IMG/VR virus record: IMGVR_UViG_3300006735_000014
DNA length: 64,000 nt
Origin: an uncultured virus (IMG/VR IMGVR_UViG_3300006735_000014)
Lineage: Duplodnaviria > Heunggongvirae > Uroviricota > Caudoviricetes
Strand: one strand, 5' to 3'
In this document: positions 1-64,000 of the stretch, in pieces
How the letters are laid out: the number at the start of each line of letters is the position of its first letter
Position numbering within the stretch: position 1 is the stretch's first letter
Made by a program: the position numbers and the translations under genes
Notes under the pieces: generated by a model
What the model was told of the DNA's origin: nothing
Database searches by the model: none
What the model saw: the letters and a program-made list of their open reading frames with translations, nothing else

Positions 1-1255
1 CTGGATTGAATTCTACATAATCATCATCTGTACATCCATCTATTACTGGAATAGTAGGACAAGGTGTTGCTGTTTGTGGTCCTGAATATAATACATTTCC
101 AAAACCTGGATTGTCCATGTACCAAATAGTATCTCCTGCACAATCATATATTACTGCTGCTCCATCAATTGAGCCTCCTGATGTAGAACCTGCCATCCCA
201 TCACCAAAGTCATCATTAAGAATTAATTCAAATGCAGCATTTTGGTCTACACAAAAACTATAAGTATAAGTTTGTCCTATATCATTAAAATCGTATGTTC
301 CTGTTGGATAATCAAATGTATTACCTAACCCATCAACAAATTGCCAACTTGTTTCACCTGGCCAATTATCTAATGTTAATGAAAGTGATATTTGATATTG
401 TGTTGCTGTATCACATGTTGTTCCTGAACATGAACCATCATCAAATGTTGCCCATGGATTATATGATATTTGAGTTGGATCTGTACATCCTCCAATACAT
501 GGTGTCGGTGTATAAGCAATTGTATCAGACATAGAACCATCTGCAAATTCTACCCAACCATAATGTTCTACTGACCAATTAGGTGGCATCTGTCCGTTAC
601 CAGCATAAACTGCAAAATCAGTTGCACCATAACCTAATCCATATTGGAAAGGTCCAACACCATCTTCATTTGAATACCAAAAATTAACTGGCTGGCAATT
701 AGCATTACTATCTAAAGTCCAAAAGAATTGAGCTAATGTTTGTCCGTTTGGTAAACATGTTTGTGATGCATTAGATGTAAGAAATCCACCGCATGGTGGA
801 TAAGTACAAGAACCATCATCTATAGTGGCAAGTGAATCATAATTTGTAGCATTTATATCCATACAACCTGCTAATGGAGGTGCACATGGTGCTATAATTA
901 AAGTATCAGTATATAAAGAACCAAAATCTCCTGCAACATACAATATTGTATCTTGACAATCATTTTGAATTAAGAACCAACCTTCTGGTGATCCATTAAA
1001 TCCTCCTAGTCCATCACCATATTGATCATATAAATTAACAATGATTGTTCCACCTACATTAATTGTTGTATCATACAGAGTTTGATCCTGCATTATAGAA
1101 TCAGACTGTGCAATGATAGGTGAACCCCCTGGAGGTGTAATTGTCCAACTAGTTTCTTCTGGATAATCATCTGTTAATAATTGTATGTTAATCCAACTAT
1201 TCTGTGCTAATAACATTGTTGGCAATAAAGCCAATACTAATAATAATTTTCTCAT
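1..1255 (-). CDS. Secreted Bacteroidota-type protein with signal peptide and Cys-rich GCxD...DDGSC repeats; partial, runs off the window start
   Basis: Not in the ORF track. Manual translation from ATG at 1255 gives MRKLLVLALLPTMLLAQNSWINIQLLTDDYPEETSW..., then GCMDINATNYDSLATIDDGSC, GCTDPTQISYNPWATFDDGSC and GCTDDDYVEFNP. No stop seen before position 1. Confidence 0.75.
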   Translation of the reverse strand, partial: MRKLLLVLALLPTMLLAQNSWINIQLLTDDYPEETSWTITPPGGSPIIAQSDSIMQDQTLYDTTINVGGTIIVNLYDQYGDGLGGFNGSPEGWFLIQNDCQDTILYVAGDFGSLYTDTLIIAPCAPPLAGCMDINATNYDSLATIDDGSCTYPPCGGFLTSNASQTCLPNGQTLAQFFWTLDSNANCQPVNFWYSNEDGVGPFQYGLGYGATDFAVYAGNGQMPPNWSVEHYGWVEFADGSMSDTIAYTPTPCIGGCTDPTQISYNPWATFDDGSCSGTTCDTATQYQISLSLTLDNWPGETSWQFVDGLGNTFDYPTGTYDFNDIGQTYTYSFCVDQNAAFELILNDDFGDGMAGSTSGGSIDGAAVIYDCAGDTIWYMDNPGFGNVLYSGPQTATPCPTIPVIDGCTDDDYVEFNP

Positions 1256-1277
1256 AAACCTTCTCCTTAATTTATTA

Positions 1278-1583
1278 TTAACAACAACTTCCTTTGTCGC
1301 CGCCTTTACATGGTTTGCATTTACAATTTACGTACCATGCCCATCCAGCTGTTACTGCTAATAGACCTAATGCCCACCAATTATTAACACCAAATAAGCA
1401 TCCAGCACCTACTGCTAAAACATATGCTCCATAACAATTAATGTAACATAATATTAAATTATATAGACTTCTGTTCTCATCTATATTTTCCATAATTTTT
1501 TCGTCAATAGTTGTTGAATCTAAAACTTTCTTTACAACTTTCTTTGCAGTTTTCTTAACTGCTGCTTTAACTTTTTTTGCCAT
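1278..1583 (-). CDS. Small membrane protein with Lys/Ala-rich N-terminus and Cys-rich C-terminus
   Basis: MAKKVKAAVKKTAKKVVKK start, two hydrophobic segments, CKCKPC...SCC tail; GGAG upstream. Confidence 0.6.
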   Translation of the reverse strand: MAKKVKAAVKKTAKKVVKKVLDSTTIDEKIMENIDENRSLYNLILCYINCYGAYVLAVGAGCLFGVNNWWALGLLAVTAGWAWYVNCKCKPCKGGDKGSCC

Positions 1584-1598
1584 TTTGATTTCTCCGTT

Positions 1599-1925
1599 TT
1601 ATTTATCAATCTCAGGATGGTAACCTAAGTATACTTTTTTAACTGATTTTCCTTTTGATGTTCCATCTGCTTTTAACTCTGCAGGAACAATATTATCTGG
1701 TGTTTCATACCAATACTGTACATCATATCCACCATCTTTTTTCCATGTCACTATTAATCCTCTTTGGTATTCTTCTGAATCTGCTTTTAATATTACTTTT
1801 TTATCTACTGGTAATACCATATCAGGCTTTAATACAACTTTAGGTTCTTCAGGTTTCATATTTTTAGGTATTTCTATAAACCCAGAACCCTTAACTAAGT
1901 CTGCTAATTTAATTTTATCTGCCAT
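1599..1925 (-). CDS. Hypothetical protein, possibly virion-associated
   Basis: 108 aa ORF coupled to its neighbour; IKLADL N-terminal motif. Confidence 0.6.
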   Translation of the reverse strand: MADKIKLADLVKGSGFIEIPKNMKPEEPKVVLKPDMVLPVDKKVILKADSEEYQRGLIVTWKKDGGYDVQYWYETPDNIVPAELKADGTSKGKSVKKVYLGYHPEIDK

Positions 1926-2767
1926 TATATTTTCTCTAATTGATCTGATGTTTTAGTTAATATATCTCCTGGCTTATAAGTATCTCCAGAATTAGTAACA
2001 GAATATCTTACCATTCCTTTACTTGGTATCTGAATAACAATTCCTTTAGATCCATAATGTACACATCCTGGATTAGTATTGTTAATTACATCTCCTGTAC
2101 CAAATGTATATCCTCCTCCAGCTTCATGACTTTCAGTTGCAACTTTCAGATTTGCTTTTGCAGCTTTCATTTTATCTTTAGCAGATTTGATTGTATCTTT
2201 TTCTGCTTCTTTTGCAGCTTTTGCTTTTGCTTTAGCCGCATCCATCTCTGCTTGAGCCGCTTCCATTTCTGCATCTACTTCTGCTGCAGATATTTCTGAT
2301 AAAGGATTATGTTTCATCTTTATCATATTTCTTTCTGATGGTAATACTCCTAGAAAGCTTTCTTTTATTAAATTTACTAATTTCATATCCTTTCTCCTTG
2401 GATTATAATGATCTGACATTGATGGTCCTTTTGGCTCTTCCTTTTCTTCCTCTTCTTCATCCTCTTCTGTCTCTTCATCTTCTGGTTCTTTATCGGCTGG
2501 GGCCTCATCTCCACTATGCAATTGTTCCATTCCTTTGTTATAAGTTTCGATATCCACTTTATTACCTTGTACACTTAAGAATTCTACTTCTGGATATGAA
2601 AATTGTATCATATCTCCGTTTTCATCCATTCCAAATCCCATTAATGCATCTTCTACATCGGATGCATCAGTAACCGTTAAAAATCTACCAGATACATATA
2701 CTTTAATTGGTACACCTGATAATACAAATTGTCCAATTATAACGTTATTAAATGCTTTTGGTGCCAT
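1925..2767 (-). CDS. Hypothetical modular protein (acidic linker, Ala-rich coil, C-terminal KOW/SH3-like module); probable head-associated protein
   Basis: 280 aa; poly-E tract, internal MKLVNLIKE, C-terminal FGTGDVI...HYGSKGIV. Confidence 0.6.
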   Translation of the reverse strand: MAPKAFNNVIIGQFVLSGVPIKVYVSGRFLTVTDASDVEDALMGFGMDENGDMIQFSYPEVEFLSVQGNKVDIETYNKGMEQLHSGDEAPADKEPEDEETEEDEEEEEKEEPKGPSMSDHYNPRRKDMKLVNLIKESFLGVLPSERNMIKMKHNPLSEISAAEVDAEMEAAQAEMDAAKAKAKAAKEAEKDTIKSAKDKMKAAKANLKVATESHEAGGGYTFGTGDVINNTNPGCVHYGSKGIVIQIPSKGMVRYSVTNSGDTYKPGDILTKTSDQLEKI

Positions 2768-2768
2768 A

Positions 2769-3671
2769 TTATTTCCCTTTCTTTATATTTGCAATCTTCT
2801 GAAAATGTTCTTTAAGAGTAACTCCTTCACCAAATGGCTCAGTAACATTTATTTTTCCTTTAGCTAATGCTTTTAATTTTACTTCTGGATCACCACCTTG
2901 GTCTGATTGAGGCATAGACTTTCTACCAGGTGCACCTGTTGCATATTTTCTTTTGATCATAAGTTCTAGATTAGTAAAGATTGCAGTTGCAATATCTCCT
3001 GGATTAACAATTTCTATTTTCTTTCTTCCTGCATATACAGGTGAATTATCCATCCAAGTCTTTTCAACATCCTTTCCTAAGTTTCCTTCTACCTTTTGTT
3101 GAATTGTAGCTAAATCAACTCCTTTCAATAAATTCTCGCCCTCTGGATTAGATGCAGGAACTTTACCTAATTGTGCTGCAATTGCTCCGTGAACTACTTT
3201 TAACATATCTGTATGAGTAAATCCTGGTTTCTCTGCTATATCCAAAGCATCTAGTTTCGCAAATGGATTAGCTGCAAATACCTGACTCCATCTATGATGG
3301 CCATCTATAATATATTGTCCTGCATATGTTACAATTGGTCCTCCTACATCAGCATTTCCTTTAAGAAATGAATCTAATGAACCATATTGATCAGTTAATA
3401 AATTCATAACACTTTGATCAAATCCAATTTCATTTTGAGTTGGCAATAACTTCATTACCTGAATTGTTTTAGATGAATATGGAAATTTATCATCATTAGG
3501 ATCGCCGTCTTTATCACCTGCATTCAATAAAGCTTGCACTTTTGGATCACCAATTACATTGGCTAATTTTTTTCTACCGATTGCTACTGATCCTCCCTTC
3601 TGTTTATCTCCAAATACTCCGGCCAAGTCATCAGCTGGAGCTTCTTTTAACAAATCCTTTAATTTTAACAT
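2769..3671 (-). CDS. ParB/Srx-like N-terminal nuclease domain protein with MLKLKDLLKE leader
   Basis: LLPTQNEI and IIDGHHRW motifs typical of the ParBc/sulfiredoxin fold. Confidence 0.7.
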   Translation of the reverse strand: MLKLKDLLKEAPADDLAGVFGDKQKGGSVAIGRKKLANVIGDPKVQALLNAGDKDGDPNDDKFPYSSKTIQVMKLLPTQNEIGFDQSVMNLLTDQYGSLDSFLKGNADVGGPIVTYAGQYIIDGHHRWSQVFAANPFAKLDALDIAEKPGFTHTDMLKVVHGAIAAQLGKVPASNPEGENLLKGVDLATIQQKVEGNLGKDVEKTWMDNSPVYAGRKKIEIVNPGDIATAIFTNLELMIKRKYATGAPGRKSMPQSDQGGDPEVKLKALAKGKINVTEPFGEGVTLKEHFQKIANIKKGK

Positions 3672-3692
3672 AATTATCCCTATTATTTATTT

Positions 3693-3704
3693 TAATATAA
3701 ATAT
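3693..3704 (-). promoter_or_regulatory. Candidate late-promoter motif ATATTTATATTA
   Basis: Intergenic, 22 nt upstream of the 3671 start; the same 12-mer occurs at 11162 and 33636. Confidence 0.6.
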
Positions 3705-3715
3705 GCAGTTGGATA

Positions 3716-4060
3716 CTATTTCCAAAGAATTTGTATAAGAACTAATGAACAAGCTAGGACTAATGATACTGCAGTCTTAGCATTAATGCCTTCATTCATA
3801 TAAAGGTTAGTTAATATAGCAAATGTTACCATACCACATGCAAATCCTATAAATCTACCTGGCCATAATGCTCCATCGAAGTGTTCTACTACAAATTTAG
3901 TTCCCCAAATAAACCCATATGATATTGGTATTGAAAATATACATGCTACCCAAAAAGGGTTTTCTTCAAACCATTTCCATCTAAATTGTCCATTAGTTTG
4001 AAACCATATTAATGCTTGGCCTATTGTATATAATATTATTCCTGCTATTAATTTACTCAT
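3716..4060 (-). CDS. Small multi-pass membrane protein (about four TM segments)
   Basis: 114 aa, almost entirely hydrophobic helices. Confidence 0.65.
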   Translation of the reverse strand: MSKLIAGIILYTIGQALIWFQTNGQFRWKWFEENPFWVACIFSIPISYGFIWGTKFVVEHFDGALWPGRFIGFACGMVTFAILTNLYMNEGINAKTAVSLVLACSLVLIQILWK

Positions 4061-5346
4061 TATACTGTTCTTCCATTTTCGTAAACATGTTTTACCGTTG
4101 GAAATCTTAAACTAATACCGCCTTCTTGGTTTTTAGTTTCTTCAAAATACTGAACGGTAATTGTTTTACCTATTAATAATTCTGGGTTGGCTTCATATTT
4201 TATTCTTTGTTCTTGGTTCCAACCTGAACCAACTGCTACCTCATAACCTTTATGAGTAATATAAGCTTGCGCTAACATTGGTACTACAACTTCTTTTCCA
4301 TCTCTAATAATTCTATGATTATCAAAATCAAGACTTTCAACTACATATTCTGCATCAAAGAACTTTTTACACTTCAATAAGTTTTTAGATCTCTTACCTT
4401 CATACCCAACATCTTTTCTTAACATAATTCCTTCATAACCTTTACGCTGAGCTTCTTCAATTTGATAACCAAGGTTGGTTTCATCTTGAACAACGTTTTG
4501 TTCTAATACGCTTAATGAATTATCAACTCCCCAACAATTTGTAATTGCCTTTTTAATTCTATCTGATAATTTTGTATCTCCTACTTTGTTATCAAACTCT
4601 TCCAATGTTAAATAATCAAATACAATATAGTTTGGATTGGCAATAGTATGATCTTTTCTTTTAATTTGTTTCATAATACCTTGGAAATCTTCATTACCAT
4701 CTTTATCCATTAAACAAATCTCTCCATCTAAAACAAAATTACCTGGCATCTTTGCAACATCATCTATTACCTTTTGTAAGGTTGTAAACTCATTACCTTG
4801 TCTAGAATAAGCAATAACCGAATCTTCTTCTTTTCTAATAATACATCTTACACCGTCTAATTTTCTAGATGATAACCATGTTTCTTTTTCAAAGTCACAA
4901 AATTTAGGTTCATATTTAGTTGCTAAAGCTACATCAAATGTCGGAATCAAATTTGGAATAACCTTATTGATAACCGATGAAGAAGCTCTTATCTCCATGT
5001 TTCTATCTATAATACTAAAGATCAAATCTTCATATTCTTTATGTTGAAGTATAAATGCATTTACCATTGCAATTGCATCATGTCCTGTATATACTCTATC
5101 ATTGAGGTCATTTAATAAACTAAATATTGTTTCATGAATTGAATTCATATCACATATATCTTCGTTCTTTTTACAGGTCTTACTAGTTACATAGTATTTC
5201 TTATAAGGATCATATGCATAAACTAATGCACTTTTAATAAATGGATTCTTTCCGTAGGCATTAATAATAGCTTTCTTAGCAATAAGAGAACTATTGTTTT
5301 TCATTTCATCTACGAATGCTTGGAGTACTTCTAGGTTTTCTTTCAT
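4060..5346 (-). CDS. ATP-dependent DNA ligase
   Basis: KLDGVR adenylation motif I, LDGEI, VFDY, EGIMLR, LLKCKK, C-terminal OB fold ending SLRFP. Confidence 0.95.
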   Translation of the reverse strand: MKENLEVLQAFVDEMKNNSSLIAKKAIINAYGKNPFIKSALVYAYDPYKKYYVTSKTCKKNEDICDMNSIHETIFSLLNDLNDRVYTGHDAIAMVNAFILQHKEYEDLIFSIIDRNMEIRASSSVINKVIPNLIPTFDVALATKYEPKFCDFEKETWLSSRKLDGVRCIIRKEEDSVIAYSRQGNEFTTLQKVIDDVAKMPGNFVLDGEICLMDKDGNEDFQGIMKQIKRKDHTIANPNYIVFDYLTLEEFDNKVGDTKLSDRIKKAITNCWGVDNSLSVLEQNVVQDETNLGYQIEEAQRKGYEGIMLRKDVGYEGKRSKNLLKCKKFFDAEYVVESLDFDNHRIIRDGKEVVVPMLAQAYITHKGYEVAVGSGWNQEQRIKYEANPELLIGKTITVQYFEETKNQEGGISLRFPTVKHVYENGRTV

Positions 5347-5367
5347 CTTTTATATTATTTATTTATA

Positions 5368-5420
5368 ATATAAAGATAAGAAAAAAATCTCGTAATACCA
5401 AATCTTTTGGCAGCTTTTTT
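5368..5420 (-). promoter_or_regulatory. Host-sigma-type promoter TTTG-N20-TATCTTTA inside a 53-bp element repeated at 49211-49263
   Basis: Minus strand reads AAAAAAGCTGCCAAAAGA-TTTG-gtattacgagatttttttct-TATCTTTA-TAT; directly upstream of the ligase gene. Confidence 0.7.
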
Positions 5421-5430
5421 CCAGAAAAGT

Positions 5431-8400
5431 TTAACTGGCTGTAAATGTATTTATTAATGTTTTTGGTCTTTCGAATTGGAGCGATGATGATTTTTCAGCA
5501 GCACTATCTTGGTTTTCTGTATATTTGTTATTTGATACGTCACTAGTCATATACCCAGGATTTGATTGAACAACTCCATCAACACTACCAGATATTTCAT
5601 ATGCAGTATCAACTGGTATTTTCCATTTATCTGATAAATACACAAGTACTGTATTTATTTCTTCTACAGATAAAGCTTTATTATACATGAGTTGTTCCAT
5701 CATATTACCTGAATAAGAATAAGATCCAATTGTGCCAGTACCAAGACCAACATCAATAGCTGCTTCATTGGTATTATCAGGATGAAGATGATTAGCCCAA
5801 AGCGCTCCTATAGTTGGCATTGCAGCTGAACCAGTCATTCTCCAATCAGCTGTAACACTATCTTTTTCATCATTACGGAACTCTGGTCCTCCTGATAACC
5901 AAAATGATGCAGTATGTGCTGTAACTCCATCTGAATCAAGTCTTACACATGTTATTCTAGGCATCCTTTGCATTGGATCACGAAAAGTTATTTGTTCTAC
6001 ATAATTATCAGTTCCTCGACGACCATGGATTAACTCATCTCCTTCCAAGCTCTTCCAAGATAATCTTCTATTCAATGTCACATTTGATCCTGTACTTGGA
6101 TAAGGATATGCATATCCAGAACCTGTAAACGCAGATGCATATAATGCTGCACCCCTTATATCAAAAATTAATTTTCCATCCGATGTATGAGTATCCATGA
6201 GTTGTATATAATGTCCTCCATTAAATTGTTGATCATAGACTTGGTATCGCTCTGCAGTTGCTCCTCTATCAGAATAGATATAACTGTTATAATTAAAATC
6301 TTTAGTTCCATGTGTCACAATAAAATGAGTAAAACTTGATGCATCATGAAGTTGGTCTTTTGAAGTTAAAGCTATAAATTTATTCCTATGGAATTCAACA
6401 TGAGGAACTCCTTGCCACTTCCCACCTAGTTCTACTACCTGACCTGTCCCTCTATCTCTAGAATATCCTAAATATCCTGTTCTATAATATGAACTTCCTG
6501 AATACCAGTTTGGTCCATAACCCATTGGAGTATGTCTATGACGATCATTAGAATTTACTGGTTCAAATGTTATATTTGGATTAATTGCATCTTCTGAGTT
6601 TTTCCATCGATATATAGGTTCACCGTCTTGTACTGGCCTTTCTTCACCATCTTGTACATAAAATTTTATTTGATTGATATCAATATGACTTCCTGTTGCA
6701 AAATGGCCTATCATAAATCTTACAGCTGAAACAGAACTAGTATTGGCTAAACAATTGATTCTATATGGATCTAATGATGCACTTCCATTTGAGTCTATAC
6801 CATGGTAACTTCCGCTCCTAACAGATTCTCCTACATACCATACATCATTGTTTTGTAAATTAAGATCTGATCCTGTTGAATAAGTTTGATGGTTAAAAAC
6901 AACTCTTCTGAATGTACCTGCAGAATTAGTAGGATCTCCAGTTGTCTTAAATGCATCTGAAACAACTTGCAGATCCCAGGAGGTTGGCATTGAACTTCTT
7001 GTTAATGCATATAATTCTATTTTCTTTAGTACCTGAGGTGTTTCAAATTGGTATGTTATTTCAACCATTCCTCCAGCATTTACATTTGCAAAATCAGTCA
7101 TTAGATCATAACTTGCGCTGTTATGTGATATTCTCCAAGCAGAAGAATGATCGCCATCTATTGCACTTGCTGAATTTGGTGCACTCAATATTGCTCCATT
7201 AGGTGCTATATCTGATCTACTAGCACTGTTACTAGTACTTCCACCTGTTACCTTGGTTCCCCAATGTGCATACAATCGTGAATGATCTAGCTCTAAAGAT
7301 TTAGTTGTAAACGTCATTATTCTTGAAGTATCAGATGCATCTATATGTAACATTTTTTGTGCATCTATAGCATCAAAATTTGATTTTAATTGTTGAGCAG
7401 CTGTTAATGGTTTATCAATACCTTTTGTTCCTTGATATAATAATCTTGTTTCTGGCCAGTTCTGTAATGTTTCATAATACCTTTGTGCTCTTGCATTATC
7501 TTGTTCAAATAATAATCTAGCTCTCCTACCATCTTGTTCAAATAATAAACTATTATCAGAAACTGATTTCCATTCTTCCCATGTTAATACTGATTTAGGT
7601 TGTGGTCTATTTACCCATGGATCATTTTGTTCTGGTTGTAATCTAAATACATAGTCATGTATACTAGATAATCGTTGTTGTTGAATATCTTTACGTTCTG
7701 AATCTAGTATTTGTTGAACTTCATTTAATACATTATTAACTTGGATTCGTTGTTCTTTATTTTGTTCAGCTAATATTTGTTGTCTTTCTGCATATGCTTC
7801 CCAATCAATTTGTTCTTGTTTTCTTTTTTCTGCAGTTTTTTCTAATCTTTGTTCTAACTGTTCTCTTTCAAAAGATTCAACCTCTTCTTGTATACGTTTG
7901 GCTTCTTGCAAATCTTCTTGTTCTTCTTTAGACCAACGATCAAGTTTTTCAGATTCTAATAATTGTTCAGCTTCTATACGTTCCATTTCTTCTAGTTGCA
8001 ATCTTTCTTGTTCTTCAATTGCATCTAATCTATCTTGTTCTTTTATAGATTCTATATAATGTACTTCTTCAGCTAGTTCTGCTGCTTGTTGTTTTTTTAA
8101 TTCTTCACGCGCATCATATTCGCCTGATAAAATTTCTTTAAGAGTTACTTTTTGGTCTTGTCTAAAACTTTTTTCTTTAAGAGTATTTTCTTTTTCTTGA
8201 GCTAACTTAAGAGATTTTTCAGCTGTTAATTTTAATAAACGTTCTTGTTCTTCATATTTTCTTTGTTGTTCAGATTCATAAATTTTTGCATTTTCTTCAG
8301 CTAAATATCTATTATGTTCTTCTAACTCTCTACGTGTTATTTCAGCTTGTTCTTTTTCAAACCGTTTCCATTCCTGTTCTTCTTTTAATAACTGAGCTTG

Positions 8401-8472
8401 TTCCTGGGCTTGTATCTTTGCTTCTTCAATACGCTTTCTTTTGGCTTCTGTTTTTTGTCTAAATGATTTCAT
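5431..8472 (-). CDS. Large fibre-like protein: N-terminal E/Q/K-rich coiled coil, C-terminal discoidin-like and LamG/concanavalin-like domains
   Basis: About 300 aa charged helical region; HIDASD...DGEPIYRWKN...YSGNMMEQLMYNKALSVEEINTVLVYLSDKW pattern of LamG-like domains; SAIDGD...ITYQFETPQVLKKIELY resembles F5/8 type C. Confidence 0.55.
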   Translation of the reverse strand: MKSFRQKTEAKRKRIEEAKIQAQEQAQLLKEEQEWKRFEKEQAEITRRELEEHNRYLAEENAKIYESEQQRKYEEQERLLKLTAEKSLKLAQEKENTLKEKSFRQDQKVTLKEILSGEYDAREELKKQQAAELAEEVHYIESIKEQDRLDAIEEQERLQLEEMERIEAEQLLESEKLDRWSKEEQEDLQEAKRIQEEVESFEREQLEQRLEKTAEKRKQEQIDWEAYAERQQILAEQNKEQRIQVNNVLNEVQQILDSERKDIQQQRLSSIHDYVFRLQPEQNDPWVNRPQPKSVLTWEEWKSVSDNSLLFEQDGRRARLLFEQDNARAQRYYETLQNWPETRLLYQGTKGIDKPLTAAQQLKSNFDAIDAQKMLHIDASDTSRIMTFTTKSLELDHSRLYAHWGTKVTGGSTSNSASRSDIAPNGAILSAPNSASAIDGDHSSAWRISHNSASYDLMTDFANVNAGGMVEITYQFETPQVLKKIELYALTRSSMPTSWDLQVVSDAFKTTGDPTNSAGTFRRVVFNHQTYSTGSDLNLQNNDVWYVGESVRSGSYHGIDSNGSASLDPYRINCLANTSSVSAVRFMIGHFATGSHIDINQIKFYVQDGEERPVQDGEPIYRWKNSEDAINPNITFEPVNSNDRHRHTPMGYGPNWYSGSSYYRTGYLGYSRDRGTGQVVELGGKWQGVPHVEFHRNKFIALTSKDQLHDASSFTHFIVTHGTKDFNYNSYIYSDRGATAERYQVYDQQFNGGHYIQLMDTHTSDGKLIFDIRGAALYASAFTGSGYAYPYPSTGSNVTLNRRLSWKSLEGDELIHGRRGTDNYVEQITFRDPMQRMPRITCVRLDSDGVTAHTASFWLSGGPEFRNDEKDSVTADWRMTGSAAMPTIGALWANHLHPDNTNEAAIDVGLGTGTIGSYSYSGNMMEQLMYNKALSVEEINTVLVYLSDKWKIPVDTAYEISGSVDGVVQSNPGYMTSDVSNNKYTENQDSAAEKSSSLQFERPKTLINTFTAS

Positions 8473-8474
8473 AA

Positions 8475-8921
8475 CTATATTATTTGTTTTATTACATCTA
8501 ATTCGGAAGGATTAATTCTTAATTCTTGATCACCAATTTCCGGCTTACTATCTGGTATGTCTTCTGCCATTACTACATCACCTGACATTTCCCATGGTCC
8601 CCAATGTCCTTCATCAACCATAAACTTTGCTGCTTCTTCTGGAGTGTAATAATGACATTCTTCAGGATTGACTCTACCCAATGCATAATATACTTGTTTT
8701 GGTATTTCTAATTTTCTACCATTAGAATGATCTAATATTGTATCTCTTGATTCTACCCAACAATGACCGTACCTCATTCCTTCTAATGCACCTTGACCAT
8801 TAACCATACCATGTACTAGTTTATGTTCTTTATCTCCAAAGAATTCCATTATAAGTCTTCCGCCTGCAGGATAACAGTCACCCATCTTTCCTTCTAATAA
8901 TATTTGTTTTAATTTAATCAT
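8475..8921 (-). CDS. Hypothetical protein with Cys-His-Asp (papain/transglutaminase-like) pattern and MIKLKQILLE leader
   Basis: GDCY...GHCWVE...ILDHS. Confidence 0.55.
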   Translation of the reverse strand: MIKLKQILLEGKMGDCYPAGGRLIMEFFGDKEHKLVHGMVNGQGALEGMRYGHCWVESRDTILDHSNGRKLEIPKQVYYALGRVNPEECHYYTPEEAAKFMVDEGHWGPWEMSGDVVMAEDIPDSKPEIGDQELRINPSELDVIKQII

Positions 8922-9432
8922 TTATTTCTGGGTCTTCTTCAACGTATCGGTTTGGATCTAAATCCTTTGCATATTTTTTATCTACAAATTGTTCTTGTCC
9001 TACTGGATCATATATATTACCTTTTTTATCTACTAACCAATAATGTGGAATATATTTCCAAGCTTCTGAATACTTACTATTTTCAATCCAAGCCTCTCTT
9101 TCTTTAGCACTATTAAAGTTACCACCATCATCTAAAAATTCTTGTTTCATTTCTTTAGTGAAATCTTTTTTACCTGATACCACTTTATCTGCTATAAAGA
9201 ATCCTTGTGTTTTGTTTGGAAATGGACTATCTAATTCTATACCATATTCTTTTTTTGCAAAACTCTTAAGATCTAATGCGGCTGGTCCACAGTTATCTCG
9301 TTTACAATAATATTTGTGCATAGATCCTCCAGTCCAATTATTAACATTAGCTTTGGTCTTTTCTCTCCAAGCATCTATTACCTCTTCCGGCTTTAGAGTT
9401 ATTGATTCTAATAATTGTTTTAGTTTTATCAT
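8914..9432 (-). CDS. Hypothetical protein with Cys-His-Asp (papain/transglutaminase-like) pattern and MIKLKQLLE leader
   Basis: NCGPAA...PHYWLVD...IYDP. Start moved to ATG 9432, which overlaps the upstream stop (ATGA). Confidence 0.55.
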   Translation of the reverse strand: MIKLKQLLESITLKPEEVIDAWREKTKANVNNWTGGSMHKYYCKRDNCGPAALDLKSFAKKEYGIELDSPFPNKTQGFFIADKVVSGKKDFTKEMKQEFLDDGGNFNSAKEREAWIENSKYSEAWKYIPHYWLVDKKGNIYDPVGQEQFVDKKYAKDLDPNRYVEEDPEIND

Positions 9433-10457
9433 AAATAATCCCTCCACTTCTTTTCAGCATTTCTTGCTGCCTTTTCATATGGATTATCATCATATCCTTG
9501 TTCACGGTATTTCTTATTCTTTATTGGGTCTTGATGTGTATGTTCAAACTCATGCAATACAGTTCTGATAAGATCTTCTTCATTTTCAATATTAGGATAA
9601 AATATCCATATTGTATTTTTTTCATATATCCATTGTGCTTTTGTTGTTTCACTTTCTTCGCCTCTCATATCATCTATACCACTATGTAGAGCATATATGT
9701 CATGATGAAATTTGATTTCTGGAATACCTTTTCTACCAGTACCTCTATCTTGTACAATCTGTGGAAATACTCTATCTACGATAGTCTGGACTTTGTTCTT
9801 TGACATTCCTTCTGACAATACACCTTCTAATATAGTTTTTAATTTCATCTCCTTAAGATGGTTTAATCTTTTATTATATCGTAGAGCTCTATTTTTATAT
9901 TGAACAACAGAATTATCTTCTTTAATTAATTTTGTAATAGATTTAACATGAGGATATTTGTTTAACATATTATTTACAGCTGCAATATTTTTATTTGAGT
10001 CGTCCATAAAATATACTGTATCATATCCTTTTTTAACTTGAGCCTCTATCCAATCAGCTTTCTTTTGTGGATCTGCATTTCCTAATGGAACTACATAAGC
10101 ATCTATTCCCATTGTCTTTAAAAAACTAGTAACAGGTGCACCCAATCTTCTTGCAGTTAATATAGTTACCTTTCTTGCACCTTTTGAAGCTTTTTGAGCT
10201 TTTGCTAATTGTTTTCTTAGTAGATCAGCATTCTGTTTAATTAATCTAGGATTTCTAATTTTTCTATCAAAATCTTTAAAATCAAAATCTTCACCAGGTC
10301 TAGGCTTATAAACTGCGAATTGGGCAGGATCTAATTTTTTAATAGTCCTGCCCTGTCGTGTAACATATATCCAGGCATCAGATTTTGCGATCGTATCATC
10401 AAAATCAAATACGCTCAGTACTTTACGTTCCTGTATAATGTCTTTTAACTTTTTCAT
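9429..10457 (-). CDS. HAD-superfamily phosphatase domain fused to a HExxH metallopeptidase-like domain
   Basis: VFDFDDT (HAD motif I), ILTAR, K, FMDDS..N; C-terminal LHEFEHTHQ...NPYEKAA. Start set at MKKLKDIIQE. Confidence 0.7.
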   Translation of the reverse strand: MKKLKDIIQERKVLSVFDFDDTIAKSDAWIYVTRQGRTIKKLDPAQFAVYKPRPGEDFDFKDFDRKIRNPRLIKQNADLLRKQLAKAQKASKGARKVTILTARRLGAPVTSFLKTMGIDAYVVPLGNADPQKKADWIEAQVKKGYDTVYFMDDSNKNIAAVNNMLNKYPHVKSITKLIKEDNSVVQYKNRALRYNKRLNHLKEMKLKTILEGVLSEGMSKNKVQTIVDRVFPQIVQDRGTGRKGIPEIKFHHDIYALHSGIDDMRGEESETTKAQWIYEKNTIWIFYPNIENEEDLIRTVLHEFEHTHQDPIKNKKYREQGYDDNPYEKAARNAEKKWRDYL

Positions 10458-10497
10458 ATCGTTTGATCTGGATACCAATCGTCCCAATCGTCTGGTT

Positions 10498-11130
10498 CTA
10501 ACACCCTACTTCCTCTTCATCTATAATATCATTAGATTCAATTAAAGTATATGTAAAAGAGTTACCCCAAACTTCTCTAGCCGATTGACAAATATCTAAA
10601 AATGCATGCCAGTCATCATTAGCTGCAATTACTTGACATCCTGCAGACCATTTATCTACTCTGGTTGATTTCCTTCCAGCTTTTGATGTTGCTCTATGGA
10701 TATTTATTCCAAATAAACCTTCATCAATTGAGGCATCATCTAAATCATAATTGTTATCACGATTTGAATCTCTATAAACTTTAACTGGTGATTTTTGTCC
10801 TAATGCTAAATATCTTCCTTGATGTAATCTAAGTTTATGTGAACCTCTATATTGGCCTTCCTTTAGAATTGCAACACCTTTCTCTAACATCGGATTTTCA
10901 ACCCAATGAGTTCCAGGGTCAGTAGTACATTTAAAGCAATGAAATTGCCATTCACCATCAATTTTATATGATATAGTAATATGGTCATCAAATGCATTAG
11001 TAACTCTACCTTTTGTTTCATTATTCCTAACACCTACGATATTTACATCATAGCCTTTGTTGCTAGAATCTTCAAACCATTTGTAGCCTTTTGCCTTTAC
11101 AGCCTCTTCTATTTGTTCTCTTGTGTACAT
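10498..11130 (-). CDS. YkuD/L,D-transpeptidase-like protein; candidate peptidoglycan-acting (lysis) enzyme
   Basis: GINIHRA...WSAGCQV matches the H-x(n)-S-x-G-C catalytic pattern. Confidence 0.55.
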   Translation of the reverse strand: MYTREQIEEAVKAKGYKWFEDSSNKGYDVNIVGVRNNETKGRVTNAFDDHITISYKIDGEWQFHCFKCTTDPGTHWVENPMLEKGVAILKEGQYRGSHKLRLHQGRYLALGQKSPVKVYRDSNRDNNYDLDDASIDEGLFGINIHRATSKAGRKSTRVDKWSAGCQVIAANDDWHAFLDICQSAREVWGNSFTYTLIESNDIIDEEEVGC

Positions 11131-11161
11131 ATTTGTATTCTCCTATATATTTTTATATGTT

Positions 11162-11173
11162 TAATATAAATAT
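11162..11173 (-). promoter_or_regulatory. Candidate late-promoter motif ATATTTATATTA
   Basis: Intergenic, upstream of the 11130 start; identical to the 3693 and 33636 copies. Confidence 0.6.
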
Positions 11174-11314
11174 CTAACTTCGACGCTTCTTTACCCTTTT
11201 ATTACGCTTACTTGCATCTCTAGTAAATTCCTCTAAATCCTTATTACTACGGCGTGGAATTTTTTCTGTGTATTGATGATCATTTTTAATTTGATCAGGT
11301 CTAATTTTTGGCAT
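11174..11314 (-). CDS. Small basic protein (46 aa)
   Basis: Manual translation MPKIRPDQIKNDHQYTEKIPRRSNKDLEEFTRDASKRNKRVKKRRS; starts 3 nt after the upstream stop and fills the gap. Confidence 0.5.
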   Translation of the reverse strand: MPKIRPDQIKNDHQYTEKIPRRSNKDLEEFTRDASKRNKRVKKRRS

Positions 11315-11316
11315 GA

Positions 11317-12063
11317 CTATTTACGTAAATTAACGTCTTTGTACCAGCGGTTGGAACCACCACTCTTAAAATGCATAATAACAGGATCATACTGTTTTAT
11401 TACTTCTTCTACTGGCATCTGTACGATAAGATTATATTTATATCCAACATTCTTTATGTTTAATTTGGTTCCTATATCATGGTTTACCCAATCTGTTCTC
11501 CAATGTATACAATTCAAGAAATCTTGATCTACCCACCAATCCTTATGATCAAATTCTGTAACATATGGATGATTATTTCTTAAATATACATATGGTTCCC
11601 AAGTCGGATTTTGTACTTGTGATACAAACCATTGTCTAAATTTTTCAACTTCTTCACTATACTTGAATCCCCATACACCTCCATTAACTGGAAATTCAAA
11701 TTGATAATGTCTTTCTGTATAAAATACATCCATGTCAGGATATTCATCAAATACCTTAAATGGATCAGATCTAAAAGATAAATCACCATCACAATAATAA
11801 AACCTATCTCCTGGTTCCATTTTTATTTCTAACATCTTTTCTAGTTTAGCTGTTAGTCTTCTATTATCCCATTGTTCATTAGATACATACATTGGAGTTA
11901 CTAACTCTTCTATATCTTTATCTAATACACCTGGAAAGGTTGTTACATAAATATCTACGTCTGAAACTTCTTTTAAAGTTTTTATACAATTACGAAACAA
12001 ATTTGTTGTTTCCTGATCAGGACTTCCTGACCAACCAAAGTATGCTATATTTCTCATTACCAA
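11317..12063 (-). CDS. GT-A fold glycosyltransferase (nucleotide-diphospho-sugar transferase-like)
   Basis: CDGD (DxD), VNGGVW, DQDFLN, YN, MHFK motifs. Confidence 0.7.
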   Translation of the reverse strand: MVMRNIAYFGWSGSPDQETTNLFRNCIKTLKEVSDVDIYVTTFPGVLDKDIEELVTPMYVSNEQWDNRRLTAKLEKMLEIKMEPGDRFYYCDGDLSFRSDPFKVFDEYPDMDVFYTERHYQFEFPVNGGVWGFKYSEEVEKFRQWFVSQVQNPTWEPYVYLRNNHPYVTEFDHKDWWVDQDFLNCIHWRTDWVNHDIGTKLNIKNVGYKYNLIVQMPVEEVIKQYDPVIMHFKSGGSNRWYKDVNLRK

Positions 12064-12995
12064 ATAAAATTTTGTTTATAATAATCTACTATTGATGGTA
12101 GTTCTTTATCAAATGAACATTTTGGTTTCCATCCTAACCTTTGTAATTTTGAATCATCAATACAATATCTTACATCTTGGCCTGGCCTTGAAAATGATAG
12201 ATCTATGAATTTTTGTTTATCCGCAGTAATTCCAAATTGAGATAAAACTTTAGAAACTGTAGTCATATTCTTTTGTTCAAAGTTACCTGATATATTATAT
12301 ATTTCATTTACTTGTTCTGATTCAATAATTTTTATTACAGCTAATGCTGTATCTGATGCATGTAACCAATTTCTTATTGGTTCTCCACTTTCATGTAATG
12401 GAATCTTTCTACCCAAATGTATACATTTACATGCCTTAGGTATTAGTTTTTCTACATATTGTCCTATTCCATAATTATTAGTTGGTCTTATAATTACATA
12501 TGGAATGTTATATGTTCTGCTCCAAGCTAATATTAATTGATCTGCAGCTGCCTTTGTTGCTGAATATGGATTACTTGGTTTTAACAAATCTGTTTCTTTA
12601 TGTGCTCCATTTACAATATCTCCATACACTTCATCAGTACTAAAATGAATTAAGGTAGGAACTTTTAATTTTTTAGTTCGCATTAATTCTAATATATTAT
12701 GTACTCCATTTATATTTGAATGTACAAAATCTGTACTACTTACTATTGAATTATCTACATGTGTTTCTGCTGCCATATTGATAACATAATCACAATCATA
12801 CAACCAAGATAATTTTGCAATATCTTCTTTATGAAAAGAAAAGTTTGGATATTCATGAAACTCGTCTAATAAATCTGGTCTAGAAGCATATGTCATTTTA
12901 TCTATTCCTTTAACATACCAACCTTTTTCTAAACAAGCTCTTGTTACATAAGAACCCATAAAACCTAAACAACCTGTAATATATACTACTTTCAT
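12057..12995 (-). CDS. rmlB: dTDP/NDP-glucose 4,6-dehydratase
   Basis: TGCLGFMG, AAETHVDNSI, STDEVYG, YSATK, NNYG, RPGQDVRY. Confidence 0.9.
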   Translation of the reverse strand: MKVVYITGCLGFMGSYVTRACLEKGWYVKGIDKMTYASRPDLLDEFHEYPNFSFHKEDIAKLSWLYDCDYVINMAAETHVDNSIVSSTDFVHSNINGVHNILELMRTKKLKVPTLIHFSTDEVYGDIVNGAHKETDLLKPSNPYSATKAAADQLILAWSRTYNIPYVIIRPTNNYGIGQYVEKLIPKACKCIHLGRKIPLHESGEPIRNWLHASDTALAVIKIIESEQVNEIYNISGNFEQKNMTTVSKVLSQFGITADKQKFIDLSFSRPGQDVRYCIDDSKLQRLGWKPKCSFDKELPSIVDYYKQNFIW

Positions 12996-14137
12996 TTGTT
13001 AAAAAACTCTTTTATTCTATCACAAACATAATCTACATCTTCAATAGTCATACCATGATGGGCTCCTAAAAGAAATCCATTTTTCATGATAGTATCTGAA
13101 TTTGCAAATTCTTGTAAATATTCTCTATAGATAGGATGCCTAGTTACATTACCTGCAAAAGTAACTCTAGTTTGAATATCACAATCTTCAAGATATGTTA
13201 ATAATTCTAATCGCTTATCACATTGCAATGGGACAGCTAACCAATTTGGTTCTATACTATCATCTGGTAAAATTAGTTCTGTAACGTCTTTTAAATTTTC
13301 TAAATAGCGTTCTATATTTTTTCTACGTATATCTTTAAATTGCTTAAACCTTTCAATTTGAACAAGACCAAATGCTGCATTCATTTCAGAACTTTTCATA
13401 TTATATCCTAAAACCCCATATAAAAATTTATGATCATATGGAATTCCATCTACTTTATGATTAAATCTATCATCTATAATCTCAGAATCATTTCCTATAC
13501 GTCCCCAATCTCTATATTGTAATGCCCTATTCTTATATTTCTCATTATTAAACATAACCATTCCTCCAGCACCACCTGCAGTAATTACATGAGATGCATA
13601 AAAACTAGTTGTTGAAATATCAGTTTCATTTGTATGAGTAACCGTATCTGCAGAATCTTCTATTACAATTATATCTGTTCTTCCTAATCTTTCTAGTTCT
13701 GACTTAAGTAGTTTCCAATCTGGTTTATTACCTATTAAATTAGGAACCATAATAGCTTTAACATCTTTATCGATTAAGTCAATTATATCTTTAATATCTG
13801 GAACATATGATGTTAGATTAACATCGCAAAATACTGGAACGAATCCTAATTGAATTATCGGTGCTAATGTAGTTGAAAATGTACAAGCAGGAGTTATGAT
13901 CTTACAACCTTTTGGTAAATCCAAACATGCAATTGCTAATAAACAAGCTGATGAACCTGAGTTAACAAATAACCCAAACTTCTTTCCAAACATATCAGCC
14001 ATCTTTTCTTCAAACTCAATTGACCTAGGTCCGAATCCAGCTAACCATCCATCTCTTAAACAGGCCTCAACTGCTTTTATTTCTTCTTCTCCATAAGCTT
14101 CAAACTTATTTGGAGCATACCATATTTTCTTTTTCAT
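12992..14137 (-). CDS. DegT/DnrJ/EryC1/StrS family PLP enzyme, RfbH/ColD-like NDP-4-keto-6-deoxyhexose 3-dehydratase
   Basis: VNSGSSA, EDSAD, SFYASHVIT (His at the usual Lys position), RDWGR, YDHK..Y...GYN. Confidence 0.85.
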   Translation of the reverse strand: MKKKIWYAPNKFEAYGEEEIKAVEACLRDGWLAGFGPRSIEFEEKMADMFGKKFGLFVNSGSSACLLAIACLDLPKGCKIITPACTFSTTLAPIIQLGFVPVFCDVNLTSYVPDIKDIIDLIDKDVKAIMVPNLIGNKPDWKLLKSELERLGRTDIIVIEDSADTVTHTNETDISTTSFYASHVITAGGAGGMVMFNNEKYKNRALQYRDWGRIGNDSEIIDDRFNHKVDGIPYDHKFLYGVLGYNMKSSEMNAAFGLVQIERFKQFKDIRRKNIERYLENLKDVTELILPDDSIEPNWLAVPLQCDKRLELLTYLEDCDIQTRVTFAGNVTRHPIYREYLQEFANSDTIMKNGFLLGAHHGMTIEDVDYVCDRIKEFFNK

Positions 14138-14139
14138 AA

Positions 14140-14637
14140 CTATTTTGTTTTTAATATATCAACTACCAATTGTGCTGATATTGTTTCTCCGTTAATATTA
14201 ATTACTCTATTCTTTTCAAACGCTCGTTCTGCATGATTAATGATTTGTGTTGCAGCATTTTCAATAGAAATTAATTCTACATTTCCCCAAGCAGTTGCAT
14301 TTGGTTCGAATAATTTACAAGGCTTACCTATAAATGTTGGTAATCTTAATATCTTAACATTTAGTCCTGTTTGTAATAAAAGACCTTCAGCTTTTTGTTT
14401 ATAGAAAGTATACCATGTATCATTTTCTGATTTGGTTGATATAAATACAATATCCATTAATGAATGTTTATACTTATCTACAAACTCTGTAAATTTTGTA
14501 TACTCAGCTTTTTGTGCTTCTAAACTTTTATCTGAGACTTCCCATGTATGATATATAATTACATTATCATCATCTAATCCTCTTTTTTGTTTAAACAATT
14601 CAGCACCTAACTGTCCGTTACCATTTATTAATTTCAT
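14140..14637 (-). CDS. Short RmlD-like NAD(P)-binding sugar reductase (truncated SDR)
   Basis: INGNGQLG Rossmann start, FIST, YxxxK (YTFYKQKAE), ILRLP. Confidence 0.55.
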   Translation of the reverse strand: MKLINGNGQLGAELFKQKRGLDDDNVIIYHTWEVSDKSLEAQKAEYTKFTEFVDKYKHSLMDIVFISTKSENDTWYTFYKQKAEGLLLQTGLNVKILRLPTFIGKPCKLFEPNATAWGNVELISIENAATQIINHAERAFEKNRVININGETISAQLVVDILKTK

Positions 14638-14876
14638 TGTGTCCTTATTTGAAGTTTTGTAATTTTATCTAAAAATTCTTCAACCGAATATTGAGTTCCT
14701 TTATCATCTAAAATAGTAATACCATCAATAAAATCTGGATGGTTTGTTACCATTTCTTGTAACTTGTTAAATGCACTTCCTGCCCAGAATACTTTAAAAG
14801 ATTGTTCACCTAATAGATAAATTTCTTTTGAAAAATCTTGATTTTCATCTTCTAATATATTAATAAAGTATTGCAT
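14634..14876 (-). CDS. Hypothetical protein
   Basis: ORF track entry; start moved to MQYFINILE, which overlaps the upstream stop. Confidence 0.55.
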   Translation of the reverse strand: MQYFINILEDENQDFSKEIYLLGEQSFKVFWAGSAFNKLQEMVTNHPDFIDGITILDDKGTQYSVEEFLDKITKLQIRTQ

Positions 14877-15715
14877 TATATAACCGCTCTTCCTTTTTGG
14901 TCTTCCCAATCCTTATGGTTTCTTACTTCTAAATTTTTAGCATGAGTTGCTAATAACATTAAAGGATGAAGTTTATATTTACATGCTTCATGAATTAACG
15001 CCTGAACATCTTTAGGAAAACAATGACCTCCATACCCAAAATCTCCATCAGGTCCTGGAACCATCCAATGTGAATATCCTAATCTTTCATCTCTCTGAGC
15101 ATATTCAATTACCTTATCATAATCAATATCTAATTTTTCACATATCTGATATATTTCATTTGCGAATGAAACTTTCATAGCTAAGAATGAATTTGTAACA
15201 TATTTTACCATCTCTGCATATGTTGAACCTGTTTTAATAATAGGAACTTTAGGAAATGCTTTTTTGAATATTCTAGCAATCTTTGTAGCAGCCGGTCTTG
15301 GACCTCCTACTATAATCCTATTTTGATTTTTGAAATCTTCTATAGAATTTGCTTCTGTTAAGAACTCTGGATTAAATACAATATCAACTTTATCATATTC
15401 CTTATTCCATCCTTCTGTTGTACCAGGTGGTATTGTAGATTTAACTATCAATATTTTCTTTTTGGTTGTCATTCGATTAACATCTTTAATAACTTCATTT
15501 ACCATTTCTGTATAACACGAACCATCTCCATCCATTGGTGTTGGAACACATACAAAGATACATTGACACTTCTCAATTAATTCTTTTAATGAACCACATG
15601 TACTATCTTTTGCAATATCAAATGTTTCGATATTATAAAATTTTGCTAATCCTTCATTTACAGCTGTACCAACAAAACCTTGGCCAACTATACCAATTGT
15701 ACTTTTTCTAGCCAT
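14876..15715 (-). CDS. UDP-glucose/GDP-mannose dehydrogenase family protein, short form without the C-terminal domain
   Basis: GQGFVG, CVPTP, KSTIPPG, NPEFL, KYVTNSFLA, GYGGHCFPKD with catalytic Cys. Confidence 0.88.
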   Translation of the reverse strand: MARKSTIGIVGQGFVGTAVNEGLAKFYNIETFDIAKDSTCGSLKELIEKCQCIFVCVPTPMDGDGSCYTEMVNEVIKDVNRMTTKKKILIVKSTIPPGTTEGWNKEYDKVDIVFNPEFLTEANSIEDFKNQNRIIVGGPRPAATKIARIFKKAFPKVPIIKTGSTYAEMVKYVTNSFLAMKVSFANEIYQICEKLDIDYDKVIEYAQRDERLGYSHWMVPGPDGDFGYGGHCFPKDVQALIHEACKYKLHPLMLLATHAKNLEVRNHKDWEDQKGRAVI

Positions 15716-16613
15716 TTATCTTTTCCATATATTCAGCAATCCATTTTTTAAGATCACCTTTTGGTTTCCAATCTAATTCTAAATCTATTTTTGCATATGA
15801 TGCTAAAGTTTCAAACGGCTCTATCACTTTATTACCATAACTTTTTTCACCACCCATCATATCAACTAATTCATTAACAGATGTATTATCTCCATTACCA
15901 ATATTATATGCTTCACCTTTAAACTCTTTAAGAGAGGTTGCAACTAATATATTTGCATCTACAACATCATTTACAAATGTAAAATCCCTTCTTTGGTTTC
16001 CATCATTGTTAATAGTACATGGCTTACCTTCTTTAATTTGAGAAGCAAAAATTGGTATAGCTAATCTATATGCTCCTTCTAATGACATTCTATCTCCATA
16101 CACATTAAAATATCTTAATGAAACTGTATCAATATCATATAATGTACTAAATAATTTACAGTACTGTTCTCCAATTAATTTATGCATTGCATATGGCGAT
16201 ATTGGATCTTTTGTATGTTCTTCTGATGTAGGAACTTTTGCATTTCCATATATAGAACTTGATGAACTAAATACAAATTTCTTAACTCCTGCATCTTGTG
16301 CAGCAACTAATAAATTATGTGTACCTGTTACATTTGCATCATGAAATGGTATTGGTTGTTCAATTGAAGGTTGAACTCTAGCCATTGCTGCTAAATGGAA
16401 TATTGTATCTACTCCTTTCATAAATTCAGTTAAATCATCTATATTAACTGTTGCTAAATCTTGTTTCCAACAATATGCTGCTGGATTAACATTTTCTACT
16501 TTACCTGTAGAAAAATCATCAATGATAGATACTTGTACTCCCATACTAACTAATCTATCTACTACGTGTGAACCGATAAAACCAGCTCCTCCTGTTACTA
16601 TTACTCTTTGCAT
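15708..16613 (-). CDS. NAD-dependent nucleotide-sugar epimerase/dehydratase
   Basis: TGGAGFIGS, SSSSSIYG, YAMHK, RYFNVYG, RDFTFV. Confidence 0.9.
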   Translation of the reverse strand: MQRVIVTGGAGFIGSHVVDRLVSMGVQVSIIDDFSTGKVENVNPAAYCWKQDLATVNIDDLTEFMKGVDTIFHLAAMARVQPSIEQPIPFHDANVTGTHNLLVAAQDAGVKKFVFSSSSSIYGNAKVPTSEEHTKDPISPYAMHKLIGEQYCKLFSTLYDIDTVSLRYFNVYGDRMSLEGAYRLAIPIFASQIKEGKPCTINNDGNQRRDFTFVNDVVDANILVATSLKEFKGEAYNIGNGDNTSVNELVDMMGGEKSYGNKVIEPFETLASYAKIDLELDWKPKGDLKKWIAEYMEKING

Positions 16614-17776
16614 TTTATTAACTCCTTTTGGTATGTTTCTAAACTATTTATATTAATGTATAAATTTCCAAGATCAAATGCACCTATTTCTCCATTATCA
16701 GCAAATATTTCAGATAACTGCTGGATGTATTGGTAATCTTGTTGCGTAAACTTATCTCCATTAATTTCAATTATTATTTTATTATCTATATCATTATCTA
16801 ATGTAAAAAACTTATCATATAAATCATACAATGTATGTTCTTTTGCAATATATTCTTCTACGTTTATATCACAATACACCGAACTACACCATGGTTCAAG
16901 AACTTCTATTAATTGTAAATTAGCATTCTTAATAATAAATCCAATGTCATACTTTGGCGGAATGATAGGTTTCATAAATTCATCATGTCTTACTGCATGG
17001 CCCCATTTTCTTATAAAATTCCTCATGTTCCTAGTAGTAGTTCCAATCCATTCTTCTGAATTTTTACCTGGTGCACCTCCTGAATATGGATTAAATCTAG
17101 ATCCTCTACTGGTCATATGATACACAAATCCTTTCCAGGTTTGATAAAACTTAGTTCCATTTAATTGAAATCTATTAAAGATATCAGAGTCTTCTTTTGA
17201 TTGTGGAGCAAATAATTTATCATGCCCTCCTATCTCTTGAAATTCTTTTTTGTAGAATGCCCAAGGTGCAAATATACCTTCTGTATCAGGAATTTCCTCT
17301 CCTTGTTTAAATCCTACTAACCATCTTAGTAATTCATCTTCTTTAAACTCTTCAGGTTCTACTCCAAAATCTTCTACTATTTTTTCTACTCCTTCTGGAT
17401 GTAAAGGTGGTTCGATCCTTGTTAATGAAACAATTGTTTTAGGTTTTATATGAGACTTAATTGCATCTAATGCTTCTGGACATAAATACATATCTGCATG
17501 CCATACCATACAAATATCATGACTAGCTGTCTCATTGATTAGTTTATCATTTAATATAACTAATCCTTGTCTATCTGGTCCTTCATTTCTAATTGCCTTG
17601 AAATTAGAATCTGATTCCATAGTTGATTTACACCATTCCCATGTACCATCTGTACTAGCATCATCTGCTACACAAATTTCTACTTCATGATCACCTTGAT
17701 TCTTTCTAATAGAATCATATGACCATTTAAGATATTTTAAGTTGTTCCTTGATGGAACTATAAAACTGATTTTCAT
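16601..17776 (-). CDS. GT2 family glycosyltransferase
   Basis: ISFIVPSRN, ADDASTDGT, HADM, GGHD..F...EDSD. Confidence 0.88.
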   Translation of the reverse strand: MKISFIVPSRNNLKYLKWSYDSIRKNQGDHEVEICVADDASTDGTWEWCKSTMESDSNFKAIRNEGPDRQGLVILNDKLINETASHDICMVWHADMYLCPEALDAIKSHIKPKTIVSLTRIEPPLHPEGVEKIVEDFGVEPEEFKEDELLRWLVGFKQGEEIPDTEGIFAPWAFYKKEFQEIGGHDKLFAPQSKEDSDIFNRFQLNGTKFYQTWKGFVYHMTSRGSRFNPYSGGAPGKNSEEWIGTTTRNMRNFIRKWGHAVRHDEFMKPIIPPKYDIGFIIKNANLQLIEVLEPWCSSVYCDINVEEYIAKEHTLYDLYDKFFTLDNDIDNKIIIEINGDKFTQQDYQYIQQLSEIFADNGEIGAFDLGNLYININSLETYQKELIKCKE

Positions 17777-18653
17777 GATAATACTTTTTATAACTTTCTT
17801 TTGCTATATTACTACAATATAAATAAAATTCTTCATCTTTCCTAAGCTTTTTGGCGATTTGTTTTGCTTTTGTTATATCACCCAATTCTATTGTACAATC
17901 AGGATGGAGTTTCATCTGTGTATCCAATCCATCATAACCTATACATGGAATGCCTAGATATGCACAATTTAATGCAAATGTTCCTGCTGCATGAGTTCTC
18001 ATTAAATGGACTCCGTATTTGAAATTATTTAATTTCTTTATCCATTCTACCCAAGTCATATACGGTAAATGATTTAGTCCTTCCATCCAATGTTCATTTT
18101 CAATCTTTCTACCCATACTTGGAGCATATATAGGACAATCAAATTCTTGTGCAGTTATATACGAATCAAATCCTCCATACCATTGACAAAAATTTCCTCC
18201 TATCATAACATTTGATCTATTTAATTTAGGAAACTTAATAGAATCCTCTATCATTAAACTTGGCATTACTTTACAATCTTTACCTGTTAATCCTTCAAAA
18301 TACTTTTTATCTATTTCATTATGAACAAAAAGAAAATCCATATCCATTAATGTATTGTAAAACCAAATTTGCTGTTCTAATGGATAATCCTGGAAATACC
18401 AATGTGGACCTTCTTGCATAGAAGCTACCTTTGAACACCACATCTTTATTTTTTCGAGATCAAATTGAGGATTCTTTTTAGGAATAATAATAATACCTAA
18501 ATCATACCTATCAGAATATTTTGGTAATTCTGCATTTATGTTATAATGGTCTGCATCTAATGCACACATCCATGCTAATTCTGTTCTCATGTTTTGATTA
18601 TCTCTAGAAACCTTACCTTGATAACCACCTTCTGTAAAAAATGCTATTTTCAT
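17727..18653 (-). CDS. Putative GT-B glycosyltransferase
   Basis: MKIAFF start; AAGTFALNCAYLGIPCIG resembles the GT4 C-terminal motif; glycan-locus context. Confidence 0.6.
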   Translation of the reverse strand: MKIAFFTEGGYQGKVSRDNQNMRTELAWMCALDADHYNINAELPKYSDRYDLGIIIIPKKNPQFDLEKIKMWCSKVASMQEGPHWYFQDYPLEQQIWFYNTLMDMDFLFVHNEIDKKYFEGLTGKDCKVMPSLMIEDSIKFPKLNRSNVMIGGNFCQWYGGFDSYITAQEFDCPIYAPSMGRKIENEHWMEGLNHLPYMTWVEWIKKLNNFKYGVHLMRTHAAGTFALNCAYLGIPCIGYDGLDTQMKLHPDCTIELGDITKAKQIAKKLRKDEEFYLYCSNIAKESYKKYYHENQFYSSIKEQLKIS

Positions 18654-19462
18654 TTATTAACTATTATATGTTTAACTATATTGATCATGTCATCTGCAGC
18701 TGCATCCGCGGCCGCTTGTACTTCCTCATGAGTTATTTTAACTATTCTTCCTTCTATACCCAAATCTGTAACTATTGACATTGAATATACTGGTAACCCC
18801 ATATGTTTTGCAACTAATACTTCTGGTACTGTTGACATACCTACTATATCAGCTCCAATAATTTTTAAAAATTTATATTCAGCTGGAGTTTCAAATGTTG
18901 GTCCTGCTAATGCAACATAAATTCCATCATGTATACGAATATTATTATTGGTTGCATATGTTCTTGCAAGATTGGCCATTTCATTATCATATACTTGACT
19001 CATATCAGGAAATCGTATTCCCATTTCATTATCATTAGGTCCTATCAATGGATTTGATCCCATTAGATTTATATGGTCTTCAATTATAACAATATCTCCA
19101 ATTTCATAATTTTCATTCATTGCGCCTACTGCATTCGATGTTATCAAATATTCAATTCCTAAATATTTTAATACTCTGATCGGAAATGTAATCTCTTGCA
19201 TTGAATGTCCTTCATAGAAATGATTACGGCCTTGCATAGCAACTACTGGGACATTTGATAAGTATCCGAATAATAAATTTCCTGCATGTCCTTCTATGGT
19301 TGCCTTTTTAAATCCTGGTATTGTATCGTAACTTATTGATGCTTTTATATCTATACTGTTGGCCATTTTACCTAAACCTGAACCTAATATAATTCCCGCC
19401 TTAGGATTAAAATCTATCTTTTCTTTAAGATATTCAGCTACTACTTTATAATCCTGCATCAT
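18650..19462 (-). CDS. punA: Purine nucleoside phosphorylase (trimeric PNP I family)
   Basis: GIILGSGLG, GHAG, MQGRxHFYEG, GPTFETPAE, VGMSTVPEV. Confidence 0.93.
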   Translation of the reverse strand: MMQDYKVVAEYLKEKIDFNPKAGIILGSGLGKMANSIDIKASISYDTIPGFKKATIEGHAGNLLFGYLSNVPVVAMQGRNHFYEGHSMQEITFPIRVLKYLGIEYLITSNAVGAMNENYEIGDIVIIEDHINLMGSNPLIGPNDNEMGIRFPDMSQVYDNEMANLARTYATNNNIRIHDGIYVALAGPTFETPAEYKFLKIIGADIVGMSTVPEVLVAKHMGLPVYSMSIVTDLGIEGRIVKITHEEVQAAADAAADDMINIVKHIIVNK

Positions 19463-19916
19463 CTTTTAAATAATTTTTATAATGTTTTTCCATACGAGCT
19501 CTAATATCTGATGTAGATATTAAATGTCTAGAATCTGGTAAATACACTAATACTATTCCATTTTCATCTAACCAATCTTGAGTGAATCCCATTTGTTGAT
19601 AATAATCTCTTTCTGCCCAATCTGTTCCAATAGCTATTATATTTGCATTTGATTTAATAATGGCCGGCTTACTATCAATTCCACCTGTATTTTTAATTAC
19701 CTTATCAACATATTTACATTCTGATACGCCCTGTACTCGTTCATCATATCTTAATATTGGATATTCTCCTTTATATTCTTTTATAAATTCATCTGAGTTT
19801 AATGATACTATTACCTTATCAGCAATCATTTTACATTGCCTTAATAAATTTACATGTCCATAATGGAATATATCAAATGTTCCGCCTGTATATAGAATTC
19901 TTTCTGTTTTCATCAT
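19446..19916 (-). CDS. Cytidylyltransferase (TagD/RfaE-II-like)
   Basis: GGTFDIFHYGH (HxGH), LNSDEF, GTDW, ISTSDI. Confidence 0.88.
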   Translation of the reverse strand: MMKTERILYTGGTFDIFHYGHVNLLRQCKMIADKVIVSLNSDEFIKEYKGEYPILRYDERVQGVSECKYVDKVIKNTGGIDSKPAIIKSNANIIAIGTDWAERDYYQQMGFTQDWLDENGIVLVYLPDSRHLISTSDIRARMEKHYKNYLKDDAGL

Positions 19917-20695
19917 TTCTTCAATTTTATATTTGGATTTGTACGTAATAACCTTATATCACCATTCCATACTGGATCACCCCATGGTCTTGTATATAAA
20001 TATTCTATAGGTAAATTTTTCATATTTACTAAATAATTATATTCTACATGATGTATATTAATATATCTACCTAATCCTGCTGCTTCCATATGATTATAAA
20101 GATCGCCAATGATATTCATCTTCTTGGAATCTGTTAAATAGTAAAAATCATTTATTGCGCCTGGTCTTTTATTTCCTGCTGCATATACCTTATCTTTTTT
20201 AATTTCTACATCATGAGAAAAATCCTTTCCATTCCATTTAAACTTTTTATCATATGGAAATGGGTTCATAAAGGCTAGGTCAAATCTTGATAGGAATACA
20301 TAATCATATTCAAAATTATTTGCCTTTTCATAAGTTGTTTTTAATTCAACCGATTTCATTCTAGAATACTTTTGACTCTGGCATTGAAATACTACATCTC
20401 TCATTGACCATTGATTTCCAACCTTTCCATCTGGTGAATTAGAAAATTTGGAATGGTCTACTTTAAATTGTTGTATTTGTGGTTCTATTTGATATAGACA
20501 AGGATTATATGTTCCAATAATCTCTTCCATACGATTTATATCCCAGCTATGTATAAATATATCTACATCATAATCTTGAATCACATTTTTTCTTAAATAT
20601 CCATATCCTTCTCTAATATCAATTTCTTGTGCTCCTTTTGCATGGAACTTTGATACCGAGCCTACATATCCTGATAAACATAATGCTATCTTCAT
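19913..20695 (-). CDS. Glycan-locus hypothetical protein, possibly glycosyltransferase-like
   Basis: MKIALCLSG, DIFIHSW, YDYVFLSRFDL, NDF pattern. Confidence 0.55.
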   Translation of the reverse strand: MKIALCLSGYVGSVSKFHAKGAQEIDIREGYGYLRKNVIQDYDVDIFIHSWDINRMEEIIGTYNPCLYQIEPQIQQFKVDHSKFSNSPDGKVGNQWSMRDVVFQCQSQKYSRMKSVELKTTYEKANNFEYDYVFLSRFDLAFMNPFPYDKKFKWNGKDFSHDVEIKKDKVYAAGNKRPGAINDFYYLTDSKKMNIIGDLYNHMEAAGLGRYINIHHVEYNYLVNMKNLPIEYLYTRPWGDPVWNGDIRLLRTNPNIKLKK

Positions 20696-22032
20696 ACCGA
20701 AAATCCTCTTTTTTTATTTTCTTCAAATGGAAAATTATTTTCTTTTAAATAATTATGAAGTACTGATTTATAATGTTTATTTTTCAGGTCGGCGTCTAAC
20801 CATAAAAATTCTTGCACAACATTTTTGTCAAGAAATGGATATCGAGTTTCTAACCCAAATGCTCCAGCAATATATTCTTCTTTCACTAAAAATGCTTCTT
20901 GGCTACTCTCAAAGAAATTTGGCCATGGAAATATTGAAGATAAATCTTTAGGAAATAATCCACCAAATTCACTATGTCTTCCTTTACTTTCACCATCATG
21001 TCCATAATCTGCAAATATTTCATCTGCTCCTTGTCCTGATAAATATATCTTTCTATTATCTTTCTTTGCATGTTCACAAATATATGTTAGTCCGATTGCA
21101 CCATAATCATCATGTAGGTTAGCATTAAAGTATCTATCATATTTAGATTGATCTGATGTATAAATATTAAATCTAAATGGATCAATATTATTATGAATAT
21201 ACTGTCTACACCTTTCTCTATCTGCTCTAATATCTAACGTTTCTACTTCTGCAAATTCTTTTATAATATTATGTCGTTGTTCAACTACTTCTGCATGTTC
21301 TCTACCCATAACTGTATATACTTTATAAGGTATCTTTCGTTTGAATAATTCACATGCAATAACACCACTATCATATCCTGATGATAAACCTAGATATAAA
21401 TGTTCTCTAATACCAGTTGCTCTTTTAGTCATTGAATCTGTAAAGGCTTGGTTCCAATCATCGAAAGAGTTCTTATGTTGATTTAAATCAAAGTCACATA
21501 CTGAATGTTCTTCTATCAAACCAAATTCTGATAACTTGAATATATATGTTTTATTTGCAGGTATCTTAAATACATTTTGAAACTCCATTCTTTGTAGTGG
21601 AGATGCATAACTAGAAAATCCAAATGTATCTTTATCATCCGCGGCCATATATAATGGTTTGGTTGAAAATATATCAGTAGATGCAATTAAGATATCTTTT
21701 GAAAGGTCAACTAATAAAATTGCAAATTCGCCATCTAATTGTTTTATAAAACTATTACCATATTTTTTGTATAATGGTATTAAACATTCACCATCAGATT
21801 TATAATCTCCAAACTCTTGATAATTGTATATCTCTCCATTGAATATACAAATAATATCATCCTCTCTAAATGGCTGCTTTATAAAGTCTCCAGTAATACT
21901 TAATAGGTTATGTACAAAAGTATATTTACCTTCTCTAACCAATCCAGTATAATCTGGTCCTCTATGCTTGATTCGTTCATTAACGAATTGCAAATTCTTT
22001 ATTTCTTTACTACTAAATAATATACTACACAT
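20692..22032 (-). CDS. asnB: Asparagine synthetase B-like glutamine amidotransferase, copy 1 (short form)
   Basis: N-terminal Cys (MCS), HRGPD, FNGEIYN, LDGEFA, LSSGYDS PP-loop, SGQGADE, ETRYPFLD. Confidence 0.88.
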   Translation of the reverse strand: MCSILFSSKEIKNLQFVNERIKHRGPDYTGLVREGKYTFVHNLLSITGDFIKQPFREDDIICIFNGEIYNYQEFGDYKSDGECLIPLYKKYGNSFIKQLDGEFAILLVDLSKDILIASTDIFSTKPLYMAADDKDTFGFSSYASPLQRMEFQNVFKIPANKTYIFKLSEFGLIEEHSVCDFDLNQHKNSFDDWNQAFTDSMTKRATGIREHLYLGLSSGYDSGVIACELFKRKIPYKVYTVMGREHAEVVEQRHNIIKEFAEVETLDIRADRERCRQYIHNNIDPFRFNIYTSDQSKYDRYFNANLHDDYGAIGLTYICEHAKKDNRKIYLSGQGADEIFADYGHDGESKGRHSEFGGLFPKDLSSIFPWPNFFESSQEAFLVKEEYIAGAFGLETRYPFLDKNVVQEFLWLDADLKNKHYKSVLHNYLKENNFPFEENKKRGFSV

Positions 22033-22035
22033 ATC

Positions 22036-23403
22036 TTAAAATAATGTATCTAATGTCATTGTTATATTAGGATTACATTTGTTATCCTTAAACTTATCAA
22101 GTTCAGTTTCAATTTGTACTTTATTTGCTACATAATGAATAAAATAATCATCACATGTAGCTTTCCTACAAACCTTATTCCATTTGTCTGGCAGTTCTTG
22201 ATATTCTATTCCACTCTTGATGATACAATAATTTAATATATTTTGATTGTATCCATCATTAAATGTATCTTTTGTAGATCTCCAAAATGCCATCATATCT
22301 TCTGGTAATGTTTTTATTATATCATTTATGCTTTGTTTATTAGAAACTATAACTCCTCCGTTAAAGTAATGATCAATTTTCATTCCTACATGATGTTTAT
22401 CTAACCAAGTTTGCATTGCTTCTCGTCTCCACATATCAGCTTTATGATCTTGTACCATTCCAAATTTTTCTACTTCATTAAATATATCTGGTGCATTATC
22501 TAATATTCTGATATCTGCATCTATATACATCATCTGTTCATATTTGCTATCAACAAATTCTTTAAAGATATCAAATAATAGGAAGTTTGGACTTGGATAA
22601 TTATGTTTTGCAAAATCATTATCATCAAATATTCTAATGTCTGCATTTATTTTACTTGCATATTTTTGTAATAATGGATAAGTATGTTGCATATATGGTA
22701 CATCTCCTACGGCTGTTACATAAATCACTTTCTTTCTATTATTTATCTCTTCGAGAGTAACAAAATCAACATTATTATTTTCTGTTAGGTATTTTAATGA
22801 CATTCGTAATTGTTCATAGTTATCTTCGTTCCAACAATTATCATTCCAATCGCCTGCAATATGTGATTGAAACATTATTCTACCGTCATGTAATGATATA
22901 TCAGTTTCATGTATACCATCAGCTCCTTGGAATGTCCTACAATCCCAAACCAAACCTCTATTATGTTCATAATGTATAGCCGAATATTTAAATAAAGGAC
23001 CTAACCATTTAACTGCTTCTGGTGTACATAACCAGCCTGGATTTCTCCATCCTGATGGTTTGTGTCCAACATCTGACCATTCTTCCATCATCTGCCAGAT
23101 CCTTGATTTAACTTTGTCTGCAGTATCTAATTCAAAAAATTCACATTCTCCAATATCAGTTCTTTCACACATATGGTAATGTCCATGAGCTGCTAATTCA
23201 AAATAATCTTTTGATTTTAACCAATCAATCCATTCCTGATGATCTGATATAGGATATTTATCATGGTAATTAGATGGAATGAATAATACAAATTTAGCAC
23301 CAAATTCTTGATTTAGTTTTTCTAAATATTCCATACATTTATCGCCTTTAAGTCCCCAACCTTTTTCTGGATGTACATCATCTATACATATAACTATTTC
23401 CAT
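22036..23403 (-). CDS. Polysaccharide-deacetylase-like domain fused to a GT8-like glycosyltransferase
   Basis: IDDVHP, ELAAHGHYH, WRNPGW (NodB-like); C-terminal IDAD, YFNGGV, NQNILN, KWN, IHY. Start set at MEIVICIDD. Confidence 0.75.
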   Translation of the reverse strand: MEIVICIDDVHPEKGWGLKGDKCMEYLEKLNQEFGAKFVLFIPSNYHDKYPISDHQEWIDWLKSKDYFELAAHGHYHMCERTDIGECEFFELDTADKVKSRIWQMMEEWSDVGHKPSGWRNPGWLCTPEAVKWLGPLFKYSAIHYEHNRGLVWDCRTFQGADGIHETDISLHDGRIMFQSHIAGDWNDNCWNEDNYEQLRMSLKYLTENNNVDFVTLEEINNRKKVIYVTAVGDVPYMQHTYPLLQKYASKINADIRIFDDNDFAKHNYPSPNFLLFDIFKEFVDSKYEQMMYIDADIRILDNAPDIFNEVEKFGMVQDHKADMWRREAMQTWLDKHHVGMKIDHYFNGGVIVSNKQSINDIIKTLPEDMMAFWRSTKDTFNDGYNQNILNYCIIKSGIEYQELPDKWNKVCRKATCDDYFIHYVANKVQIETELDKFKDNKCNPNITMTLDTLF

Positions 23404-24347
23404 ACGTCTTCCCAAGTAAATGATTTATAATTTGGATTGAATAAGTTAACATAATTTTGTTCACTCATTTGATTAGCTTTTACATACCAATCATTACTTC
23501 TTCTTTTTTCGTTCATAGTACCATCTGTTCTTTCTCCTGTAACATACATTCTTTTATTTGGATGATTTCTGTTATGAACTAACAGTATATTTTTAATTAC
23601 ATATTGTGGTATATTTCCTAACAATTTATTTGTTATCCACATAAATGCAGAATCTTCATGAACAAAGAAAACAGACTTTGGAATATTAGCGCCAGCTCGA
23701 ATTACCTCCGAAGAGATTACTAGTCCACACCCGTTAAATTTATGCTGGGGCATTATCCTAACATCCAACTCATCTGTCTTATCATTTATTTTGTTCATTT
23801 CTTCTTTTGACATTGTATATCTTAAACTCCACCAATGATCAGGTTTAAAATCTTCTGGTTCAGAATAAAAAGGTTTATCTGTAAAATCTGGATGTTCTAA
23901 TGGCTTCCAAGAATCATCCCACATCTTACATGTTCCGAAGAAAGCTAAATATTTTGGATTATTATTTTGCAATGACATTTGATGTAAGTTATCTAATATG
24001 CCAAAGGTTTGCTTCGGTAATAAGGCATCGCTTTCACCCCATAAGAGAACATCTACTTGATCACAGTAGTCGGCATTGAATATCCTTCTATAGTCTGCAA
24101 TTGTATGAAGATCATCCGTATAACGAACGTTTCCCATATTACATATACGATCAATTTTTCCAATGCATTGTTTCATTTGTTGTTCTGATATACATTTTTC
24201 TAGGTCTTGGTTGCCTACAATTGTGAAATCAACTATAACTTGTCCATCATATGCTTCTATAGCATCCTTTAATGAATCCACATATTCTTCAATGATATCA
24301 CATTCAAACCATTGAACTAAACATCCTATTGCAAATTTAGTTTTCAT
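23394..24347 (-). CDS. Putative GT-A glycosyltransferase
   Basis: WGESDALLP, FNGCGLV, HEDSAF, VHNR; glycan-locus context. Confidence 0.55.
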   Translation of the reverse strand: MKTKFAIGCLVQWFECDIIEEYVDSLKDAIEAYDGQVIVDFTIVGNQDLEKCISEQQMKQCIGKIDRICNMGNVRYTDDLHTIADYRRIFNADYCDQVDVLLWGESDALLPKQTFGILDNLHQMSLQNNNPKYLAFFGTCKMWDDSWKPLEHPDFTDKPFYSEPEDFKPDHWWSLRYTMSKEEMNKINDKTDELDVRIMPQHKFNGCGLVISSEVIRAGANIPKSVFFVHEDSAFMWITNKLLGNIPQYVIKNILLVHNRNHPNKRMYVTGERTDGTMNEKRRSNDWYVKANQMSEQNYVNLFNPNYKSFTWEDVWK

Positions 24348-25080
24348 ATCGTTTTTCCATTTCTTGCCAAGTTTGTTTCATAATATCATTTCTCATTGAT
24401 TTATCAAATCCATTAAAATGATATAACCAAGCACAATCTAAAAATAAAAAGTTTTGAAGTACTCCTCTTATATGCATATGAGTAAAATTCCATTTTTTAC
24501 TTAGATGAGTAATTGGATTATTTTCTCTTCTTACTAGATAATTAACAGGAGTTTGATCTGAACCTTTTTTTAATGTCTGATGTTGTCTCATTCGCAATTC
24601 ATCTTCATTTGCATAATAAAAGTCTGTAATAGATTTACATAACTCTTTATGTTTAGGAGACATAACAATAAATCCATTATTCATATATGTTGTCCAATCA
24701 AATTTTGTATTAGGAAACATATCTTGATATCCTGTAATACTATTATGAACCCATTCTACCATTAGATCGTCCTGAACTCCAGAATACTCACCATTTGTTA
24801 AATCAAAGAAATTTGGAGCATTTGGATGAATCATTGTATCAACATCTACTAATGCAACCTGGTTGTAATCAATATCATTTGCTTCTAAAATTTCAAATAC
24901 ATGCCATCTTTGCCATGTAGGCTTCATAATTGTTTTATCTCTTAACTCATCTGATAAAATGAATAATTCTACACCATGTTTTTTACACCACGGTTTCCAT
25001 GATTTTAAACACCACTCTTTATAATCCAATAAATCTGGAGCTTGTTCAAAACATGTCATAAATACTATATCTTTCTTCAT
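24337..25080 (-). CDS. GT-A glycosyltransferase (GT8/GT34-like)
   Basis: VDVDTMI, MNNGF, DQTPVN, KWN, YHFNG. Confidence 0.75.
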   Translation of the reverse strand: MKKDIVFMTCFEQAPDLLDYKEWCLKSWKPWCKKHGVELFILSDELRDKTIMKPTWQRWHVFEILEANDIDYNQVALVDVDTMIHPNAPNFFDLTNGEYSGVQDDLMVEWVHNSITGYQDMFPNTKFDWTTYMNNGFIVMSPKHKELCKSITDFYYANEDELRMRQHQTLKKGSDQTPVNYLVRRENNPITHLSKKWNFTHMHIRGVLQNFLFLDCAWLYHFNGFDKSMRNDIMKQTWQEMEKRYEN

Positions 25081-25083
25081 ATT

Positions 25084-25115
25084 CTAATATATAAAAATTT
25101 TTTCAATTAAACTAA
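25084..25115 (-). promoter_or_regulatory. Host-sigma-type promoter TTAG-N20-TATATTAG
   Basis: Fills the only sizeable intergenic gap in the glycan island; 20-nt spacing as in the other copies. Confidence 0.5.
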
Positions 25116-26444
25116 TTATTTTAGATTTTTATCTGCACCAAATCCAATCTTTTTTCCTGATTCAAATGGAAAATTATTTTGTTCTAAATATACATGTAAA
25201 GGACCTTTATAATACTTATTTTTTAAATCTGCAGAAAGCCATAAAAATTCTTGTATAAGATCTTTATCTAAAAATGGATACCTAGTTTCAATACTATATG
25301 CTCCAGCTACATATTCTTCTTTATTTAAATATTGTATCTGAGTTCCATCATAAAAACTATACCATGGAAATATTGTAGATAAATCATCTGGAAATTTACC
25401 TCCGAATTCGCTATGGCCATATATCTTATGTCCTGCATGACCATAATCTGAAAGTATTTCATCTGCTCCTTGGCCAGAAAAATATATCCTATATCCTTGT
25501 TTATGACCGCGGTCACATATTGCTGCTAGGCCATTTGAAGCTTTATCTCCTTTATAGTTATAAGTCTTATATCTACTATTATATGAAAATTCTTCGCCAT
25601 TATCCTTAAGGTATTGAACTCTATCAAAATATTCTTCACGAGTCATTTCTATCATTTCAGTATCATTAATGATATCACTTCTATCATCTAAAATTTGTTT
25701 ACTTTCGGCTGCTAGAATACTATATGCTCTAAAGTCTTTATTTTGTTTATGAAGTTCGCATGCTATTGCACCACTATCATATCCTGATGATAACCCAAGG
25801 AAGGCTTTTACAGTTAAATTTCTTGATCGCTTTTGTATTGAATTTTCAAATGCCTTAATCCAATCATCATAAGTATTTTTATGTTGGTTTATATCAAATT
25901 CATGTACAGTATATTCATTTAAAAATTCAAAATTACTTAATTGATATACTCCAATAGTATTAGCTGGTATTTTGTTGACAGTTTCTATCCCTAAACGCTT
26001 TATAGAACTTGCATATGATGCAATTGCTAATTCAATTTTATCTGTTTCTTTTACACCAACATAGATTGGTTTAGTTGCAAATATATCTGAACTTAAGATT
26101 AGTTTATCTTTATTAAAATCGACTAATACTATTGCAAACTCACCATCAAGTTTTTGGATAAAAGTATCTCCATATTTTTTATATAAAGGTATTAAACATT
26201 CACCATCTGAATTATAATCTCCGAACGAATCAAAATTATATATTTCTCCATTATAAATACAAACTATTCCATCTTGTTCAAATGGTTGTTTTGTAAATTC
26301 TCCTGTGATACTTAATAAATTATGAATAAACGTATACCCATTTTTACTTAAGGAATTAGTAAGATCAGGTCCTCTAAATTTTGCAAACTGATTTATATGA
26401 TCTAAATCTGTTACTTCTTTATTTGTAAATATAAAACTACACAT
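25116..26444 (-). CDS. asnB: Asparagine synthetase B-like glutamine amidotransferase, copy 2 (short form)
   Basis: MCS, FRGPD, YNGEIYN, LSSGYDSG, SGQGADE, ETRYPFLD; clear paralog of 20692..22032. Confidence 0.88.
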   Translation of the reverse strand: MCSFIFTNKEVTDLDHINQFAKFRGPDLTNSLSKNGYTFIHNLLSITGEFTKQPFEQDGIVCIYNGEIYNFDSFGDYNSDGECLIPLYKKYGDTFIQKLDGEFAIVLVDFNKDKLILSSDIFATKPIYVGVKETDKIELAIASYASSIKRLGIETVNKIPANTIGVYQLSNFEFLNEYTVHEFDINQHKNTYDDWIKAFENSIQKRSRNLTVKAFLGLSSGYDSGAIACELHKQNKDFRAYSILAAESKQILDDRSDIINDTEMIEMTREEYFDRVQYLKDNGEEFSYNSRYKTYNYKGDKASNGLAAICDRGHKQGYRIYFSGQGADEILSDYGHAGHKIYGHSEFGGKFPDDLSTIFPWYSFYDGTQIQYLNKEEYVAGAYSIETRYPFLDKDLIQEFLWLSADLKNKYYKGPLHVYLEQNNFPFESGKKIGFGADKNLK

Positions 26445-27180
26445 CTTGTATATACCTTTGTATAATTTCTGAAAACTGTTTAAATTTTCCTAACCGTACC
26501 TGAACTCCTTTATCCATGGGTAGATTTAATGATGATCCATCACTTTTAAAATGAATAATTCTAGTATCATCTGTATATAAATTATCATAGTATAGGCCTA
26601 TAATTTTATATGAACATGTTCCAATATTATATTCAGGATTGGTTGATATCTTACATAAAGCAGGAGTTTCTTTTGTTTGAAATCCTGATATAGTTTTCAT
26701 ACAATTTCTCCAGTCAGATAAGAACCTTTTAGATTTTTCTATATTAAGAAATCCTACAAATGATGCAATATATGGAGAGTTACTCAAATGTTCTGACCTA
26801 TCACATAATACTATTTCTTTATCTACTGACATTACATCTGATATATCATTTGTGAACATACAATCAATGTCTATCATACATGTACGAAGTTCATTTGAAT
26901 TTATATATTCTTGAACAAATTTAGTTTTAAGATCAACATTTTCCTTCCAGCCAGAATCCCAACCTTTTCCAGATGATACAATTTGGTCTGCTTTTACTAT
27001 ACGTATTTTTTTATGTAGTGATTCTAATTTAGAGACATCATTATCATTCATACCTGTATTAAGTAAACATATCTCATGAACATAATCTAAATTCAAGTTA
27101 TCCAATGCACTTTTTACAAATACGTATGCAAACTTTTTATATTGTTCATTAACAACTGATACTATTGAATAGTTAACCAT
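26437..27180 (-). CDS. Putative nucleotide-diphospho-sugar transferase (GT-A)
   Basis: IDID (DxD), IIHFKS; glycan-locus context. Confidence 0.6.
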   Translation of the reverse strand: MVNYSIVSVVNEQYKKFAYVFVKSALDNLNLDYVHEICLLNTGMNDNDVSKLESLHKKIRIVKADQIVSSGKGWDSGWKENVDLKTKFVQEYINSNELRTCMIDIDCMFTNDISDVMSVDKEIVLCDRSEHLSNSPYIASFVGFLNIEKSKRFLSDWRNCMKTISGFQTKETPALCKISTNPEYNIGTCSYKIIGLYYDNLYTDDTRIIHFKSDGSSLNLPMDKGVQVRLGKFKQFSEIIQRYIQDV

Positions 27181-28198
27181 TTTGCACTCCTGTTAGATTT
27201 GAAAATAAATTATAATAATACATACATAGATTATGATATGAATACTTTTCTACAAATTGTTGTCTCAGGTTATGGGTTAATTTCTCATTTAATTCTTGGA
27301 AATTAGATAATATATAATCTATCTTTTCTTCAAGGTCTGACCAGTCATATTTACATGCTATATAAGTTTTTCCATCTTCATATACATTAGGAATTGTATC
27401 AACTTTATCATGAGATGGTTTTAAGATTATTGTTCCATATTGCATAGCTTCAAAATCTCTAAAGCATAATTCTCCCATACCAAATGGTGCTAATACTATT
27501 TTTGATTTACGTAAATTTTCTATATATTCATTATACGGTAACTTATCTGTTAACATTGAATATTTAGATTTTAATGGTTCCAACTTTTTCCATAACCCAT
27601 TTCTATGATTTGTATAATGTTCATCGTTACGAACTTTATGATCATAATTTTCTTTATGAATTGCTTGGAATATTGCACAAACATCAATTGATTTATCTGT
27701 ACTAATAGGTTGGAAATTTCTATATTGAGGTAATAGGTATCCTAAATTATATCCTGAAAATTTTATCCGATTCCAATTTTCTTTTGAAATGTTATATGAT
27801 AAATCTAATCCACTTCCTGTACCAAAAAACCATTTATTGAATGCATATGGCTTTGAATATTCTTCTGGGGTATGGAATTTTTGATTCTTCATTAGAAACA
27901 TTGCATTACTTTGTTCTAACACTTCATATGCTCCCATTAATGATGTTGAATCTGATCCGTCAAATAAAAAGTAATCTCCGTTAATTTTAGATAAACGTTC
28001 TAACCCAAAGTCTATACTTTTTTGTAATGGCTGGCTTTTATCTATAAAGTCATTCATTCCTATAAATAGATAATCATAACTATTAGACTGTGTAAGATCA
28101 ATACTATATTCACGTAGCATATCAGCTACCATCAATAGCGGACGAAAGGTAGGTTCATTCCTACCTTCTTGTGCATTTAATATCTTAACCTTTATCAC
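27173..28198 (-). CDS. Putative GT-B glycosyltransferase
   Basis: SKIVLAPFGMGELCFRDFEAMQYGTIILKP resembles a glycosyltransferase group 1-like C-terminus. Confidence 0.7.
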   Translation of the reverse strand: MIKVKILNAQEGRNEPTFRPLLMVADMLREYSIDLTQSNSYDYLFIGMNDFIDKSQPLQKSIDFGLERLSKINGDYFLFDGSDSTSLMGAYEVLEQSNAMFLMKNQKFHTPEEYSKPYAFNKWFFGTGSGLDLSYNISKENWNRIKFSGYNLGYLLPQYRNFQPISTDKSIDVCAIFQAIHKENYDHKVRNDEHYTNHRNGLWKKLEPLKSKYSMLTDKLPYNEYIENLRKSKIVLAPFGMGELCFRDFEAMQYGTIILKPSHDKVDTIPNVYEDGKTYIACKYDWSDLEEKIDYILSNFQELNEKLTHNLRQQFVEKYSYHNLCMYYYNLFSNLTGVQNG

Positions 28199-29040
28199 TC
28201 AATTCCTTTTATATAATCAATTAAATTTTTTTTGGCTGACCAACCTAATTTTTTAAATGTCGTTTCATAATCAGCTAATGTAACTTCTCCCTCTCCTTTT
28301 CTTAAAGGAACATGTTCAATTTTTGCATCTGTAAACATATTTGCTAATTCATTAATAGAATAATTTATGCCTCTACCTAAATGATATAGTTCTCCTTTGT
28401 TACCTGCTTCCATTACTTGTATTAGACCTGATACGATATCATCTACGTGAGTAAAGTCTCTTCTTTGTTTTCCATCACCTACGATTGTTAATGGTTCATT
28501 ATTCTTATATTTTCGAATAAATTTTCTAACTACCGTTGCATAATTTCCTGTTTGTGGTTCTCTTGGTCCATATACATTATAAAATCTAGTAATTGTTGCA
28601 TCTAATTTATAACATTGAATCCATGTTTTAAGTATTTCTTCTCCTCCCCATTTTGAAAATGTATATGGAGTTTTATATTCACCATTGTTTATTGAACTAG
28701 AACTTGAATAAATTAATTTTGCATTACACTTCCTTGCAAATTCACATATCTTTGCTGTACCATTAACATTTACATCTATATAATCTAATGGTGATTCAAA
28801 ACTTGGTTGTATCCTTGCAAGTCCAGCTAAATGAAATATAACTTCAAATTTAGGTAAATCTAAATTATCAATATTTCTAATATCATCAATTATATATTCT
28901 ACATACTGATTTTTATATTCTTCTGAACTAGATTCTGATGATAAGTTATCTATAACTGTAACGGTATGATCGTCATGTAACAATTCATCAACTAATGTAG
29001 AGCCAACAAATCCTAATCCTCCTGTTACTAATATATTCAT
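28195..29040 (-). CDS. NAD-dependent nucleotide-sugar epimerase/dehydratase, paralog of 15708..16613
   Basis: MNILVTGGLGFVGS, HLAGLARIQPS, YTFSK, RFYNVYG, RDFTHV. Confidence 0.9.
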   Translation of the reverse strand: MNILVTGGLGFVGSTLVDELLHDDHTVTVIDNLSSESSSEEYKNQYVEYIIDDIRNIDNLDLPKFEVIFHLAGLARIQPSFESPLDYIDVNVNGTAKICEFARKCNAKLIYSSSSSINNGEYKTPYTFSKWGGEEILKTWIQCYKLDATITRFYNVYGPREPQTGNYATVVRKFIRKYKNNEPLTIVGDGKQRRDFTHVDDIVSGLIQVMEAGNKGELYHLGRGINYSINELANMFTDAKIEHVPLRKGEGEVTLADYETTFKKLGWSAKKNLIDYIKGIE

Positions 29041-29669
29041 TATTGAGTCTGTAAATTTTGTTTTTTTCTTAGCATTAACTGCCAATCAACATAAAATATT
29101 TCTACAAATTTATCAAAACAAGTTAGAAATGCATCTACTCCTTTTTTACAATCCTTCATACCATAATCATCAAAGATCATTAGTCCATCATCTTTTAATA
29201 ATGGAAATGCATTTACTGCATCATATAATACCCATTCTCTATCATGAGATGCATCAACATATATAAAATCATATTGTTTATCTTGGTTAGATAATAAAAA
29301 TTCTTTTGTGGTAGTATGATGAAATGAACACCTTCCTGCAGAAATAAATGGCTGCAGATTGCTTATTGTACTAACTATATATGATACATTAGCTTCTGGA
29401 ACTATATGGTTTTCATCTATATCAATTGTATCAACATGACAATCATAATTATCTAACATATAATTTGCACATAAACCATTACCAGATCCTAATTCTAAAA
29501 ATTTTAAATCTTTACCGTTAGCAAAAAAATGATCTAACGTCTTTTTCCATAATGGAGCATGCATTGTAAAATTATCCCATTTCTTTGGAATAGTAAAATG
29601 ATCTCCTGGAGTATAGTTTGATGTTTTAAATTCTGTTAATGATCTTGGATATTTTTTATATTGTGTCAT
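29040..29669 (-). CDS. Class I SAM-dependent methyltransferase (Methyltransf_24-like), possibly a sugar O-methyltransferase
   Basis: LELGSGNG, YDFIYVDASH, LKDDGLMIFDDY; start codon uncertain. Confidence 0.8.
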   Translation of the reverse strand: MTQYKKYPRSLTEFKTSNYTPGDHFTIPKKWDNFTMHAPLWKKTLDHFFANGKDLKFLELGSGNGLCANYMLDNYDCHVDTIDIDENHIVPEANVSYIVSTISNLQPFISAGRCSFHHTTTKEFLLSNQDKQYDFIYVDASHDREWVLYDAVNAFPLLKDDGLMIFDDYGMKDCKKGVDAFLTCFDKFVEIFYVDWQLMLRKKQNLQTQ

Positions 29670-30282
29670 AGAATGCATTTTGTTTTTCTTGTCTTCCAAT
29701 ATCTTTTGGATGATATAATGCAAACTTCTCTTCTGGGGGAAGATTTGCAAATTTAGTATAACCTTTTAACTGTTCATGTACTGGCTTTATCCAATATATT
29801 TCTTCTTTGTTTCTATATATTCTCATTTGCCAGTCTGGAAAGTTTACCCAACCTTGATCATCTACTCTCCAACCCCATTTGGCAATATGTTCATCGGTAA
29901 TTCCTGCTACTGTATTTACTCTTGGCACCCAAAATGCTTCTGTATCATCATTTGCTTCTAGGATAAAAGGAAGTGCTTCCATTAAATATTCATTTGGAAT
30001 TTCATCTGCATCTATTTGAAATATCCAACTTCCATGACATGCCTTGTTTAAATTATTTTTGTATGCAGCAAAGTTTTTATCTAATGAATGTTGAATTAAA
30101 CTATATTCAGATGCTTGTTTTGATTCAAATTGTTCACATGCATTTATAACTTCTTTAGTTGCATTCATATCCATTTGAACTACAACTTGATCTTGTTGTC
30201 GTTTATGTTCAAATAAAAATGTTAATAACTTTTGTATTTCTTTATGCTCATTGCATACTGTTATTGCGTAACTTATTTTCAT
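29656..30282 (-). CDS. GT2 family glycosyltransferase
   Basis: ISYAITVCNE, FAAYKN, WIFQIDADE, PDWQMRI, VHE. Confidence 0.85.
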   Translation of the reverse strand: MKISYAITVCNEHKEIQKLLTFLFEHKRQQDQVVVQMDMNATKEVINACEQFESKQASEYSLIQHSLDKNFAAYKNNLNKACHGSWIFQIDADEIPNEYLMEALPFILEANDDTEAFWVPRVNTVAGITDEHIAKWGWRVDDQGWVNFPDWQMRIYRNKEEIYWIKPVHEQLKGYTKFANLPPEEKFALYHPKDIGRQEKQNAFYDTI

Positions 30283-30803
30283 TATATTGATTCTCCCATT
30301 GTTTCATAAAATTTATCTATACAACTTTTGAAATCATCTTTATCAAATGATATTGCATTTTCAATATCTACTTTATGAGTATGGTATTGTCCTTCTTGTC
30401 CATCTACTGGGTATTTTAATCTTTCATCTGCATCTAATGCTTTTACATATGATATTTTCCATACATAATCATCTTTAGATGTTCCATCTGCATATAAACA
30501 TGCTAAATGATTTCTCATGGTAGCTAAATACCATACTTGATTTAATGTTTGATCTGTAAACTTTGTATCTTTATATAATTGAGTTATCATTGTTTCATAT
30601 TGATCTAATGCTCGGCTTCCTACAGCCCATCTATCAGTAGTTGTATATCCTGTTTCCATGCATATACGAGACTCCATTCCAGTTTTTACATCAGCTTCAA
30701 TTAATACACATTTATTACCTGTAAATGGTGATACATCATCATATTCTAAATTTAACTTAGAATCATCTTCTGCGAATTCTATTTTTGTTGTTTCTTTTTT
30801 CAT
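30282..30803 (-). CDS. Hypothetical protein
   Basis: 173 aa ORF overlapping both neighbours. Confidence 0.65.
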   Translation of the reverse strand: MKKETTKIEFAEDDSKLNLEYDDVSPFTGNKCVLIEADVKTGMESRICMETGYTTTDRWAVGSRALDQYETMITQLYKDTKFTDQTLNQVWYLATMRNHLACLYADGTSKDDYVWKISYVKALDADERLKYPVDGQEGQYHTHKVDIENAISFDKDDFKSCIDKFYETMGESI

Positions 30804-32152
30804 ATTTTAACCTTTTTTAATTTTGGTAAATTAATTTTAGGTGGTGATTTTTTATTTAATTTTGGTAACTTTAATTCCATTTTTTGTGGAGCTACTGGAA
30901 TATCTAAATTACCTATCATTTCAGAAAACTTTTCTGTCATCTTTTCCATACTAAAATTATTTTTCATATGTTGTGGCATCTTCCTAGACTTTTCTAGATA
31001 TTTTTTATAATGCTTTAACATATCTTTCATTACTTTACTTGCATAACTATATTGTACAGTAAACCATTGTGCACCTTCTACTAAAAATTGATTTGCAGCT
31101 GATTTATGAACTTTTGTTAATTTACCTGGTAACAATGTACAATAATCAGGATGTAAGAAATCTAATTGGCCTGACCAATTTGATGCCATTATTGGTTTTC
31201 CTGTTGCAGCAAATTCTGCTAACGGTCTACCATATCCTTCTCCTTTTGTAAATGATATCATTGTTTTTACCTTTGGGTGATTATATAATGAATTCATTTC
31301 ATTATCTGATAAATCTCCGTGGAGTAAATATACATTTGGAGCTTTATCTCCATATGGTGCTAATATATCTTCTATCTTTGATTGTATCTGATCTCTATCA
31401 ATAATACTAAATGTTGCACCACTAGACTTAAGAATTAAACCTGGTCTTTTTCCTGAACCTGTAGACTTAAATGTTTCAGCAAATGTCTTAATAGTCATTC
31501 CGATATCTTTTCTATCTTCTCCCATTACACCAGTTATCCAATGCCCTACCGATAAGAAACAAAATTGTTCTGGAATTTCATTTAATGTATCTACTATTGA
31601 TCTATCTAATTCAGCTGTTTTCTTATATACTTCTAAATCTAATCCTTCATGTAATACTTTTATTGGAGTAGTACATTTAAGTTCATCAATTTTTTTCTGA
31701 GTATTGTTGTCCATTCTATCATATGTAGATTTCATAATTATATCAGCTGAATGTTTTGAAGTTGCAATAACTAAATCCATTCTATTACATCCTAATATTA
31801 ATTCGGCTGGACAAACATCTGTTTCTACTCCTGCAGTAACACCAATATTTATTTTACCTGGCTTTATTTCTTTTCCATCAGGTCCCATATTAAACTCATT
31901 TGGAACTGAAACTTGAATAAATATATCTGGTTGTCTATTTAATTGTTGTCTTAAAAAACAATCAATAATCATTTTATCCTTTGGATCTTGTACATTTAAT
32001 GCATCCATAGGACAATGTCCCCATGGTAATGATATGATTTTAAGTTCATATTTGTCCATTGCAATTATACTTCTAACTAAATCTCTTGTATGATTTCCAT
32101 ATCCTGATCTAGTTGCGACTGGTCCTTGTACTACTATTAACGGTTTCATCAT
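30800..32152 (-). CDS. GT4 family glycosyltransferase
   Basis: SGYG, RKDI, KGEGYGRPLAEF..TGKP. Confidence 0.85.
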   Translation of the reverse strand: MMKPLIVVQGPVATRSGYGNHTRDLVRSIIAMDKYELKIISLPWGHCPMDALNVQDPKDKMIIDCFLRQQLNRQPDIFIQVSVPNEFNMGPDGKEIKPGKINIGVTAGVETDVCPAELILGCNRMDLVIATSKHSADIIMKSTYDRMDNNTQKKIDELKCTTPIKVLHEGLDLEVYKKTAELDRSIVDTLNEIPEQFCFLSVGHWITGVMGEDRKDIGMTIKTFAETFKSTGSGKRPGLILKSSGATFSIIDRDQIQSKIEDILAPYGDKAPNVYLLHGDLSDNEMNSLYNHPKVKTMISFTKGEGYGRPLAEFAATGKPIMASNWSGQLDFLHPDYCTLLPGKLTKVHKSAANQFLVEGAQWFTVQYSYASKVMKDMLKHYKKYLEKSRKMPQHMKNNFSMEKMTEKFSEMIGNLDIPVAPQKMELKLPKLNKKSPPKINLPKLKKVKI

Positions 32153-33606
32153 GCTATTACTCCTGATTTTTCAATTTTTACTTTAGGTCCTGTTTTATAT
32201 AACGTAAACCTTTTTCTAGGTGTCCAACTTTCTAAACATTTATCAATATGAATTTTAAACAATGAACTCATATTTTTTGCTGACATATTTGATTCATCTC
32301 CACAAACCCAATCATGTCCTTCCATACCTCTTTCTTTTCTTTCTTCTACTGACATATCGTACCAATATTTAATTGCTTTTGCAACATCTCTAAAATCAAC
32401 TCTATCATCAAATATATAAGGAGTTAATGGAGAACCTTGTACAGATCTATTAGTTGGAAATACTGCCTTTGCCCATCTTGCATGTTTCTTATATGTTCCA
32501 TCATGGTTACTAGGAATATCAGTACTAAAATCGATCCAATCACCATTATCATCTTCAAATCTCATATGGTCTTGGAGGCCTCCGGTGACATTATTAACAA
32601 TAGGCGTACCTGTCATTAATGATTCAGCTCCTGATAATCCAAATCCTTCATTTGAAGCAATATTAACTGTTACATCGGCCATATTATAAAAGAAATTTAA
32701 TTGCTGTAACGGAACTCCTCCATTTGTAATATGAACTTTATAATCTGGACAAAGTGCATTTTTAACTGCAACTAAATCCGTGCCATTATCATCTCTAGCT
32801 TGAGTATTCATAAGTAACATACATTTATCGGCTTTTTCTTTAGGTAATGAATCACAAAAAGTTTTATATGATAAAATTAAATCACCAGGTTGTTTTCTTC
32901 TAATGTTTCTATTGTTCCAGAAAATAATAAAATCAACATCCTTATCACGTTTAAATCCTTGTTCTGTTTGTTTAAACTGCTTATACTCTGAATGTAATGA
33001 ATCAATTGGATAAAACTCATCTCCATTTATTCCATGAGGTACATATTGAACTGCCCAATCTGGTTTTGGATATTTTCTTAAAACATTTTTTACAATATTA
33101 TTAGTTTGTTTAGAAATATTCATGATTAAATCACATGACTCATAGAACGGCTCATTCCAGAATGGATAAGGTAAATCGTCCCATATATTATAATACATAA
33201 TAGGAGTATGTTGTCTAATCTGATGTTCAATCGAATATAACCAAACCCAAAATCTAGGGTCTGTAAAATGTAAAATCGCATCTGGTTGTTCAATACGAAT
33301 TAATTCAAATAATTTTTGTGGATCTCCATATCCTGAAGATGCGTATATCTTACAATATGCATCATCTACATTCATTTTCTTTCCAACTTCTTCTGATATA
33401 TCAAAAACTTGATTTTCATTTGGATGCTTTACAGCTGCTCCTAATTGAACCCAATCATATTTATCAATTGTTCCAAATACAAAATCTCTTGATACATTTG
33501 CGATACCAGAATGCATTCTTAAATCATCTGATAACAACAAGATTTTCTTTTTCTTTGGCTTGTTTGGGTCAATCTTTCTTAACTTTGGTAACTTTATTGG
33601 TTCCAT
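32149..33606 (-). CDS. GT4 family glycosyltransferase
   Basis: VPHGI, NRNIRRK, SNEGFGLSGAESLMTGTP. Confidence 0.88.
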   Translation of the reverse strand: MEPIKLPKLRKIDPNKPKKKKILLLSDDLRMHSGIANVSRDFVFGTIDKYDWVQLGAAVKHPNENQVFDISEEVGKKMNVDDAYCKIYASSGYGDPQKLFELIRIEQPDAILHFTDPRFWVWLYSIEHQIRQHTPIMYYNIWDDLPYPFWNEPFYESCDLIMNISKQTNNIVKNVLRKYPKPDWAVQYVPHGINGDEFYPIDSLHSEYKQFKQTEQGFKRDKDVDFIIFWNNRNIRRKQPGDLILSYKTFCDSLPKEKADKCMLLMNTQARDDNGTDLVAVKNALCPDYKVHITNGGVPLQQLNFFYNMADVTVNIASNEGFGLSGAESLMTGTPIVNNVTGGLQDHMRFEDDNGDWIDFSTDIPSNHDGTYKKHARWAKAVFPTNRSVQGSPLTPYIFDDRVDFRDVAKAIKYWYDMSVEERKERGMEGHDWVCGDESNMSAKNMSSLFKIHIDKCLESWTPRKRFTLYKTGPKVKIEKSGVIA

Positions 33607-33635
33607 ATATTTCTCCTATAACCGTTCTTTTTATT

Positions 33636-33647
33636 TAATATAAATAT
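33636..33647 (-). promoter_or_regulatory. Candidate late-promoter motif ATATTTATATTA at the head of the glycosylation island
   Basis: Identical 12-mer to 3693 and 11162; 30 nt upstream of the 33606 start. Confidence 0.6.
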
Positions 33648-33659
33648 GCTTTTACTTAC

Positions 33660-33845
33660 TTAACCTTTCATCTTTTTAAAGATAAATTTATCAATTGGCC
33701 AAAATATTATTGCACCTACAAACTGGAATCCAATTACGGTTGCAAGATTTGACCATCCTAATATATCTGAAAATAGATACATACATGGCCATGATACGAT
33801 AATGCCTAATTGCCATTTAGCATGATATGTTAGATACTTCTTCAT
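33660..33845 (-). CDS. Small two-TM membrane protein
   Basis: 61 aa hydrophobic ORF overlapping the upstream stop. Confidence 0.55.
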   Translation of the reverse strand: MKKYLTYHAKWQLGIIVSWPCMYLFSDILGWSNLATVIGFQFVGAIIFWPIDKFIFKKMKG

Positions 33846-34252
33846 GTTATTATTGTTACTGGTTTACTTAATTTTTTTGCTTGTTTAATTGCACTTAAAC
33901 TTCCATTTGCATTATCTCCATTAGGAATGAATGCCATCATTACATCACAAGCTTTTGCTATCAATATATTTCTATGATGAAATTGTGATACATGATATGG
34001 TTTATTATAATAGTTATCAGACATAGCCGAATATAAATTTTTAGTTGTATGAGCTGGATTATATTCTTGATATTTTATTCCAAACTCTAATGAATACTTT
34101 CTTGCAAATTTATCAGCGCCATATTGAGCTCCTCCGGATAAAATAGTTAAATCATCTTTAAATTTTTGTTTAAGTTGAAATAACGCGTCTTTTATCTTAC
34201 GAGTATTCTCATAATGTCTACTACCTATTATCGCTACTTTCATCTTTTGCAT
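33842..34252 (-). CDS. SLOG superfamily (YspA/DUF2493-like) protein
   Basis: AIIGSR, ILSGGA.GADKFA, RNILI...CDVMMAF, KP. Confidence 0.75.
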   Translation of the reverse strand: MQKMKVAIIGSRHYENTRKIKDALFQLKQKFKDDLTILSGGAQYGADKFARKYSLEFGIKYQEYNPAHTTKNLYSAMSDNYYNKPYHVSQFHHRNILIAKACDVMMAFIPNGDNANGSLSAIKQAKKLSKPVTIIT

Positions 34253-34481
34253 CTGATTCTGCTTTTGTATTAATTGATTCTACAATTTTAGTTAATACTT
34301 CAACTTTTCCTTCTGCGTGAGCTAATGTATCAATTAATTTATCTGCTTCTGCCACAATATTAGGATGTTCGCCTACTGCTACAGGATTATTGAAAAAATT
34401 AATTAAGTTTGCATTTGCTGTTGCTTTGTCTGCATTATATTTTGCATTTAAAGCTGTAATAATTTCTTGAGTTAGTTGCAT
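34221..34481 (-). CDS. Hypothetical protein
   Basis: 86 aa helical ORF with NPVAVGEHP motif. Confidence 0.6.
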   Translation of the reverse strand: MQLTQEIITALNAKYNADKATANANLINFFNNPVAVGEHPNIVAEADKLIDTLAHAEGKVEVLTKIVESINTKAESDAKDESSDNR

Positions 34482-34485
34482 AATT

Positions 34486-35421
34486 TTATTCCTTTATTCT
34501 ATTAATTTTTGGACATAAGTCTAATCGGTCTTTAAACTCACACCATTTACAATTTTTATTATTCTTGCCTGCGACCGCGACATGCTGTTTAATTTTATAA
34601 GATCCATCTGCATTAAAATTTAAGTCTACAAATGATTCTATTGATTTACCTAATTTATTTCTGGTTGGTTTACCACTTGCTGGCATAAATTCTGTAATCC
34701 TTTTTTGAGGAAACATTGCTCCTTCAATAAGTTTTCTTTTAACAATCATATATTTGATGTCAATATTTTCTACATCATATCCATATTGTTCTGCAAAATA
34801 CTTTTTATATAATACTAATTGAGATGTTTTAACTTTATCTGCTTTTTGATATTTATTCCAACCCATTGTACTAGTTTTAATATCTATAATAGTAATTTTA
34901 TTATCTCGTTTATCTCTTACAACAATATCCAAATAACCCAACATCATTACATTATCATTTTTATTGTTAACTGGATGATAGATTGGAACTTCTATACCTA
35001 ATAATTCTTCATTCTTAGCTGAAAAGTATTGACCTCTTTTTTTCTTAAACCAATCTAAAATTGCAATACCATCAGAATAAAATTCATTTAATTCTCTAGA
35101 TGATGAAAAATGTTCGCCGCCCATTTTTTCAACAGCTTCTTTATATAAAGAATGCATTTGGTCTGCTAAATACTTATTGATATCTATTTCATTGGCCTTC
35201 TTAACAGAATCATTAAACATAACTGTTAGATAGTTTTGTAATGTTTCATGGAATGCTGTTCCAAATATTGTATGGATTGATTGACTAAAAGTACGAAGAT
35301 TTTGAACATATGCCAATTCCCAATGTTTAGGACATGTTGAATACATTGCATATTGTGAATATGATATCTTTCGTTCTGCCTTGTTCGGCTCTCTTTGGTT
35401 GTATTTTAAAAACTTATTCAT
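34486..35421 (-). CDS. PD-(D/E)XK exonuclease, Cas4/AddB-like with probable Fe-S cluster
   Basis: SYSQ...CP, GTAFHE, GYLD, IIDIKTS, QLVLY, CKWCEFK...C. Confidence 0.85.
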   Translation of the reverse strand: MNKFLKYNQREPNKAERKISYSQYAMYSTCPKHWELAYVQNLRTFSQSIHTIFGTAFHETLQNYLTVMFNDSVKKANEIDINKYLADQMHSLYKEAVEKMGGEHFSSSRELNEFYSDGIAILDWFKKKRGQYFSAKNEELLGIEVPIYHPVNNKNDNVMMLGYLDIVVRDKRDNKITIIDIKTSTMGWNKYQKADKVKTSQLVLYKKYFAEQYGYDVENIDIKYMIVKRKLIEGAMFPQKRITEFMPASGKPTRNKLGKSIESFVDLNFNADGSYKIKQHVAVAGKNNKNCKWCEFKDRLDLCPKINRIKE

Positions 35422-35424
35422 ATA

Positions 35425-35456
35425 TAAATATAAGAAAAATATCTCGTACTACCAAA
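35425..35456 (-). promoter_or_regulatory. Host-sigma-type promoter TTTG-N20-TATATTTA
   Basis: Minus strand TTTG-gtagtacgagatatttttct-TATATTTA; spacer very similar to the 5368 copy. Confidence 0.65.
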
Positions 35457-35849
35457 TTATTTACCCCATTTGTTTGCAGAAACTATTTGAGCTATAATAC
35501 CATATATTGATAAATCCTGGAATGTATCTTGTTCAGATTCTCCTACTTCATCTTTATGACCAAGAACAATTAATTGCTTTAATCTTTGTATTTTATCATT
35601 CATACGAAACCATAATCCAGTCAATGATAATTTAACATCATCAGGAGTTTGTAAATTAGTTCCTACCGATATATTACCTGGCCCATAATTCTTTTGTTTT
35701 TTACAAAACATTTTGTATTGTTCTTCAAGTATTTTCTTAAATTCATTACAAGTTTCAGGAAAATTTGTTTCACAATAATCTACTGCTTCATTTCCTGTTG
35801 ATGATTTTTCTTTAAAGTCTACTCTTGGTCTATCTTTGATTGCTTTCAT
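35457..35849 (-). CDS. DUF1599-like (nucleotide-modification-associated) all-alpha protein
   Basis: KKQKNYG, FRMNDKIQRL, DTFQDLSIYGII pattern. Confidence 0.7.
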   Translation of the reverse strand: MKAIKDRPRVDFKEKSSTGNEAVDYCETNFPETCNEFKKILEEQYKMFCKKQKNYGPGNISVGTNLQTPDDVKLSLTGLWFRMNDKIQRLKQLIVLGHKDEVGESEQDTFQDLSIYGIIAQIVSANKWGK

Positions 35850-36292
35850 TTTAATATCTTTTTTATTTCCTTTTCTGTTTTACCATATGATTGTAATGCA
35901 GAAACTATGCTTTGTATACCATCAGTTGTCATAATTAATATATCAATATAATCTTCGGCCTCTATTGAACTAACTTGATAATAATCTTTAATAAATGATA
36001 CAAGTTCTTTGTTGTATTTATTTGATTTCTTACCTTTAATATATTTAGCTCTTACATTTGCCTTTGGTAAAATATCATAGTATAATTGATATACATGTTT
36101 TTTACTTAATGGTCCAATTGTATATTGTTGAAACATGTCAATAATTTCAATAAGATCTGGATGCATTGATAACCATCTATTTATAATATAAGGGGCAAAT
36201 GATTTTTGGTCTGCCTCTGTTAATTTATCCCATGATTTCTTTTTATGAGTTAAATTTGCAATATGATCAAATATAGTAGCTGGTTTCTTCAT
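35846..36292 (-). CDS. Clamp-loader small subunit (T4 gp62-like)
   Basis: YIINRWLSM...YQLYYDILPK...YIKGK; near the gp44-like and clamp genes. Confidence 0.7.
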   Translation of the reverse strand: MKKPATIFDHIANLTHKKKSWDKLTEADQKSFAPYIINRWLSMHPDLIEIIDMFQQYTIGPLSKKHVYQLYYDILPKANVRAKYIKGKKSNKYNKELVSFIKDYYQVSSIEAEDYIDILIMTTDGIQSIVSALQSYGKTEKEIKKILK

Positions 36293-36293
36293 A

Positions 36294-37919
<1,626 letters not shown>

Positions 37920-38165
37920 CTATTTTGTTTTTGGTAAAAATTCTTTATTTATATGTCCACATTCATCACATCTATATACCGGGATCGGAATAATCTGTTC
38001 CTTTCCTGTTGGTGATACTAATGCGCCTATTTTTTTAAATGCATTAACTTGTCTAAAAAATTTACATCCACAATTTTCACAAACAAGATCTTTAAGATCG
38101 TTATAATCTAATTTTATTTGAGCTCCAGGTTGTTCCTTACCACCCATTCCTATTACTTTTGACAT
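37920..38165 (-). CDS. Small zinc-ribbon protein
   Basis: CENCG...CDECGH. Confidence 0.7.
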   Translation of the reverse strand: MSKVIGMGGKEQPGAQIKLDYNDLKDLVCENCGCKFFRQVNAFKKIGALVSPTGKEQIIPIPVYRCDECGHINKEFLPKTK

Positions 38166-38173
38166 TATTTCCC

Positions 38174-39103
38174 TTATTTAATTTCATTAATTATTTTAAT
38201 CATAGTCGACATAATATGAAGTTCTTTATCAACTGCAAATGCGTCTTGATATTGTGATTCTGCTAGAATTAAAATTACACTTGCGATATGACCTGTAGCA
38301 TAATTATCTACTTCATCAAATAAAAATTTATAAAGTGCAGTAAAATCTTTTACCTTACTATTATTAACTAGCTGACGAATGTCTTGAAAGCATGTTTTTT
38401 TATCTTCTGTTTTTTGTAAGATATCTAAAAGCTTAGTCATATAATTTGCTTGTACTAAACTTTCTTTATCTATTTGTAATTCACCAGCTATTACTTGTCT
38501 TTGAGCAGAATTTAACACTCTTCTAATATCTGGATATCCATTGTTTATTAATGTTACCAAATCATTCATTTCAAATTTAATACTCTGTTCCTTAAGTATT
38601 GTAACTATTCTTTTAGCTACTTCTTTTTTATTAGGAGGAGTAATTCCAAATACCTGACATCTAGATTGAATTGGATCAATTATCTTTTCAACATAATTAC
38701 ATGTTAAGATAAACCTAGTTGTTTTACTAAATGTCTCCATTAGATTCCTTAAGGCAGCTTGGCCATTTGGAGTCATATAATCTGCTTCATCTAATATTAC
38801 AATTTTCCATCTTTTGAATCCAATTGTACTTGCAAAGTTTTTTACTTTAGTTCTAACTGTTTCTACATTATTCTCATCTGATGCGTTTATATACATAATA
38901 TCTGCATCAACATTACCTGCAATAATCTTAGCTAAAGTTGTTTTACCTGTACCTGCGCCTCCATAAAATAATAAATGAGGAACATCACCATTTTCAAGAT
39001 ATAATTTTACTTTACTAATAATTAATTCATTACCAACATATCCATCTAATGTACTTGGACGAAACTTTTCTACCCAAAGTGTATTTTCTTGATTTCCAAA
39101 CAT
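38174..39103 (-). CDS. Clamp-loader AAA+ ATPase (RFC small subunit / T4 gp44-like)
   Basis: WVEKFRP, GGAGTGKT, INASDE, ILDEADY, ALRNLME, SRC. Confidence 0.95.
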   Translation of the reverse strand: MFGNQENTLWVEKFRPSTLDGYVGNELIISKVKLYLENGDVPHLLFYGGAGTGKTTLAKIIAGNVDADIMYINASDENNVETVRTKVKNFASTIGFKRWKIVILDEADYMTPNGQAALRNLMETFSKTTRFILTCNYVEKIIDPIQSRCQVFGITPPNKKEVAKRIVTILKEQSIKFEMNDLVTLINNGYPDIRRVLNSAQRQVIAGELQIDKESLVQANYMTKLLDILQKTEDKKTCFQDIRQLVNNSKVKDFTALYKFLFDEVDNYATGHIASVILILAESQYQDAFAVDKELHIMSTMIKIINEIK

Positions 39104-39104
39104 A

Positions 39105-39824
39105 TTAATTAGCTTGTAATTGTACTAGGTAATATGTAGATGAATAATCTTTACCTGTAAATGATACTCTTGCTAGTCCTGCACTTGATACTTCAATATA
39201 TCCTGTCTCTGCTTCTTTATTTGCAACTAATATTTCTTTAAATAAATTAGCTGAAAAACAAGTTGCTTTAAGATCGCTTTGTTCTCCTTCTGGAGTAGTT
39301 GGCCATGTAATTCTATTCGTATTCAAAGTTGAATAATTTAAAATCATATTAGTTCCTAATGCATCACTTTCAATTGCAAAGTTTTCTGTTTCAGGCAATG
39401 CATTTTTGGACTTAACAAATTTATCTGCAAAGTCTTTTGTTAATTTAATCTTAACATTAAAGTCAGGTAATTGTTTCATTGCCGGAACTTGTCTAATAAC
39501 TGATAAGTCTGCTAACATAAATGTTACATCAGTTGTTTTATCTGATAAGTTAATTGAAAATGCTGTACCATCTGCATTATTAATTCTCATAGTAACATCA
39601 TTGTCTAATGCAGTTAACAACTTGGTTAGCTGAGAAGTTGCATATACTCCTAATGTTACATCATCTACATCAAAATTATTCATTGATACAGATCCTACTA
39701 CGTTTTGATCATCTGTAATAAAATTACAGCTTAATGTTTTATCTTTGATATCCAATCTAACTGAATTTGCATTTCCTGCTAGATGATACTTATCAATAAA
39801 ACCTGTTAATTGTTTCTTTTCCAT
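39105..39824 (-). CDS. DNA sliding clamp (gp45/PCNA-like)
   Basis: 239 aa beta-rich two-domain pattern ending GLARVSF....STYYLV; directly upstream of the clamp loader. Confidence 0.75.
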   Translation of the reverse strand: MEKKQLTGFIDKYHLAGNANSVRLDIKDKTLSCNFITDDQNVVGSVSMNNFDVDDVTLGVYATSQLTKLLTALDNDVTMRINNADGTAFSINLSDKTTDVTFMLADLSVIRQVPAMKQLPDFNVKIKLTKDFADKFVKSKNALPETENFAIESDALGTNMILNYSTLNTNRITWPTTPEGEQSDLKATCFSANLFKEILVANKEAETGYIEVSSAGLARVSFTGKDYSSTYYLVQLQAN

Positions 39825-39838
39825 TGTTTACCTTTTTT

Positions 39839-41023
39839 TTATTCGAAAAATTGATTAAATACTTCATTGTTTACTAAATCTCTTGTACTACCTCCAAACC
39901 TATCATATAATTGTCTATTCTTATTATAGATATGAATAGCTTTATCCGGATCTTGGAACATTTCTTCCATACTCATTAGTATTGCATAGAAGTCTCTTGG
40001 AACTACTGTTTGTAATAGCTCGTTATGACATTTTACTATTTCTTCTACTTGCTTAACAGTTTCGTTAAATACAAATAAATTATTCAATGTCATTTTCATT
40101 GTTACATCACCTTTATAATTTGATACTTCGCCAAATGTCATTCCTTCAGATACTGGATGTCCTAATGGATTAGGAACTAAATCATCTGCGTTATAAGGAA
40201 GATTTTCTCCTTTTGGAAAATATAAATCAGTAAAGGTCATTTTACTTAATTGAGGTGAATGCAAATAAGTTCCATATACTGGATATAACCCAGGAGAACT
40301 TGAATCTGTTGATATTTGTATTCTACCTCCATGATACTTGTTTACCATCTTTTGAAAGAAGCTTAACATAAAGAAATCTGAAATTTTTGATATACCTAAT
40401 ACATGTATAAATTGATTTCTTGCTTTTTCAAATTCTCTATTCTTTATCATAGGAACTAATGCAGACATAAACATGGTTACTCTTTTTTGAGCACCTCCAA
40501 TACACCAACCATTAAATTCAAAGTCTTTCATTTTTTGATACCATGCTTCATATTCTTCAACATTGTTACCTTGAATAACATTTAAGAACTTACATTTACC
40601 AGATTGATTATCTGCAAAATATTTAAAGTTATCATAACTAATATCCATACATTCATGGAACTTACCATCATATTTTGCTCTTGGTGGAATATCTAAGTTA
40701 ACTCCTAAATCACAATTTGCTTCTAACCAATCAAATATAGTTTTCTTAAATGATGGATCCCATTTAATTGCTCCTGTAGCTAATTGGAATCCTCCTGAAT
40801 CACCTAATACTAGTACATCGTCTTCTAATCCATATCTTTGTCTTGCATCTGCCCATTTATAATGATGACCTGCTGTAATTAGAAAATAAGGATGTCTCCA
40901 TCTTTCAGGAAAATCTTTATCATAAAATCTACATGATAATCCTGGTTTAACTTCTTTATTCTTTTTAAAGTCTCCTGCACAACCTCCTGCAGACAATGAC
41001 GGATAATAAATTAAATCTTTCAT
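39839..41023 (-). CDS. dpdA: TGT-fold guanine transglycosylase, DpdA-like (candidate 7-deazaguanine DNA insertion enzyme)
   Basis: GDSGGFQ, NLDIPP, VIQG, CIGG, HVLG, TDSSS reproduce the TGT catalytic motifs; no tRNA-TGT CxCxxC zinc motif; folE/queD/queE nearby. Start set at MKDLIYY. Confidence 0.75.
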   Translation of the reverse strand: MKDLIYYPSLSAGGCAGDFKKNKEVKPGLSCRFYDKDFPERWRHPYFLITAGHHYKWADARQRYGLEDDVLVLGDSGGFQLATGAIKWDPSFKKTIFDWLEANCDLGVNLDIPPRAKYDGKFHECMDISYDNFKYFADNQSGKCKFLNVIQGNNVEEYEAWYQKMKDFEFNGWCIGGAQKRVTMFMSALVPMIKNREFEKARNQFIHVLGISKISDFFMLSFFQKMVNKYHGGRIQISTDSSSPGLYPVYGTYLHSPQLSKMTFTDLYFPKGENLPYNADDLVPNPLGHPVSEGMTFGEVSNYKGDVTMKMTLNNLFVFNETVKQVEEIVKCHNELLQTVVPRDFYAILMSMEEMFQDPDKAIHIYNKNRQLYDRFGGSTRDLVNNEVFNQFFE

Positions 41024-41024
41024 A

Positions 41025-42236
41025 TTAGTTTTCTTCTCCCCAAGCTTGTTCATACTGTTCTAAAATCTTTGCATCTACATCTTGTTGTAATAAAGATTCA
41101 CATAATTCTTTTTCATGCCATACACATAATTCATTCTCATAATCATTAGCAATAATATATCCTTCCATCTGTCTTCCTAGATCTGATGTATCAACTATAT
41201 GTGAATGTACTTTAGGTGTTTCTAATGCATCTTCAATTGTTTCTAATGCATCTTTTACATCAAATGGCTTATACATTCTATCTGCATCTATAAATTCTGG
41301 GAAGCTTCTAAAGTATGGAAATACTACATCAGCTCCAAAAGTAGTTGATTCAATAACAGTCCATGATACATAATCTTGTAATGCAGAATTAAATTGAATT
41401 TTACAAGTTGCTAATTCTGTATAATATTCTTCTTTTGTTAATCCAGTCATTAATTTAAATCTTGGTTGTTCTTCAGCTAGTTTTTCTAATGCATCAATTA
41501 CACCTGGTAACATTGATTTGAATTTTTTACCTGATGTAGTTACATGCCATTCATAATCTGGATGATTTTTTAAGAATGCTTCTGCAACTTTCATCATAAA
41601 GAAAGGATTCTTTTCCTTATCTAATCTAGATGAATATACAATTGTATTTTTCTTTTTATATTCACCAGCTGGAAGTTTTTCTAATGTTGCTTGTTTATGA
41701 ATTGGTAATGATACAACATGTATTGGAGCTTCAAATCCAGCTGCTCTTAATTGTTCTTTATGTATAGAACTTCCTACAAATATACCAGTTAATCTTTTAT
41801 CTAAACCTAATTCATATGGTCTCATCCAATTTCTCATAGGATATGTAAAATCATATTCATCAACTGATTGAGCATGACACATAGTATATACCTTTACATT
41901 CTTATATCCATACAGGTCTAATGCATACCAAATGGCTTCGACTCCTGGTGTCCAATAGTCTTGCAAGAATATTATATCACCGTCTTGGACTTTGTCATCA
42001 TACAGCATTTGTAAGAAGTTTTGGCATTGAGATAAACTATATTTTCCTCTACCAATTGCATCTAATACTGCACCAACTTTAATCTCACAATCAGGATCAA
42101 ATTCTCCTTCTACATCAATAAAATTTAATTTTTCATCATACCGTTCAAATGTAGCCGGCATCCATTCTTTACATAATTGATATGTATACCTTGCTTTTAA
42201 TGGCTCTAGGCCAAAGTAAAATAGATTTCTTTTCAT
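41025..42236 (-). CDS. GT-B (GT4-like) glycosyltransferase abutting the DpdA-like gene
   Basis: SSRLDKEKNP, QFNSALQDYVSWTVIESTTFG, SFPE. Confidence 0.75.
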   Translation of the reverse strand: MKRNLFYFGLEPLKARYTYQLCKEWMPATFERYDEKLNFIDVEGEFDPDCEIKVGAVLDAIGRGKYSLSQCQNFLQMLYDDKVQDGDIIFLQDYWTPGVEAIWYALDLYGYKNVKVYTMCHAQSVDEYDFTYPMRNWMRPYELGLDKRLTGIFVGSSIHKEQLRAAGFEAPIHVVSLPIHKQATLEKLPAGEYKKKNTIVYSSRLDKEKNPFFMMKVAEAFLKNHPDYEWHVTTSGKKFKSMLPGVIDALEKLAEEQPRFKLMTGLTKEEYYTELATCKIQFNSALQDYVSWTVIESTTFGADVVFPYFRSFPEFIDADRMYKPFDVKDALETIEDALETPKVHSHIVDTSDLGRQMEGYIIANDYENELCVWHEKELCESLLQQDVDAKILEQYEQAWGEEN

Positions 42237-42240
42237 ATTT

Positions 42241-42660
42241 TTATTCCTTTATTCTATCAAATTTATAATCATCTGGATTAATTTCCATTAAGTTACATTT
42301 CATTATCTGGTGTACTCTATACCAACCAGCATCTATAGATAATGTATCTGTCTTTTTTAATTTTGCGACATGTATATCTGGTATTCTATATATAACATGT
42401 GCTCTATTGAAAATAGACATTGGAATTTTCTCCATTGTCTTTTCATTAGCTTCTATTGTAACATATTGTTTAGTTTCTAGGATTCTATGTATTTCATCCC
42501 AATTACCATGAACACATGCCATTTCAATATATTCAATTGTAAAATAGATATGTGGATAATCTTTATAGTTTTTAGGTACTTGTCCTCTAACAAATACTGT
42601 TTCTATATCAGATAATCTACCTTCTACTTCTTTTCCATACCAATAACTTTTTCCGTACAT
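42241..42660 (-). CDS. Hypothetical protein heading the GT-DpdA unit
   Basis: 139 aa; WYGKEVEG...TVFVRG...HIYF; own promoter upstream. Confidence 0.7.
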   Translation of the reverse strand: MYGKSYWYGKEVEGRLSDIETVFVRGQVPKNYKDYPHIYFTIEYIEMACVHGNWDEIHRILETKQYVTIEANEKTMEKIPMSIFNRAHVIYRIPDIHVAKLKKTDTLSIDAGWYRVHQIMKCNLMEINPDDYKFDRIKE

Positions 42661-42677
42661 AACTTTTTTATTTTAAT

Positions 42678-42709
42678 TTAATATAGTAAATTTTTTGCAA
42701 ACAACCAAA
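42678..42709 (-). promoter_or_regulatory. Host-sigma-type promoter TTTG-N20-TATATTAA
   Basis: Intergenic, 20-nt spacer, upstream of 42660. Confidence 0.6.
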
Positions 42710-42716
42710 TCATTTA

Positions 42717-43064
42717 TTACTTATTTTTCAAAAAATCCTGGTTTGGATTAATTGTTTCATCTAATGTTTTTAATCTGCCTACTGTAAGTCGAATATCATT
42801 ATAAGTCTTATCAAATCTTCTATCTGTTGATGCTACCCATTTTTCAATTCGGTCTAAAGTATCTTTTTGCAAATCGTCTATTTGTCGACTTAAGTTTCTA
42901 TCGACATCTTCAATTAATCTATTAAGATTATCATGAAGATCAATCATTTCTAATTTTAATGTATCAAGCTCATCAGCTCTTCGGTTCAACCTAACCAAAT
43001 TAATACCTGCACCTAGTAAAGCCACAACCATTAATGTAATTAGCACTGTTAATAATGTTTCCAT
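42717..43064 (-). CDS. Membrane-anchored coiled-coil protein
   Basis: N-terminal TM helix followed by a heptad-like region. Confidence 0.6.
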   Translation of the reverse strand: METLLTVLITLMVVALLGAGINLVRLNRRADELDTLKLEMIDLHDNLNRLIEDVDRNLSRQIDDLQKDTLDRIEKWVASTDRRFDKTYNDIRLTVGRLKTLDETINPNQDFLKNK

Positions 43065-43084
43065 ATCTTATCTCCTATTTATTA

Positions 43085-45568
43085 TTAGCCGAATGCAAAA
43101 AATTTACCTAAATTATTATTCTCTGGGATTTTACCCCAATTCATTGCTCCATAGAAATCATTTAATTTGTTAGCAAATGCAGACGTAAATACTTTATTAT
43201 AGTTTATATTGTCTTGCACAAATTTTTCTATTGGAGGTGGATCTTCAAATCCTTTCATTGCTATTGTATCTAAGCCCATATTATTGGCCTTGAGATATGT
43301 CCATTTTATTTTTTCGCCATTAATGATTTCTCGAACATTTTTTACATTATGATGTTTTAACATATCATTATAATTCAATGCTGACTTAACATGTACTGGC
43401 GTTCCTTTCATTCTTACTGCAAATATTCCATCACCTTTACGTTGCCACTTCTTTACATTTTTAACACCAATTGGAAACATGACATCAATTAACGGTAATG
43501 TTTTCATGTACTCTTTAAAGTTTAGAATCTTTTCATCTAATTCTTCTTTTGAAATATCATTTAATATATCTTCTAGTACCTCAGCCATAAATTTTCTAAA
43601 GGCTGGTGGGAAGGAAGACCTTACAACATCTAATCCTTTGACATCTAGTTTAGATACTGTATGTCCTTCTATATTAATAATCCATTGAGCATATCTTTTC
43701 TTTGCAATCCATAAACCAGCTTTTGCAACATTTTCTTGCTTAATATCAAACTTATGAGTATTTACATTATGAAATTTATCAGCATATATATCATACGATC
43801 TATTTATAAAATCCTGTACTTCATCTGCAATTTCAATTGTTTTATCTGCCATCCATTTTTCATCTGTAATATCAAACTTTGGATACCTATGTTTTATAAT
43901 TGGTAATGATGAAAAGAATGTTGAATCTGTATCTGTATATATACAATAATCTTCTTTCTTATTTAATTCTCTTGTATAAAATTTATTTCCAATGTTTGCT
44001 GTAAATTTAATCAATTGTTGGCCTGTACTTGTAATGGCTACTGCATTATCAGGATCATTAAATCTAAATGTTGGATTACCTAATACTCCGTAAAATGAAT
44101 TAAGAAGAATTTTAGTTACTAATTGTAATCTATCAAAGTATTCAGCTTTTGCAGGATCACCTTCCTTTTCATACTTTTTTCTTAAGTTTTTATATTCAAC
44201 TCTTTCAGCAAACCATTTTTCAAGTATAGATGATATAAAACCTTTTTGATTTGTATCATATACAACGCCGTTAGCAGCAATAGAATATTTATTTTCTGTT
44301 AAATAAGATCTTAATTTTTCTGGTGATTCCCAACCATCATCACCCATTGAATATTCCATTGGAACATTTTTAATATATTTATGTCCATCAAAATCTTCAA
44401 CCTTTCCTATTTTAGTTTCTGGTGAAACGTTAAGTGTCATGATGATACTAGGATATAGAGATGTTAAATCAAGGTCATATACCCATTTATATCTACCTGG
44501 ATTTGGTGCCTTTACGAATGCTCCTAATAGATCTACTTGTTTTATCTCATCATGTCTAGGTTTGTTAGGTGCTACAATTCCTAATCGTTTCATATATGTT
44601 AATGCCGCACCATCTAAATATCTAGTCGGAAATAAAAAGTCTTCATATGGAACATGGCCTTTGTGACATATACCACGAGCTAAATCCATTAACTTCATTT
44701 TTTGATCTATCTCCCAAACCAAGTCAACATCATTCATATTGTAATCGATATAACCTTGAATGTCATTTTTTAATAAATCATCCAAAGTACCTTCATACTT
44801 CATTTTACCTTTACCCAATTCTTTTTGAGAGATAGCTTCTAACGAATAACTTGACTCTTCATTATAAGTAAAGTTTTTATATAATGCCATATAATCTAAG
44901 CATGATACTCCAGATATTCTATATCTATTTCTATGCTTTAACCAAATAACATCTTTAATAGGAGATAATGTTCTTGCTTGTTTTTCTCCTAATACATGAC
45001 ATATTCTATTATAAAGATATGGAATATCAAAAAAGTCAATATTCCAACCTGTAATTAAAGTAGGCATTATCTCGTAATATGTTATTAGAAATTTAGATAA
45101 TAATGAAGCTTCATCTGGACAAGATATTGTCTCAAAATTACCTTCTTTACGAGATGGCACCACTCCTTCTTTATCTAATATCCATACATATCTTTGATCA
45201 CCTGCTTCATCATAAATTGCAATAGAAGTTATTTCATTTTGAGCTTCTTCTGGAGTTGGAAATCCATTTTCAATATCAACTTCAATATCAATAAACAATG
45301 TTCTATGACCTGTAGATATTTCATCTGAATCTGTATACTGATCTATTAATGTCCTGATCTCAGGGTTAAGATCTGATTCATATAATCCAGGAGCTTCGGA
45401 ATCTGGGTTCCATACTTTATCTACACGAGTTCCATCTAATGTTGTTAATGCACCAGAAGGATTCTTTGCATATGCATATGGCTTATATTTTATTTTAAGA
45501 TGACCTTTAATATCATCCCATATATGTACTGTATTTGTACGTCGTTGATATGCTACTGCTTGATACAT
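43085..45568 (-). CDS. Family B DNA polymerase (T4 gp43-like)
   Basis: Exo DIE, GWN..FFDIPY, YN..D; pol DLTSLYPSII, KILLNSFYG, YTDTDS, KKRYA. Confidence 0.97.
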   Translation of the reverse strand: MYQAVAYQRRTNTVHIWDDIKGHLKIKYKPYAYAKNPSGALTTLDGTRVDKVWNPDSEAPGLYESDLNPEIRTLIDQYTDSDEISTGHRTLFIDIEVDIENGFPTPEEAQNEITSIAIYDEAGDQRYVWILDKEGVVPSRKEGNFETISCPDEASLLSKFLITYYEIMPTLITGWNIDFFDIPYLYNRICHVLGEKQARTLSPIKDVIWLKHRNRYRISGVSCLDYMALYKNFTYNEESSYSLEAISQKELGKGKMKYEGTLDDLLKNDIQGYIDYNMNDVDLVWEIDQKMKLMDLARGICHKGHVPYEDFLFPTRYLDGAALTYMKRLGIVAPNKPRHDEIKQVDLLGAFVKAPNPGRYKWVYDLDLTSLYPSIIMTLNVSPETKIGKVEDFDGHKYIKNVPMEYSMGDDGWESPEKLRSYLTENKYSIAANGVVYDTNQKGFISSILEKWFAERVEYKNLRKKYEKEGDPAKAEYFDRLQLVTKILLNSFYGVLGNPTFRFNDPDNAVAITSTGQQLIKFTANIGNKFYTRELNKKEDYCIYTDTDSTFFSSLPIIKHRYPKFDITDEKWMADKTIEIADEVQDFINRSYDIYADKFHNVNTHKFDIKQENVAKAGLWIAKKRYAQWIINIEGHTVSKLDVKGLDVVRSSFPPAFRKFMAEVLEDILNDISKEELDEKILNFKEYMKTLPLIDVMFPIGVKNVKKWQRKGDGIFAVRMKGTPVHVKSALNYNDMLKHHNVKNVREIINGEKIKWTYLKANNMGLDTIAMKGFEDPPPIEKFVQDNINYNKVFTSAFANKLNDFYGAMNWGKIPENNNLGKFFAFG

Positions 45569-45792
45569 TAAACTAATTCTTCTATTATTCCTACTATTTC
45601 ACTTAATATAAGGAAAATTACTGAGACTACCAAATTAAATGGTAGTAAAGCATATCCTATTATTCTAATTCCTGATTTGATAAAACTAATTATTTGGTGG
45701 TTTCTTGCATCAGGTAATTGTTGTTTAGTTTTAGATTTTTTTTTGCCTTTGGCTAATGTATCCATCCATAACCATTCTTTTCCTATATGCAT
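45568..45792 (-). CDS. Small membrane protein
   Basis: HQIISFIKSGIRI followed by a hydrophobic C-terminus. Confidence 0.55.
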   Translation of the reverse strand: MHIGKEWLWMDTLAKGKKKSKTKQQLPDARNHQIISFIKSGIRIIGYALLPFNLVVSVIFLILSEIVGIIEELV

Positions 45793-45793
45793 A

Positions 45794-46300
45794 CTAATTT
45801 ATTTTATAAATGTTTCTATAATTTCTTTTCAATGAATTATCATCTAATCCATAACCTACCACCCATTCTTTATCTATTTCAAAACAAAAATGATCTACTG
45901 GTGGACTATTTTCTTTACGTTTAAGTAATGTAACAATTTTAACATCGGTTGGCATCATATCATTAACTCTTAATAGTATTTCAAACATTGTGTTACCTGT
46001 ATCAACTATATCATCAATAATATAAACTCTTTTACCTTTGCAATGTATTTCTAATTCTTTTGTAAATTTAACTCCTTCTGAATTATCTTTACCTTTATAT
46101 GACTTAGGTCTAATAAAATCCATTTGTACATCAATACCCATATCTTTCATAAGATCTGCAAAAAATGCATAACCACCATTTAATACACAAATCATTACAG
46201 GTGGTAACAAATTACCAGAAGCTTTATGTTCTTCTGATATTTTATGAGCCATCGCTCTTACACGTCTTTCTATCTTAAATTCTGGTATTAATATCTCCAT
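45794..46300 (-). CDS. hpt: Hypoxanthine/guanine phosphoribosyltransferase
   Basis: CVLNGG..FFADL, KSY, IIDDIVDTGNT PRPP loop, WVVGYGLD...RN. Confidence 0.9.
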   Translation of the reverse strand: MEILIPEFKIERRVRAMAHKISEEHKASGNLLPPVMICVLNGGYAFFADLMKDMGIDVQMDFIRPKSYKGKDNSEGVKFTKELEIHCKGKRVYIIDDIVDTGNTMFEILLRVNDMMPTDVKIVTLLKRKENSPPVDHFCFEIDKEWVVGYGLDDNSLKRNYRNIYKIN

Positions 46301-46962
46301 TAATTATAACCTTTTATAAATTCATAATATTCATTTCTTGTAGCAGGATCATCTTTGAACGCACCAGTTAATTTACTTGTCTTCATACTTGCACCACCAT
46401 GTTTAACTCCTCTACATTGTACACAATTATGAGTTGCATCAATCATAACTGCTACACCATTATTATCTTCAATAATTGAATTTACCGCATGATGAATTGC
46501 AACTGTCAATTGTTCTTGAATTGCACCTCTTCTACCAAAATGTTCTACTAATCTATTCAATTTAGATAATCCAATCACATGACTATCTTTACCTGGAATA
46601 TACGCAACATGTACAACTCCCATAATAGTTTGATGATGATGTGAACACATGCTTGTCAATGGAATACCTCCTTCAAATACAATACCATCATATCCATCAC
46701 TAGGAAATGTTGTTATTGCAGGAGGAGCTTCATATCTACCTGCCCATAAGTCTCTCACATATGCTTTAGCTACTCGATATGGAGTTTTATTTGAATTTGG
46801 ATCATCTCGCCAATCTACTTTCAATGCATCCAAAAACATTCCAAATGCATGAGCTGCATCTGTTATCATTGCTTGTTTTTCTTCTTCTGTTAAAGGTCGG
46901 CCGTCTGCTGCTCCGTTTGCATAACCTGACTTTACTAGTTCTATATTTAATTTTTCTTTCAT
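46300..46962 (-). CDS. folE: GTP cyclohydrolase I
   Basis: TPYRVAK, SMCSHH, IGLSKLNR, IQEQLT, ATHNCVQCRGV. Confidence 0.96.
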   Translation of the reverse strand: MKEKLNIELVKSGYANGAADGRPLTEEEKQAMITDAAHAFGMFLDALKVDWRDDPNSNKTPYRVAKAYVRDLWAGRYEAPPAITTFPSDGYDGIVFEGGIPLTSMCSHHHQTIMGVVHVAYIPGKDSHVIGLSKLNRLVEHFGRRGAIQEQLTVAIHHAVNSIIEDNNGVAVMIDATHNCVQCRGVKHGGASMKTSKLTGAFKDDPATRNEYYEFIKGYN

Positions 46963-47258
46963 ATTGATTTCATTGCTATTTCTGATTCTCTAACTAATAC
47001 ATACTTATTTCCATCTAATGTAACTTCATTACCATTTTTGCCTGATAAAAATCTTACTGGTAATAATACTGTATCTCCTTTTTTACATGACATTTCAATT
47101 AAATCTCCAGTCATTGTACGAACACCTACACCTGTAGCTATTACTTCAGCTTTTCCATATGTAGATGAATTAGCAGATAATATTAATCCATGTTCTGATT
47201 TTGTTTCTTCTTTTATTGGCTTTAACAATAATTGATCTCCTATAGGTTTCATTTTCAT
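46959..47258 (-). CDS. groES: Co-chaperonin GroES
   Basis: MKPIGDQLLLK, GLIL mobile loop, VIATGVG, KKGDTVL, YVLVRESEI. Confidence 0.9.
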   Translation of the reverse strand: MKMKPIGDQLLLKPIKEETKSEHGLILSANSSTYGKAEVIATGVGVRTMTGDLIEMSCKKGDTVLLPVRFLSGKNGNEVTLDGNKYVLVRESEIAMKSI

Positions 47259-47271
47259 AATTTCTCCTTTT

Positions 47272-48045
47272 TTATACCATTCGTTGTGTATTATATGCTA
47301 TGATATGATCTCTTCCTGTCATATTATAACCATGCTCTGCTACCATTTCAAATACTATTGGATACATTTTAATTAATTGTTCTCTAGTATCTCCGGCTGG
47401 CATTACATATGTCTTTCCTTTTGGAATATTTAATTCAACTCTTAATTCCTCAATTTCTTTTAAATTTTCTTCTGTTCCATCCCATACTGGCTTATAATGA
47501 TAATCATCATGAAATCTCATCATCATTTTTATTGCTTCTGTATTTTTTCTTAATCTATTATGAACTTTTATCATTCGTTCATCTACTATTTTTCCGGCTG
47601 GTGTTTTTTCTCCTAATTTAGGAATACTATTTGAAAACTTAGGACTAATAGATAATAAGTCTATTGGATAATCAGTATTAACAAAATGACTACCTTCTGT
47701 TTCTATAGTAACTATTATTTGTCTCTCATGAGCAAAATGAGTTATTTCATTAATTAATGCTGGATGCATTGTTGGTGATCCACCTGTTAACATCATTTCT
47801 TTTATTTGTGGATTTTCGTCATATATTTTGACTATATCATTAAAACAAAATGTACCTTTTTCTGGATGAATACTAGTATACCAACTATCACACCAACCAC
47901 CTTCTCCAAAGAAACATCTATGAGTACAACCTGTTGTTCTAACAGCAATTGTAGGACGACCAAACCTACTTCCTTCGGATTGGACACATCTATATACCTC
48001 TAATATAGGTAAAACTTTATTATAATCTTCTATTCTTTTATTCAC
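47272..48045 (-). CDS. queE: 7-carboxy-7-deazaguanine synthase (radical SAM)
   Basis: VQSEG...G.P...VRTTGCTHRC...WCDSWYT, LTGGSP, IETEG, SISPK. Confidence 0.93.
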   Translation of the reverse strand: MNKRIEDYNKVLPILEVYRCVQSEGSRFGRPTIAVRTTGCTHRCFFGEGGWCDSWYTSIHPEKGTFCFNDIVKIYDENPQIKEMMLTGGSPTMHPALINEITHFAHERQIIVTIETEGSHFVNTDYPIDLLSISPKFSNSIPKLGEKTPAGKIVDERMIKVHNRLRKNTEAIKMMMRFHDDYHYKPVWDGTEENLKEIEELRVELNIPKGKTYVMPAGDTREQLIKMYPIVFEMVAEHGYNMTGRDHIIAYNTQRMV

Positions 48046-48526
48046 TATATATCGATGAATTACGGTCGGCTTCCCAACATTCTACTTTAACTACTTTTAC
48101 TCTACCACCACCAGTCTTGGACATTACATCATTAAACTTATCATATACTAATTTGGCACATGATTCAGCTCCCATTTTATCCATTACTACTAGTTTAGCT
48201 ATTCCTTCCATTGCTGCACCTTGGAAGAAATCTAAATAAGGATCATCTTTCTCAATTAATAATGTATGGTCCCACATACTATTCATCCAATCCTTTAATC
48301 CATTTCCTGGGGTTGGTTCTGCGTCTTGAGATTTAAATCCTCCATAATCCATAATCCAATTCATTTCATCTAATTGATCACCTTCCATTGGCTCTACAGA
48401 TTCAAACCATACTTTAAATTTTAAAGCATATCCATGTAATAATTCACAATGAGAATGAGCTGCTTTCCATTGTCTTAATGCTACTGAATAATTATCGAAT
48501 ACTTTAGTTGATTGATACTTTCCCAT
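48038..48526 (-). CDS. queD: 6-carboxy-5,6,7,8-tetrahydropterin synthase
   Basis: HCELLHGY, WIMDYG, WDHT, GAE, VECWE..RNS. Confidence 0.9.
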   Translation of the reverse strand: MGKYQSTKVFDNYSVALRQWKAAHSHCELLHGYALKFKVWFESVEPMEGDQLDEMNWIMDYGGFKSQDAEPTPGNGLKDWMNSMWDHTLLIEKDDPYLDFFQGAAMEGIAKLVVMDKMGAESCAKLVYDKFNDVMSKTGGGRVKVVKVECWEADRNSSIYSE

Positions 48527-48546
48527 CTTCTATCTCCTTTATTAAT

Positions 48547-48578
48547 TTAATATAAGAAAAACTTTTCATAAATCCTAA
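48547..48578 (-). promoter_or_regulatory. Host-sigma-type promoter TTAG-N20-TATATTAA upstream of queD
   Basis: 20-nt spacer; heads the queD-queE-groES-folE-hpt-polB run. Confidence 0.6.
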
Positions 48579-48904
48579 GCTTTTCCTGAATAACTCCAAA
48601 CTAACCAATACTTTCTTCCTCGAGGATGATTATATAATAAATGTGATGACATCATACTCGAATGATAAAACTCAGAAGCATATTGATCAGCTGAATCTTT
48701 GTTATTAAACAATACAAAATCATCTGCCTTTGGATATGATTGGTCAAATGACATACCTGTATCTTTATATGATTTTGCATATATTGTATCATTTACCATT
48801 GAAGTAAGATATTCTTTATCTCTCCAACTTACTCGATTCCAGTCAAATCCTTGACAAATTTGTTCTACTTTTGCTTGTGATTGTTTTGAATTTTTATAAC
48901 CCAT
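48575..48904 (-). CDS. Hypothetical protein
   Basis: 109 aa ORF on the coding strand. Confidence 0.55.
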   Translation of the reverse strand: MGYKNSKQSQAKVEQICQGFDWNRVSWRDKEYLTSMVNDTIYAKSYKDTGMSFDQSYPKADDFVLFNNKDSADQYASEFYHSSMMSSHLLYNHPRGRKYWLVWSYSGKA

Positions 48905-48932
48905 TTTTTTTATTTTTATTTAATATAATAAC

Positions 48933-49190
48933 TTATTTGCAACTTTCCAAATCTTTTACAACTTTTGTTAGATTTTTTATAGCAATACTTATATCATTGT
49001 TAGACATAGAATTCCATGCTTCTAATGCTCCTGCTTTTTTAGCAAATTGCATATCATGATCTTCATCACTATGGTCTTTTTCTAACTTTTTAATATCATT
49101 GAAATCTACTCTAAACTGTAACTGTTTAATTACATGTTCTAACTCTAATCTTGCAGAATATAATTCTGACTGTAACTGCGCTTTTGTCAT
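48933..49190 (-). CDS. Hypothetical protein
   Basis: 85 aa ORF directly downstream of the repeated promoter element. Confidence 0.55.
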   Translation of the reverse strand: MTKAQLQSELYSARLELEHVIKQLQFRVDFNDIKKLEKDHSDEDHDMQFAKKAGALEAWNSMSNNDISIAIKNLTKVVKDLESCK

Positions 49191-49210
49191 ATTTTTTACT
49201 TTTTATTTAT

Positions 49211-49263
49211 ATATAAAGATAAGAAAAATATTTCAAAGTACCAAATCTTTTGGCAGCTTTTTT
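49211..49263 (-). repeat. Second copy of the 53-bp promoter element (48/53 identical to 5368-5420)
   Basis: atataaagataagaaaaa-N11-accaaatcttttggcagctttttt on the plus strand at both sites. Confidence 0.8.
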
Positions 49264-49308
49264 ACAATTAAATTGGAAATCCGTAATATAATTTTTCAAT
49301 CCAGCCCA

Positions 49309-51165
49309 TTATACTATCTCACATGCTCCACCAGCACAAGCTAATTCACCTTTAAGATCTGTTTCATCTTCTTCTTCAACAATGTTTGATAAATCTACTT
49401 TTGATAATGATCCCATCATTCGTTCATATGTTTCTTCATCTATATCTTCAAATGGAGCTTGTGTATATGTTCCTCCGTTATATGGTAATACTGATAAACC
49501 ATTATAATGTTCTTTGTTATCCCACATCCACTCACCAGCTGCATCCCATTCATGATCTCTTAATGAAATTGTTGCAGATACATTATGAGTGTTTGAACCA
49601 GCTCTATGTCCTGGTTTGATCCATTCCATTGCAACCTTTTTAACTCTTTCTAATAATTGGAATGGAGATTCTGTTCTCATAATTGCACCTTCAGGAGCTT
49701 TTTGTGGTACTGATATTACAGCTGTATCATGTGGTCTGAAGTATTCATCTTCTACTAGTTCTGGATGATGTTCCATTAAATAATTATATATTGATTCATT
49801 CTTACCTACACGTATTCTTCTAATATAATAATCATTATGCCATGCATGTATACCAGATGATGTTCCTAATGTTAACGAAGTAGTTCCAGCTGGTTTGACT
49901 GTTGTTGATCTTGCGGTTTTATTTATTCCAATTAGTTTTGCAACTCTTGCATTTTCTTCTCTAACAATTTTAGCTGCAGATTTCATATCATATCCTAAAA
50001 CAGTACCAGAACCTATACCTGTCATTGATACACCAATAAGTGCATCCTTTTCAGTTGTTCTTTGCCATACTGGTCTTAAATAATGGAATGCAGTATATCC
50101 TGCTTGAAGTGTTCCTATAAATGAAGCAACTTTAACTCTATTATTAAAATCTTCTTGTGATTCTATATTTGAAACATTTACTTCACAAAGATTACAAAAC
50201 TGGAAAGGTCTTAAGGCAATTTCACAACAAGGATTAGTACCCCAATCTTTATCATTTGATAAATATATTCCTGGTTCTCCGGCCCCACTTTTTTCAACTC
50301 TATCCCAAATATTCATAAAGAACTCTTTGGTAATTTTATGTCTCATAAGAACTGCAGAATTATTTGCTCTACCTCTTTGTGGATTCAATTCCCACCAATT
50401 ACCAGATTTACAAGCAATCATTTCATCATCATGAGCACTAAATAAACTAATTAAAGCAGCCCTTCTAATACCTCCGGCTAAGACTGCATCAGCAATATGA
50501 CAAACAATATCATGAACTTCTAATGTTGATAATTTTTCACCATCTGATTTTTCTTTCAACAATCCTTCAATCTTAACCAAACACTCTTTTAATGGTTGTG
50601 GTCCTGGAGCTTTACCACCTGAAGTAACTAATCTAGCTCCTTTTGGTCTAATGTCTGTATAATCAAATTGTAATTTAGAACCTCCTTGAAAATATGATTT
50701 CATTAATATTTTTACTGCATCTGCCCATCCTTCAATAGAATCGGCAATTAAATATCTTCGTGATCTTTTTGGATTAGGTTTTCTTATTTCTGGTAATTGT
50801 TCTACATGATGTTGTTGGACTGAATAACCTACACCTGTTCCACCTAGTAATAAAAACATTGTTTCTGAAAAAGCTCTCCAATCATCTATTGGAAGGTATG
50901 CACAATTATAAACTCTATTAGGACTTATTTCAATTGGTTTACCTGCAAATTGCATACTCCTCATAGATGGAAGTACTTTCTTATCCTTTACTAATTTATA
51001 TGCCTGCATGATTTCATCTTTCAAGTCAGGATATGTTTTAAGATGCATTGCACGATTTCTGTCAACTAATTCTCTCCATGTTTCTCTCCTATTCTTATTA
51101 GGTAAGAACTTTGCGTACTTCATGTATACTGTAATCTCTGATAGTATTTTTGTAGATATGTCCAT
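49309..51165 (-). CDS. nrdJ: Class II (adenosylcobalamin-dependent) ribonucleotide reductase
   Basis: LPSMR, YNCAY, GGTGVG, TNPCCEI, FCNLCE, VKPAGT, C-terminal ACAGGACE; no beta-subunit gene adjacent. Confidence 0.92.
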   Translation of the reverse strand: MDISTKILSEITVYMKYAKFLPNKNRRETWRELVDRNRAMHLKTYPDLKDEIMQAYKLVKDKKVLPSMRSMQFAGKPIEISPNRVYNCAYLPIDDWRAFSETMFLLLGGTGVGYSVQQHHVEQLPEIRKPNPKRSRRYLIADSIEGWADAVKILMKSYFQGGSKLQFDYTDIRPKGARLVTSGGKAPGPQPLKECLVKIEGLLKEKSDGEKLSTLEVHDIVCHIADAVLAGGIRRAALISLFSAHDDEMIACKSGNWWELNPQRGRANNSAVLMRHKITKEFFMNIWDRVEKSGAGEPGIYLSNDKDWGTNPCCEIALRPFQFCNLCEVNVSNIESQEDFNNRVKVASFIGTLQAGYTAFHYLRPVWQRTTEKDALIGVSMTGIGSGTVLGYDMKSAAKIVREENARVAKLIGINKTARSTTVKPAGTTSLTLGTSSGIHAWHNDYYIRRIRVGKNESIYNYLMEHHPELVEDEYFRPHDTAVISVPQKAPEGAIMRTESPFQLLERVKKVAMEWIKPGHRAGSNTHNVSATISLRDHEWDAAGEWMWDNKEHYNGLSVLPYNGGTYTQAPFEDIDEETYERMMGSLSKVDLSNIVEEEDETDLKGELACAGGACEIV

Positions 51166-51250
51166 TATGTTTCCTTTTTTTTCATTAAATTATTTGGATA
51201 AAACGTAAAAAAGTTGTAACCTTTATTAATAACGCTCATCTTATTTTCAT

Positions 51251-51260
51251 ATATAAATAT
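51251..51260 (-). promoter_or_regulatory. ATATTTATAT motif upstream of nrdJ
   Basis: Core of the candidate late motif in the helicase-nrdJ gap. Confidence 0.4.
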
Positions 51261-51310
51261 AGGTTGAGCGCGCATTCCAGTTCGTTTTTGACAGAAAAAG
51301 TTAAACTTTT

Positions 51311-52666
51311 TTATTCAAAACCTTCATTTGAAATTTCTTGGTATTTACGTGCTAATAATTTTCTCGTAAGCTCATTACCTCCATCCATTTGCTTTTGTGT
51401 ATCCTTCCCACCTACTGACGTTTCTGCATATAAATGAAATTGTCCATTAGATGTATTCATTTTTGATGGTAATGTAATTCCATCAGGTCCAAATCTATTT
51501 TTAATAACATGCCATCTTCCAGTACCTGCCAATTTATCTGCTACCTTTCTAGATAATGATAATACAAAATCAGCAACCATTACTTTACCATATGATTCTG
51601 ATATCTTACTTGCATCAATAATATCTTCTTCTAGAGCCGATCTATTTGCTTGAGATGCTGTCCAAACTGGTATTTCATATTCTCCGGCCATACCTCTCAA
51701 GTCTTCATATATACCTTCAAGTTCATGTCTCTTTTCTTGTCCATGTCCTCTCAATAGATCTGCATAATCAACTATAATCACATCTGGTTTTTTACCTTGC
51801 ATTATACATTTTTCAACATGTGCTCTAACACCCATTACAGATACAGACTTTGTTGGATAATGTTTAATAATTAATTCACCTTTTAACTGAGATAATTGTT
51901 CTTTTATATCTTCTTGATAATGTTTCAAATTTTGATTGGCAATACCTGTTATAACTGAATCATATCTTAATCCAACATATGCTTCATTCAACTCTAATGT
52001 ATAATGTAATACTGTTTTGCCTTTCTTGACCGCATCTGCTCCGACATTCATTAATGCCCATGATTTACCAATTCCTGCAGGAGCAACCATTACACCAAGT
52101 TCACCTTTACCTAAACCACCATCTGTTAGTTCATTTATAACTTCCCATGGAGTAGGTTGTACATCTCTAACTGCATCTGTATATCGTTCATCTATACTTG
52201 TCATATAATCATGTCCAATATCTTTATCCGCTCCAGCTTTTAAAGCTTCATCAACTTTTGCTTTGATCCCATCATAGTCACCATTCTTTAATAATTCTAC
52301 AGATCCTAAAATAGCTTTTTTAATTTCTTGGTTTTTACAAAAATCCATTGCCTGATCTTTGATATATTCTAAATCAGGTGATTCTGTATATTTCCATGCA
52401 TCCTTAAGATGTGCAACTACTTGTTCTTTTAGTACATCATGGTCAACTTTTTCAAGTTTAACTTTCATCACTTCCAATGTAGGAGATGATTTATATTCTT
52501 TAAAGTATTCTAAAATTGTATCTATAATCCAGGCATTGGCATCAGATTCAAAATAACCTGAGACCATAATATCTGAAATTTGTTGTAGGAATGATTTATC
52601 TACTAGTAATGCTGTAATTACCTTTATCTGAAATGCGTATCCGTACGAACTTAATCTATCTGTCAT
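51311..52666 (-). CDS. Replicative DnaB-like helicase (T4 gp41-like)
   Basis: APAGIGKS Walker A, TLEL, IVDYADLL, WTASQANR, KNRFG. Confidence 0.93.
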   Translation of the reverse strand: MTDRLSSYGYAFQIKVITALLVDKSFLQQISDIMVSGYFESDANAWIIDTILEYFKEYKSSPTLEVMKVKLEKVDHDVLKEQVVAHLKDAWKYTESPDLEYIKDQAMDFCKNQEIKKAILGSVELLKNGDYDGIKAKVDEALKAGADKDIGHDYMTSIDERYTDAVRDVQPTPWEVINELTDGGLGKGELGVMVAPAGIGKSWALMNVGADAVKKGKTVLHYTLELNEAYVGLRYDSVITGIANQNLKHYQEDIKEQLSQLKGELIIKHYPTKSVSVMGVRAHVEKCIMQGKKPDVIIVDYADLLRGHGQEKRHELEGIYEDLRGMAGEYEIPVWTASQANRSALEEDIIDASKISESYGKVMVADFVLSLSRKVADKLAGTGRWHVIKNRFGPDGITLPSKMNTSNGQFHLYAETSVGGKDTQKQMDGGNELTRKLLARKYQEISNEGFE

Positions 52667-52669
52667 ACT

Positions 52670-52701
52670 TTAATATAATAATTTTTTTTCTAAAATCCTA
52701 A
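52670..52701 (-). promoter_or_regulatory. Host-sigma-type promoter TTAG-N20-TATATTAA upstream of the helicase
   Basis: 20-nt spacer; very close to the start codon, suggesting a short leader. Confidence 0.55.
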
Positions 52702-53768
52702 TCTTTTCGCATTTGAATATACGCGTTAAGAGTATTAAATGATGTTGCAAGCCAAGTATCTAAATCTTTAATGACTGTATACATTTTATCTTGCATAAAC
52801 ATCTTTTTAAATTGGAATGTATTTAACTTATCTACTGTTCCTGTAACCTTATCATGTATCATCATCTTTATAGAACCGGCAATATCAACCTCTTTGAGTT
52901 GCATAAGAGAATGGTTCAAGTCAACCTGGTCCTCTGATTCTACTACGGACTTATAGATTTTGTAGCGACCTTCATCTGCTCCATCTTTTGCATGATTTAT
53001 AATTTCATGTATTGGTACATGTCTATTTTCTGTAATCATTGGAAAAAATTTCTTCAATGATTTTAATGCAACTCCTTTAACTCCAGGAATATTATCTGAC
53101 TTATCACCTAGGAATGTTCTATATAATAAATAATTTGAAGCGTTAATTCCAAATTCTTCTTGCATTAATCTTGGATTGTACATTTTCTTTTTGATTGGAC
53201 TCCAAACAGATATCCTATCATTTACTAATTGTAAAAAATCTCTATCTGTAGATACAATTTGTACTTTTTGATTTGGTTCTGTATATACTTCGTTTGCAAT
53301 ATATGCTATTGCATCATCAGCCTCAATATTATCAACCGCTAACATTGTAATTGGTAAACAATTTAAATATTCAACTAATCTACCAAATTGTTTTTTCATG
53401 GAATCTGACTCATCTTCTTGTGTTGCAAATTCTTTATATCTGTTAAATGCTGTTTTTACAGCTCTATTTGCTTTATAATCTGGATAAATCTTTTTTCTAC
53501 GTTTAGATCCACCTTTACCATCAAAACAAACAATTACTCTTGTCGGCTTTAATAAACGAATATTTGCAGCTAATGATCTTAAAAATCCTGTAACACCACC
53601 AATATGATCTCCATCATCATTTAATGCAGGAACTGCGGAGAATACTCTAATAAAGGTATTAAGACCATCGAGTATTAATATCTTACTATTAATATCCGAT
53701 GGTCTACCTTCTTGATGTTCCCTAACAACATCTTGGAAAAACTTTTGAAGTTGCTTATGATTCTTCAT
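52698..53768 (-). CDS. 5'-3' exonuclease / flap endonuclease (T4 RNase H-like)
   Basis: ILDGLN, FDGKGG, YKANR, EADD, STDRDFLQL, GDKSDNIPGVKG. Confidence 0.93.
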   Translation of the reverse strand: MKNHKQLQKFFQDVVREHQEGRPSDINSKILILDGLNTFIRVFSAVPALNDDGDHIGGVTGFLRSLAANIRLLKPTRVIVCFDGKGGSKRRKKIYPDYKANRAVKTAFNRYKEFATQEDESDSMKKQFGRLVEYLNCLPITMLAVDNIEADDAIAYIANEVYTEPNQKVQIVSTDRDFLQLVNDRISVWSPIKKKMYNPRLMQEEFGINASNYLLYRTFLGDKSDNIPGVKGVALKSLKKFFPMITENRHVPIHEIINHAKDGADEGRYKIYKSVVESEDQVDLNHSLMQLKEVDIAGSIKMMIHDKVTGTVDKLNTFQFKKMFMQDKMYTVIKDLDTWLATSFNTLNAYIQMRKD

Positions 53769-54909
53769 TCACGAATTCTTCATCTATTTCAACATCATCT
53801 ATTCCAATATTGTCACCAGGTTTGTATGTTAATATATACGCATTACAAATAGCATTGTATATCTCATCCTTCAATTCCGGATCAGCTTCAAGTTTACCTT
53901 GAAAGTCTTTTGATAAGAATTTTACATCTGTACCATCTGCTTTTGTATATGTATACCACGCACCTGCTGTACTCACCAATTTATGTTGTTTCATAACATT
54001 TAACCAGCCACCAAAATTATCTATTCCACTTTCAAAGTAAATATCATAATCGATAGTCTTTAAAGGTGGACCCATTCTATTTTTAATAACTTGGCATCTA
54101 GTTTTGATACCAACAGTTTGATCAACGCCATCTTTTTTGACTTTGATTTGCCCTACTGATTTCAATCGTAACCGTACTGATGAGTGAAATGGAATTGCTT
54201 TTCCACCACTTGTTGTCCAAGGATCACCAAATGCTACACCTAGTCTTGAACGAAGCTGATTAGTAAACAATAAGGCAATTCGTTGTCTACCAATAAGATT
54301 TGTAATCTTACGCATACCTTTTGATAATATGATAGCTTTGGACGTTGCCCAACCATCTTTATCATAATCTGCTGCTTGCTCAATCTTTGTTGAAGCACCC
54401 ATTACTGAATCAACGACAATTGTTACCAATCGGTCTTTGTTAGATTTTCTAACTGATTCAATAATACTTTCAATTGCTTCAAAGATATCTTCAATAGCAT
54501 CTAATGGAACATAGAGCATTTTTTCCAGGTCTAATCCAATTGCTTCGAGAAACTCTCTACTAACTGCATTTTCTGTATCAATATAAACGGCTAACCCACC
54601 TTGCTTTTGCGTATCTGCTAAAGCATGAGCTGCCAATAATGATTTACCTGAAGCTTCTAATCCTGTTATCTCAGTTATTCTGCCAACTGGAAAACCTCCA
54701 TTTTGTCTATTTGAGATTGCTAAATCTAGCATAGAAGAGCCTGTACCTACCCAACCACCTACTTCACTAGGTGAATCTGTATCTCCGTCTAGGAAATATG
54801 CAACTTTATAGTTAGTATTTTTAAATTTCTTGTTAAGTCCTTCTCTAATACTTTCTCCTAAAGCTGTTGCTAGCTCGTCTGCTTGTTGTGCTTTACTTTT
54901 CTTTGCCAT
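53755..54909 (-). CDS. recA: RecA/UvsX recombinase
   Basis: GRITEITGLEASGKS, IDTE, VVDSV, FTNQLR, TSGGKA..FHSSVRL, KNR. Confidence 0.93.
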   Translation of the reverse strand: MAKKSKAQQADELATALGESIREGLNKKFKNTNYKVAYFLDGDTDSPSEVGGWVGTGSSMLDLAISNRQNGGFPVGRITEITGLEASGKSLLAAHALADTQKQGGLAVYIDTENAVSREFLEAIGLDLEKMLYVPLDAIEDIFEAIESIIESVRKSNKDRLVTIVVDSVMGASTKIEQAADYDKDGWATSKAIILSKGMRKITNLIGRQRIALLFTNQLRSRLGVAFGDPWTTSGGKAIPFHSSVRLRLKSVGQIKVKKDGVDQTVGIKTRCQVIKNRMGPPLKTIDYDIYFESGIDNFGGWLNVMKQHKLVSTAGAWYTYTKADGTDVKFLSKDFQGKLEADPELKDEIYNAICNAYILTYKPGDNIGIDDVEIDEEFVNEES

Positions 54910-54924
54910 ATATAACCTTTAATT

Positions 54925-55707
54925 TTATTCATTAAACAAATCATCAAATGCTGCTGAAACATCATCTACTTTGTTAACACCTTCTTTAACTGCATCTTCT
55001 TTCTTTGCTACTGGTTCTGCTGGTGTAGATGCAGGATCTGTAGTTGCATCATCTCCATCTGGATTCAACCAATTTGCTAAAGCTTCTTTTAATTCATCAT
55101 ATGATGGCTCTTTAAAAATATCTTTAAGATTAGGTTGATTCTTTGCACAAGCTTCTGCAACATTTTTGTCTTCAGTTAAAGCTGTAACATTAGGCTTTAC
55201 TCTAATTGCTGTTTTAGGAAATTGTCCTGGACCTTCTGCTGGTGTAAATTCAACTAAGATATCTCTACCATTCATTGGATCTGTAATGTCACCATAATCT
55301 GGATCAGCTATTACTCCTAAAAGTTCTTGATAAACTAGTTTACCAAATCCCCAAAATTTAACACCTTCTGATTCTTTTCCTCTAACTAATACAGGAACAT
55401 AAGTTCTCATTTTAGGTTCCATTTTCTTACCTAATTTCCATTCGTCTGAATTACCAGAAGATTTTAATTTTTCAGAAAATTCAACAACTGGATCTGGTCT
55501 ACCATGAGTTACTGGTGATAAAAAGTTTTTCTTACCTAAGTCATAGTGAAAGTACAATTCATTGAATGGATTGTCTTTGTTGTGCTGATAAGGTACGATT
55601 CTGATTATTTGTTTGCCTGGTTCAGGCTTCCATAAGTTTGACGTTCTATTATTCGTCGTTTGTAATTGATTAAGCTTTGCCTTAATCGCGTCTAAGTTAA
55701 TTGCCAT
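54925..55707 (-). CDS. Single-stranded DNA-binding protein (T4 gp32-like)
   Basis: LWKP..G...IRIVP, HY, GVKFWGFG, DITDPMNGRD, acidic tail AFDDLFNE; next to recA. Confidence 0.85.
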   Translation of the reverse strand: MAINLDAIKAKLNQLQTTNNRTSNLWKPEPGKQIIRIVPYQHNKDNPFNELYFHYDLGKKNFLSPVTHGRPDPVVEFSEKLKSSGNSDEWKLGKKMEPKMRTYVPVLVRGKESEGVKFWGFGKLVYQELLGVIADPDYGDITDPMNGRDILVEFTPAEGPGQFPKTAIRVKPNVTALTEDKNVAEACAKNQPNLKDIFKEPSYDELKEALANWLNPDGDDATTDPASTPAEPVAKKEDAVKEGVNKVDDVSAAFDDLFNE

Positions 55708-55745
55708 TTTTTTATTCCTTTTTTTTAATGGTTAATAATTAATAA

Positions 55746-55777
55746 TTAATATAACAACTTTATTTCAGTAATCCTAA
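55746..55777 (-). promoter_or_regulatory. Host-sigma-type promoter TTAG-N20-TATATTAA, proximal to ssb
   Basis: 20-nt spacer, intergenic. Confidence 0.6.
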
Positions 55778-55865
55778 TGATTTATCAAAAAAGTTGTAAA
55801 AAAGTTTTTATTTTTTATTTTTTAATTTTGAGTTTAATTATGGCTAAACTCTAATCCTTTTTATT

Positions 55866-55902
55866 TAATATAAATATAATGAAAATATTTCATATATCCT
55901 AA
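55866..55902 (-). promoter_or_regulatory. Distal ssb promoter TTAG-N20-TATATTTA overlapping an ATATTTATATTA motif
   Basis: Both motif classes coincide here (55871-55902 and 55866-55877). Confidence 0.5.
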
Positions 55903-55906
55903 TTTT

Positions 55907-56224
55907 TTATTCAAATTCTCCAAGTGCATCTTGCATTGTAGTTATTAAAGCATTTTCTTCAGTACTTGAAAGCTTTGTACCATCTAAATATTTATCATAT
56001 TCTTTTTCTAAACCTGCATCTTCAATATACTGATTTAATATTTCTAATGAATTTTCATCACTATAGTCGTAAATTGAATTATATACAGCTTGAACTTTTG
56101 GGTTTGCATTTTCTTTTATTAAAGTAGCATCATTGCTTCTTGTTTTACCTTCAAACAATTGTTTGTATTTTTTACCTAAATTCATTTTTTTTTGTTCTTT
56201 TTTATAGTGTTCTGAATATCCCAT
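55907..56224 (-). CDS. Hypothetical protein, possibly virion-associated
   Basis: 105 aa; YKQLFE and LIKE motifs. Confidence 0.55.
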   Translation of the reverse strand: MGYSEHYKKEQKKMNLGKKYKQLFEGKTRSNDATLIKENANPKVQAVYNSIYDYSDENSLEILNQYIEDAGLEKEYDKYLDGTKLSSTEENALITTMQDALGEFE

Positions 56225-56616
56225 TATACATCAAATCTTTTATATAACTCTAATACTATTCTACGGTATCCTTCATTATTAGTTAAGAGTAAACTATTTT
56301 TATAATTTTCCCATGCAATAATAAATGTTTTATCTAGAACTCCATTATTAACTGTTTTAATAATTTCATTTAATGCATTAACTGTATACAATGTATTTGT
56401 ATCTTTCTTTCTATGAATTAAAATTGTATTAGGTGTTTTTTTGTAATCTTCTTTAGGATCTACATTGTATGTAACATAAACATCATTTGGCTTATCTGCA
56501 TCATTAAACACAAAGATTTTTTTCTCTACGATTGTGTAACTTTTTTTAACATAATCGACTATGAGATTTAAATCCTTTCTATGAGCGAATGTACATAATA
56601 AATTTGTTCTTGCCAA
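56224..56616 (-). CDS. Hypothetical phage protein
   Basis: TTG start; LLCTF, VTYNV, HRKKDTNTLYTVNALN; late-type motif upstream. Confidence 0.7.
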   Translation of the reverse strand: MARTNLLCTFAHRKDLNLIVDYVKKSYTIVEKKIFVFNDADKPNDVYVTYNVDPKEDYKKTPNTILIHRKKDTNTLYTVNALNEIIKTVNNGVLDKTFIIAWENYKNSLLLTNNEGYRRIVLELYKRFDV

Positions 56617-56640
56617 AATCTTCTTCCTGTTTATTATTCT

Positions 56641-56651
56641 ATTATAAATAT
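56641..56651 (-). promoter_or_regulatory. Candidate late-promoter motif ATATTTATAAT
   Basis: Intergenic, upstream of 56616. Confidence 0.5.
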
Positions 56652-56679
56652 CAACTTTTATACTGAAACCTATAGTCTC

Positions 56680-57870
56680 TTAACCAAATATTGTTTTTAG
56701 ATTACCTTTAATAGATCCTCCTGAAACATTTAATGCATCTGCAGATTCTGAATCTATAGCAGTAATATCTATTTTATGAAAATGTACATCTGCTTTTCCT
56801 GGAATTACATTTGCAATATATCCCATTTGTCCTGGTTTGCTACCATATTTATTTGCTGCAAGCATTTGTAATACTTGTACTGCAAGTTCATCAGGTGTTG
56901 ATGATTTAGATAATCTATTAACATTTATCTCTACTTTTGACTTTCGACCTGAAGCTTCAAAAGATTTTTCCATATCATCAAATACTGAATTGGCATTCTT
57001 TATCATATCTGTAAATATACTATCTGATCCGAATATTTCTTCTAATTTTTCTAATCCTGGTAAATTTAGAAAAGTAAATAAAGAAGTTCCTGCTTCTACT
57101 ATATGTTTTTTACCAAATGTTATTTCTGTTATTGGATTAGCCACAGACCCCTCCTTAAAAGCTTTTGTTAATGCATGTATTCCAAATATATTTTGCACAA
57201 TTCTTCTTTCTAGTTTCATGTCTGACCACCTACCTAATCCAGTAATTCTAGAATGACTAGGATATGATTTTACTTCAACAGCCTTTTTGTCTATTCTTAA
57301 ATCGGGTGCACCTGAGCCTTCTTGAGTAGTATCTTCTGCTCTATTTGCCGAACCTTGTTGGAAATTAAACAACCAATACAATGCAATCTCACCTTTACCT
57401 ATAATTGCTAGATTATTATTTTCTGCCCATAATTCCTCAAATATTTCAATATCTTCTTTTTGCCATGCACCTACTAATGGTCCTGAATCGTTTGGTACAC
57501 TATATTTACCTTTTACCATTGGAATTACTTGAACTTGTAATCTTCTTTTGATTGCCTCATCATAATCAGTTGATGTTCCTGTACGTTCTTTTTCCTCTGA
57601 TTGAGTAGTATCAACATCTAGTTCATCTTTGCCTGGTATAAATTGATCGTCTGCTGGTGCTTCTTTTACAGGCTTTGCATCATTAAATGCTTGGTCTAAT
57701 TGAAAATCATCTTCTGTTAATGATTTGATAATAGGTATTGCATTTATTCCTTGTTCTATTAACACTTCTTTTAAAACATGGAGCTCGTCTTGGTTATATG
57801 GTTTTATCGCATAACCATTAGGTAGTCTGTAAAACCACTCTGTTAATATGTCATTTACGTTTCTTTGCAT
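56680..57870 (-). CDS. Hypothetical protein with a PD-(D/E)XK-like motif
   Basis: GKGEIAL...APDLRIDKKAVEVKSY; N-terminal ILTE...LTE segments. Confidence 0.55.
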   Translation of the reverse strand: MQRNVNDILTEWFYRLPNGYAIKPYNQDELHVLKEVLIEQGINAIPIIKSLTEDDFQLDQAFNDAKPVKEAPADDQFIPGKDELDVDTTQSEEKERTGTSTDYDEAIKRRLQVQVIPMVKGKYSVPNDSGPLVGAWQKEDIEIFEELWAENNNLAIIGKGEIALYWLFNFQQGSANRAEDTTQEGSGAPDLRIDKKAVEVKSYPSHSRITGLGRWSDMKLERRIVQNIFGIHALTKAFKEGSVANPITEITFGKKHIVEAGTSLFTFLNLPGLEKLEEIFGSDSIFTDMIKNANSVFDDMEKSFEASGRKSKVEINVNRLSKSSTPDELAVQVLQMLAANKYGSKPGQMGYIANVIPGKADVHFHKIDITAIDSESADALNVSGGSIKGNLKTIFG

Positions 57871-57872
57871 TT

Positions 57873-57883
57873 ATTATAAATAT
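57873..57883 (-). promoter_or_regulatory. Candidate late-promoter motif ATATTTATAAT
   Basis: In the 17-nt gap immediately before the 57870 start. Confidence 0.5.
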
Positions 57884-57887
57884 GTAG

Positions 57888-59234
57888 TTAAACTACTTTC
57901 TCGGTCATATTTATCATGTCATGCATAGATTTACCTGCTTTAATTTTAACTGGAAATTTATTATTTGTCATAGTATTCTTTAATTTAATAATTAGGTCTC
58001 TTCCGTCTTTAATATTAAAATCAAATAGCAATGAATCATATGTATATAAAATTAGTTTAGTATCATATGGTCCTAACAATGCATTTACTTCATTCATTAC
58101 AGCCATATTATATTCAGTTTCCATACTTTGTAAATAATAATTAAATAATTTACTTGGGTTCATATCAGACATTGCAGTTTTAAATAACTTTCTTTTTAAT
58201 ATAGCTGTTTCCATATATCCTTTAGATTGGAATTCTTTCCACAATTTATAAGTAAAATCTTTTACTTTACCAAAGAATGTAATTTTTGCAAAATCTTTAT
58301 CAACACCTCCATATAATAATCGGAATGATATTTGTTTACTTTGTTCATATTCTTCTTCTGATAATTTATCTTTTCCAAAATATTGTTTACCTAAATATGT
58401 ATGAACATTTTCTTTTCCAAAATCATAATCTATAATATCTCCAATTAATCGTAAATGGTAAGAGTCATAGTCTAACTCTAATAACATACCATATTCATGT
58501 CTTGATATAAATGATTTTCTAGATCCATCTATTTTATTTATGGCAGCATAATTTACACCACCATGTTTATTTGAAGGACGTCCTGTGGTTGTATAAATAT
58601 TATATTCTGTATATGCCGTTTTTCCAACTAAATTATTTGTTTGGAATTTTTCTACAAATTTATCATAATTAACTTTTAATCCATTTCTTTCAATTGCATA
58701 TAAGTTATCTATAAATAATTCGTTATAATAATCAAATCCATCTGTACGCTTAAATGTAGAATATGATTGTATAAATTTATTTTTCATTGCAGAACATCTT
58801 TCATAATGTTTAACTATAGGAACATAATCATGCACATTGGTTTCATTATAGTACCATTTATTATACCAATCATGAGCATTTGTATCACAATCTTCTAATT
58901 GTAACATTTGATTTGATTGAAAATATTCAACTAAATCTGCATCATAGGTCTTATGATGGTAGAAATTTACAAAGCGTTTCTTCCCCAAAACATATATATC
59001 AGCCTTACTTGTAAGCCTGTTTAGATGTTCGGATTCTAGGCATATACAATCCTTATGACGGAATGGTACAATATATTCTTTTTTAGTATCCATAACATAT
59101 ATATAAACAAAACTTATTTCATTATTCACATAATGTTTATATAAATCAGAAAATACTGGTATCCACAAACTATTAGATGTCTGTAATGCTTGATGTAGCT
59201 CTTGTAACCTTTTTTTGTCTTCTACAATTTTCAT
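57888..59234 (-). CDS. Short, divergent family A DNA polymerase
   Basis: TTGRPS, motif A DYDSYHLRL, motif B KQISFRLLYG, NYYLQS, motif C YTYDSLLFD; only 448 aa. Confidence 0.85.
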   Translation of the reverse strand: MKIVEDKKRLQELHQALQTSNSLWIPVFSDLYKHYVNNEISFVYIYVMDTKKEYIVPFRHKDCICLESEHLNRLTSKADIYVLGKKRFVNFYHHKTYDADLVEYFQSNQMLQLEDCDTNAHDWYNKWYYNETNVHDYVPIVKHYERCSAMKNKFIQSYSTFKRTDGFDYYNELFIDNLYAIERNGLKVNYDKFVEKFQTNNLVGKTAYTEYNIYTTTGRPSNKHGGVNYAAINKIDGSRKSFISRHEYGMLLELDYDSYHLRLIGDIIDYDFGKENVHTYLGKQYFGKDKLSEEEYEQSKQISFRLLYGGVDKDFAKITFFGKVKDFTYKLWKEFQSKGYMETAILKRKLFKTAMSDMNPSKLFNYYLQSMETEYNMAVMNEVNALLGPYDTKLILYTYDSLLFDFNIKDGRDLIIKLKNTMTNNKFPVKIKAGKSMHDMINMTEKVV

Positions 59235-59238
59235 TAAT

Positions 59239-59270
59239 TAATTATAATGAATTTTTTTCAAATAACCAAA
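59239..59270 (-). promoter_or_regulatory. Host-sigma-type promoter TTTG-N20-TATAATTA upstream of the family A polymerase
   Basis: 20-nt spacer; fills the intergenic gap. Confidence 0.55.
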
Positions 59271-60125
59271 TTAATAGCCAGAAGATTGTCCACCACCGGC
59301 TGAGTCTTTAGATCTTGCTTGTTGCATTGCATGTTGTCCTGGAGTCATTAATTTATCATGTGCAACTTTATTACTATGTTTTTTACCTCGCATTGGACCC
59401 ATTTGCGAATGAATATGATAATAACCTATATATGGAGTTCCGTCTGGTAATACAAACTCTGATCCATCTGTATGAAGATTATCCTGTTGTTGACCTGCAG
59501 GTCCATCTCCACGTATTTTATTATACGGTGAATGTTGAGTTAAGTCTCGTAATGCATCTGAAAGACCTGGCATTTTCATATTTTGTGCAAATGCCGTCCT
59601 TCTATTTGTAGATTCTATTCCATATGATTTAATTCGTGTTTTTTCTTTATCATGATATATATCATAACGAGGTCCTGCTATTTTCCATCTAATGGATATT
59701 TTATCGTATATAAATCCATTAATATTTTTACCATCTTTTGATTTAACATCTTTATATTGTTTTTTATCAATTTCAATTACTGGTTTATCAAGATCATTTT
59801 TTTGTTTAATAAAATATCTCATCATATAACCATTTGCAAGATCATTTGGTCCAGGTCCGGGTGTTTTATAAATAGGTGATTTGAATTCATATAAATTCTG
59901 TGTTGTTAATAAATCGTATACAATTATATCACGAGTAGTAGTTGGAGCTTGATATTTTCGTAATACAATTGAATCATCATTAGGATATGCTCCAGTCATT
60001 ACTAATTCATAATTACCAAAATAATGATATGGACCTGCATACTCATTGCCACTGAAATCCATAAACTCTTTACCATGAGTATGGTTTCCATAATGTCTAT
60101 CTTTTTTTGCGTAATATCTTGCCAT
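59271..60125 (-). CDS. Hypothetical protein at the end of the tail gene run, with a duplicated G.EF...G..Y.G.YH module
   Basis: HGKEFMDFSGNEYAGPYH near the N-terminus and DGSEFVLPDGTPYIGYYH near the C-terminus. Confidence 0.65.
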   Translation of the reverse strand: MARYYAKKDRHYGNHTHGKEFMDFSGNEYAGPYHYFGNYELVMTGAYPNDDSIVLRKYQAPTTTRDIIVYDLLTTQNLYEFKSPIYKTPGPGPNDLANGYMMRYFIKQKNDLDKPVIEIDKKQYKDVKSKDGKNINGFIYDKISIRWKIAGPRYDIYHDKEKTRIKSYGIESTNRRTAFAQNMKMPGLSDALRDLTQHSPYNKIRGDGPAGQQQDNLHTDGSEFVLPDGTPYIGYYHIHSQMGPMRGKKHSNKVAHDKLMTPGQHAMQQARSKDSAGGGQSSGY

Positions 60126-62182
60126 TATTTTTCTATCCTACATATTGTTTCAACTTCGGTTGTCCACTGATTTGGTGTTAATTCATGTATTGTTTTTTTA
60201 ACAGTAAATACTATATTTATGTTATTTGTATAATATCGTGAAGGTGCTAAATTAGTTATACATGCATTACCAAATTGAATACCTGCAATACCTTCTAATG
60301 TTGCTGACATTTCTAATGGATACATATCTTTTCTGAATCCAGCTTTATCACTATGTTCAAATGCAGATTCTACATATGATTTTAAATTTGATTTTGCTGC
60401 AGATATTGACTCTTCATTATATCCTGTATCATGTATTACTTCACGAGATTCAATTAAACTATTTCGTATCTTAGCTTTATTTACTAATGTTACTACTTGT
60501 TCTCCTTTAATAACTTCTACTGCTGCATTCTTTTTTCCTGAAGCTGTTCCTGTTCCTCCTACGAATGCCGCGGCTGCCATATCTTTTGGAACTTTACCAG
60601 TTAATTGTACATTCCTGGTAGAATTATCTCCACCTGCATGTCCGCCTGCATTAAATTCTAATTTTGGAGTTTGTCCTGCAGAACCTGGAACCCAATTTCT
60701 GTCTACTACATACATGTATTTATCACCTCCAGCTTCTCCATAATGAGATGCCTGTTCGGGTGTCATTTGAGTTACTGTTAAATCCCATGCTCCTCCAGTA
60801 TGATTATATATTTCTGAAAATAATTTATTTAAAAATTTTCCTATTCCTATCTTTGAACCTTCGCCACCCATTTCAGAAGCTCCAGCTATACTTCTTAATA
60901 AATCTCTAGAGATTAATGTATTTGCAATTTTTGCTGTTCCTGTGCCATCCATTACCAAAGGATTTGGAAAATTCTTACCCCATATCTTTGATGCACCAAA
61001 AAATCGTCCAATAGCTCCTCCACCTGTACCTCCGTAATGAGATGAACCTCTTGAGTCTGTACCTCGTATTAATATTTTCATAGGATTAGCAGAAAATAAT
61101 TTATCATATTCTTTACCTATAGTAACATTGTTATTACATACATATTGGATGCCTTGTACATCTACATTTTGACTTTCAATGTTTCCTTGTAATAAATCTT
61201 TATTAATTAGTTTATTAATAACATATCCTAATGATGCAAATATAACATTACCACCTACCATATTATCATTTGCAGGTTCTGGAGCTGCATCTGGACAATC
61301 ACATCCTGCTATATGTGCTACACCTCCCATACCAGGATAAACATATCCTTCATCTTCATCTAAGTCTTCATGATCATCCATTCTATCTTGTACATCATAA
61401 TCAAATACATCAAATATATTAACACAGGTTTGAGTTTCATTTAATCCTGCAAAATCAGAAGTAAATTCTCTTCCGTCATCAGCTAATTTTGAATTAACAT
61501 TTAATTCTGTAATTAAGTTTCCTTTTCCTACAGCTTTTATTTCACAATCATAACCTAATTCATTATTCATTTTAAATGAATAATCATATACTACTCCTGA
61601 AAATTCATCATTATTTGCTGGTCCAGAAACTCCTACTCTACCATATGCTATATTAACATCTGTTCCTGGTATCATATAAATCTTTTCAAATTCTTCAAAT
61701 GATTGTTTATCAAAACATTTTATTTGTAAAATACATTTTACTAAAGATCCATAATCACCAGACATTTCAACTGTAAATTTTTGGATAGCAGGAGATGGTC
61801 TTCCAGATGTTGTAGCATATCTAGATGATAAACTTGTATCAGCCAATGTAGATATTTGTCCTTCAGCTGCAATTTTGTGACCAACAACTCGTTGTTTGGT
61901 TTCCATAGCTTCAGATTCTTTAGCTTCTCCAAATAAAACATTTGATGCACCTCTTCCTAATAAAATGTCGGTTGCGCCACGACCTGCAGTTCCAAGACCG
62001 TCTTTAATTGCTTGGCCTGTATCTAGATCCTGATAGTTTTGTGTTACTGGTTCTGTTCTTCTTGCATTAATAGAAATATAACAACCGTTAACTTTTCGGC
62101 TTTCTACATAACCAAGGCCTTTTCGTCGGTCAAGTTCATCTCGTACAAACTCTTGGGCAGCTGAATAAAATACTCCTGCCAT
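60125..62182 (-). CDS. Putative baseplate hub / tail structural protein
   Basis: 685 aa; IQKFTVEMSG...FSGVVYDYSF...DCEIKAVG and C-terminal LEMSATLEGIAGI...HEL...WTTEVET resemble hub beta-barrels; follows a LysM-like gene. Inference. Confidence 0.5.
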   Translation of the reverse strand: MAGVFYSAAQEFVRDELDRRKGLGYVESRKVNGCYISINARRTEPVTQNYQDLDTGQAIKDGLGTAGRGATDILLGRGASNVLFGEAKESEAMETKQRVVGHKIAAEGQISTLADTSLSSRYATTSGRPSPAIQKFTVEMSGDYGSLVKCILQIKCFDKQSFEEFEKIYMIPGTDVNIAYGRVGVSGPANNDEFSGVVYDYSFKMNNELGYDCEIKAVGKGNLITELNVNSKLADDGREFTSDFAGLNETQTCVNIFDVFDYDVQDRMDDHEDLDEDEGYVYPGMGGVAHIAGCDCPDAAPEPANDNMVGGNVIFASLGYVINKLINKDLLQGNIESQNVDVQGIQYVCNNNVTIGKEYDKLFSANPMKILIRGTDSRGSSHYGGTGGGAIGRFFGASKIWGKNFPNPLVMDGTGTAKIANTLISRDLLRSIAGASEMGGEGSKIGIGKFLNKLFSEIYNHTGGAWDLTVTQMTPEQASHYGEAGGDKYMYVVDRNWVPGSAGQTPKLEFNAGGHAGGDNSTRNVQLTGKVPKDMAAAAFVGGTGTASGKKNAAVEVIKGEQVVTLVNKAKIRNSLIESREVIHDTGYNEESISAAKSNLKSYVESAFEHSDKAGFRKDMYPLEMSATLEGIAGIQFGNACITNLAPSRYYTNNINIVFTVKKTIHELTPNQWTTEVETICRIEK

Positions 62183-62183
62183 G

Positions 62184-62489
62184 TTATCTCTCCGATTGTT
62201 TAATTTTTAATAACGAATGTAGTTCACGTCTTGAAGGAATACGCAATCTTATTCCTGCAGGGACCATTAATGTACCTTTACCTATATGATTTGCTTGTGC
62301 TAATACCCACCACTGAGATGAATCTTCATAATATTCATATGCAAGATTATCTAACCTATCTCCTTCTCGTGCAATAATATAATAATCTTGATCAGTAGCC
62401 GCAACCTTTGGTGGTAATGCGGACATATGAGTCTTACGCTTTTTCTTAGTATCTAACTTTTCATCAATAATGTATTTATATCTATTCAT
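62184..62489 (-). CDS. LysM-like baseplate wedge / tail X-type protein
   Basis: REGDRLDNLAYEYYEDSSQWWVLAQAN...GIRLRIP. Confidence 0.8.
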   Translation of the reverse strand: MNRYKYIIDEKLDTKKKRKTHMSALPPKVAATDQDYYIIAREGDRLDNLAYEYYEDSSQWWVLAQANHIGKGTLMVPAGIRLRIPSRRELHSLLKIKQSER

Positions 62490-62499
62490 AAATTATCTC

Positions 62500-63999
62500 C
62501 TAATCAAATGGGTTCAAGAAATTAATAACTTTTTTACCTCCGGATTTTACACCATCATATGCTTTACTTGCCAATCCAGATATTTGTTTAGATGCTGCAT
62601 TATCTCCTGATTGGTCACCTGGGATAAAGAAATCTAATAATCCATCTCCTGCATCAACTACTCCGCCTACTACATCTCCTGCTACATCATTAAACATGTT
62701 ATATGGTTCATCTGCAATAGATGATACTCCTTCTGGCAATCCTTCAACTAAATCATCTACTGCATCAAACTGTGATGGTTGTTTTCCATCTGCTGCGCCC
62801 TTAGCTACATTAGATCCTCTAAATTTTGCAATGTCATAGAATTTTGCACCGTCTTGAGGAATTTCAGAACCTATATATGCAAATTCTATAGTTACATTAC
62901 AATATAATGGTAAACGTTTTCCAGCTGTTATTTCCCATGGTACTTCTGGATCTAAATCAATTCCTACACTTGTTATATAACATGGCATACCATTAAACAT
63001 ATCTCCTAATGTTAATTCAACAAATGTTCCAGTATATCCATTACCTACATATTTAGGAGCAGTAAATCCTGCTAATACATTTAACTTATCCCACATTGGA
63101 ACTAATTCACCTGCTGATGCGGCTGCAATTGTTAAATCTAAAGATACTGTTCTTGCAAATCCTGTATATATTATTTTTGGATCTGCTCTACCAATTTCTT
63201 TTTCTTGACTCCATTCTGGTGAAAATGAATCACTTATAGAATTAATTCCAGCTCTCCAATATAATGCATCTCCGCCTCCTTGTCGAGTAATAAAAAATGG
63301 AACCATATCTTCTTTACTTGGACTTCCTCCCACTCCTAATAAATTTAATTCATCTGGTTGGTTGGCTCCACCATATCCTAATTGGTCTCTACTACGAGTT
63401 GATATCTCATTTCTTATACCATTGCTAATAGCTCTTCTAAATTCTTGTATCTTCTTTGTTCCTGTTACAATACCTGATTGCTTTGCAGCTGCTCTTATTT
63501 CTGCATAGTTCATGTAATTGTATACTAATGGTGTACCAGCTGAAGTTTTTGGTTTTCCTCCTACTTGTCTAATATTACCTGTGTCGTCTGGTCTTGCTTT
63601 TTCATTTTGTAATGGATCTAATTTGGCTAATATTTCTTGATCAACTGTTGTAAGATCTTTTGTTGATTGTCCTGAAATTGATTGTTGACCAACTGATGGT
63701 GATGCTCCTACTTTTGGCGAAGAAGGACTATATAGTTGAGTAACTGGTATTTGATTATACATTGGTATTATGGTTGGATCATCTACACCATATACATATG
63801 CAAATACATTACCTAAATCATCTCCTGATTCTAATTGACCATATTTTTGTTTTAAACTAATATAATCATGTGGTCCACCATCATCAATTTGATCTCTTGT
63901 ATTACCTGTAAAGAATTTTAAATCTGGAGTAAAGTAATTAAATATTGCCTCTCCAACTTTAACTGCATTAAGTCCTGAAACATCTTTACTTGATATAAG
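62500..63999 (-). CDS. Putative tail-tube-initiator/baseplate protein; partial, starts beyond the window end
   Basis: The frame stays open from 63762 to 63999 (manual check); ISDSFSPEW...GRADP...YTGFARTVS...LTLGD...CYITSV pattern upstream of the LysM-like gene. Confidence 0.55.
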   Translation of the reverse strand, partial: LISSKDVSGLNAVKVGEAIFNYFTPDLKFFTGNTRDQIDDGGPHDYISLKQKYGQLESGDDLGNVFAYVYGVDDPTIIPMYNQIPVTQLYSPSSPKVGASPSVGQQSISGQSTKDLTTVDQEILAKLDPLQNEKARPDDTGNIRQVGGKPKTSAGTPLVYNYMNYAEIRAAAKQSGIVTGTKKIQEFRRAISNGIRNEISTRSRDQLGYGGANQPDELNLLGVGGSPSKEDMVPFFITRQGGGDALYWRAGINSISDSFSPEWSQEKEIGRADPKIIYTGFARTVSLDLTIAAASAGELVPMWDKLNVLAGFTAPKYVGNGYTGTFVELTLGDMFNGMPCYITSVGIDLDPEVPWEITAGKRLPLYCNVTIEFAYIGSEIPQDGAKFYDIAKFRGSNVAKGAADGKQPSQFDAVDDLVEGLPEGVSSIADEPYNMFNDVAGDVVGGVVDAGDGLLDFFIPGDQSGDNAASKQISGLASKAYDGVKSGGKKVINFLNPFD

Positions 64000-64000
64000 T

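Follow-up and report, generated by a model that had tools for sequence, protein, structure and literature searches.

The phage DNA analysed here appears to encode a DpdL-type, QueC-less system that exchanges guanine for 7-deazaguanine in DNA, joined by a conserved and undescribed add-on in which a glycosyltransferase (GT) most likely attaches a sugar to the deazapurine, a reading to which we assign a probability of about 0.5. Judged from sequence, a sugar-bearing deazaguanine in DNA is plausible. If true, this would be a sugar-bearing purine in DNA, which is previously undescribed. The GT add-on to DpdA and DpdL and the DpdL fusions of the associated 139-aa family are not in print; in the main text of PMC10516641, the word 'glycosyltransferase' has 0 occurrences.

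Gene content and order

The analysed stretch (the window) is a 64-kb part of an aquatic phage genome estimated at about 160 kb. QueD, QueE, FolE and Hpt are encoded upstream of the family B DNA polymerase (PolB), which is followed by the 139-aa protein, the GT, a protein with the tRNA-guanine transglycosylase (TGT) fold, the sliding clamp and the clamp loader, all module genes being on the - strand (Table 1). Pfam, PHROG and NCBIfam matches, together with the coordinates, bear out the gene set and order given in the initial annotation, and the claimed spacing of 1-14 nt holds if the TGT gene begins at its 11th codon (41023), where homologues start. The separate promoter placed before the 139-aa gene turned out to be just an AT-rich 56-nt gap (42661-42716) for which a consensus scan lists no site, and promoter-like sites between 38000 and 49400 were fewer (67) than in shuffled sequences (77.3, sd 9.6).

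GroES, a 74-aa ORF and a 115-aa ORF had been overlooked. The position of GroES is kept in related loci, and this gene was left out of the pathway. The 115-aa ORF has a homologue in 2/81 related loci (L002, identical to the window, and L026) and is a variable insert, not a conserved member of the module. In most related loci, the clamp gene is flanked by those for the TGT and the clamp loader. QueD is of the phage type with a CxxxHGY motif, as read from its translation, and the QueD of Acidovorax phage ACP17 has an identical motif. A class II-like RNR is located just upstream of the module, and further GTs, together with nucleotide-sugar enzymes, are encoded in a large sugar island elsewhere in the window.

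Table 1. Features of the module and of the purine nucleoside phosphorylase gene, with supporting matches.
Feature	Position	Strand	Evidence
QueD (6-carboxytetrahydropterin synthase)	48038..48526	-	PF01242 E 2.9e-10; phrog_2389 QueD-like E 3.3e-33
QueE (7-carboxy-7-deazaguanine synthase, radical SAM)	47272..48045	-	phrog_2076 E 5e-49; TIGR03365 E 4.5e-16, under cut-off
GroES (Cpn10), between queE and folE	46959..47258	-	PF00166 E 1.3e-16
FolE (GTP cyclohydrolase I)	46300..46962	-	PF01227 E 5.1e-45; phrog_2197 E 1.7e-59
Hpt (hypoxanthine-guanine phosphoribosyltransferase)	45794..46300	-	TIGR01203 E 1.3e-40, 138.9 bits vs cut-off 150
74-aa ORF, between hpt and PolB	45568..45792		
Family B DNA polymerase (PolB)	43085..45568	-	PF00136 E 3.2e-36; PF03104 E 3.4e-20; C-terminal tail ...NNNLGKFFAFG
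115-aa membrane/coiled-coil ORF, between PolB and 139-aa gene	42717..43064	-	No family match
139-aa protein, unnamed family	42241..42660	-	No Pfam, PHROG or NCBIfam match
GT4-like (GT-B) glycosyltransferase	41025..42236	-	PF00534 E 6.2e-5, 23.0 bits vs cut-off 26.4
DpdA-type TGT-fold protein (putative)	39839..41053, likely start 41023	-	Homologues with PF01702; AF2 model; C-terminal tail ...NNEVFNQFFE
Sliding clamp (gp45-like)	39105..39824	-	Weak NF002222 match, E 0.0047
Clamp loader large subunit (AAA+)	38174..39103	-	PF00004 E 3.9e-19; PF13177 E 1e-12
Purine nucleoside phosphorylase	18650..19462	-	NF006054 E 1.7e-105, 352 bits vs cut-off 218

A probable DpdL-type pathway without QueC

Homology identifies FolE, QueD and QueE as the predicted route from GTP to 7-carboxy-7-deazaguanine (CDG), and a DpdA-type transglycosylase as the enzyme that would swap the base into DNA. 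No window ORF matched the QueC or QueF families, and the window's two AsnB-like amidotransferases gave no QueC signal at E ≤ 1. Absence of queC beyond the window can be tested through relatives. QueC was above the cut-off in 0/5 related records, three of which are 100% complete, and QueF in 0/5, with weak matches inside folE. A pathway without QueC, as originally claimed, is therefore true of the window and the three complete relatives, and the suggested search for queC and queF, made in the five related records, had the same outcome for both genes.

The novelty of this route could not be maintained. Because DpdL was found in all five related records, in three of which (G003, G004 and G005) the 139-aa gene and the GT flank it, the system appears to be of the known, published DpdL type (PMC10516641) and not a new pathway. 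DpdL is described as a candidate CDG decarboxylase with predicted activity (Hutinet et al. 2023, PMC10516641). Its presence in all five records also makes 7-deazaguanine more likely as the base passed on than CDG; the initial annotation had proposed CDG or a derivative. DpdL, a T-fold protein, was not found in the 64-kb window by tblastn, HMM or a search for the LxxxHRHxF motif. The closest relative encodes it about 8 kb past the point that corresponds to the left end of the window, and by synteny with a 127-kb relative the gene is expected just outside the window in this phage. The window itself has FolE, QueD and QueE and lacks QueC and QueF, in keeping with a DpdL-type dDG system.

The TGT-fold protein as a probable DpdA-type enzyme

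A Pfam search of the TGT-fold protein returned 0 families; its homologues carry PF01702. The AF2 model (pLDDT 86, pTM 0.88) has a (beta/alpha)8 barrel that matches ArcTGT 1j2b (Foldseek E 4e-10, prob 1.00), and of the 199 Foldseek matches at E ≤ 0.001, tRNA-guanine transglycosylases made up 49/49 among the matches listed. Residues D85, D121 and D250, in the motifs GDSGGFQ, NLDIPP and TDSSSP, are invariant in 32 sequences; we take them to correspond to the catalytic and base-binding residues D102, D156 and D280 of the Z. mobilis enzyme. The structural zinc stretch CxxxCxxC is kept in 17/32 sequences and is missing from the window TGT and 14 others. With the bacterial DpdA model NF041059 the window TGT scored 18.7 bits vs a cut-off of 200.

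The best match in a cultured phage is QCG76197 of Pseudomonas jumbo phage PA5oct (26% identity, E 2e-15), which is listed as DpdA3 in DS1 (PMC10516641). An HMM of the window's TGT family matched the TGTs of all five GT-bearing phages, including the DpdA2s of ACP17, BUDD and BCSR5, and found no match in the loci examined for five GT-less phages, including the DS1-listed DpdA3s of phiST (259 aa), RHph_I1_18 and Ahp1. With PA5oct DpdA3 as nearest named relative, the TGT fold and the invariant aspartates, the original assignment to the DpdA type is supported. Guanine exchange in DNA rather than tRNA would be its function as read from gene context, for which the PolB and clamp neighbours and a PolB-like tail speak.

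The C-terminal tails of PolB and TGT have an xxFFxF pattern in common. Over 34 distinct pairs, the similarity of the two tails averaged 20.09 within a genome vs 17.35 between genomes, and 0/10000 permutations reached the observed value. The window's own pair scored 10, no higher than the tails of other proteins (up to 11). A DpdA tail that resembles that of PolB is consistent with possible work at the replication fork.

The glycosyltransferase and its linkage to dpdA and DpdL

In GT4 enzymes, an E-x7-E motif is accompanied by diphosphate-binding basic residues. The GT family profile matches GT4 structures (8xsg at E 7.4e-8, 6eji, 2f9f and 4xyw), with PglH, WbaZ and WbnH among them. In 40 sequences, the [D/E]288-x7-E296 motif has D (20/40) or E (19/40) at position 288 and always E296 (40/40), and the basic residues R204 (38/40) and K209 (36/40) are kept. 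The GT4-like protein thus appears to keep its donor-binding and catalytic motifs.

Of 79 related loci examined, 7 were uninformative; among the other 72, the GT gene immediately precedes the TGT gene in 58, is elsewhere in the locus in 11 and is missing in 3. These synteny counts are not independent events, since the loci are kin and represent the best 80 of 582 matches. The GT also stands beside DpdA and DpdL in PA5oct, ACP17, BUDD, BCSR5 and BUCT-ZZ01, with differing gene orders: GT-DpdA in the window, DpdA-GT-DpdL in PA5oct and ACP17, and DpdL-GT in BUCT-ZZ01 and Phosso. Phages whose hosts range from cyanobacteria to Pseudomonas keep the GT next to DpdA or DpdL. With the five GT-bearing cultured phages left out of its construction, a GT profile found one strong copy in 5/5 of them, and none in 5/5 phages that have DpdL without GT, phiST among them. 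Checked in this way across phages, through rearranged gene orders and in unrelated cultured phages, the proposed link between GT and dpdA proved strongly conserved. More distant GT relatives in PhiXhv-type phages are grouped with GlmS and a deacetylase, away from deazaguanine genes.

The 139-aa protein

The 139-aa family comprises 255 representative clusters, and its members adjoin GT or DpdA in BCSR5, BUDD and ACP17. Among the 150 listed representatives, 3 are full natural DpdL::139-aa fusions and 1 is a fragment of such a fusion. The family is tied to DpdL and GT. The AF2 model (pLDDT 80.7) gave weak fold matches. Identity as a QueE was rejected: the protein has no Cys triad and its VIA-align comparisons with QueE reached only Z 5.8, 5.3 and 5.1. 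An hhalign alignment to QueE (E 0.038) covers 21 columns, and remote descent from QueE may apply.

Comparison with known systems

Cellulophaga phage phiST has FolE, QueD, QueE, DpdL and DpdA3, and 100% dDG is reported for it (Hutinet, Cui et al. 2023, PMC10516641). The present system resembles it in having FolE, QueD and QueE without QueC, and a T-fold DpdL (here in the five relatives) with a TGT-family transglycosylase beside polymerase genes. Unlike in the window, the GT family is absent from the whole phiST record, and no 139-aa family member was found in phiST. Since its DNA is fully dDG without this GT, the GT is dispensable for insertion there.

For PA5oct, DS1 (PMC10516641) lists QCG76197 as DpdA3 and QCG76199 as DpdL, and QCG76198, encoded between them, belongs to the window's GT family (E 9.2e-105, QCG76198 having been left out of the profile). 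A 139-aa family member is found elsewhere in that genome. The order DpdA3-GT-DpdL differs from that of the window, and PA5oct DpdA3 is a 540-aa protein with extra segments. The DNA of PA5oct is resistant to five restriction enzymes, and the pattern of this resistance suggests a modified G (PMC12191111). In ACP17, BUDD (Xanthomonas) and BCSR5 (Burkholderia), the small protein, GT and DpdA are encoded together beside DpdL, FolE and QueE. The TGTs of these phages, about 24% identical to the window TGT, are filed as DpdA2, with DpdL, in DS1 (PMC10516641).

Two glycosylation systems offer models for a sugar on a modified base. The alpha- and beta-glucosyltransferases of T4 place a sugar on 5-hydroxymethylcytosine in DNA after replication. 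They serve as a working analogy, a phage GT-B enzyme that adds sugar to a modified DNA base, although the acceptor there is a pyrimidine hydroxymethyl group; no sequence relation of the GT to them was found, the matches listed by a profile search of the PDB all being GT4 enzymes. QTMAN/GTDC1, the eukaryotic mannosyl-queuosine synthase, is likewise of the GT4 type and, as proposed here for the phage GT, transfers a sugar to a derivative of 7-deazaguanine within a nucleic acid. It differs in acting on tRNA, where queuosine offers its cyclopentenediol as acceptor, and the window has no queuosine-forming genes.

Alternative explanations and proposed mechanism

DpdB serves bacterial DpdA, and the GT-like and 139-aa proteins could in the same manner be helpers, partners of this long DpdA clade or of DpdL for loading, base delivery or scaffolding, with a plain known deazaguanine as the final base (dDG, or dCDG where DpdL is missing) and no sugar in DNA. 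We regard this as possible though somewhat doubtful. The phiST gene set, sufficient for complete dDG, agrees with it, as do the DpdL::139-aa fusions, which speak for base synthesis and not for tailoring, and the fact that the GT follows one TGT clade, as an obligate partner would. The chemistry also weighs against a sugar: 7-deazaguanine and CDG have no ordinary hydroxyl acceptor, so that the sugar would have to be linked as a carboxyl ester, a C-glycoside or an N-glycoside. However, a pure scaffold would not need [D/E]x7E, R204 and K209, which the GT keeps over 40 diverged sequences.

The GT might instead glycosylate a different base of the DNA, a protein of the replisome or virion, or a molecule of the host envelope, and its place near dpdA would then reflect shared expression timing in the replication module. 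GT4 acceptors are very diverse, the separate sugar island shows this phage to be rich in glycan chemistry, and the PhiXhv-type relatives lie apart from deazaguanine genes. Such a target is nevertheless improbable, as adjacency to DpdA or DpdL outlasts rearrangement and varied hosts, and no pyrimidine hydroxymethylase was found in the 64-kb window, the clusters of the cultured phages being read from deposited annotation. Entry before replication is less probable still. Here, Hpt would convert the free base to a nucleotide which, after reduction and phosphorylation, is incorporated by PolB, with the TGT acting on tRNA or vestigial. The location of hpt between folE and PolB, a purine PRT inside the BUCT-ZZ01 cluster and the upstream class II-like RNR would suit this route, but of the 23 related loci that extend at least 4.5 kb upstream of PolB only 11 have an hpt homologue, whereas the family is defined by the TGT gene, whose product has invariant catalytic Asp and a PolB-like tail. 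Moreover, in the account of PMC10516641 DpdA occurs in every virus with DNA 7-deazaguanine, and insertion after replication is argued.

For the preferred reading, a glycosylated deazapurine, we envisage that DpdL and the 139-aa protein act on the free base and that DpdA docks on the sliding clamp via its PolB-like tail and would therefore act on freshly made DNA. The GT4-like enzyme would add a sugar to the deazapurine before or after insertion, giving a glycosyl-7-deazaguanine as final base, not the plain dDG of phiST. For Hpt, we infer a role in guanine salvage for GTP supply. Together, perhaps, with the purine nucleoside phosphorylase, which is possibly a second purine-salvage enzyme tied to the module, it would recycle guanine to the GTP pool.

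Gene organization around the dpdA-like gene

The window's sequence is AT-rich, with a GC content of about 0.30; all ORFs kept by the caller lie on the minus strand except five short plus-strand ORFs (50-81 aa) without known family. Its replication genes form a T4-like module with a gp32-like protein, RecA/UvsX, a DnaB-like helicase, PolB, the clamp and the clamp loader; GroEL, GroES and a class II-like RNR are also encoded, as is an island of ~20 kb for sugar biosynthesis. Among cultured phages, Microcystis phage Mel-JY01 has the closest PolB (43% identity). The nearest related virus record, G001, spans 33 kb and shares its TGT gene with the window at full identity; because this fragment is estimated to cover 20% of a genome, the phage genome should measure ~160 kb.

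The coordinates bear out the gene calls and order of the initial annotation from QueD to the clamp loader; its list of named genes stands, with GroES, the 74-aa ORF and the 115-aa ORF omitted. The gaps of 1-14 nt that it gave hold once the start of the TGT gene is placed at the 11th codon, in agreement with the start of its homologues. The separate promoter that it placed before the 139-aa gene was not recovered: just a 56-nt AT-rich gap lies 5' of this gene, with no consensus site there, and a promoter consensus scan of the region showed no enrichment (67 sites vs 77.3 in shuffles, sd 9.6).

Features of the window discussed in the text
Feature	Coordinates	Strand	Remark
Family A polymerase-like protein	57888-59234	-	448 aa; present besides PolB
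QueD	48038-48526	-	
QueE	47272-48045	-	
GroES	46959-47258	-	between queE and folE; same place in many related loci
FolE	46300-46962	-	
Hpt	45794-46300	-	
74-aa ORF	45568-45792	-	
PolB	43085-45568	-	
115-aa ORF	42717-43064	-	membrane/coiled-coil
139-aa ORF	42241-42660	-	
GT	41025-42236	-	
TGT-fold protein	39839-41053	-	
Sliding clamp	39105-39824	-	
Clamp loader	38174-39103	-	
GroEL	36294-37910	-	9 kb from GroES
SLOG/DprA-like protein	33842-34252	-	136 aa; adjoins second GT-B protein
Second GT-B protein	32149-33606	-	weak match to 'GT4 in conflict systems'
AsnB-like amidotransferase	25116-26444	-	sugar island
AsnB-like amidotransferase	20692-22032	-	sugar island
Purine nucleoside phosphorylase	18650-19462	-	sugar island

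The TGT-fold protein belongs with DpdA

The proposal of a DpdA-like enzyme is upheld by the TGT fold, invariant aspartates and a DpdA3 relative. Searched alone, the TGT-fold protein matched no Pfam family and no PDB sequence, and NCBIfam returned weak DpdA and ArcTGT matches (E about 6e-4). Its relatives number 513 at E≤0.001 among 1987 scored candidates, and PF01702 is present in many of the 120 relatives listed. An AF2 model from 32 sequences (pLDDT 86, pTM 0.88) retrieved archaeosine and queuine tRNA-guanine transglycosylases with Foldseek (E 4e-10 to 2e-7, probability 1.00). In the same alignment the motifs GDSGGFQ, NLDIPP and TDSSSP are found with D85, D121 and D250 invariant, which we equate with the TGT aspartates that serve as general acid, base-binding residue and nucleophile. 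Of the 32 sequences, 17 keep the cysteine-rich zinc motif and 15 lack it, among them the window's protein, which at residues about 290-305 reads VPNPLGHPVSEG where others have VPCSLDCPAC. The best cultured-phage match is QCG76197 of the Pseudomonas jumbo phage PA5oct (26% identity, E 2e-15), entered as DpdA3 in supplementary sheet DS1 of Hutinet et al. (2023; PMC10516641); as judged from sequence, it is the nearest named relative.

Both PolB and the TGT-fold protein end in xxFFxF-type tails (...NNNLGKFFAFG and ...NNEVFNQFFE, respectively). Such tails bind the clamp in T4 and RB69. In diverged loci the two tails co-vary (KKINSLFKF with KKINNLFKF; KMDGLFW with KMDALFD). Tail similarity over 34 distinct pairs was 20.09 within the same genome vs 17.35 between genomes, and 0/10000 permutations reached the observed value, a test inflated by relatedness; the window's own pair scores 10, no higher than tails of other proteins. 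The tails make it probable that DpdA carries a clamp tether. If real, this docking tail would account for the complete replacement achieved by some DpdA types.

A QueC-less pathway, probably of the DpdL type

No window ORF matched the QueC or QueF families. Among five related virus records (three 100% complete, two with terminal repeats), QueC exceeded the cut-off in 0/5, in line with the absence of QueC recorded in the initial annotation, and QueF also in 0/5, its weak matches falling within folE. Two AsnB-like glutamine amidotransferases were considered as Gat-QueC candidates and rejected for lack of QueC signal at E≤1. They lie beside a UDP-sugar dehydrogenase and probably amidate uronic acids.

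The QueC-less route is not new. Phages with FolE, QueD, QueE and DpdA, without QueC and with DpdL, have already been described; DpdL is a T-fold protein with an LxxxHRHxF motif, for which decarboxylation of 7-carboxy-7-deazaguanine (CDG) to 7-deazaguanine was proposed (Hutinet et al., 2023; PMC10516641). A DpdL profile found a motif-bearing copy in 5/5 related records (E 5e-37 to 8e-18), and the system appears to be this known DpdL-type deazaguanine replacement pathway. In records G003, G004 and G005 the gene order is PolB, 139-aa gene, DpdL, GT, DpdA, clamp. In the window 4 nt separate the 139-aa gene from the GT, and DpdL was not found within the 64 kb. In the closest relative, G002 (TGT 97% identical), DpdL lies at 9516-9842 and the homologues of the window's left-end genes at 17.9-19.8 kb, a layout from which DpdL is expected ~8 kb outside the window. 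A tblastx comparison of the G002 DpdL region with the window found no shared sequence at E≤1e-5, and extension of the left end by a 36-base pattern yielded no viral contig and one 3-kb metagenome contig adding only ~330 bases.

The glycosyltransferase and its linkage to dpdA and DpdL

Pfam Glycos_transf_1 scored slightly below its cut-off on the GT. Compared with the PDB, the family profile matched the GT4 enzymes AmGGT (8xsg, E 7.4e-8), PglH, WbaZ and WbnH. Position 288 is D or E in 39/40 sequences and E296 is present in 40/40, presumably the GT4 E-x7-E motif; R204 (38/40) and K209 (36/40) would be the diphosphate-binding pair. Nearly invariant residues in the N-terminal half are E11, R16, Y17, T18, D87, D93, W95, D129, W137, E142 and H159. 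This conservation suggests that the GT is active and that its acceptor site is specific to the family.

The adjacency of GT and dpdA extends to other phages. At least 582 stretches in IMG/VR carry a gene related to the TGT gene, and the module is abundant in aquatic viromes and also occurs in cultured phages. HMMs built from the best 80 of these loci were used to score the 79 loci L003-L081, leaving out L001 and L002, which are identical to the window. The GT immediately precedes the TGT gene (gap ≤500 nt) in 58/79 loci and lies elsewhere in the locus, 1.4-7.5 kb away, in 11/79; it is absent from 3/79 that have at least 1 kb of upstream sequence, and 7/79 are uninformative. Where the GT is adjacent and 3 kb or more of upstream sequence is available (42 loci), DpdL was found within 3.5 kb in 34 and the 139-aa gene in 36. 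These counts are not independent, since the loci are kin and biased to close relatives. Independent support for the linkage comes from cultured phages, where gene order differs.

Order of deazaguanine-related genes in cultured phages
Phage	Gene order
ACP17	132-aa protein, DpdA2, GT, DpdL, QueE
BUDD	143-aa protein, GT, DpdA2, DpdL, QueE
BCSR5	155-aa protein, GT, DpdA2
BUCT-ZZ01	FolE, 447-aa weak second GT-like protein, DpdA2-like protein, DpdL, GT
PA5oct	DpdA3, GT, DpdL
Phosso	DpdL adjoins GT

A GT profile containing none of PA5oct, ACP17, BUDD, BCSR5 and BUCT-ZZ01 found exactly one strong copy in each of these five (E 9e-105 to 4e-61) and no copy in the whole records of the DpdL-encoding phages phiST, RHph_I1_18, Ahp1, Bakedbeans and D479. 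The window's TGT-family HMM matched the TGTs of all five GT-bearing phages and nothing in the loci of the five GT-free phages, thus passing over the proteins of phiST, RHph_I1_18 and Ahp1 that are entered as DpdA3 in DS1. Because GT and TGT-family matches coincide, the GT goes together with a single long clade of TGTs, within DpdL-type clusters. A complex prediction for GT and TGT, both given as alignments, scored 0.00 without controls and speaks neither way.

The second GT-like protein of the cyanophage BUCT-ZZ01 (447 aa; 4007-5350 of its locus) weakly matches the GT HMM, at E 3e-6, and is encoded between FolE and DpdA. Distant GT relatives, in PhiXhv-type phages, sit with GlmS and a deacetylase, away from deazaguanine genes. 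In Xanthomonas phage PhiXhv-15 such a relative with GlmS and a BshB-like deacetylase (3654-6888 of the phage locus) looks like a separate amino-sugar module; this phage also encodes a TGT-like 568-aa protein 90 kb from the GT relative, with no adjoining FolE, QueD or QueE.

The 139-aa protein is associated with DpdL

The 139-aa protein matched no known family, and an ESM Atlas search gave unnamed viral clusters only. Its profile found 255 clusters at E≤0.001 among 1.84 billion representatives, nearly all of 130-170 aa. Three of the 150 representatives listed (P0185, P0188 and P0239; 264, 268 and 371 aa) have DpdL at the N-terminus (E 3e-17 to 5e-19) and the 139-aa family domain at the C-terminus, and one fragment likewise carries DpdL. 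These natural fusions tie the family to DpdL, and they suggest that DpdL and the 139-aa protein may act as one enzyme.

A broader profile also matched the small proteins adjacent to GT or DpdA in BCSR5 (3.5e-18), BUDD (5.4e-12) and ACP17 (2.4e-8), and a PA5oct ORF elsewhere in the genome (9.7e-8). This profile settled the relation to the three small proteins, for which hhalign with the family alignment gave E 0.0083 and a probability of 4.8%. Charged residues make up most of the invariant positions (E11, E13, R15, D18, H37, E70, H88, K102, D105), and the AF2 model (pLDDT 80.7) is a small alpha/beta domain. Foldseek of the model found no PDB match under E 0.04, and wide VIA-align comparison gave weak matches to STAS (best, Z 6.1) and QueE (Z 5.8 over 115 residues); these values were too weak to name a fold. 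The profile also has a short match to the N-terminal QueE motif (E 0.038); the family may descend from QueE.

A sugar-bearing 7-deazaguanine as the proposed base

We put at about one in three (0.35) the probability that GT-bearing phages of this kind, this one included, replace G by a sugar-bearing 7-deazaguanine in virion DNA. That the GT modifies a deazapurine at all has roughly even odds. In the proposed route, DpdL and the 139-aa protein would strip the carboxyl from CDG and free an electron-rich C7, to which the GT4-like enzyme would join a sugar; where DpdL acts otherwise in a lineage, the sugar might go to the carboxyl. Clamp-tethered DpdA would then insert the sugar-bearing base behind the fork. 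The C7 route fits the occurrence of the GT only in DpdL-type clusters.

The chief alternative is plain 7-deazaguanine deoxynucleoside (dDG) as the base, with the GT and the 139-aa protein as helpers. The DNA of Cellulophaga phage phiST is fully dDG (Hutinet et al., 2023; PMC10516641), and phiST lacks the GT family, whereas PA5oct, ACP17, BUDD, BCSR5 and BUCT-ZZ01 have it. Expression of ACP17 dpdL and dpdA in E. coli gave no dDG, and other enzymes may be required according to the same source (PMC10516641), a result for which a sugar on the base could account. The sugar-bearing base could also account for the modified G of PA5oct, which is sensed by END nucleases (PMC12191111).

No glycosyltransferase is named anywhere in the main text of PMC10516641, and a sugar-bearing deazaguanine in DNA is not described in the literature searched, which under-represents subscription journals. 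Not in print is the conserved add-on of a GT4-like glycosyltransferase, a DpdL-associated small protein and a probable DpdA clamp tether. If the proposed base is correct, a glycosylated purine would be seen in natural DNA for the first time, as a new class of DNA base, together with two new activities, a deazapurine glycosyltransferase and a DpdL partner. Replacement of G by deazaguanines is a known phage escape from restriction and CRISPR.

Purine salvage

Hpt is a near-canonical HGPRT, present in 11/23 suitable related loci, and a bona fide purine nucleoside phosphorylase (352 bits for NF006054 vs a cut-off of 218) is encoded in the sugar island. We infer that the two enzymes return guanine to GTP, including guanine freed by the base swap; together they would form a two-step guanine salvage route for the phage.

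Follow-up and report, generated by a model that had tools for sequence, protein, structure and literature searches.

A compact, divergent family A polymerase of the divPolA1 family encoded alongside PolB by an uncultured marine phage

The window analyzed here is the whole of a 64,000-nucleotide stretch of DNA from an uncultured virus. Its minus strand carries, at positions 57888..59234, a gene with an ATG start codon for a 448-aa protein that matches the Pfam family DNA_pol_A (PF00476) over residues 206-432, scoring 46.9 bits where the cut-off is 34.3. The NCBIfam equivalog profile for Pol I gives this protein just 28 bits against a cut-off of 720, PHROGs includes no family matching it, and PADLOC returned no match. 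A phmmer search of PDB chains with the single sequence retrieved nothing relevant, whereas a profile of 147 family members did match.

Full-length homology links this protein to gp001 encoded by Flavobacterium phage vB_FspM_immuto (hereafter immuto): in tblastn, 88% of the query aligns at 34.1% identity with an E-value of 3e-68, and the reciprocal local tblastn search gives an E-value of 6.5e-73. The immuto protein is the exemplar of divPolA1, a family defined computationally by Yutin et al. (2024, Virol J 21:200; PMC11348598), the text of which counts 14 phages encoding it. The Pfam match and the homology to immuto gp001, together with the AF2 model and the VIA comparison described below, identify the 448-aa protein as a divPolA1 family member, a membership that, at the level of sequence, is far above chance. 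Homologs number more than 4,000 at 90% clustering, 587 clusters (50% identity) have E-values of 1e-30 or below, and the family is present in at least 597 IMG/VR stretches. In a tblastn search of 50,697 phage records, strong matches were confined to the immuto phages, LR756508 (a 484-kb phage) and the Microcystis phage Mel-JY01. The literature found on divPolA1 consists solely of the 2024 paper and its preprint, with no study of the activity of any member. New here is an uncultured marine member of the family that is accompanied by PolB as the regular polymerase.

The divPolA1 gene heads a conserved replication module on the minus strand, in the order divPolA1, orf130, gp32, RecA, FEN and DnaB. 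The second gene, orf130 (130 aa; 56224..56616), corresponds by synteny and homology to immuto gp002, to which it is 39% identical; it is found, always between divPolA1 and gp32, in every one of the 49 loci for which 5 kb or more of downstream sequence is available, and among related loci the gap that separates it from divPolA1 can be as short as 37 nt. It is followed by genes for a gp32-type single-stranded DNA binding protein (54925..55707; Pfam gp32, E = 2.6e-13), a RecA/UvsX-type recombinase (53755..54909; Pfam RecA, E = 2.1e-52), a stand-alone 5'-3' exonuclease of the FEN/RNase H type (52698..53768; Pfam 5_3_exonuc_N, E = 2e-35) and a DnaB-type replicative helicase (51311..52666; Pfam DnaB_C, E = 6.3e-19). 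Among the loci with enough flanking sequence, gp32 is syntenic in 32 of 33 and RecA in 22 of 23. In the window, a 396-aa ORF (56680..57870, minus strand) lies directly downstream of divPolA1; it has no match in Pfam, PHROGs, NCBIfam or PADLOC and, being present in 19 of the 76 related loci with enough flank, represents a clade-specific insert. A scan of positions 55500-60500 for promoters and terminators gave 37 promoter-like sites, with 39.6 expected, and 1 terminator-like site, with 1.3 expected.

The same module order is found in LR756508 and, at identity as low as 26%, in Mel-JY01. In immuto, divPolA1 likewise stands at the head of an SSB-RecA-FEN-DnaB block, and both immuto and the phage analyzed here encode GroEL/GroES and a regular DNA polymerase in addition to divPolA1. 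According to the text of the 2024 paper, divPolA1 opens the replication block that is best conserved and remains constant while the regular polymerase, which is located in a variable neighborhood, changes in type (PMC11348598). The carriers compared here follow this pattern: immuto pairs divPolA1 with a 778-aa PolA and lacks PolB, whereas the marine member and the others pair it with PolB.

The PolB of the window (827 aa; 43085..45568, minus strand) was identified by the Pfam DNA_pol_B and exonuclease domains and by a match to phrog_262 (647 bits), and all of its motifs, namely, Exo I-III, A, B, C and KKRY, are intact. Given this gene and the PF00476 match, the original prediction of a second, minimal PolA beside a full PolB is borne out. 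Clamp-loader genes are present in the window as well. G001, the record closest to the window, is a fragment of 33 kb that lacks the divPolA1 gene, and the overlapping 103-kb contig G002, which is 99.96% identical to positions 51929-64000 of the window over 12,072 bases, was used instead. PolB is present in 4 of 5 related records (G003-G006), and the remaining one, G002, begins past the PolB position. In all 4 genome pairs compared, the least conserved replication protein is divPolA1; in the G003 pair, for example, its identity is 55.7% compared to 79.5% for PolB.

The window and G002 together span at least 155 kb, and the genomes of the two complete relatives measure 157 and 160 kb, in keeping with the large genome size (155-190 kb) that goes with the description of divPolA1 as a second polymerase. 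Primase families produced no match at E ≤ 0.001 among the 70 ORFs of at least 80 aa in the 64-kb window, in agreement with the original observation that no primase is visible. This observation does not extend to the genome: at roughly 52 kb from the window end, G002 contains a 307-aa ORF for a primase of the DnaG type, and such primases were detected in 4 of the 17 records searched (G002, G003, G004 and G006), including both records with a completeness of 90% or more (G004 and G006). Thus, the impression that a primase is missing arose because the window edge cuts the genome, and the priming role originally proposed for the small PolA is weakened because a DnaG-type primase is present outside the window.

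The AF2 model of divPolA1 (pLDDT 97.4, pTM 0.93) has the exo-like/palm/fingers fold of the Pol I large fragment. VIA matches it to the Bacillus Pol I large fragment (BF; Z = 28.0, rmsd 3.4 Å, 410 residues aligned), with model residues 1-441 aligned to residues 301-876 of the BF chain, which make up the whole large fragment; the TMq for Klenow is 0.78. Foldseek ranks Pol nu, Klenow and Pol theta highest, with E-values from 3.5e-19 to 1e-15, and all the fold matches listed by Foldseek and VIA are DNA polymerases. Compared to Klenow, divPolA1 is about 157 residues shorter; the thumb accounts for about 90 of the missing residues, the fingers for about 32 and the exo-like domain for about 36. The N-terminal exo-like domain (approximately aa 1-165; 58740..59234, minus strand), delineated by the BF fold alignment and by conservation in the 147 relatives, lacks the DEDD site of Pol I: D98 is the sole acidic residue conserved in at least 80% of the relatives, and other conserved positions are H34 (138 of 147), H60 (141) and K86 (118). 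As far as conservation indicates, this domain is a scaffold from which the catalytic acids are gone. The thumb is reduced, in the alignment with Klenow, to a stub of approximately aa 166-200 (58635..58739, minus strand), such that G185 and R219 are 34 residues apart, whereas the corresponding G and R668 of Klenow are 124 apart, with about 90 residues missing. At the C-terminus, divPolA1 stops where Pol I stops, without an extension. The truncated thumb, the exo domain devoid of catalytic acids and the retained palm residues are shared with immuto divPolA1. The best Foldseek matches, human Pol nu and Pol theta (4xvm, E = 3.5e-19), are just 11-13% identical to divPolA1 and resemble it in having an inactive exo-like domain and no proofreading; these are enzymes of repair and not of bulk replication. 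Both human enzymes have a complete thumb and retain the HDE motif as well as the Glu of the steric gate. In divPolA1, the gate Glu of motif A and the HDE triplet of motif C are both replaced; as these features mark the canonical DNA-synthesizing members, divPolA1 is placed in the PolA superfamily as a divergent protein and not as a canonical Pol I.

Residue equivalences were derived by aligning the profile of the 147 family members, which are 31-58% identical to the query, to Klenow fragment chains (E = 8e-13). Motif A, DYDSYHLR (aa 255-262; 58449..58472, minus strand), contains the catalytic D255, equivalent to D705, and His260 at the position of the steric gate, E710. Motif B, the O helix, reads YEQSKQISFRLLYG (aa 296-309; 58308..58349, minus strand), with Y296 at the position of R754 and with K300, F304 and Y308 retained (K758, F762 and Y766 in Klenow). 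Motif C, YTYDS (aa 397-401; 58032..58046, minus strand), has the catalytic D400 (D882) flanked by Y399 in place of H881 and S401 in place of E883. The minor-groove readers are also kept as R219, R239, N365 and Q369, corresponding to R668, R682, N845 and Q849. All the residue equivalences in the original prediction, including both catalytic Asp residues, the K/F/Y of motif B, and the readings DYDSYH, Arg to Tyr in motif B, and TYDS, are upheld by this alignment and by the same letters in the ORF.

R219, D255, K300, Q369, E372, Y399 and D400 are invariant in all 147 sequences; H260 and Y308 are each present in 146 and F304 in 142. The position next to the gate, 259, is occupied by Y in 99 and by F in 37 sequences, and position 401 by S in 123, A in 19 and G in 5, whereas Y296 is found in just 113; no pattern of covariation was detected between position 296 and the other altered positions. 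The alterations of the active site thus appear in the alignment as family-wide traits and not as oddities of the query. In Pol I, H881 and E883 contribute to catalysis. The equivalents of E710, R754, H881 and E883 all sit around the incoming nucleotide and the primer end. We found no study of His at the steric-gate position in a family A phage polymerase, and the text of PMC11348598, as distinct from its Figure 5 alignments and supplements, makes no mention of the replacement of E710 by His, of HDE by YDS or of R754.

The window additionally encodes FolE, QueD, QueE and an HGPRT-like phosphoribosyltransferase, and FolE is also present in G003, G004 and G006; QueC (PF06508) gave a single weak match, in G005. 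In immuto DNA, G is fully replaced by fdPreQ1, and this replacement is credited, in the portion of the source consulted, to the transglycosylase DpdA3 acting on DNA (PMC10516641). The immuto DpdA3 protein matched none of 5 related records; Pfam TGT likewise matched none of the 5, with low sensitivity, given that it also misses DpdA3 in immuto itself (0 of 1). FolE was found in neither of the 2 distant carriers of the full module, Mel-JY01 and LR756508, with immuto as a positive control (1 of 1). The tie between divPolA1 and the 7-deazaguanine genes is, therefore, not strict.

The interpretation that we favor, with modest confidence, is that divPolA1 is an auxiliary, distributive, short-patch DNA polymerase and that PolB is the main replicase. 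The family, the fold, the kept and altered residues, the synteny, and the co-occurrence with PolB and a DnaG-type primase are established. Because the metal-binding Asp pair, the Lys, Phe and Tyr of the O helix and the minor-groove readers are kept, divPolA1 is predicted to be active and is most likely a template-directed, primer-dependent DNA polymerase. The enzyme would be a Klenow-shaped PolA core in which the exo domain serves only as a scaffold, the thumb is almost deleted, and the nucleotide pocket is rewired by the replacement of E710 by His, of H881 by Tyr, of E883 by Ser and, usually, of R754 by Tyr. Low processivity and short-patch synthesis would follow: the distributive auxiliary role is suggested because divPolA1 has no thumb, no proofreading and no clamp-binding extension, and diverges faster than PolB. 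The catalytic activity, the low processivity and the short-patch role are inferred; the last draws on features that are absent, and the faster divergence is weak evidence of an accessory role. Bulk synthesis would be performed by the proofreading PolB with the clamp and the clamp loader, and divPolA1 could fill gaps during Okazaki-fragment maturation together with the stand-alone FEN and a ligase, or extend recombination intermediates made by RecA. Among the functions originally envisaged for the small PolA, gap filling appears, from context, to be the most plausible; the premise of the priming idea and the use of rNTPs fare worse.

The rewired pocket also invites the idea that divPolA1 handles primers, either by priming de novo or by taking over RNA primers and extending them briefly before hand-off, like Pol alpha, which we consider rather unlikely. 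All four changed positions lie near the incoming nucleotide and the primer end, and T7 RNA polymerase, too, has a Ser directly after its catalytic Asp (HDS, 811-813), whereas T7 DNA polymerase has HDE. Motif A of T7 RNA polymerase reads DGSCSG, with Gly at the gate, compared to DYDSYH in divPolA1, and the hhalign probability is 0.09 for T7 RNA polymerase and 0.42 for T7 DNA polymerase, both insignificant. The gate His is as bulky as the residue it replaces and is flanked by Tyr or Phe, and, with the top fold matches being DNA polymerases throughout, this speaks against the suggested use of rNTPs. There is a precedent for primer synthesis by a truncated family A polymerase with a small ssDNA-binding protein, which together act as a DNA primase (PMC7581432, PMC10061031, PMC10201439, as far as consulted); this is CCPol-MP of SCCmec, which demonstrates that a PolA catalytic core is convertible to a primase (Bebel et al. 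2020, PMC7581432; Rice 2023, PMC10061031). Both systems have a shrunken PolA beside a small conserved protein, followed by a helicase, and the strongly conserved orf130 that always comes after divPolA1, or gp32, might be the partner, possibly with relaxed sugar selectivity. However, no sequence link between the two systems was seen, CCPol has lost the exo domain that divPolA1 retains in an exo-like form, and the CCPol partner is an OB-fold ssDNA binder. The model of orf130 is confident (pLDDT 93.1), with no Foldseek match at E ≤ 0.001 and no usable match in the ESM Atlas; its best VIA matches (Z up to 6.4) are ferredoxin-like domains of the ACT or RRM-like type, over residues 1-68, with no OB fold seen. 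The divPolA1 phages also carry a DnaG-type primase, in the near-identical G002 and in both complete relatives. More broadly, it is unlikely that the rewiring, which includes the loss of the gamma-phosphate Arg (R754), adapts divPolA1 to one of three roles: extending DnaG-made RNA primers before hand-off, accepting 2'-substituted nucleotides, or starting DNA chains with orf130 in the manner of CCPol-MP. If true, a primer-handling divPolA1 would constitute a third, Pol alpha-like polymerase activity in marine phages that form a very abundant group.

The constancy of divPolA1 at the head of the conserved block, in the face of a variable regular polymerase, and the retention of the module down to the 26% identity seen in Mel-JY01 raise the converse scenario, in which divPolA1 could equally be the core replicase and the interchangeable PolA, PolB or PolC the accessory enzymes. 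We regard this as improbable: divPolA1 is without a thumb, proofreading or a C-terminal extension and is less conserved than PolB in all 4 pairs, genomes of at least 155 kb would presumably need high fidelity, and PolB has all the exonuclease and polymerase motifs, with clamp-loader genes at hand. Still less probable is a specialization for modified nucleotides, whereby divPolA1 would serve to insert 7-deazaguanine derivatives or to copy them, in the way that DpoZ is linked to 2-aminoadenine. The FolE, QueD, QueE and phosphoribosyltransferase genes and the complete replacement of G in immuto fit this scheme, but position 7 faces the major groove and is thus distant from the residues that have changed. 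Furthermore, judging by the tblastn search, other full-replacement phages among the 50,697 records do without divPolA1, and the immuto modification itself is attributed to DpdA3 at the DNA level (PMC10516641, as far as consulted). The original suggestion of modified nucleotides is weakened, in particular, because the two distant carriers of the whole module lack FolE. Finally, the loss of the E883 and H881 equivalents and the usual loss of R754 could mean that the activity of divPolA1 is low or altered and, at the extreme, that the protein is a catalytically dead scaffold with a structural or regulatory part in the replisome. The latter is highly improbable: the Asp pair and the equivalents of K758, F762, Y766, R668, R682, N845 and Q849 are invariant or nearly so, and such invariance of catalytic residues across diverged sequences implies an enzyme under selection.

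With its many members, the divPolA1 family is abundant across marine viromes, and its conservation takes in phages of Flavobacterium, one of Microcystis and one of 484 kb. These polymerases constitute a natural experiment in how far the Pol I core can shrink under strong selection, and could yield a compact polymerase of biotechnological use. The sugar selectivity, processivity and partners of divPolA1 would tell why these phages retain a second polymerase even as the main one is exchanged.

The polymerase ORF at 57888-59234 (-), 448 aa with an ATG start, encodes a new member of a known, uncharacterised family of PolA homologs, named divPolA1 by Yutin et al. 2024 (PMC11348598). Residues 206-432 match the DNA_pol_A domain (PF00476) at 46.9 bits (Pfam cut-off 34.3), PHROGs holds no family for the protein, and a phmmer search with the single sequence matched no solved structure. 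In a tblastn search of 50,697 phage records, strong, near-full-length matches were confined to four records for Flavobacterium phage vB_FspM_immuto (34%), whose gp001 is the divPolA1 exemplar, the 484-kb uncultured phage LR756508 (34%) and Microcystis phage Mel-JY01 (26%); PolAs of Staphylococcus phages gave weak, partial matches. The sections of PMC11348598 devoted to the family describe conserved palm catalytic residues, a truncated thumb, replacement of the three exonuclease catalytic Asp and a conserved arrangement of downstream replication genes, and conclude that divPolA1 probably keeps polymerase activity without exonuclease activity. A literature search on 'divPolA1' returned only this paper and its preprint, and no biochemistry. 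The family is far larger than the 14 phages counted in that paper: its members form more than 4,000 clusters when grouped at 90% identity, and at 50% identity there are 587 with E <= 1e-30, almost all 420-470 aa long. In IMG/VR, the gene was confirmed in at least 597 stretches.

Residue equivalences to Pol I were taken from the printed alignment of Klenow-fragment chains with the profile of the family alignment (147 rows: the query and 146 relatives, each 31-58% identical to it), which matched them at E 8e-13. R219 (in TGR), R239, N365 and Q369 correspond to R668, R682, N845 and Q849, respectively. Motif A, D255-Y-D-S-Y-H260, aligns to D705-Y-S-Q-I-E710; in motif B, Y296, K300, F304 and Y308 occupy the positions of R754, K758, F762 and Y766; and motif C, Y399-D400-S401, aligns to H881-D882-E883. 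The original prediction is borne out: divPolA1 retains the two catalytic Asp as well as Lys, Phe and Tyr of motif B, with His in place of the steric-gate Glu and Tyr in place of the motif B Arg. In a weak hhalign match, H260 is also in register with the Glu of DASGLE in T7 DNA polymerase.

Across the family alignment, R219, D255, K300, Q369, E372, Y399 and D400 are invariant (147/147), Y308 is retained in 146 rows and F304 in 142. Position 260 is His in all rows but one, which has Gln; position 259 is Tyr (99 rows) or Phe (37), and position 401 is Ser (123), Ala (19) or Gly (5). The most variable of these sites is 296 (Tyr 113, Ile 15, Arg 6, Val 5, Leu 4, His 3), with no covariation seen between it and the other changed positions. 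Judging by these sequences, the active-site changes are family traits under selection.

The AlphaFold2 model built from the same alignment (mean pLDDT 97.4, pTM 0.93) has human Pol nu as its top Foldseek match (E 3.5e-19), the other best matches being the Klenow fragment (TMq 0.78), Pol theta, mycobacterial Pol1, Bacillus Pol I and the apicoplast polymerase. VIA-align superimposes 410 residues on the Bacillus Pol I large fragment (Z 28.0, rmsd 3.4 Å); model residues 1-441 span chain residues 301-876 of that structure, so that the N-terminal 165 residues represent an exonuclease-like domain (58740-59234 (-)). The DEDD site is absent from this domain, D98 being the sole acidic residue conserved in at least 80% of the 147 rows. 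The domain carries a conserved non-DEDD set consisting of H34 (138/147), H60 (141/147), K86 (118/147) and D98 (141/147), and P139 is conserved as well (138/147). From the conserved Gly of E-x-x-G to the R668 equivalent, there are 34 residues in divPolA1 versus 124 in Klenow; in the Klenow alignment, the thumb lacks ~90 residues, and the fingers and the exonuclease-like domain fall short by ~32 and ~36 residues, respectively.

The window, one long run of minus-strand genes with ~30% G+C, belongs to a large phage genome. Pfam searches of 70 further ORFs detected PolB (43085-45568), clamp-loader subunits, a gp32-type SSB, RecA, a stand-alone 5'-3' exonuclease, DnaB helicase and an ATP-dependent ligase, along with class II ribonucleotide reductase, FolE, QueD, QueE, a phosphoribosyltransferase, GroEL and GroES. 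A ~24-kb sugar-nucleotide/glycan island (9429-33606 (-)) encodes three NAD-dependent epimerases/dehydratases, a DegT-type aminotransferase, UDP-glucose dehydrogenase, a cytidylyltransferase, a PNP/UDP phosphorylase, two GATase plus Asn-synthase-type amidotransferases, a methyltransferase and several glycosyltransferases. Adjoining the ligase is a 1013-aa ORF (5431-8472 (-)) with no Pfam or PHROG family, possibly encoding a fibre or a receptor-binding protein; an ESM Atlas feature search, a lead only, linked it to viral Laminin_G_3/concanavalin-like lectin proteins (score 0.91).

Gene order around divPolA1 is fixed across 86 related loci. Wherever 8 kb or more of upstream sequence is available (38 loci), a baseplate-wedge-like ORF precedes divPolA1 on the same strand; downstream are a 130-aa ORF (49/49 loci having 5 kb or more), gp32 (32/33 having 8 kb or more) and RecA (22/23 having 10 kb or more), followed by FEN, DnaB and ribonucleotide reductase. 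The order is identical in immuto, Mel-JY01 and LR756508. Among these loci, the spacing from divPolA1 to the 130-aa ORF varies from 37 to 3,384 nt. Directly downstream of divPolA1, the window and its close relatives (19/76 loci) carry a clade-specific insert, a 396-aa ORF (56680-57870 (-)) with no family match, in which a PD...E-x-K-like stretch can be read by eye.

In the PolB of the window, Exo I, II and III are all intact, as are motifs A, B and C and KKRY. PolB is also present in the related IMG/VR records G003-G006, Mel-JY01 and LR756508; immuto has a regular PolA of 778 aa and no PolB, and this variation of the regular polymerase among carriers agrees with published swapping. In LR756508.1 (260623-266900), the matches to family B polymerase are distributed over separate frames (open frames of 1022 and 625 aa), which suggests that PolB is split or interrupted there. 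Of the replication proteins, divPolA1 shows the lowest conservation in four genome pairs, with identities of 55.7% versus 79.5% for PolB in G003, 38.6% versus 46.3% in G004, 38.7% versus 47.5% in G005 and 35.7% versus 50.3% in G006; gp32, RecA and DnaB are more similar still wherever they can be compared. This faster divergence, together with the lack of a thumb, of proofreading and of any extension past the Pol I C-terminus, points to an auxiliary, distributive enzyme, although, as PMC11348598 notes, the conserved context could argue the opposite.

The original prediction found no primase in the replisome block and proposed that divPolA1 might make or extend RNA primers. Within the window, which is part of the genome only, Pfam likewise recognises no primase, but genome-wide the claim does not hold. 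G002, a 103-kb contig that overlaps window positions 51929-64000 (99.96% identity over 12,072 bases) and extends 91 kb further, carries at 59311-60072, ~52 kb beyond the window end, an ORF in which a DnaG zinc ribbon and a Toprim domain are recognised. This 307-aa ORF contains Zn_ribbon_DnaG (residues 25-66), DNAG_N (114-145) and Toprim_2 (201-278), and matches TIGR01391 dnaG at E 1e-11; every domain match in the scan of the ORF is under its curated cut-off, yet the domains are in DnaG order, and Toprim_2 reaches 24.4 bits in the frame search (cut-off 22.1). DnaG-type open frames of 313-326 aa are also present in G003, G004 and G006. Counting G002, 4 of 17 records searched have such an ORF, including both records at least 90% complete (G004 and G006), the others being fragments. 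Because the ORF is found in G002 and in both complete relatives, the replisome is not without a primase, and the priming idea loses this premise. Adjoining the primase ORF in G002 is another ORF (2-1444 (-) of the extracted locus L009, open at the 3' end) with Metallophos followed by an AAA_23/SMC-type P-loop, which looks like a Mre11-Rad50-like (gp46/47-type) recombination nuclease.

An RNA or priming role is possible but unsupported. divPolA1 shares with T7 RNA polymerase (HDS) the Ser that follows the catalytic Asp, whereas T7 DNA polymerase has HDE. At the gate, however, divPolA1 carries a His that follows Tyr/Phe, in contrast to the Gly of T7 RNA polymerase, so the gate is remodelled rather than opened; hhalign to T7 RNA polymerase stays at noise level, and no RNA polymerase is among the listed Foldseek and VIA-align matches. 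A real precedent for a PolA-derived primase is CCPol of SCCmec elements, which, in the pertinent parts of PMC7581432, PMC10061031 and PMC10201439, needs a primer on its own and initiates DNA chains once it has the small protein MP as partner. A possible counterpart of MP is the 130-aa ORF (56224-56616 (-)), a homolog of immuto gp002 that always lies between divPolA1 and gp32 and exceeds divPolA1 in conservation (mean column identity 54%; H68, R69, K71, N74, Y77, N80, N83 and D95 invariant in 51 sequences). Pfam, PHROG and NCBIfam contain no family for it, and fold searches with its confident model (pLDDT 93.1) revealed no clear structural relative and no OB fold; similarity to generic ferredoxin-like (ACT or RRM) domains is limited to the N-terminal half (Z 6.4).

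The suggestion that divPolA1 handles modified nucleotides is weakened. In immuto, according to the part of PMC10516641 that deals with its DNA, G is fully replaced by fdPreQ1, which is attributed to DpdA3. Local tblastn found window homologs of immuto FolE, QueD and QueE, and no QueC, DpdA3, DpdN or QueF; neither QueC nor DpdA was detectable in the window or the two complete relatives, although the Pfam DpdA search missed immuto's own as well, so that the DpdA negatives carry no weight. FolE, also present in G003, G004 and G006, is missing from Mel-JY01 and LR756508 (0/2, with the immuto control detected), both of which carry divPolA1 and the whole module; therefore, divPolA1 is not tied to the 7-deazaguanine pathway. 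In the window, FolE, GroES, QueE and QueD (45794-48526 (-)) adjoin an HGPRT-like phosphoribosyltransferase (TIGR01203, 138.9 bits; cut-off 150).

The best-supported mechanism is short-patch DNA synthesis: divPolA1 would act beside PolB as an exonuclease-less, thumb-less, template-directed DNA polymerase, probably filling short patches inside the replication and recombination module. The His-for-Glu and YDS-for-HDE changes may alter how divPolA1 handles sugar and primer.
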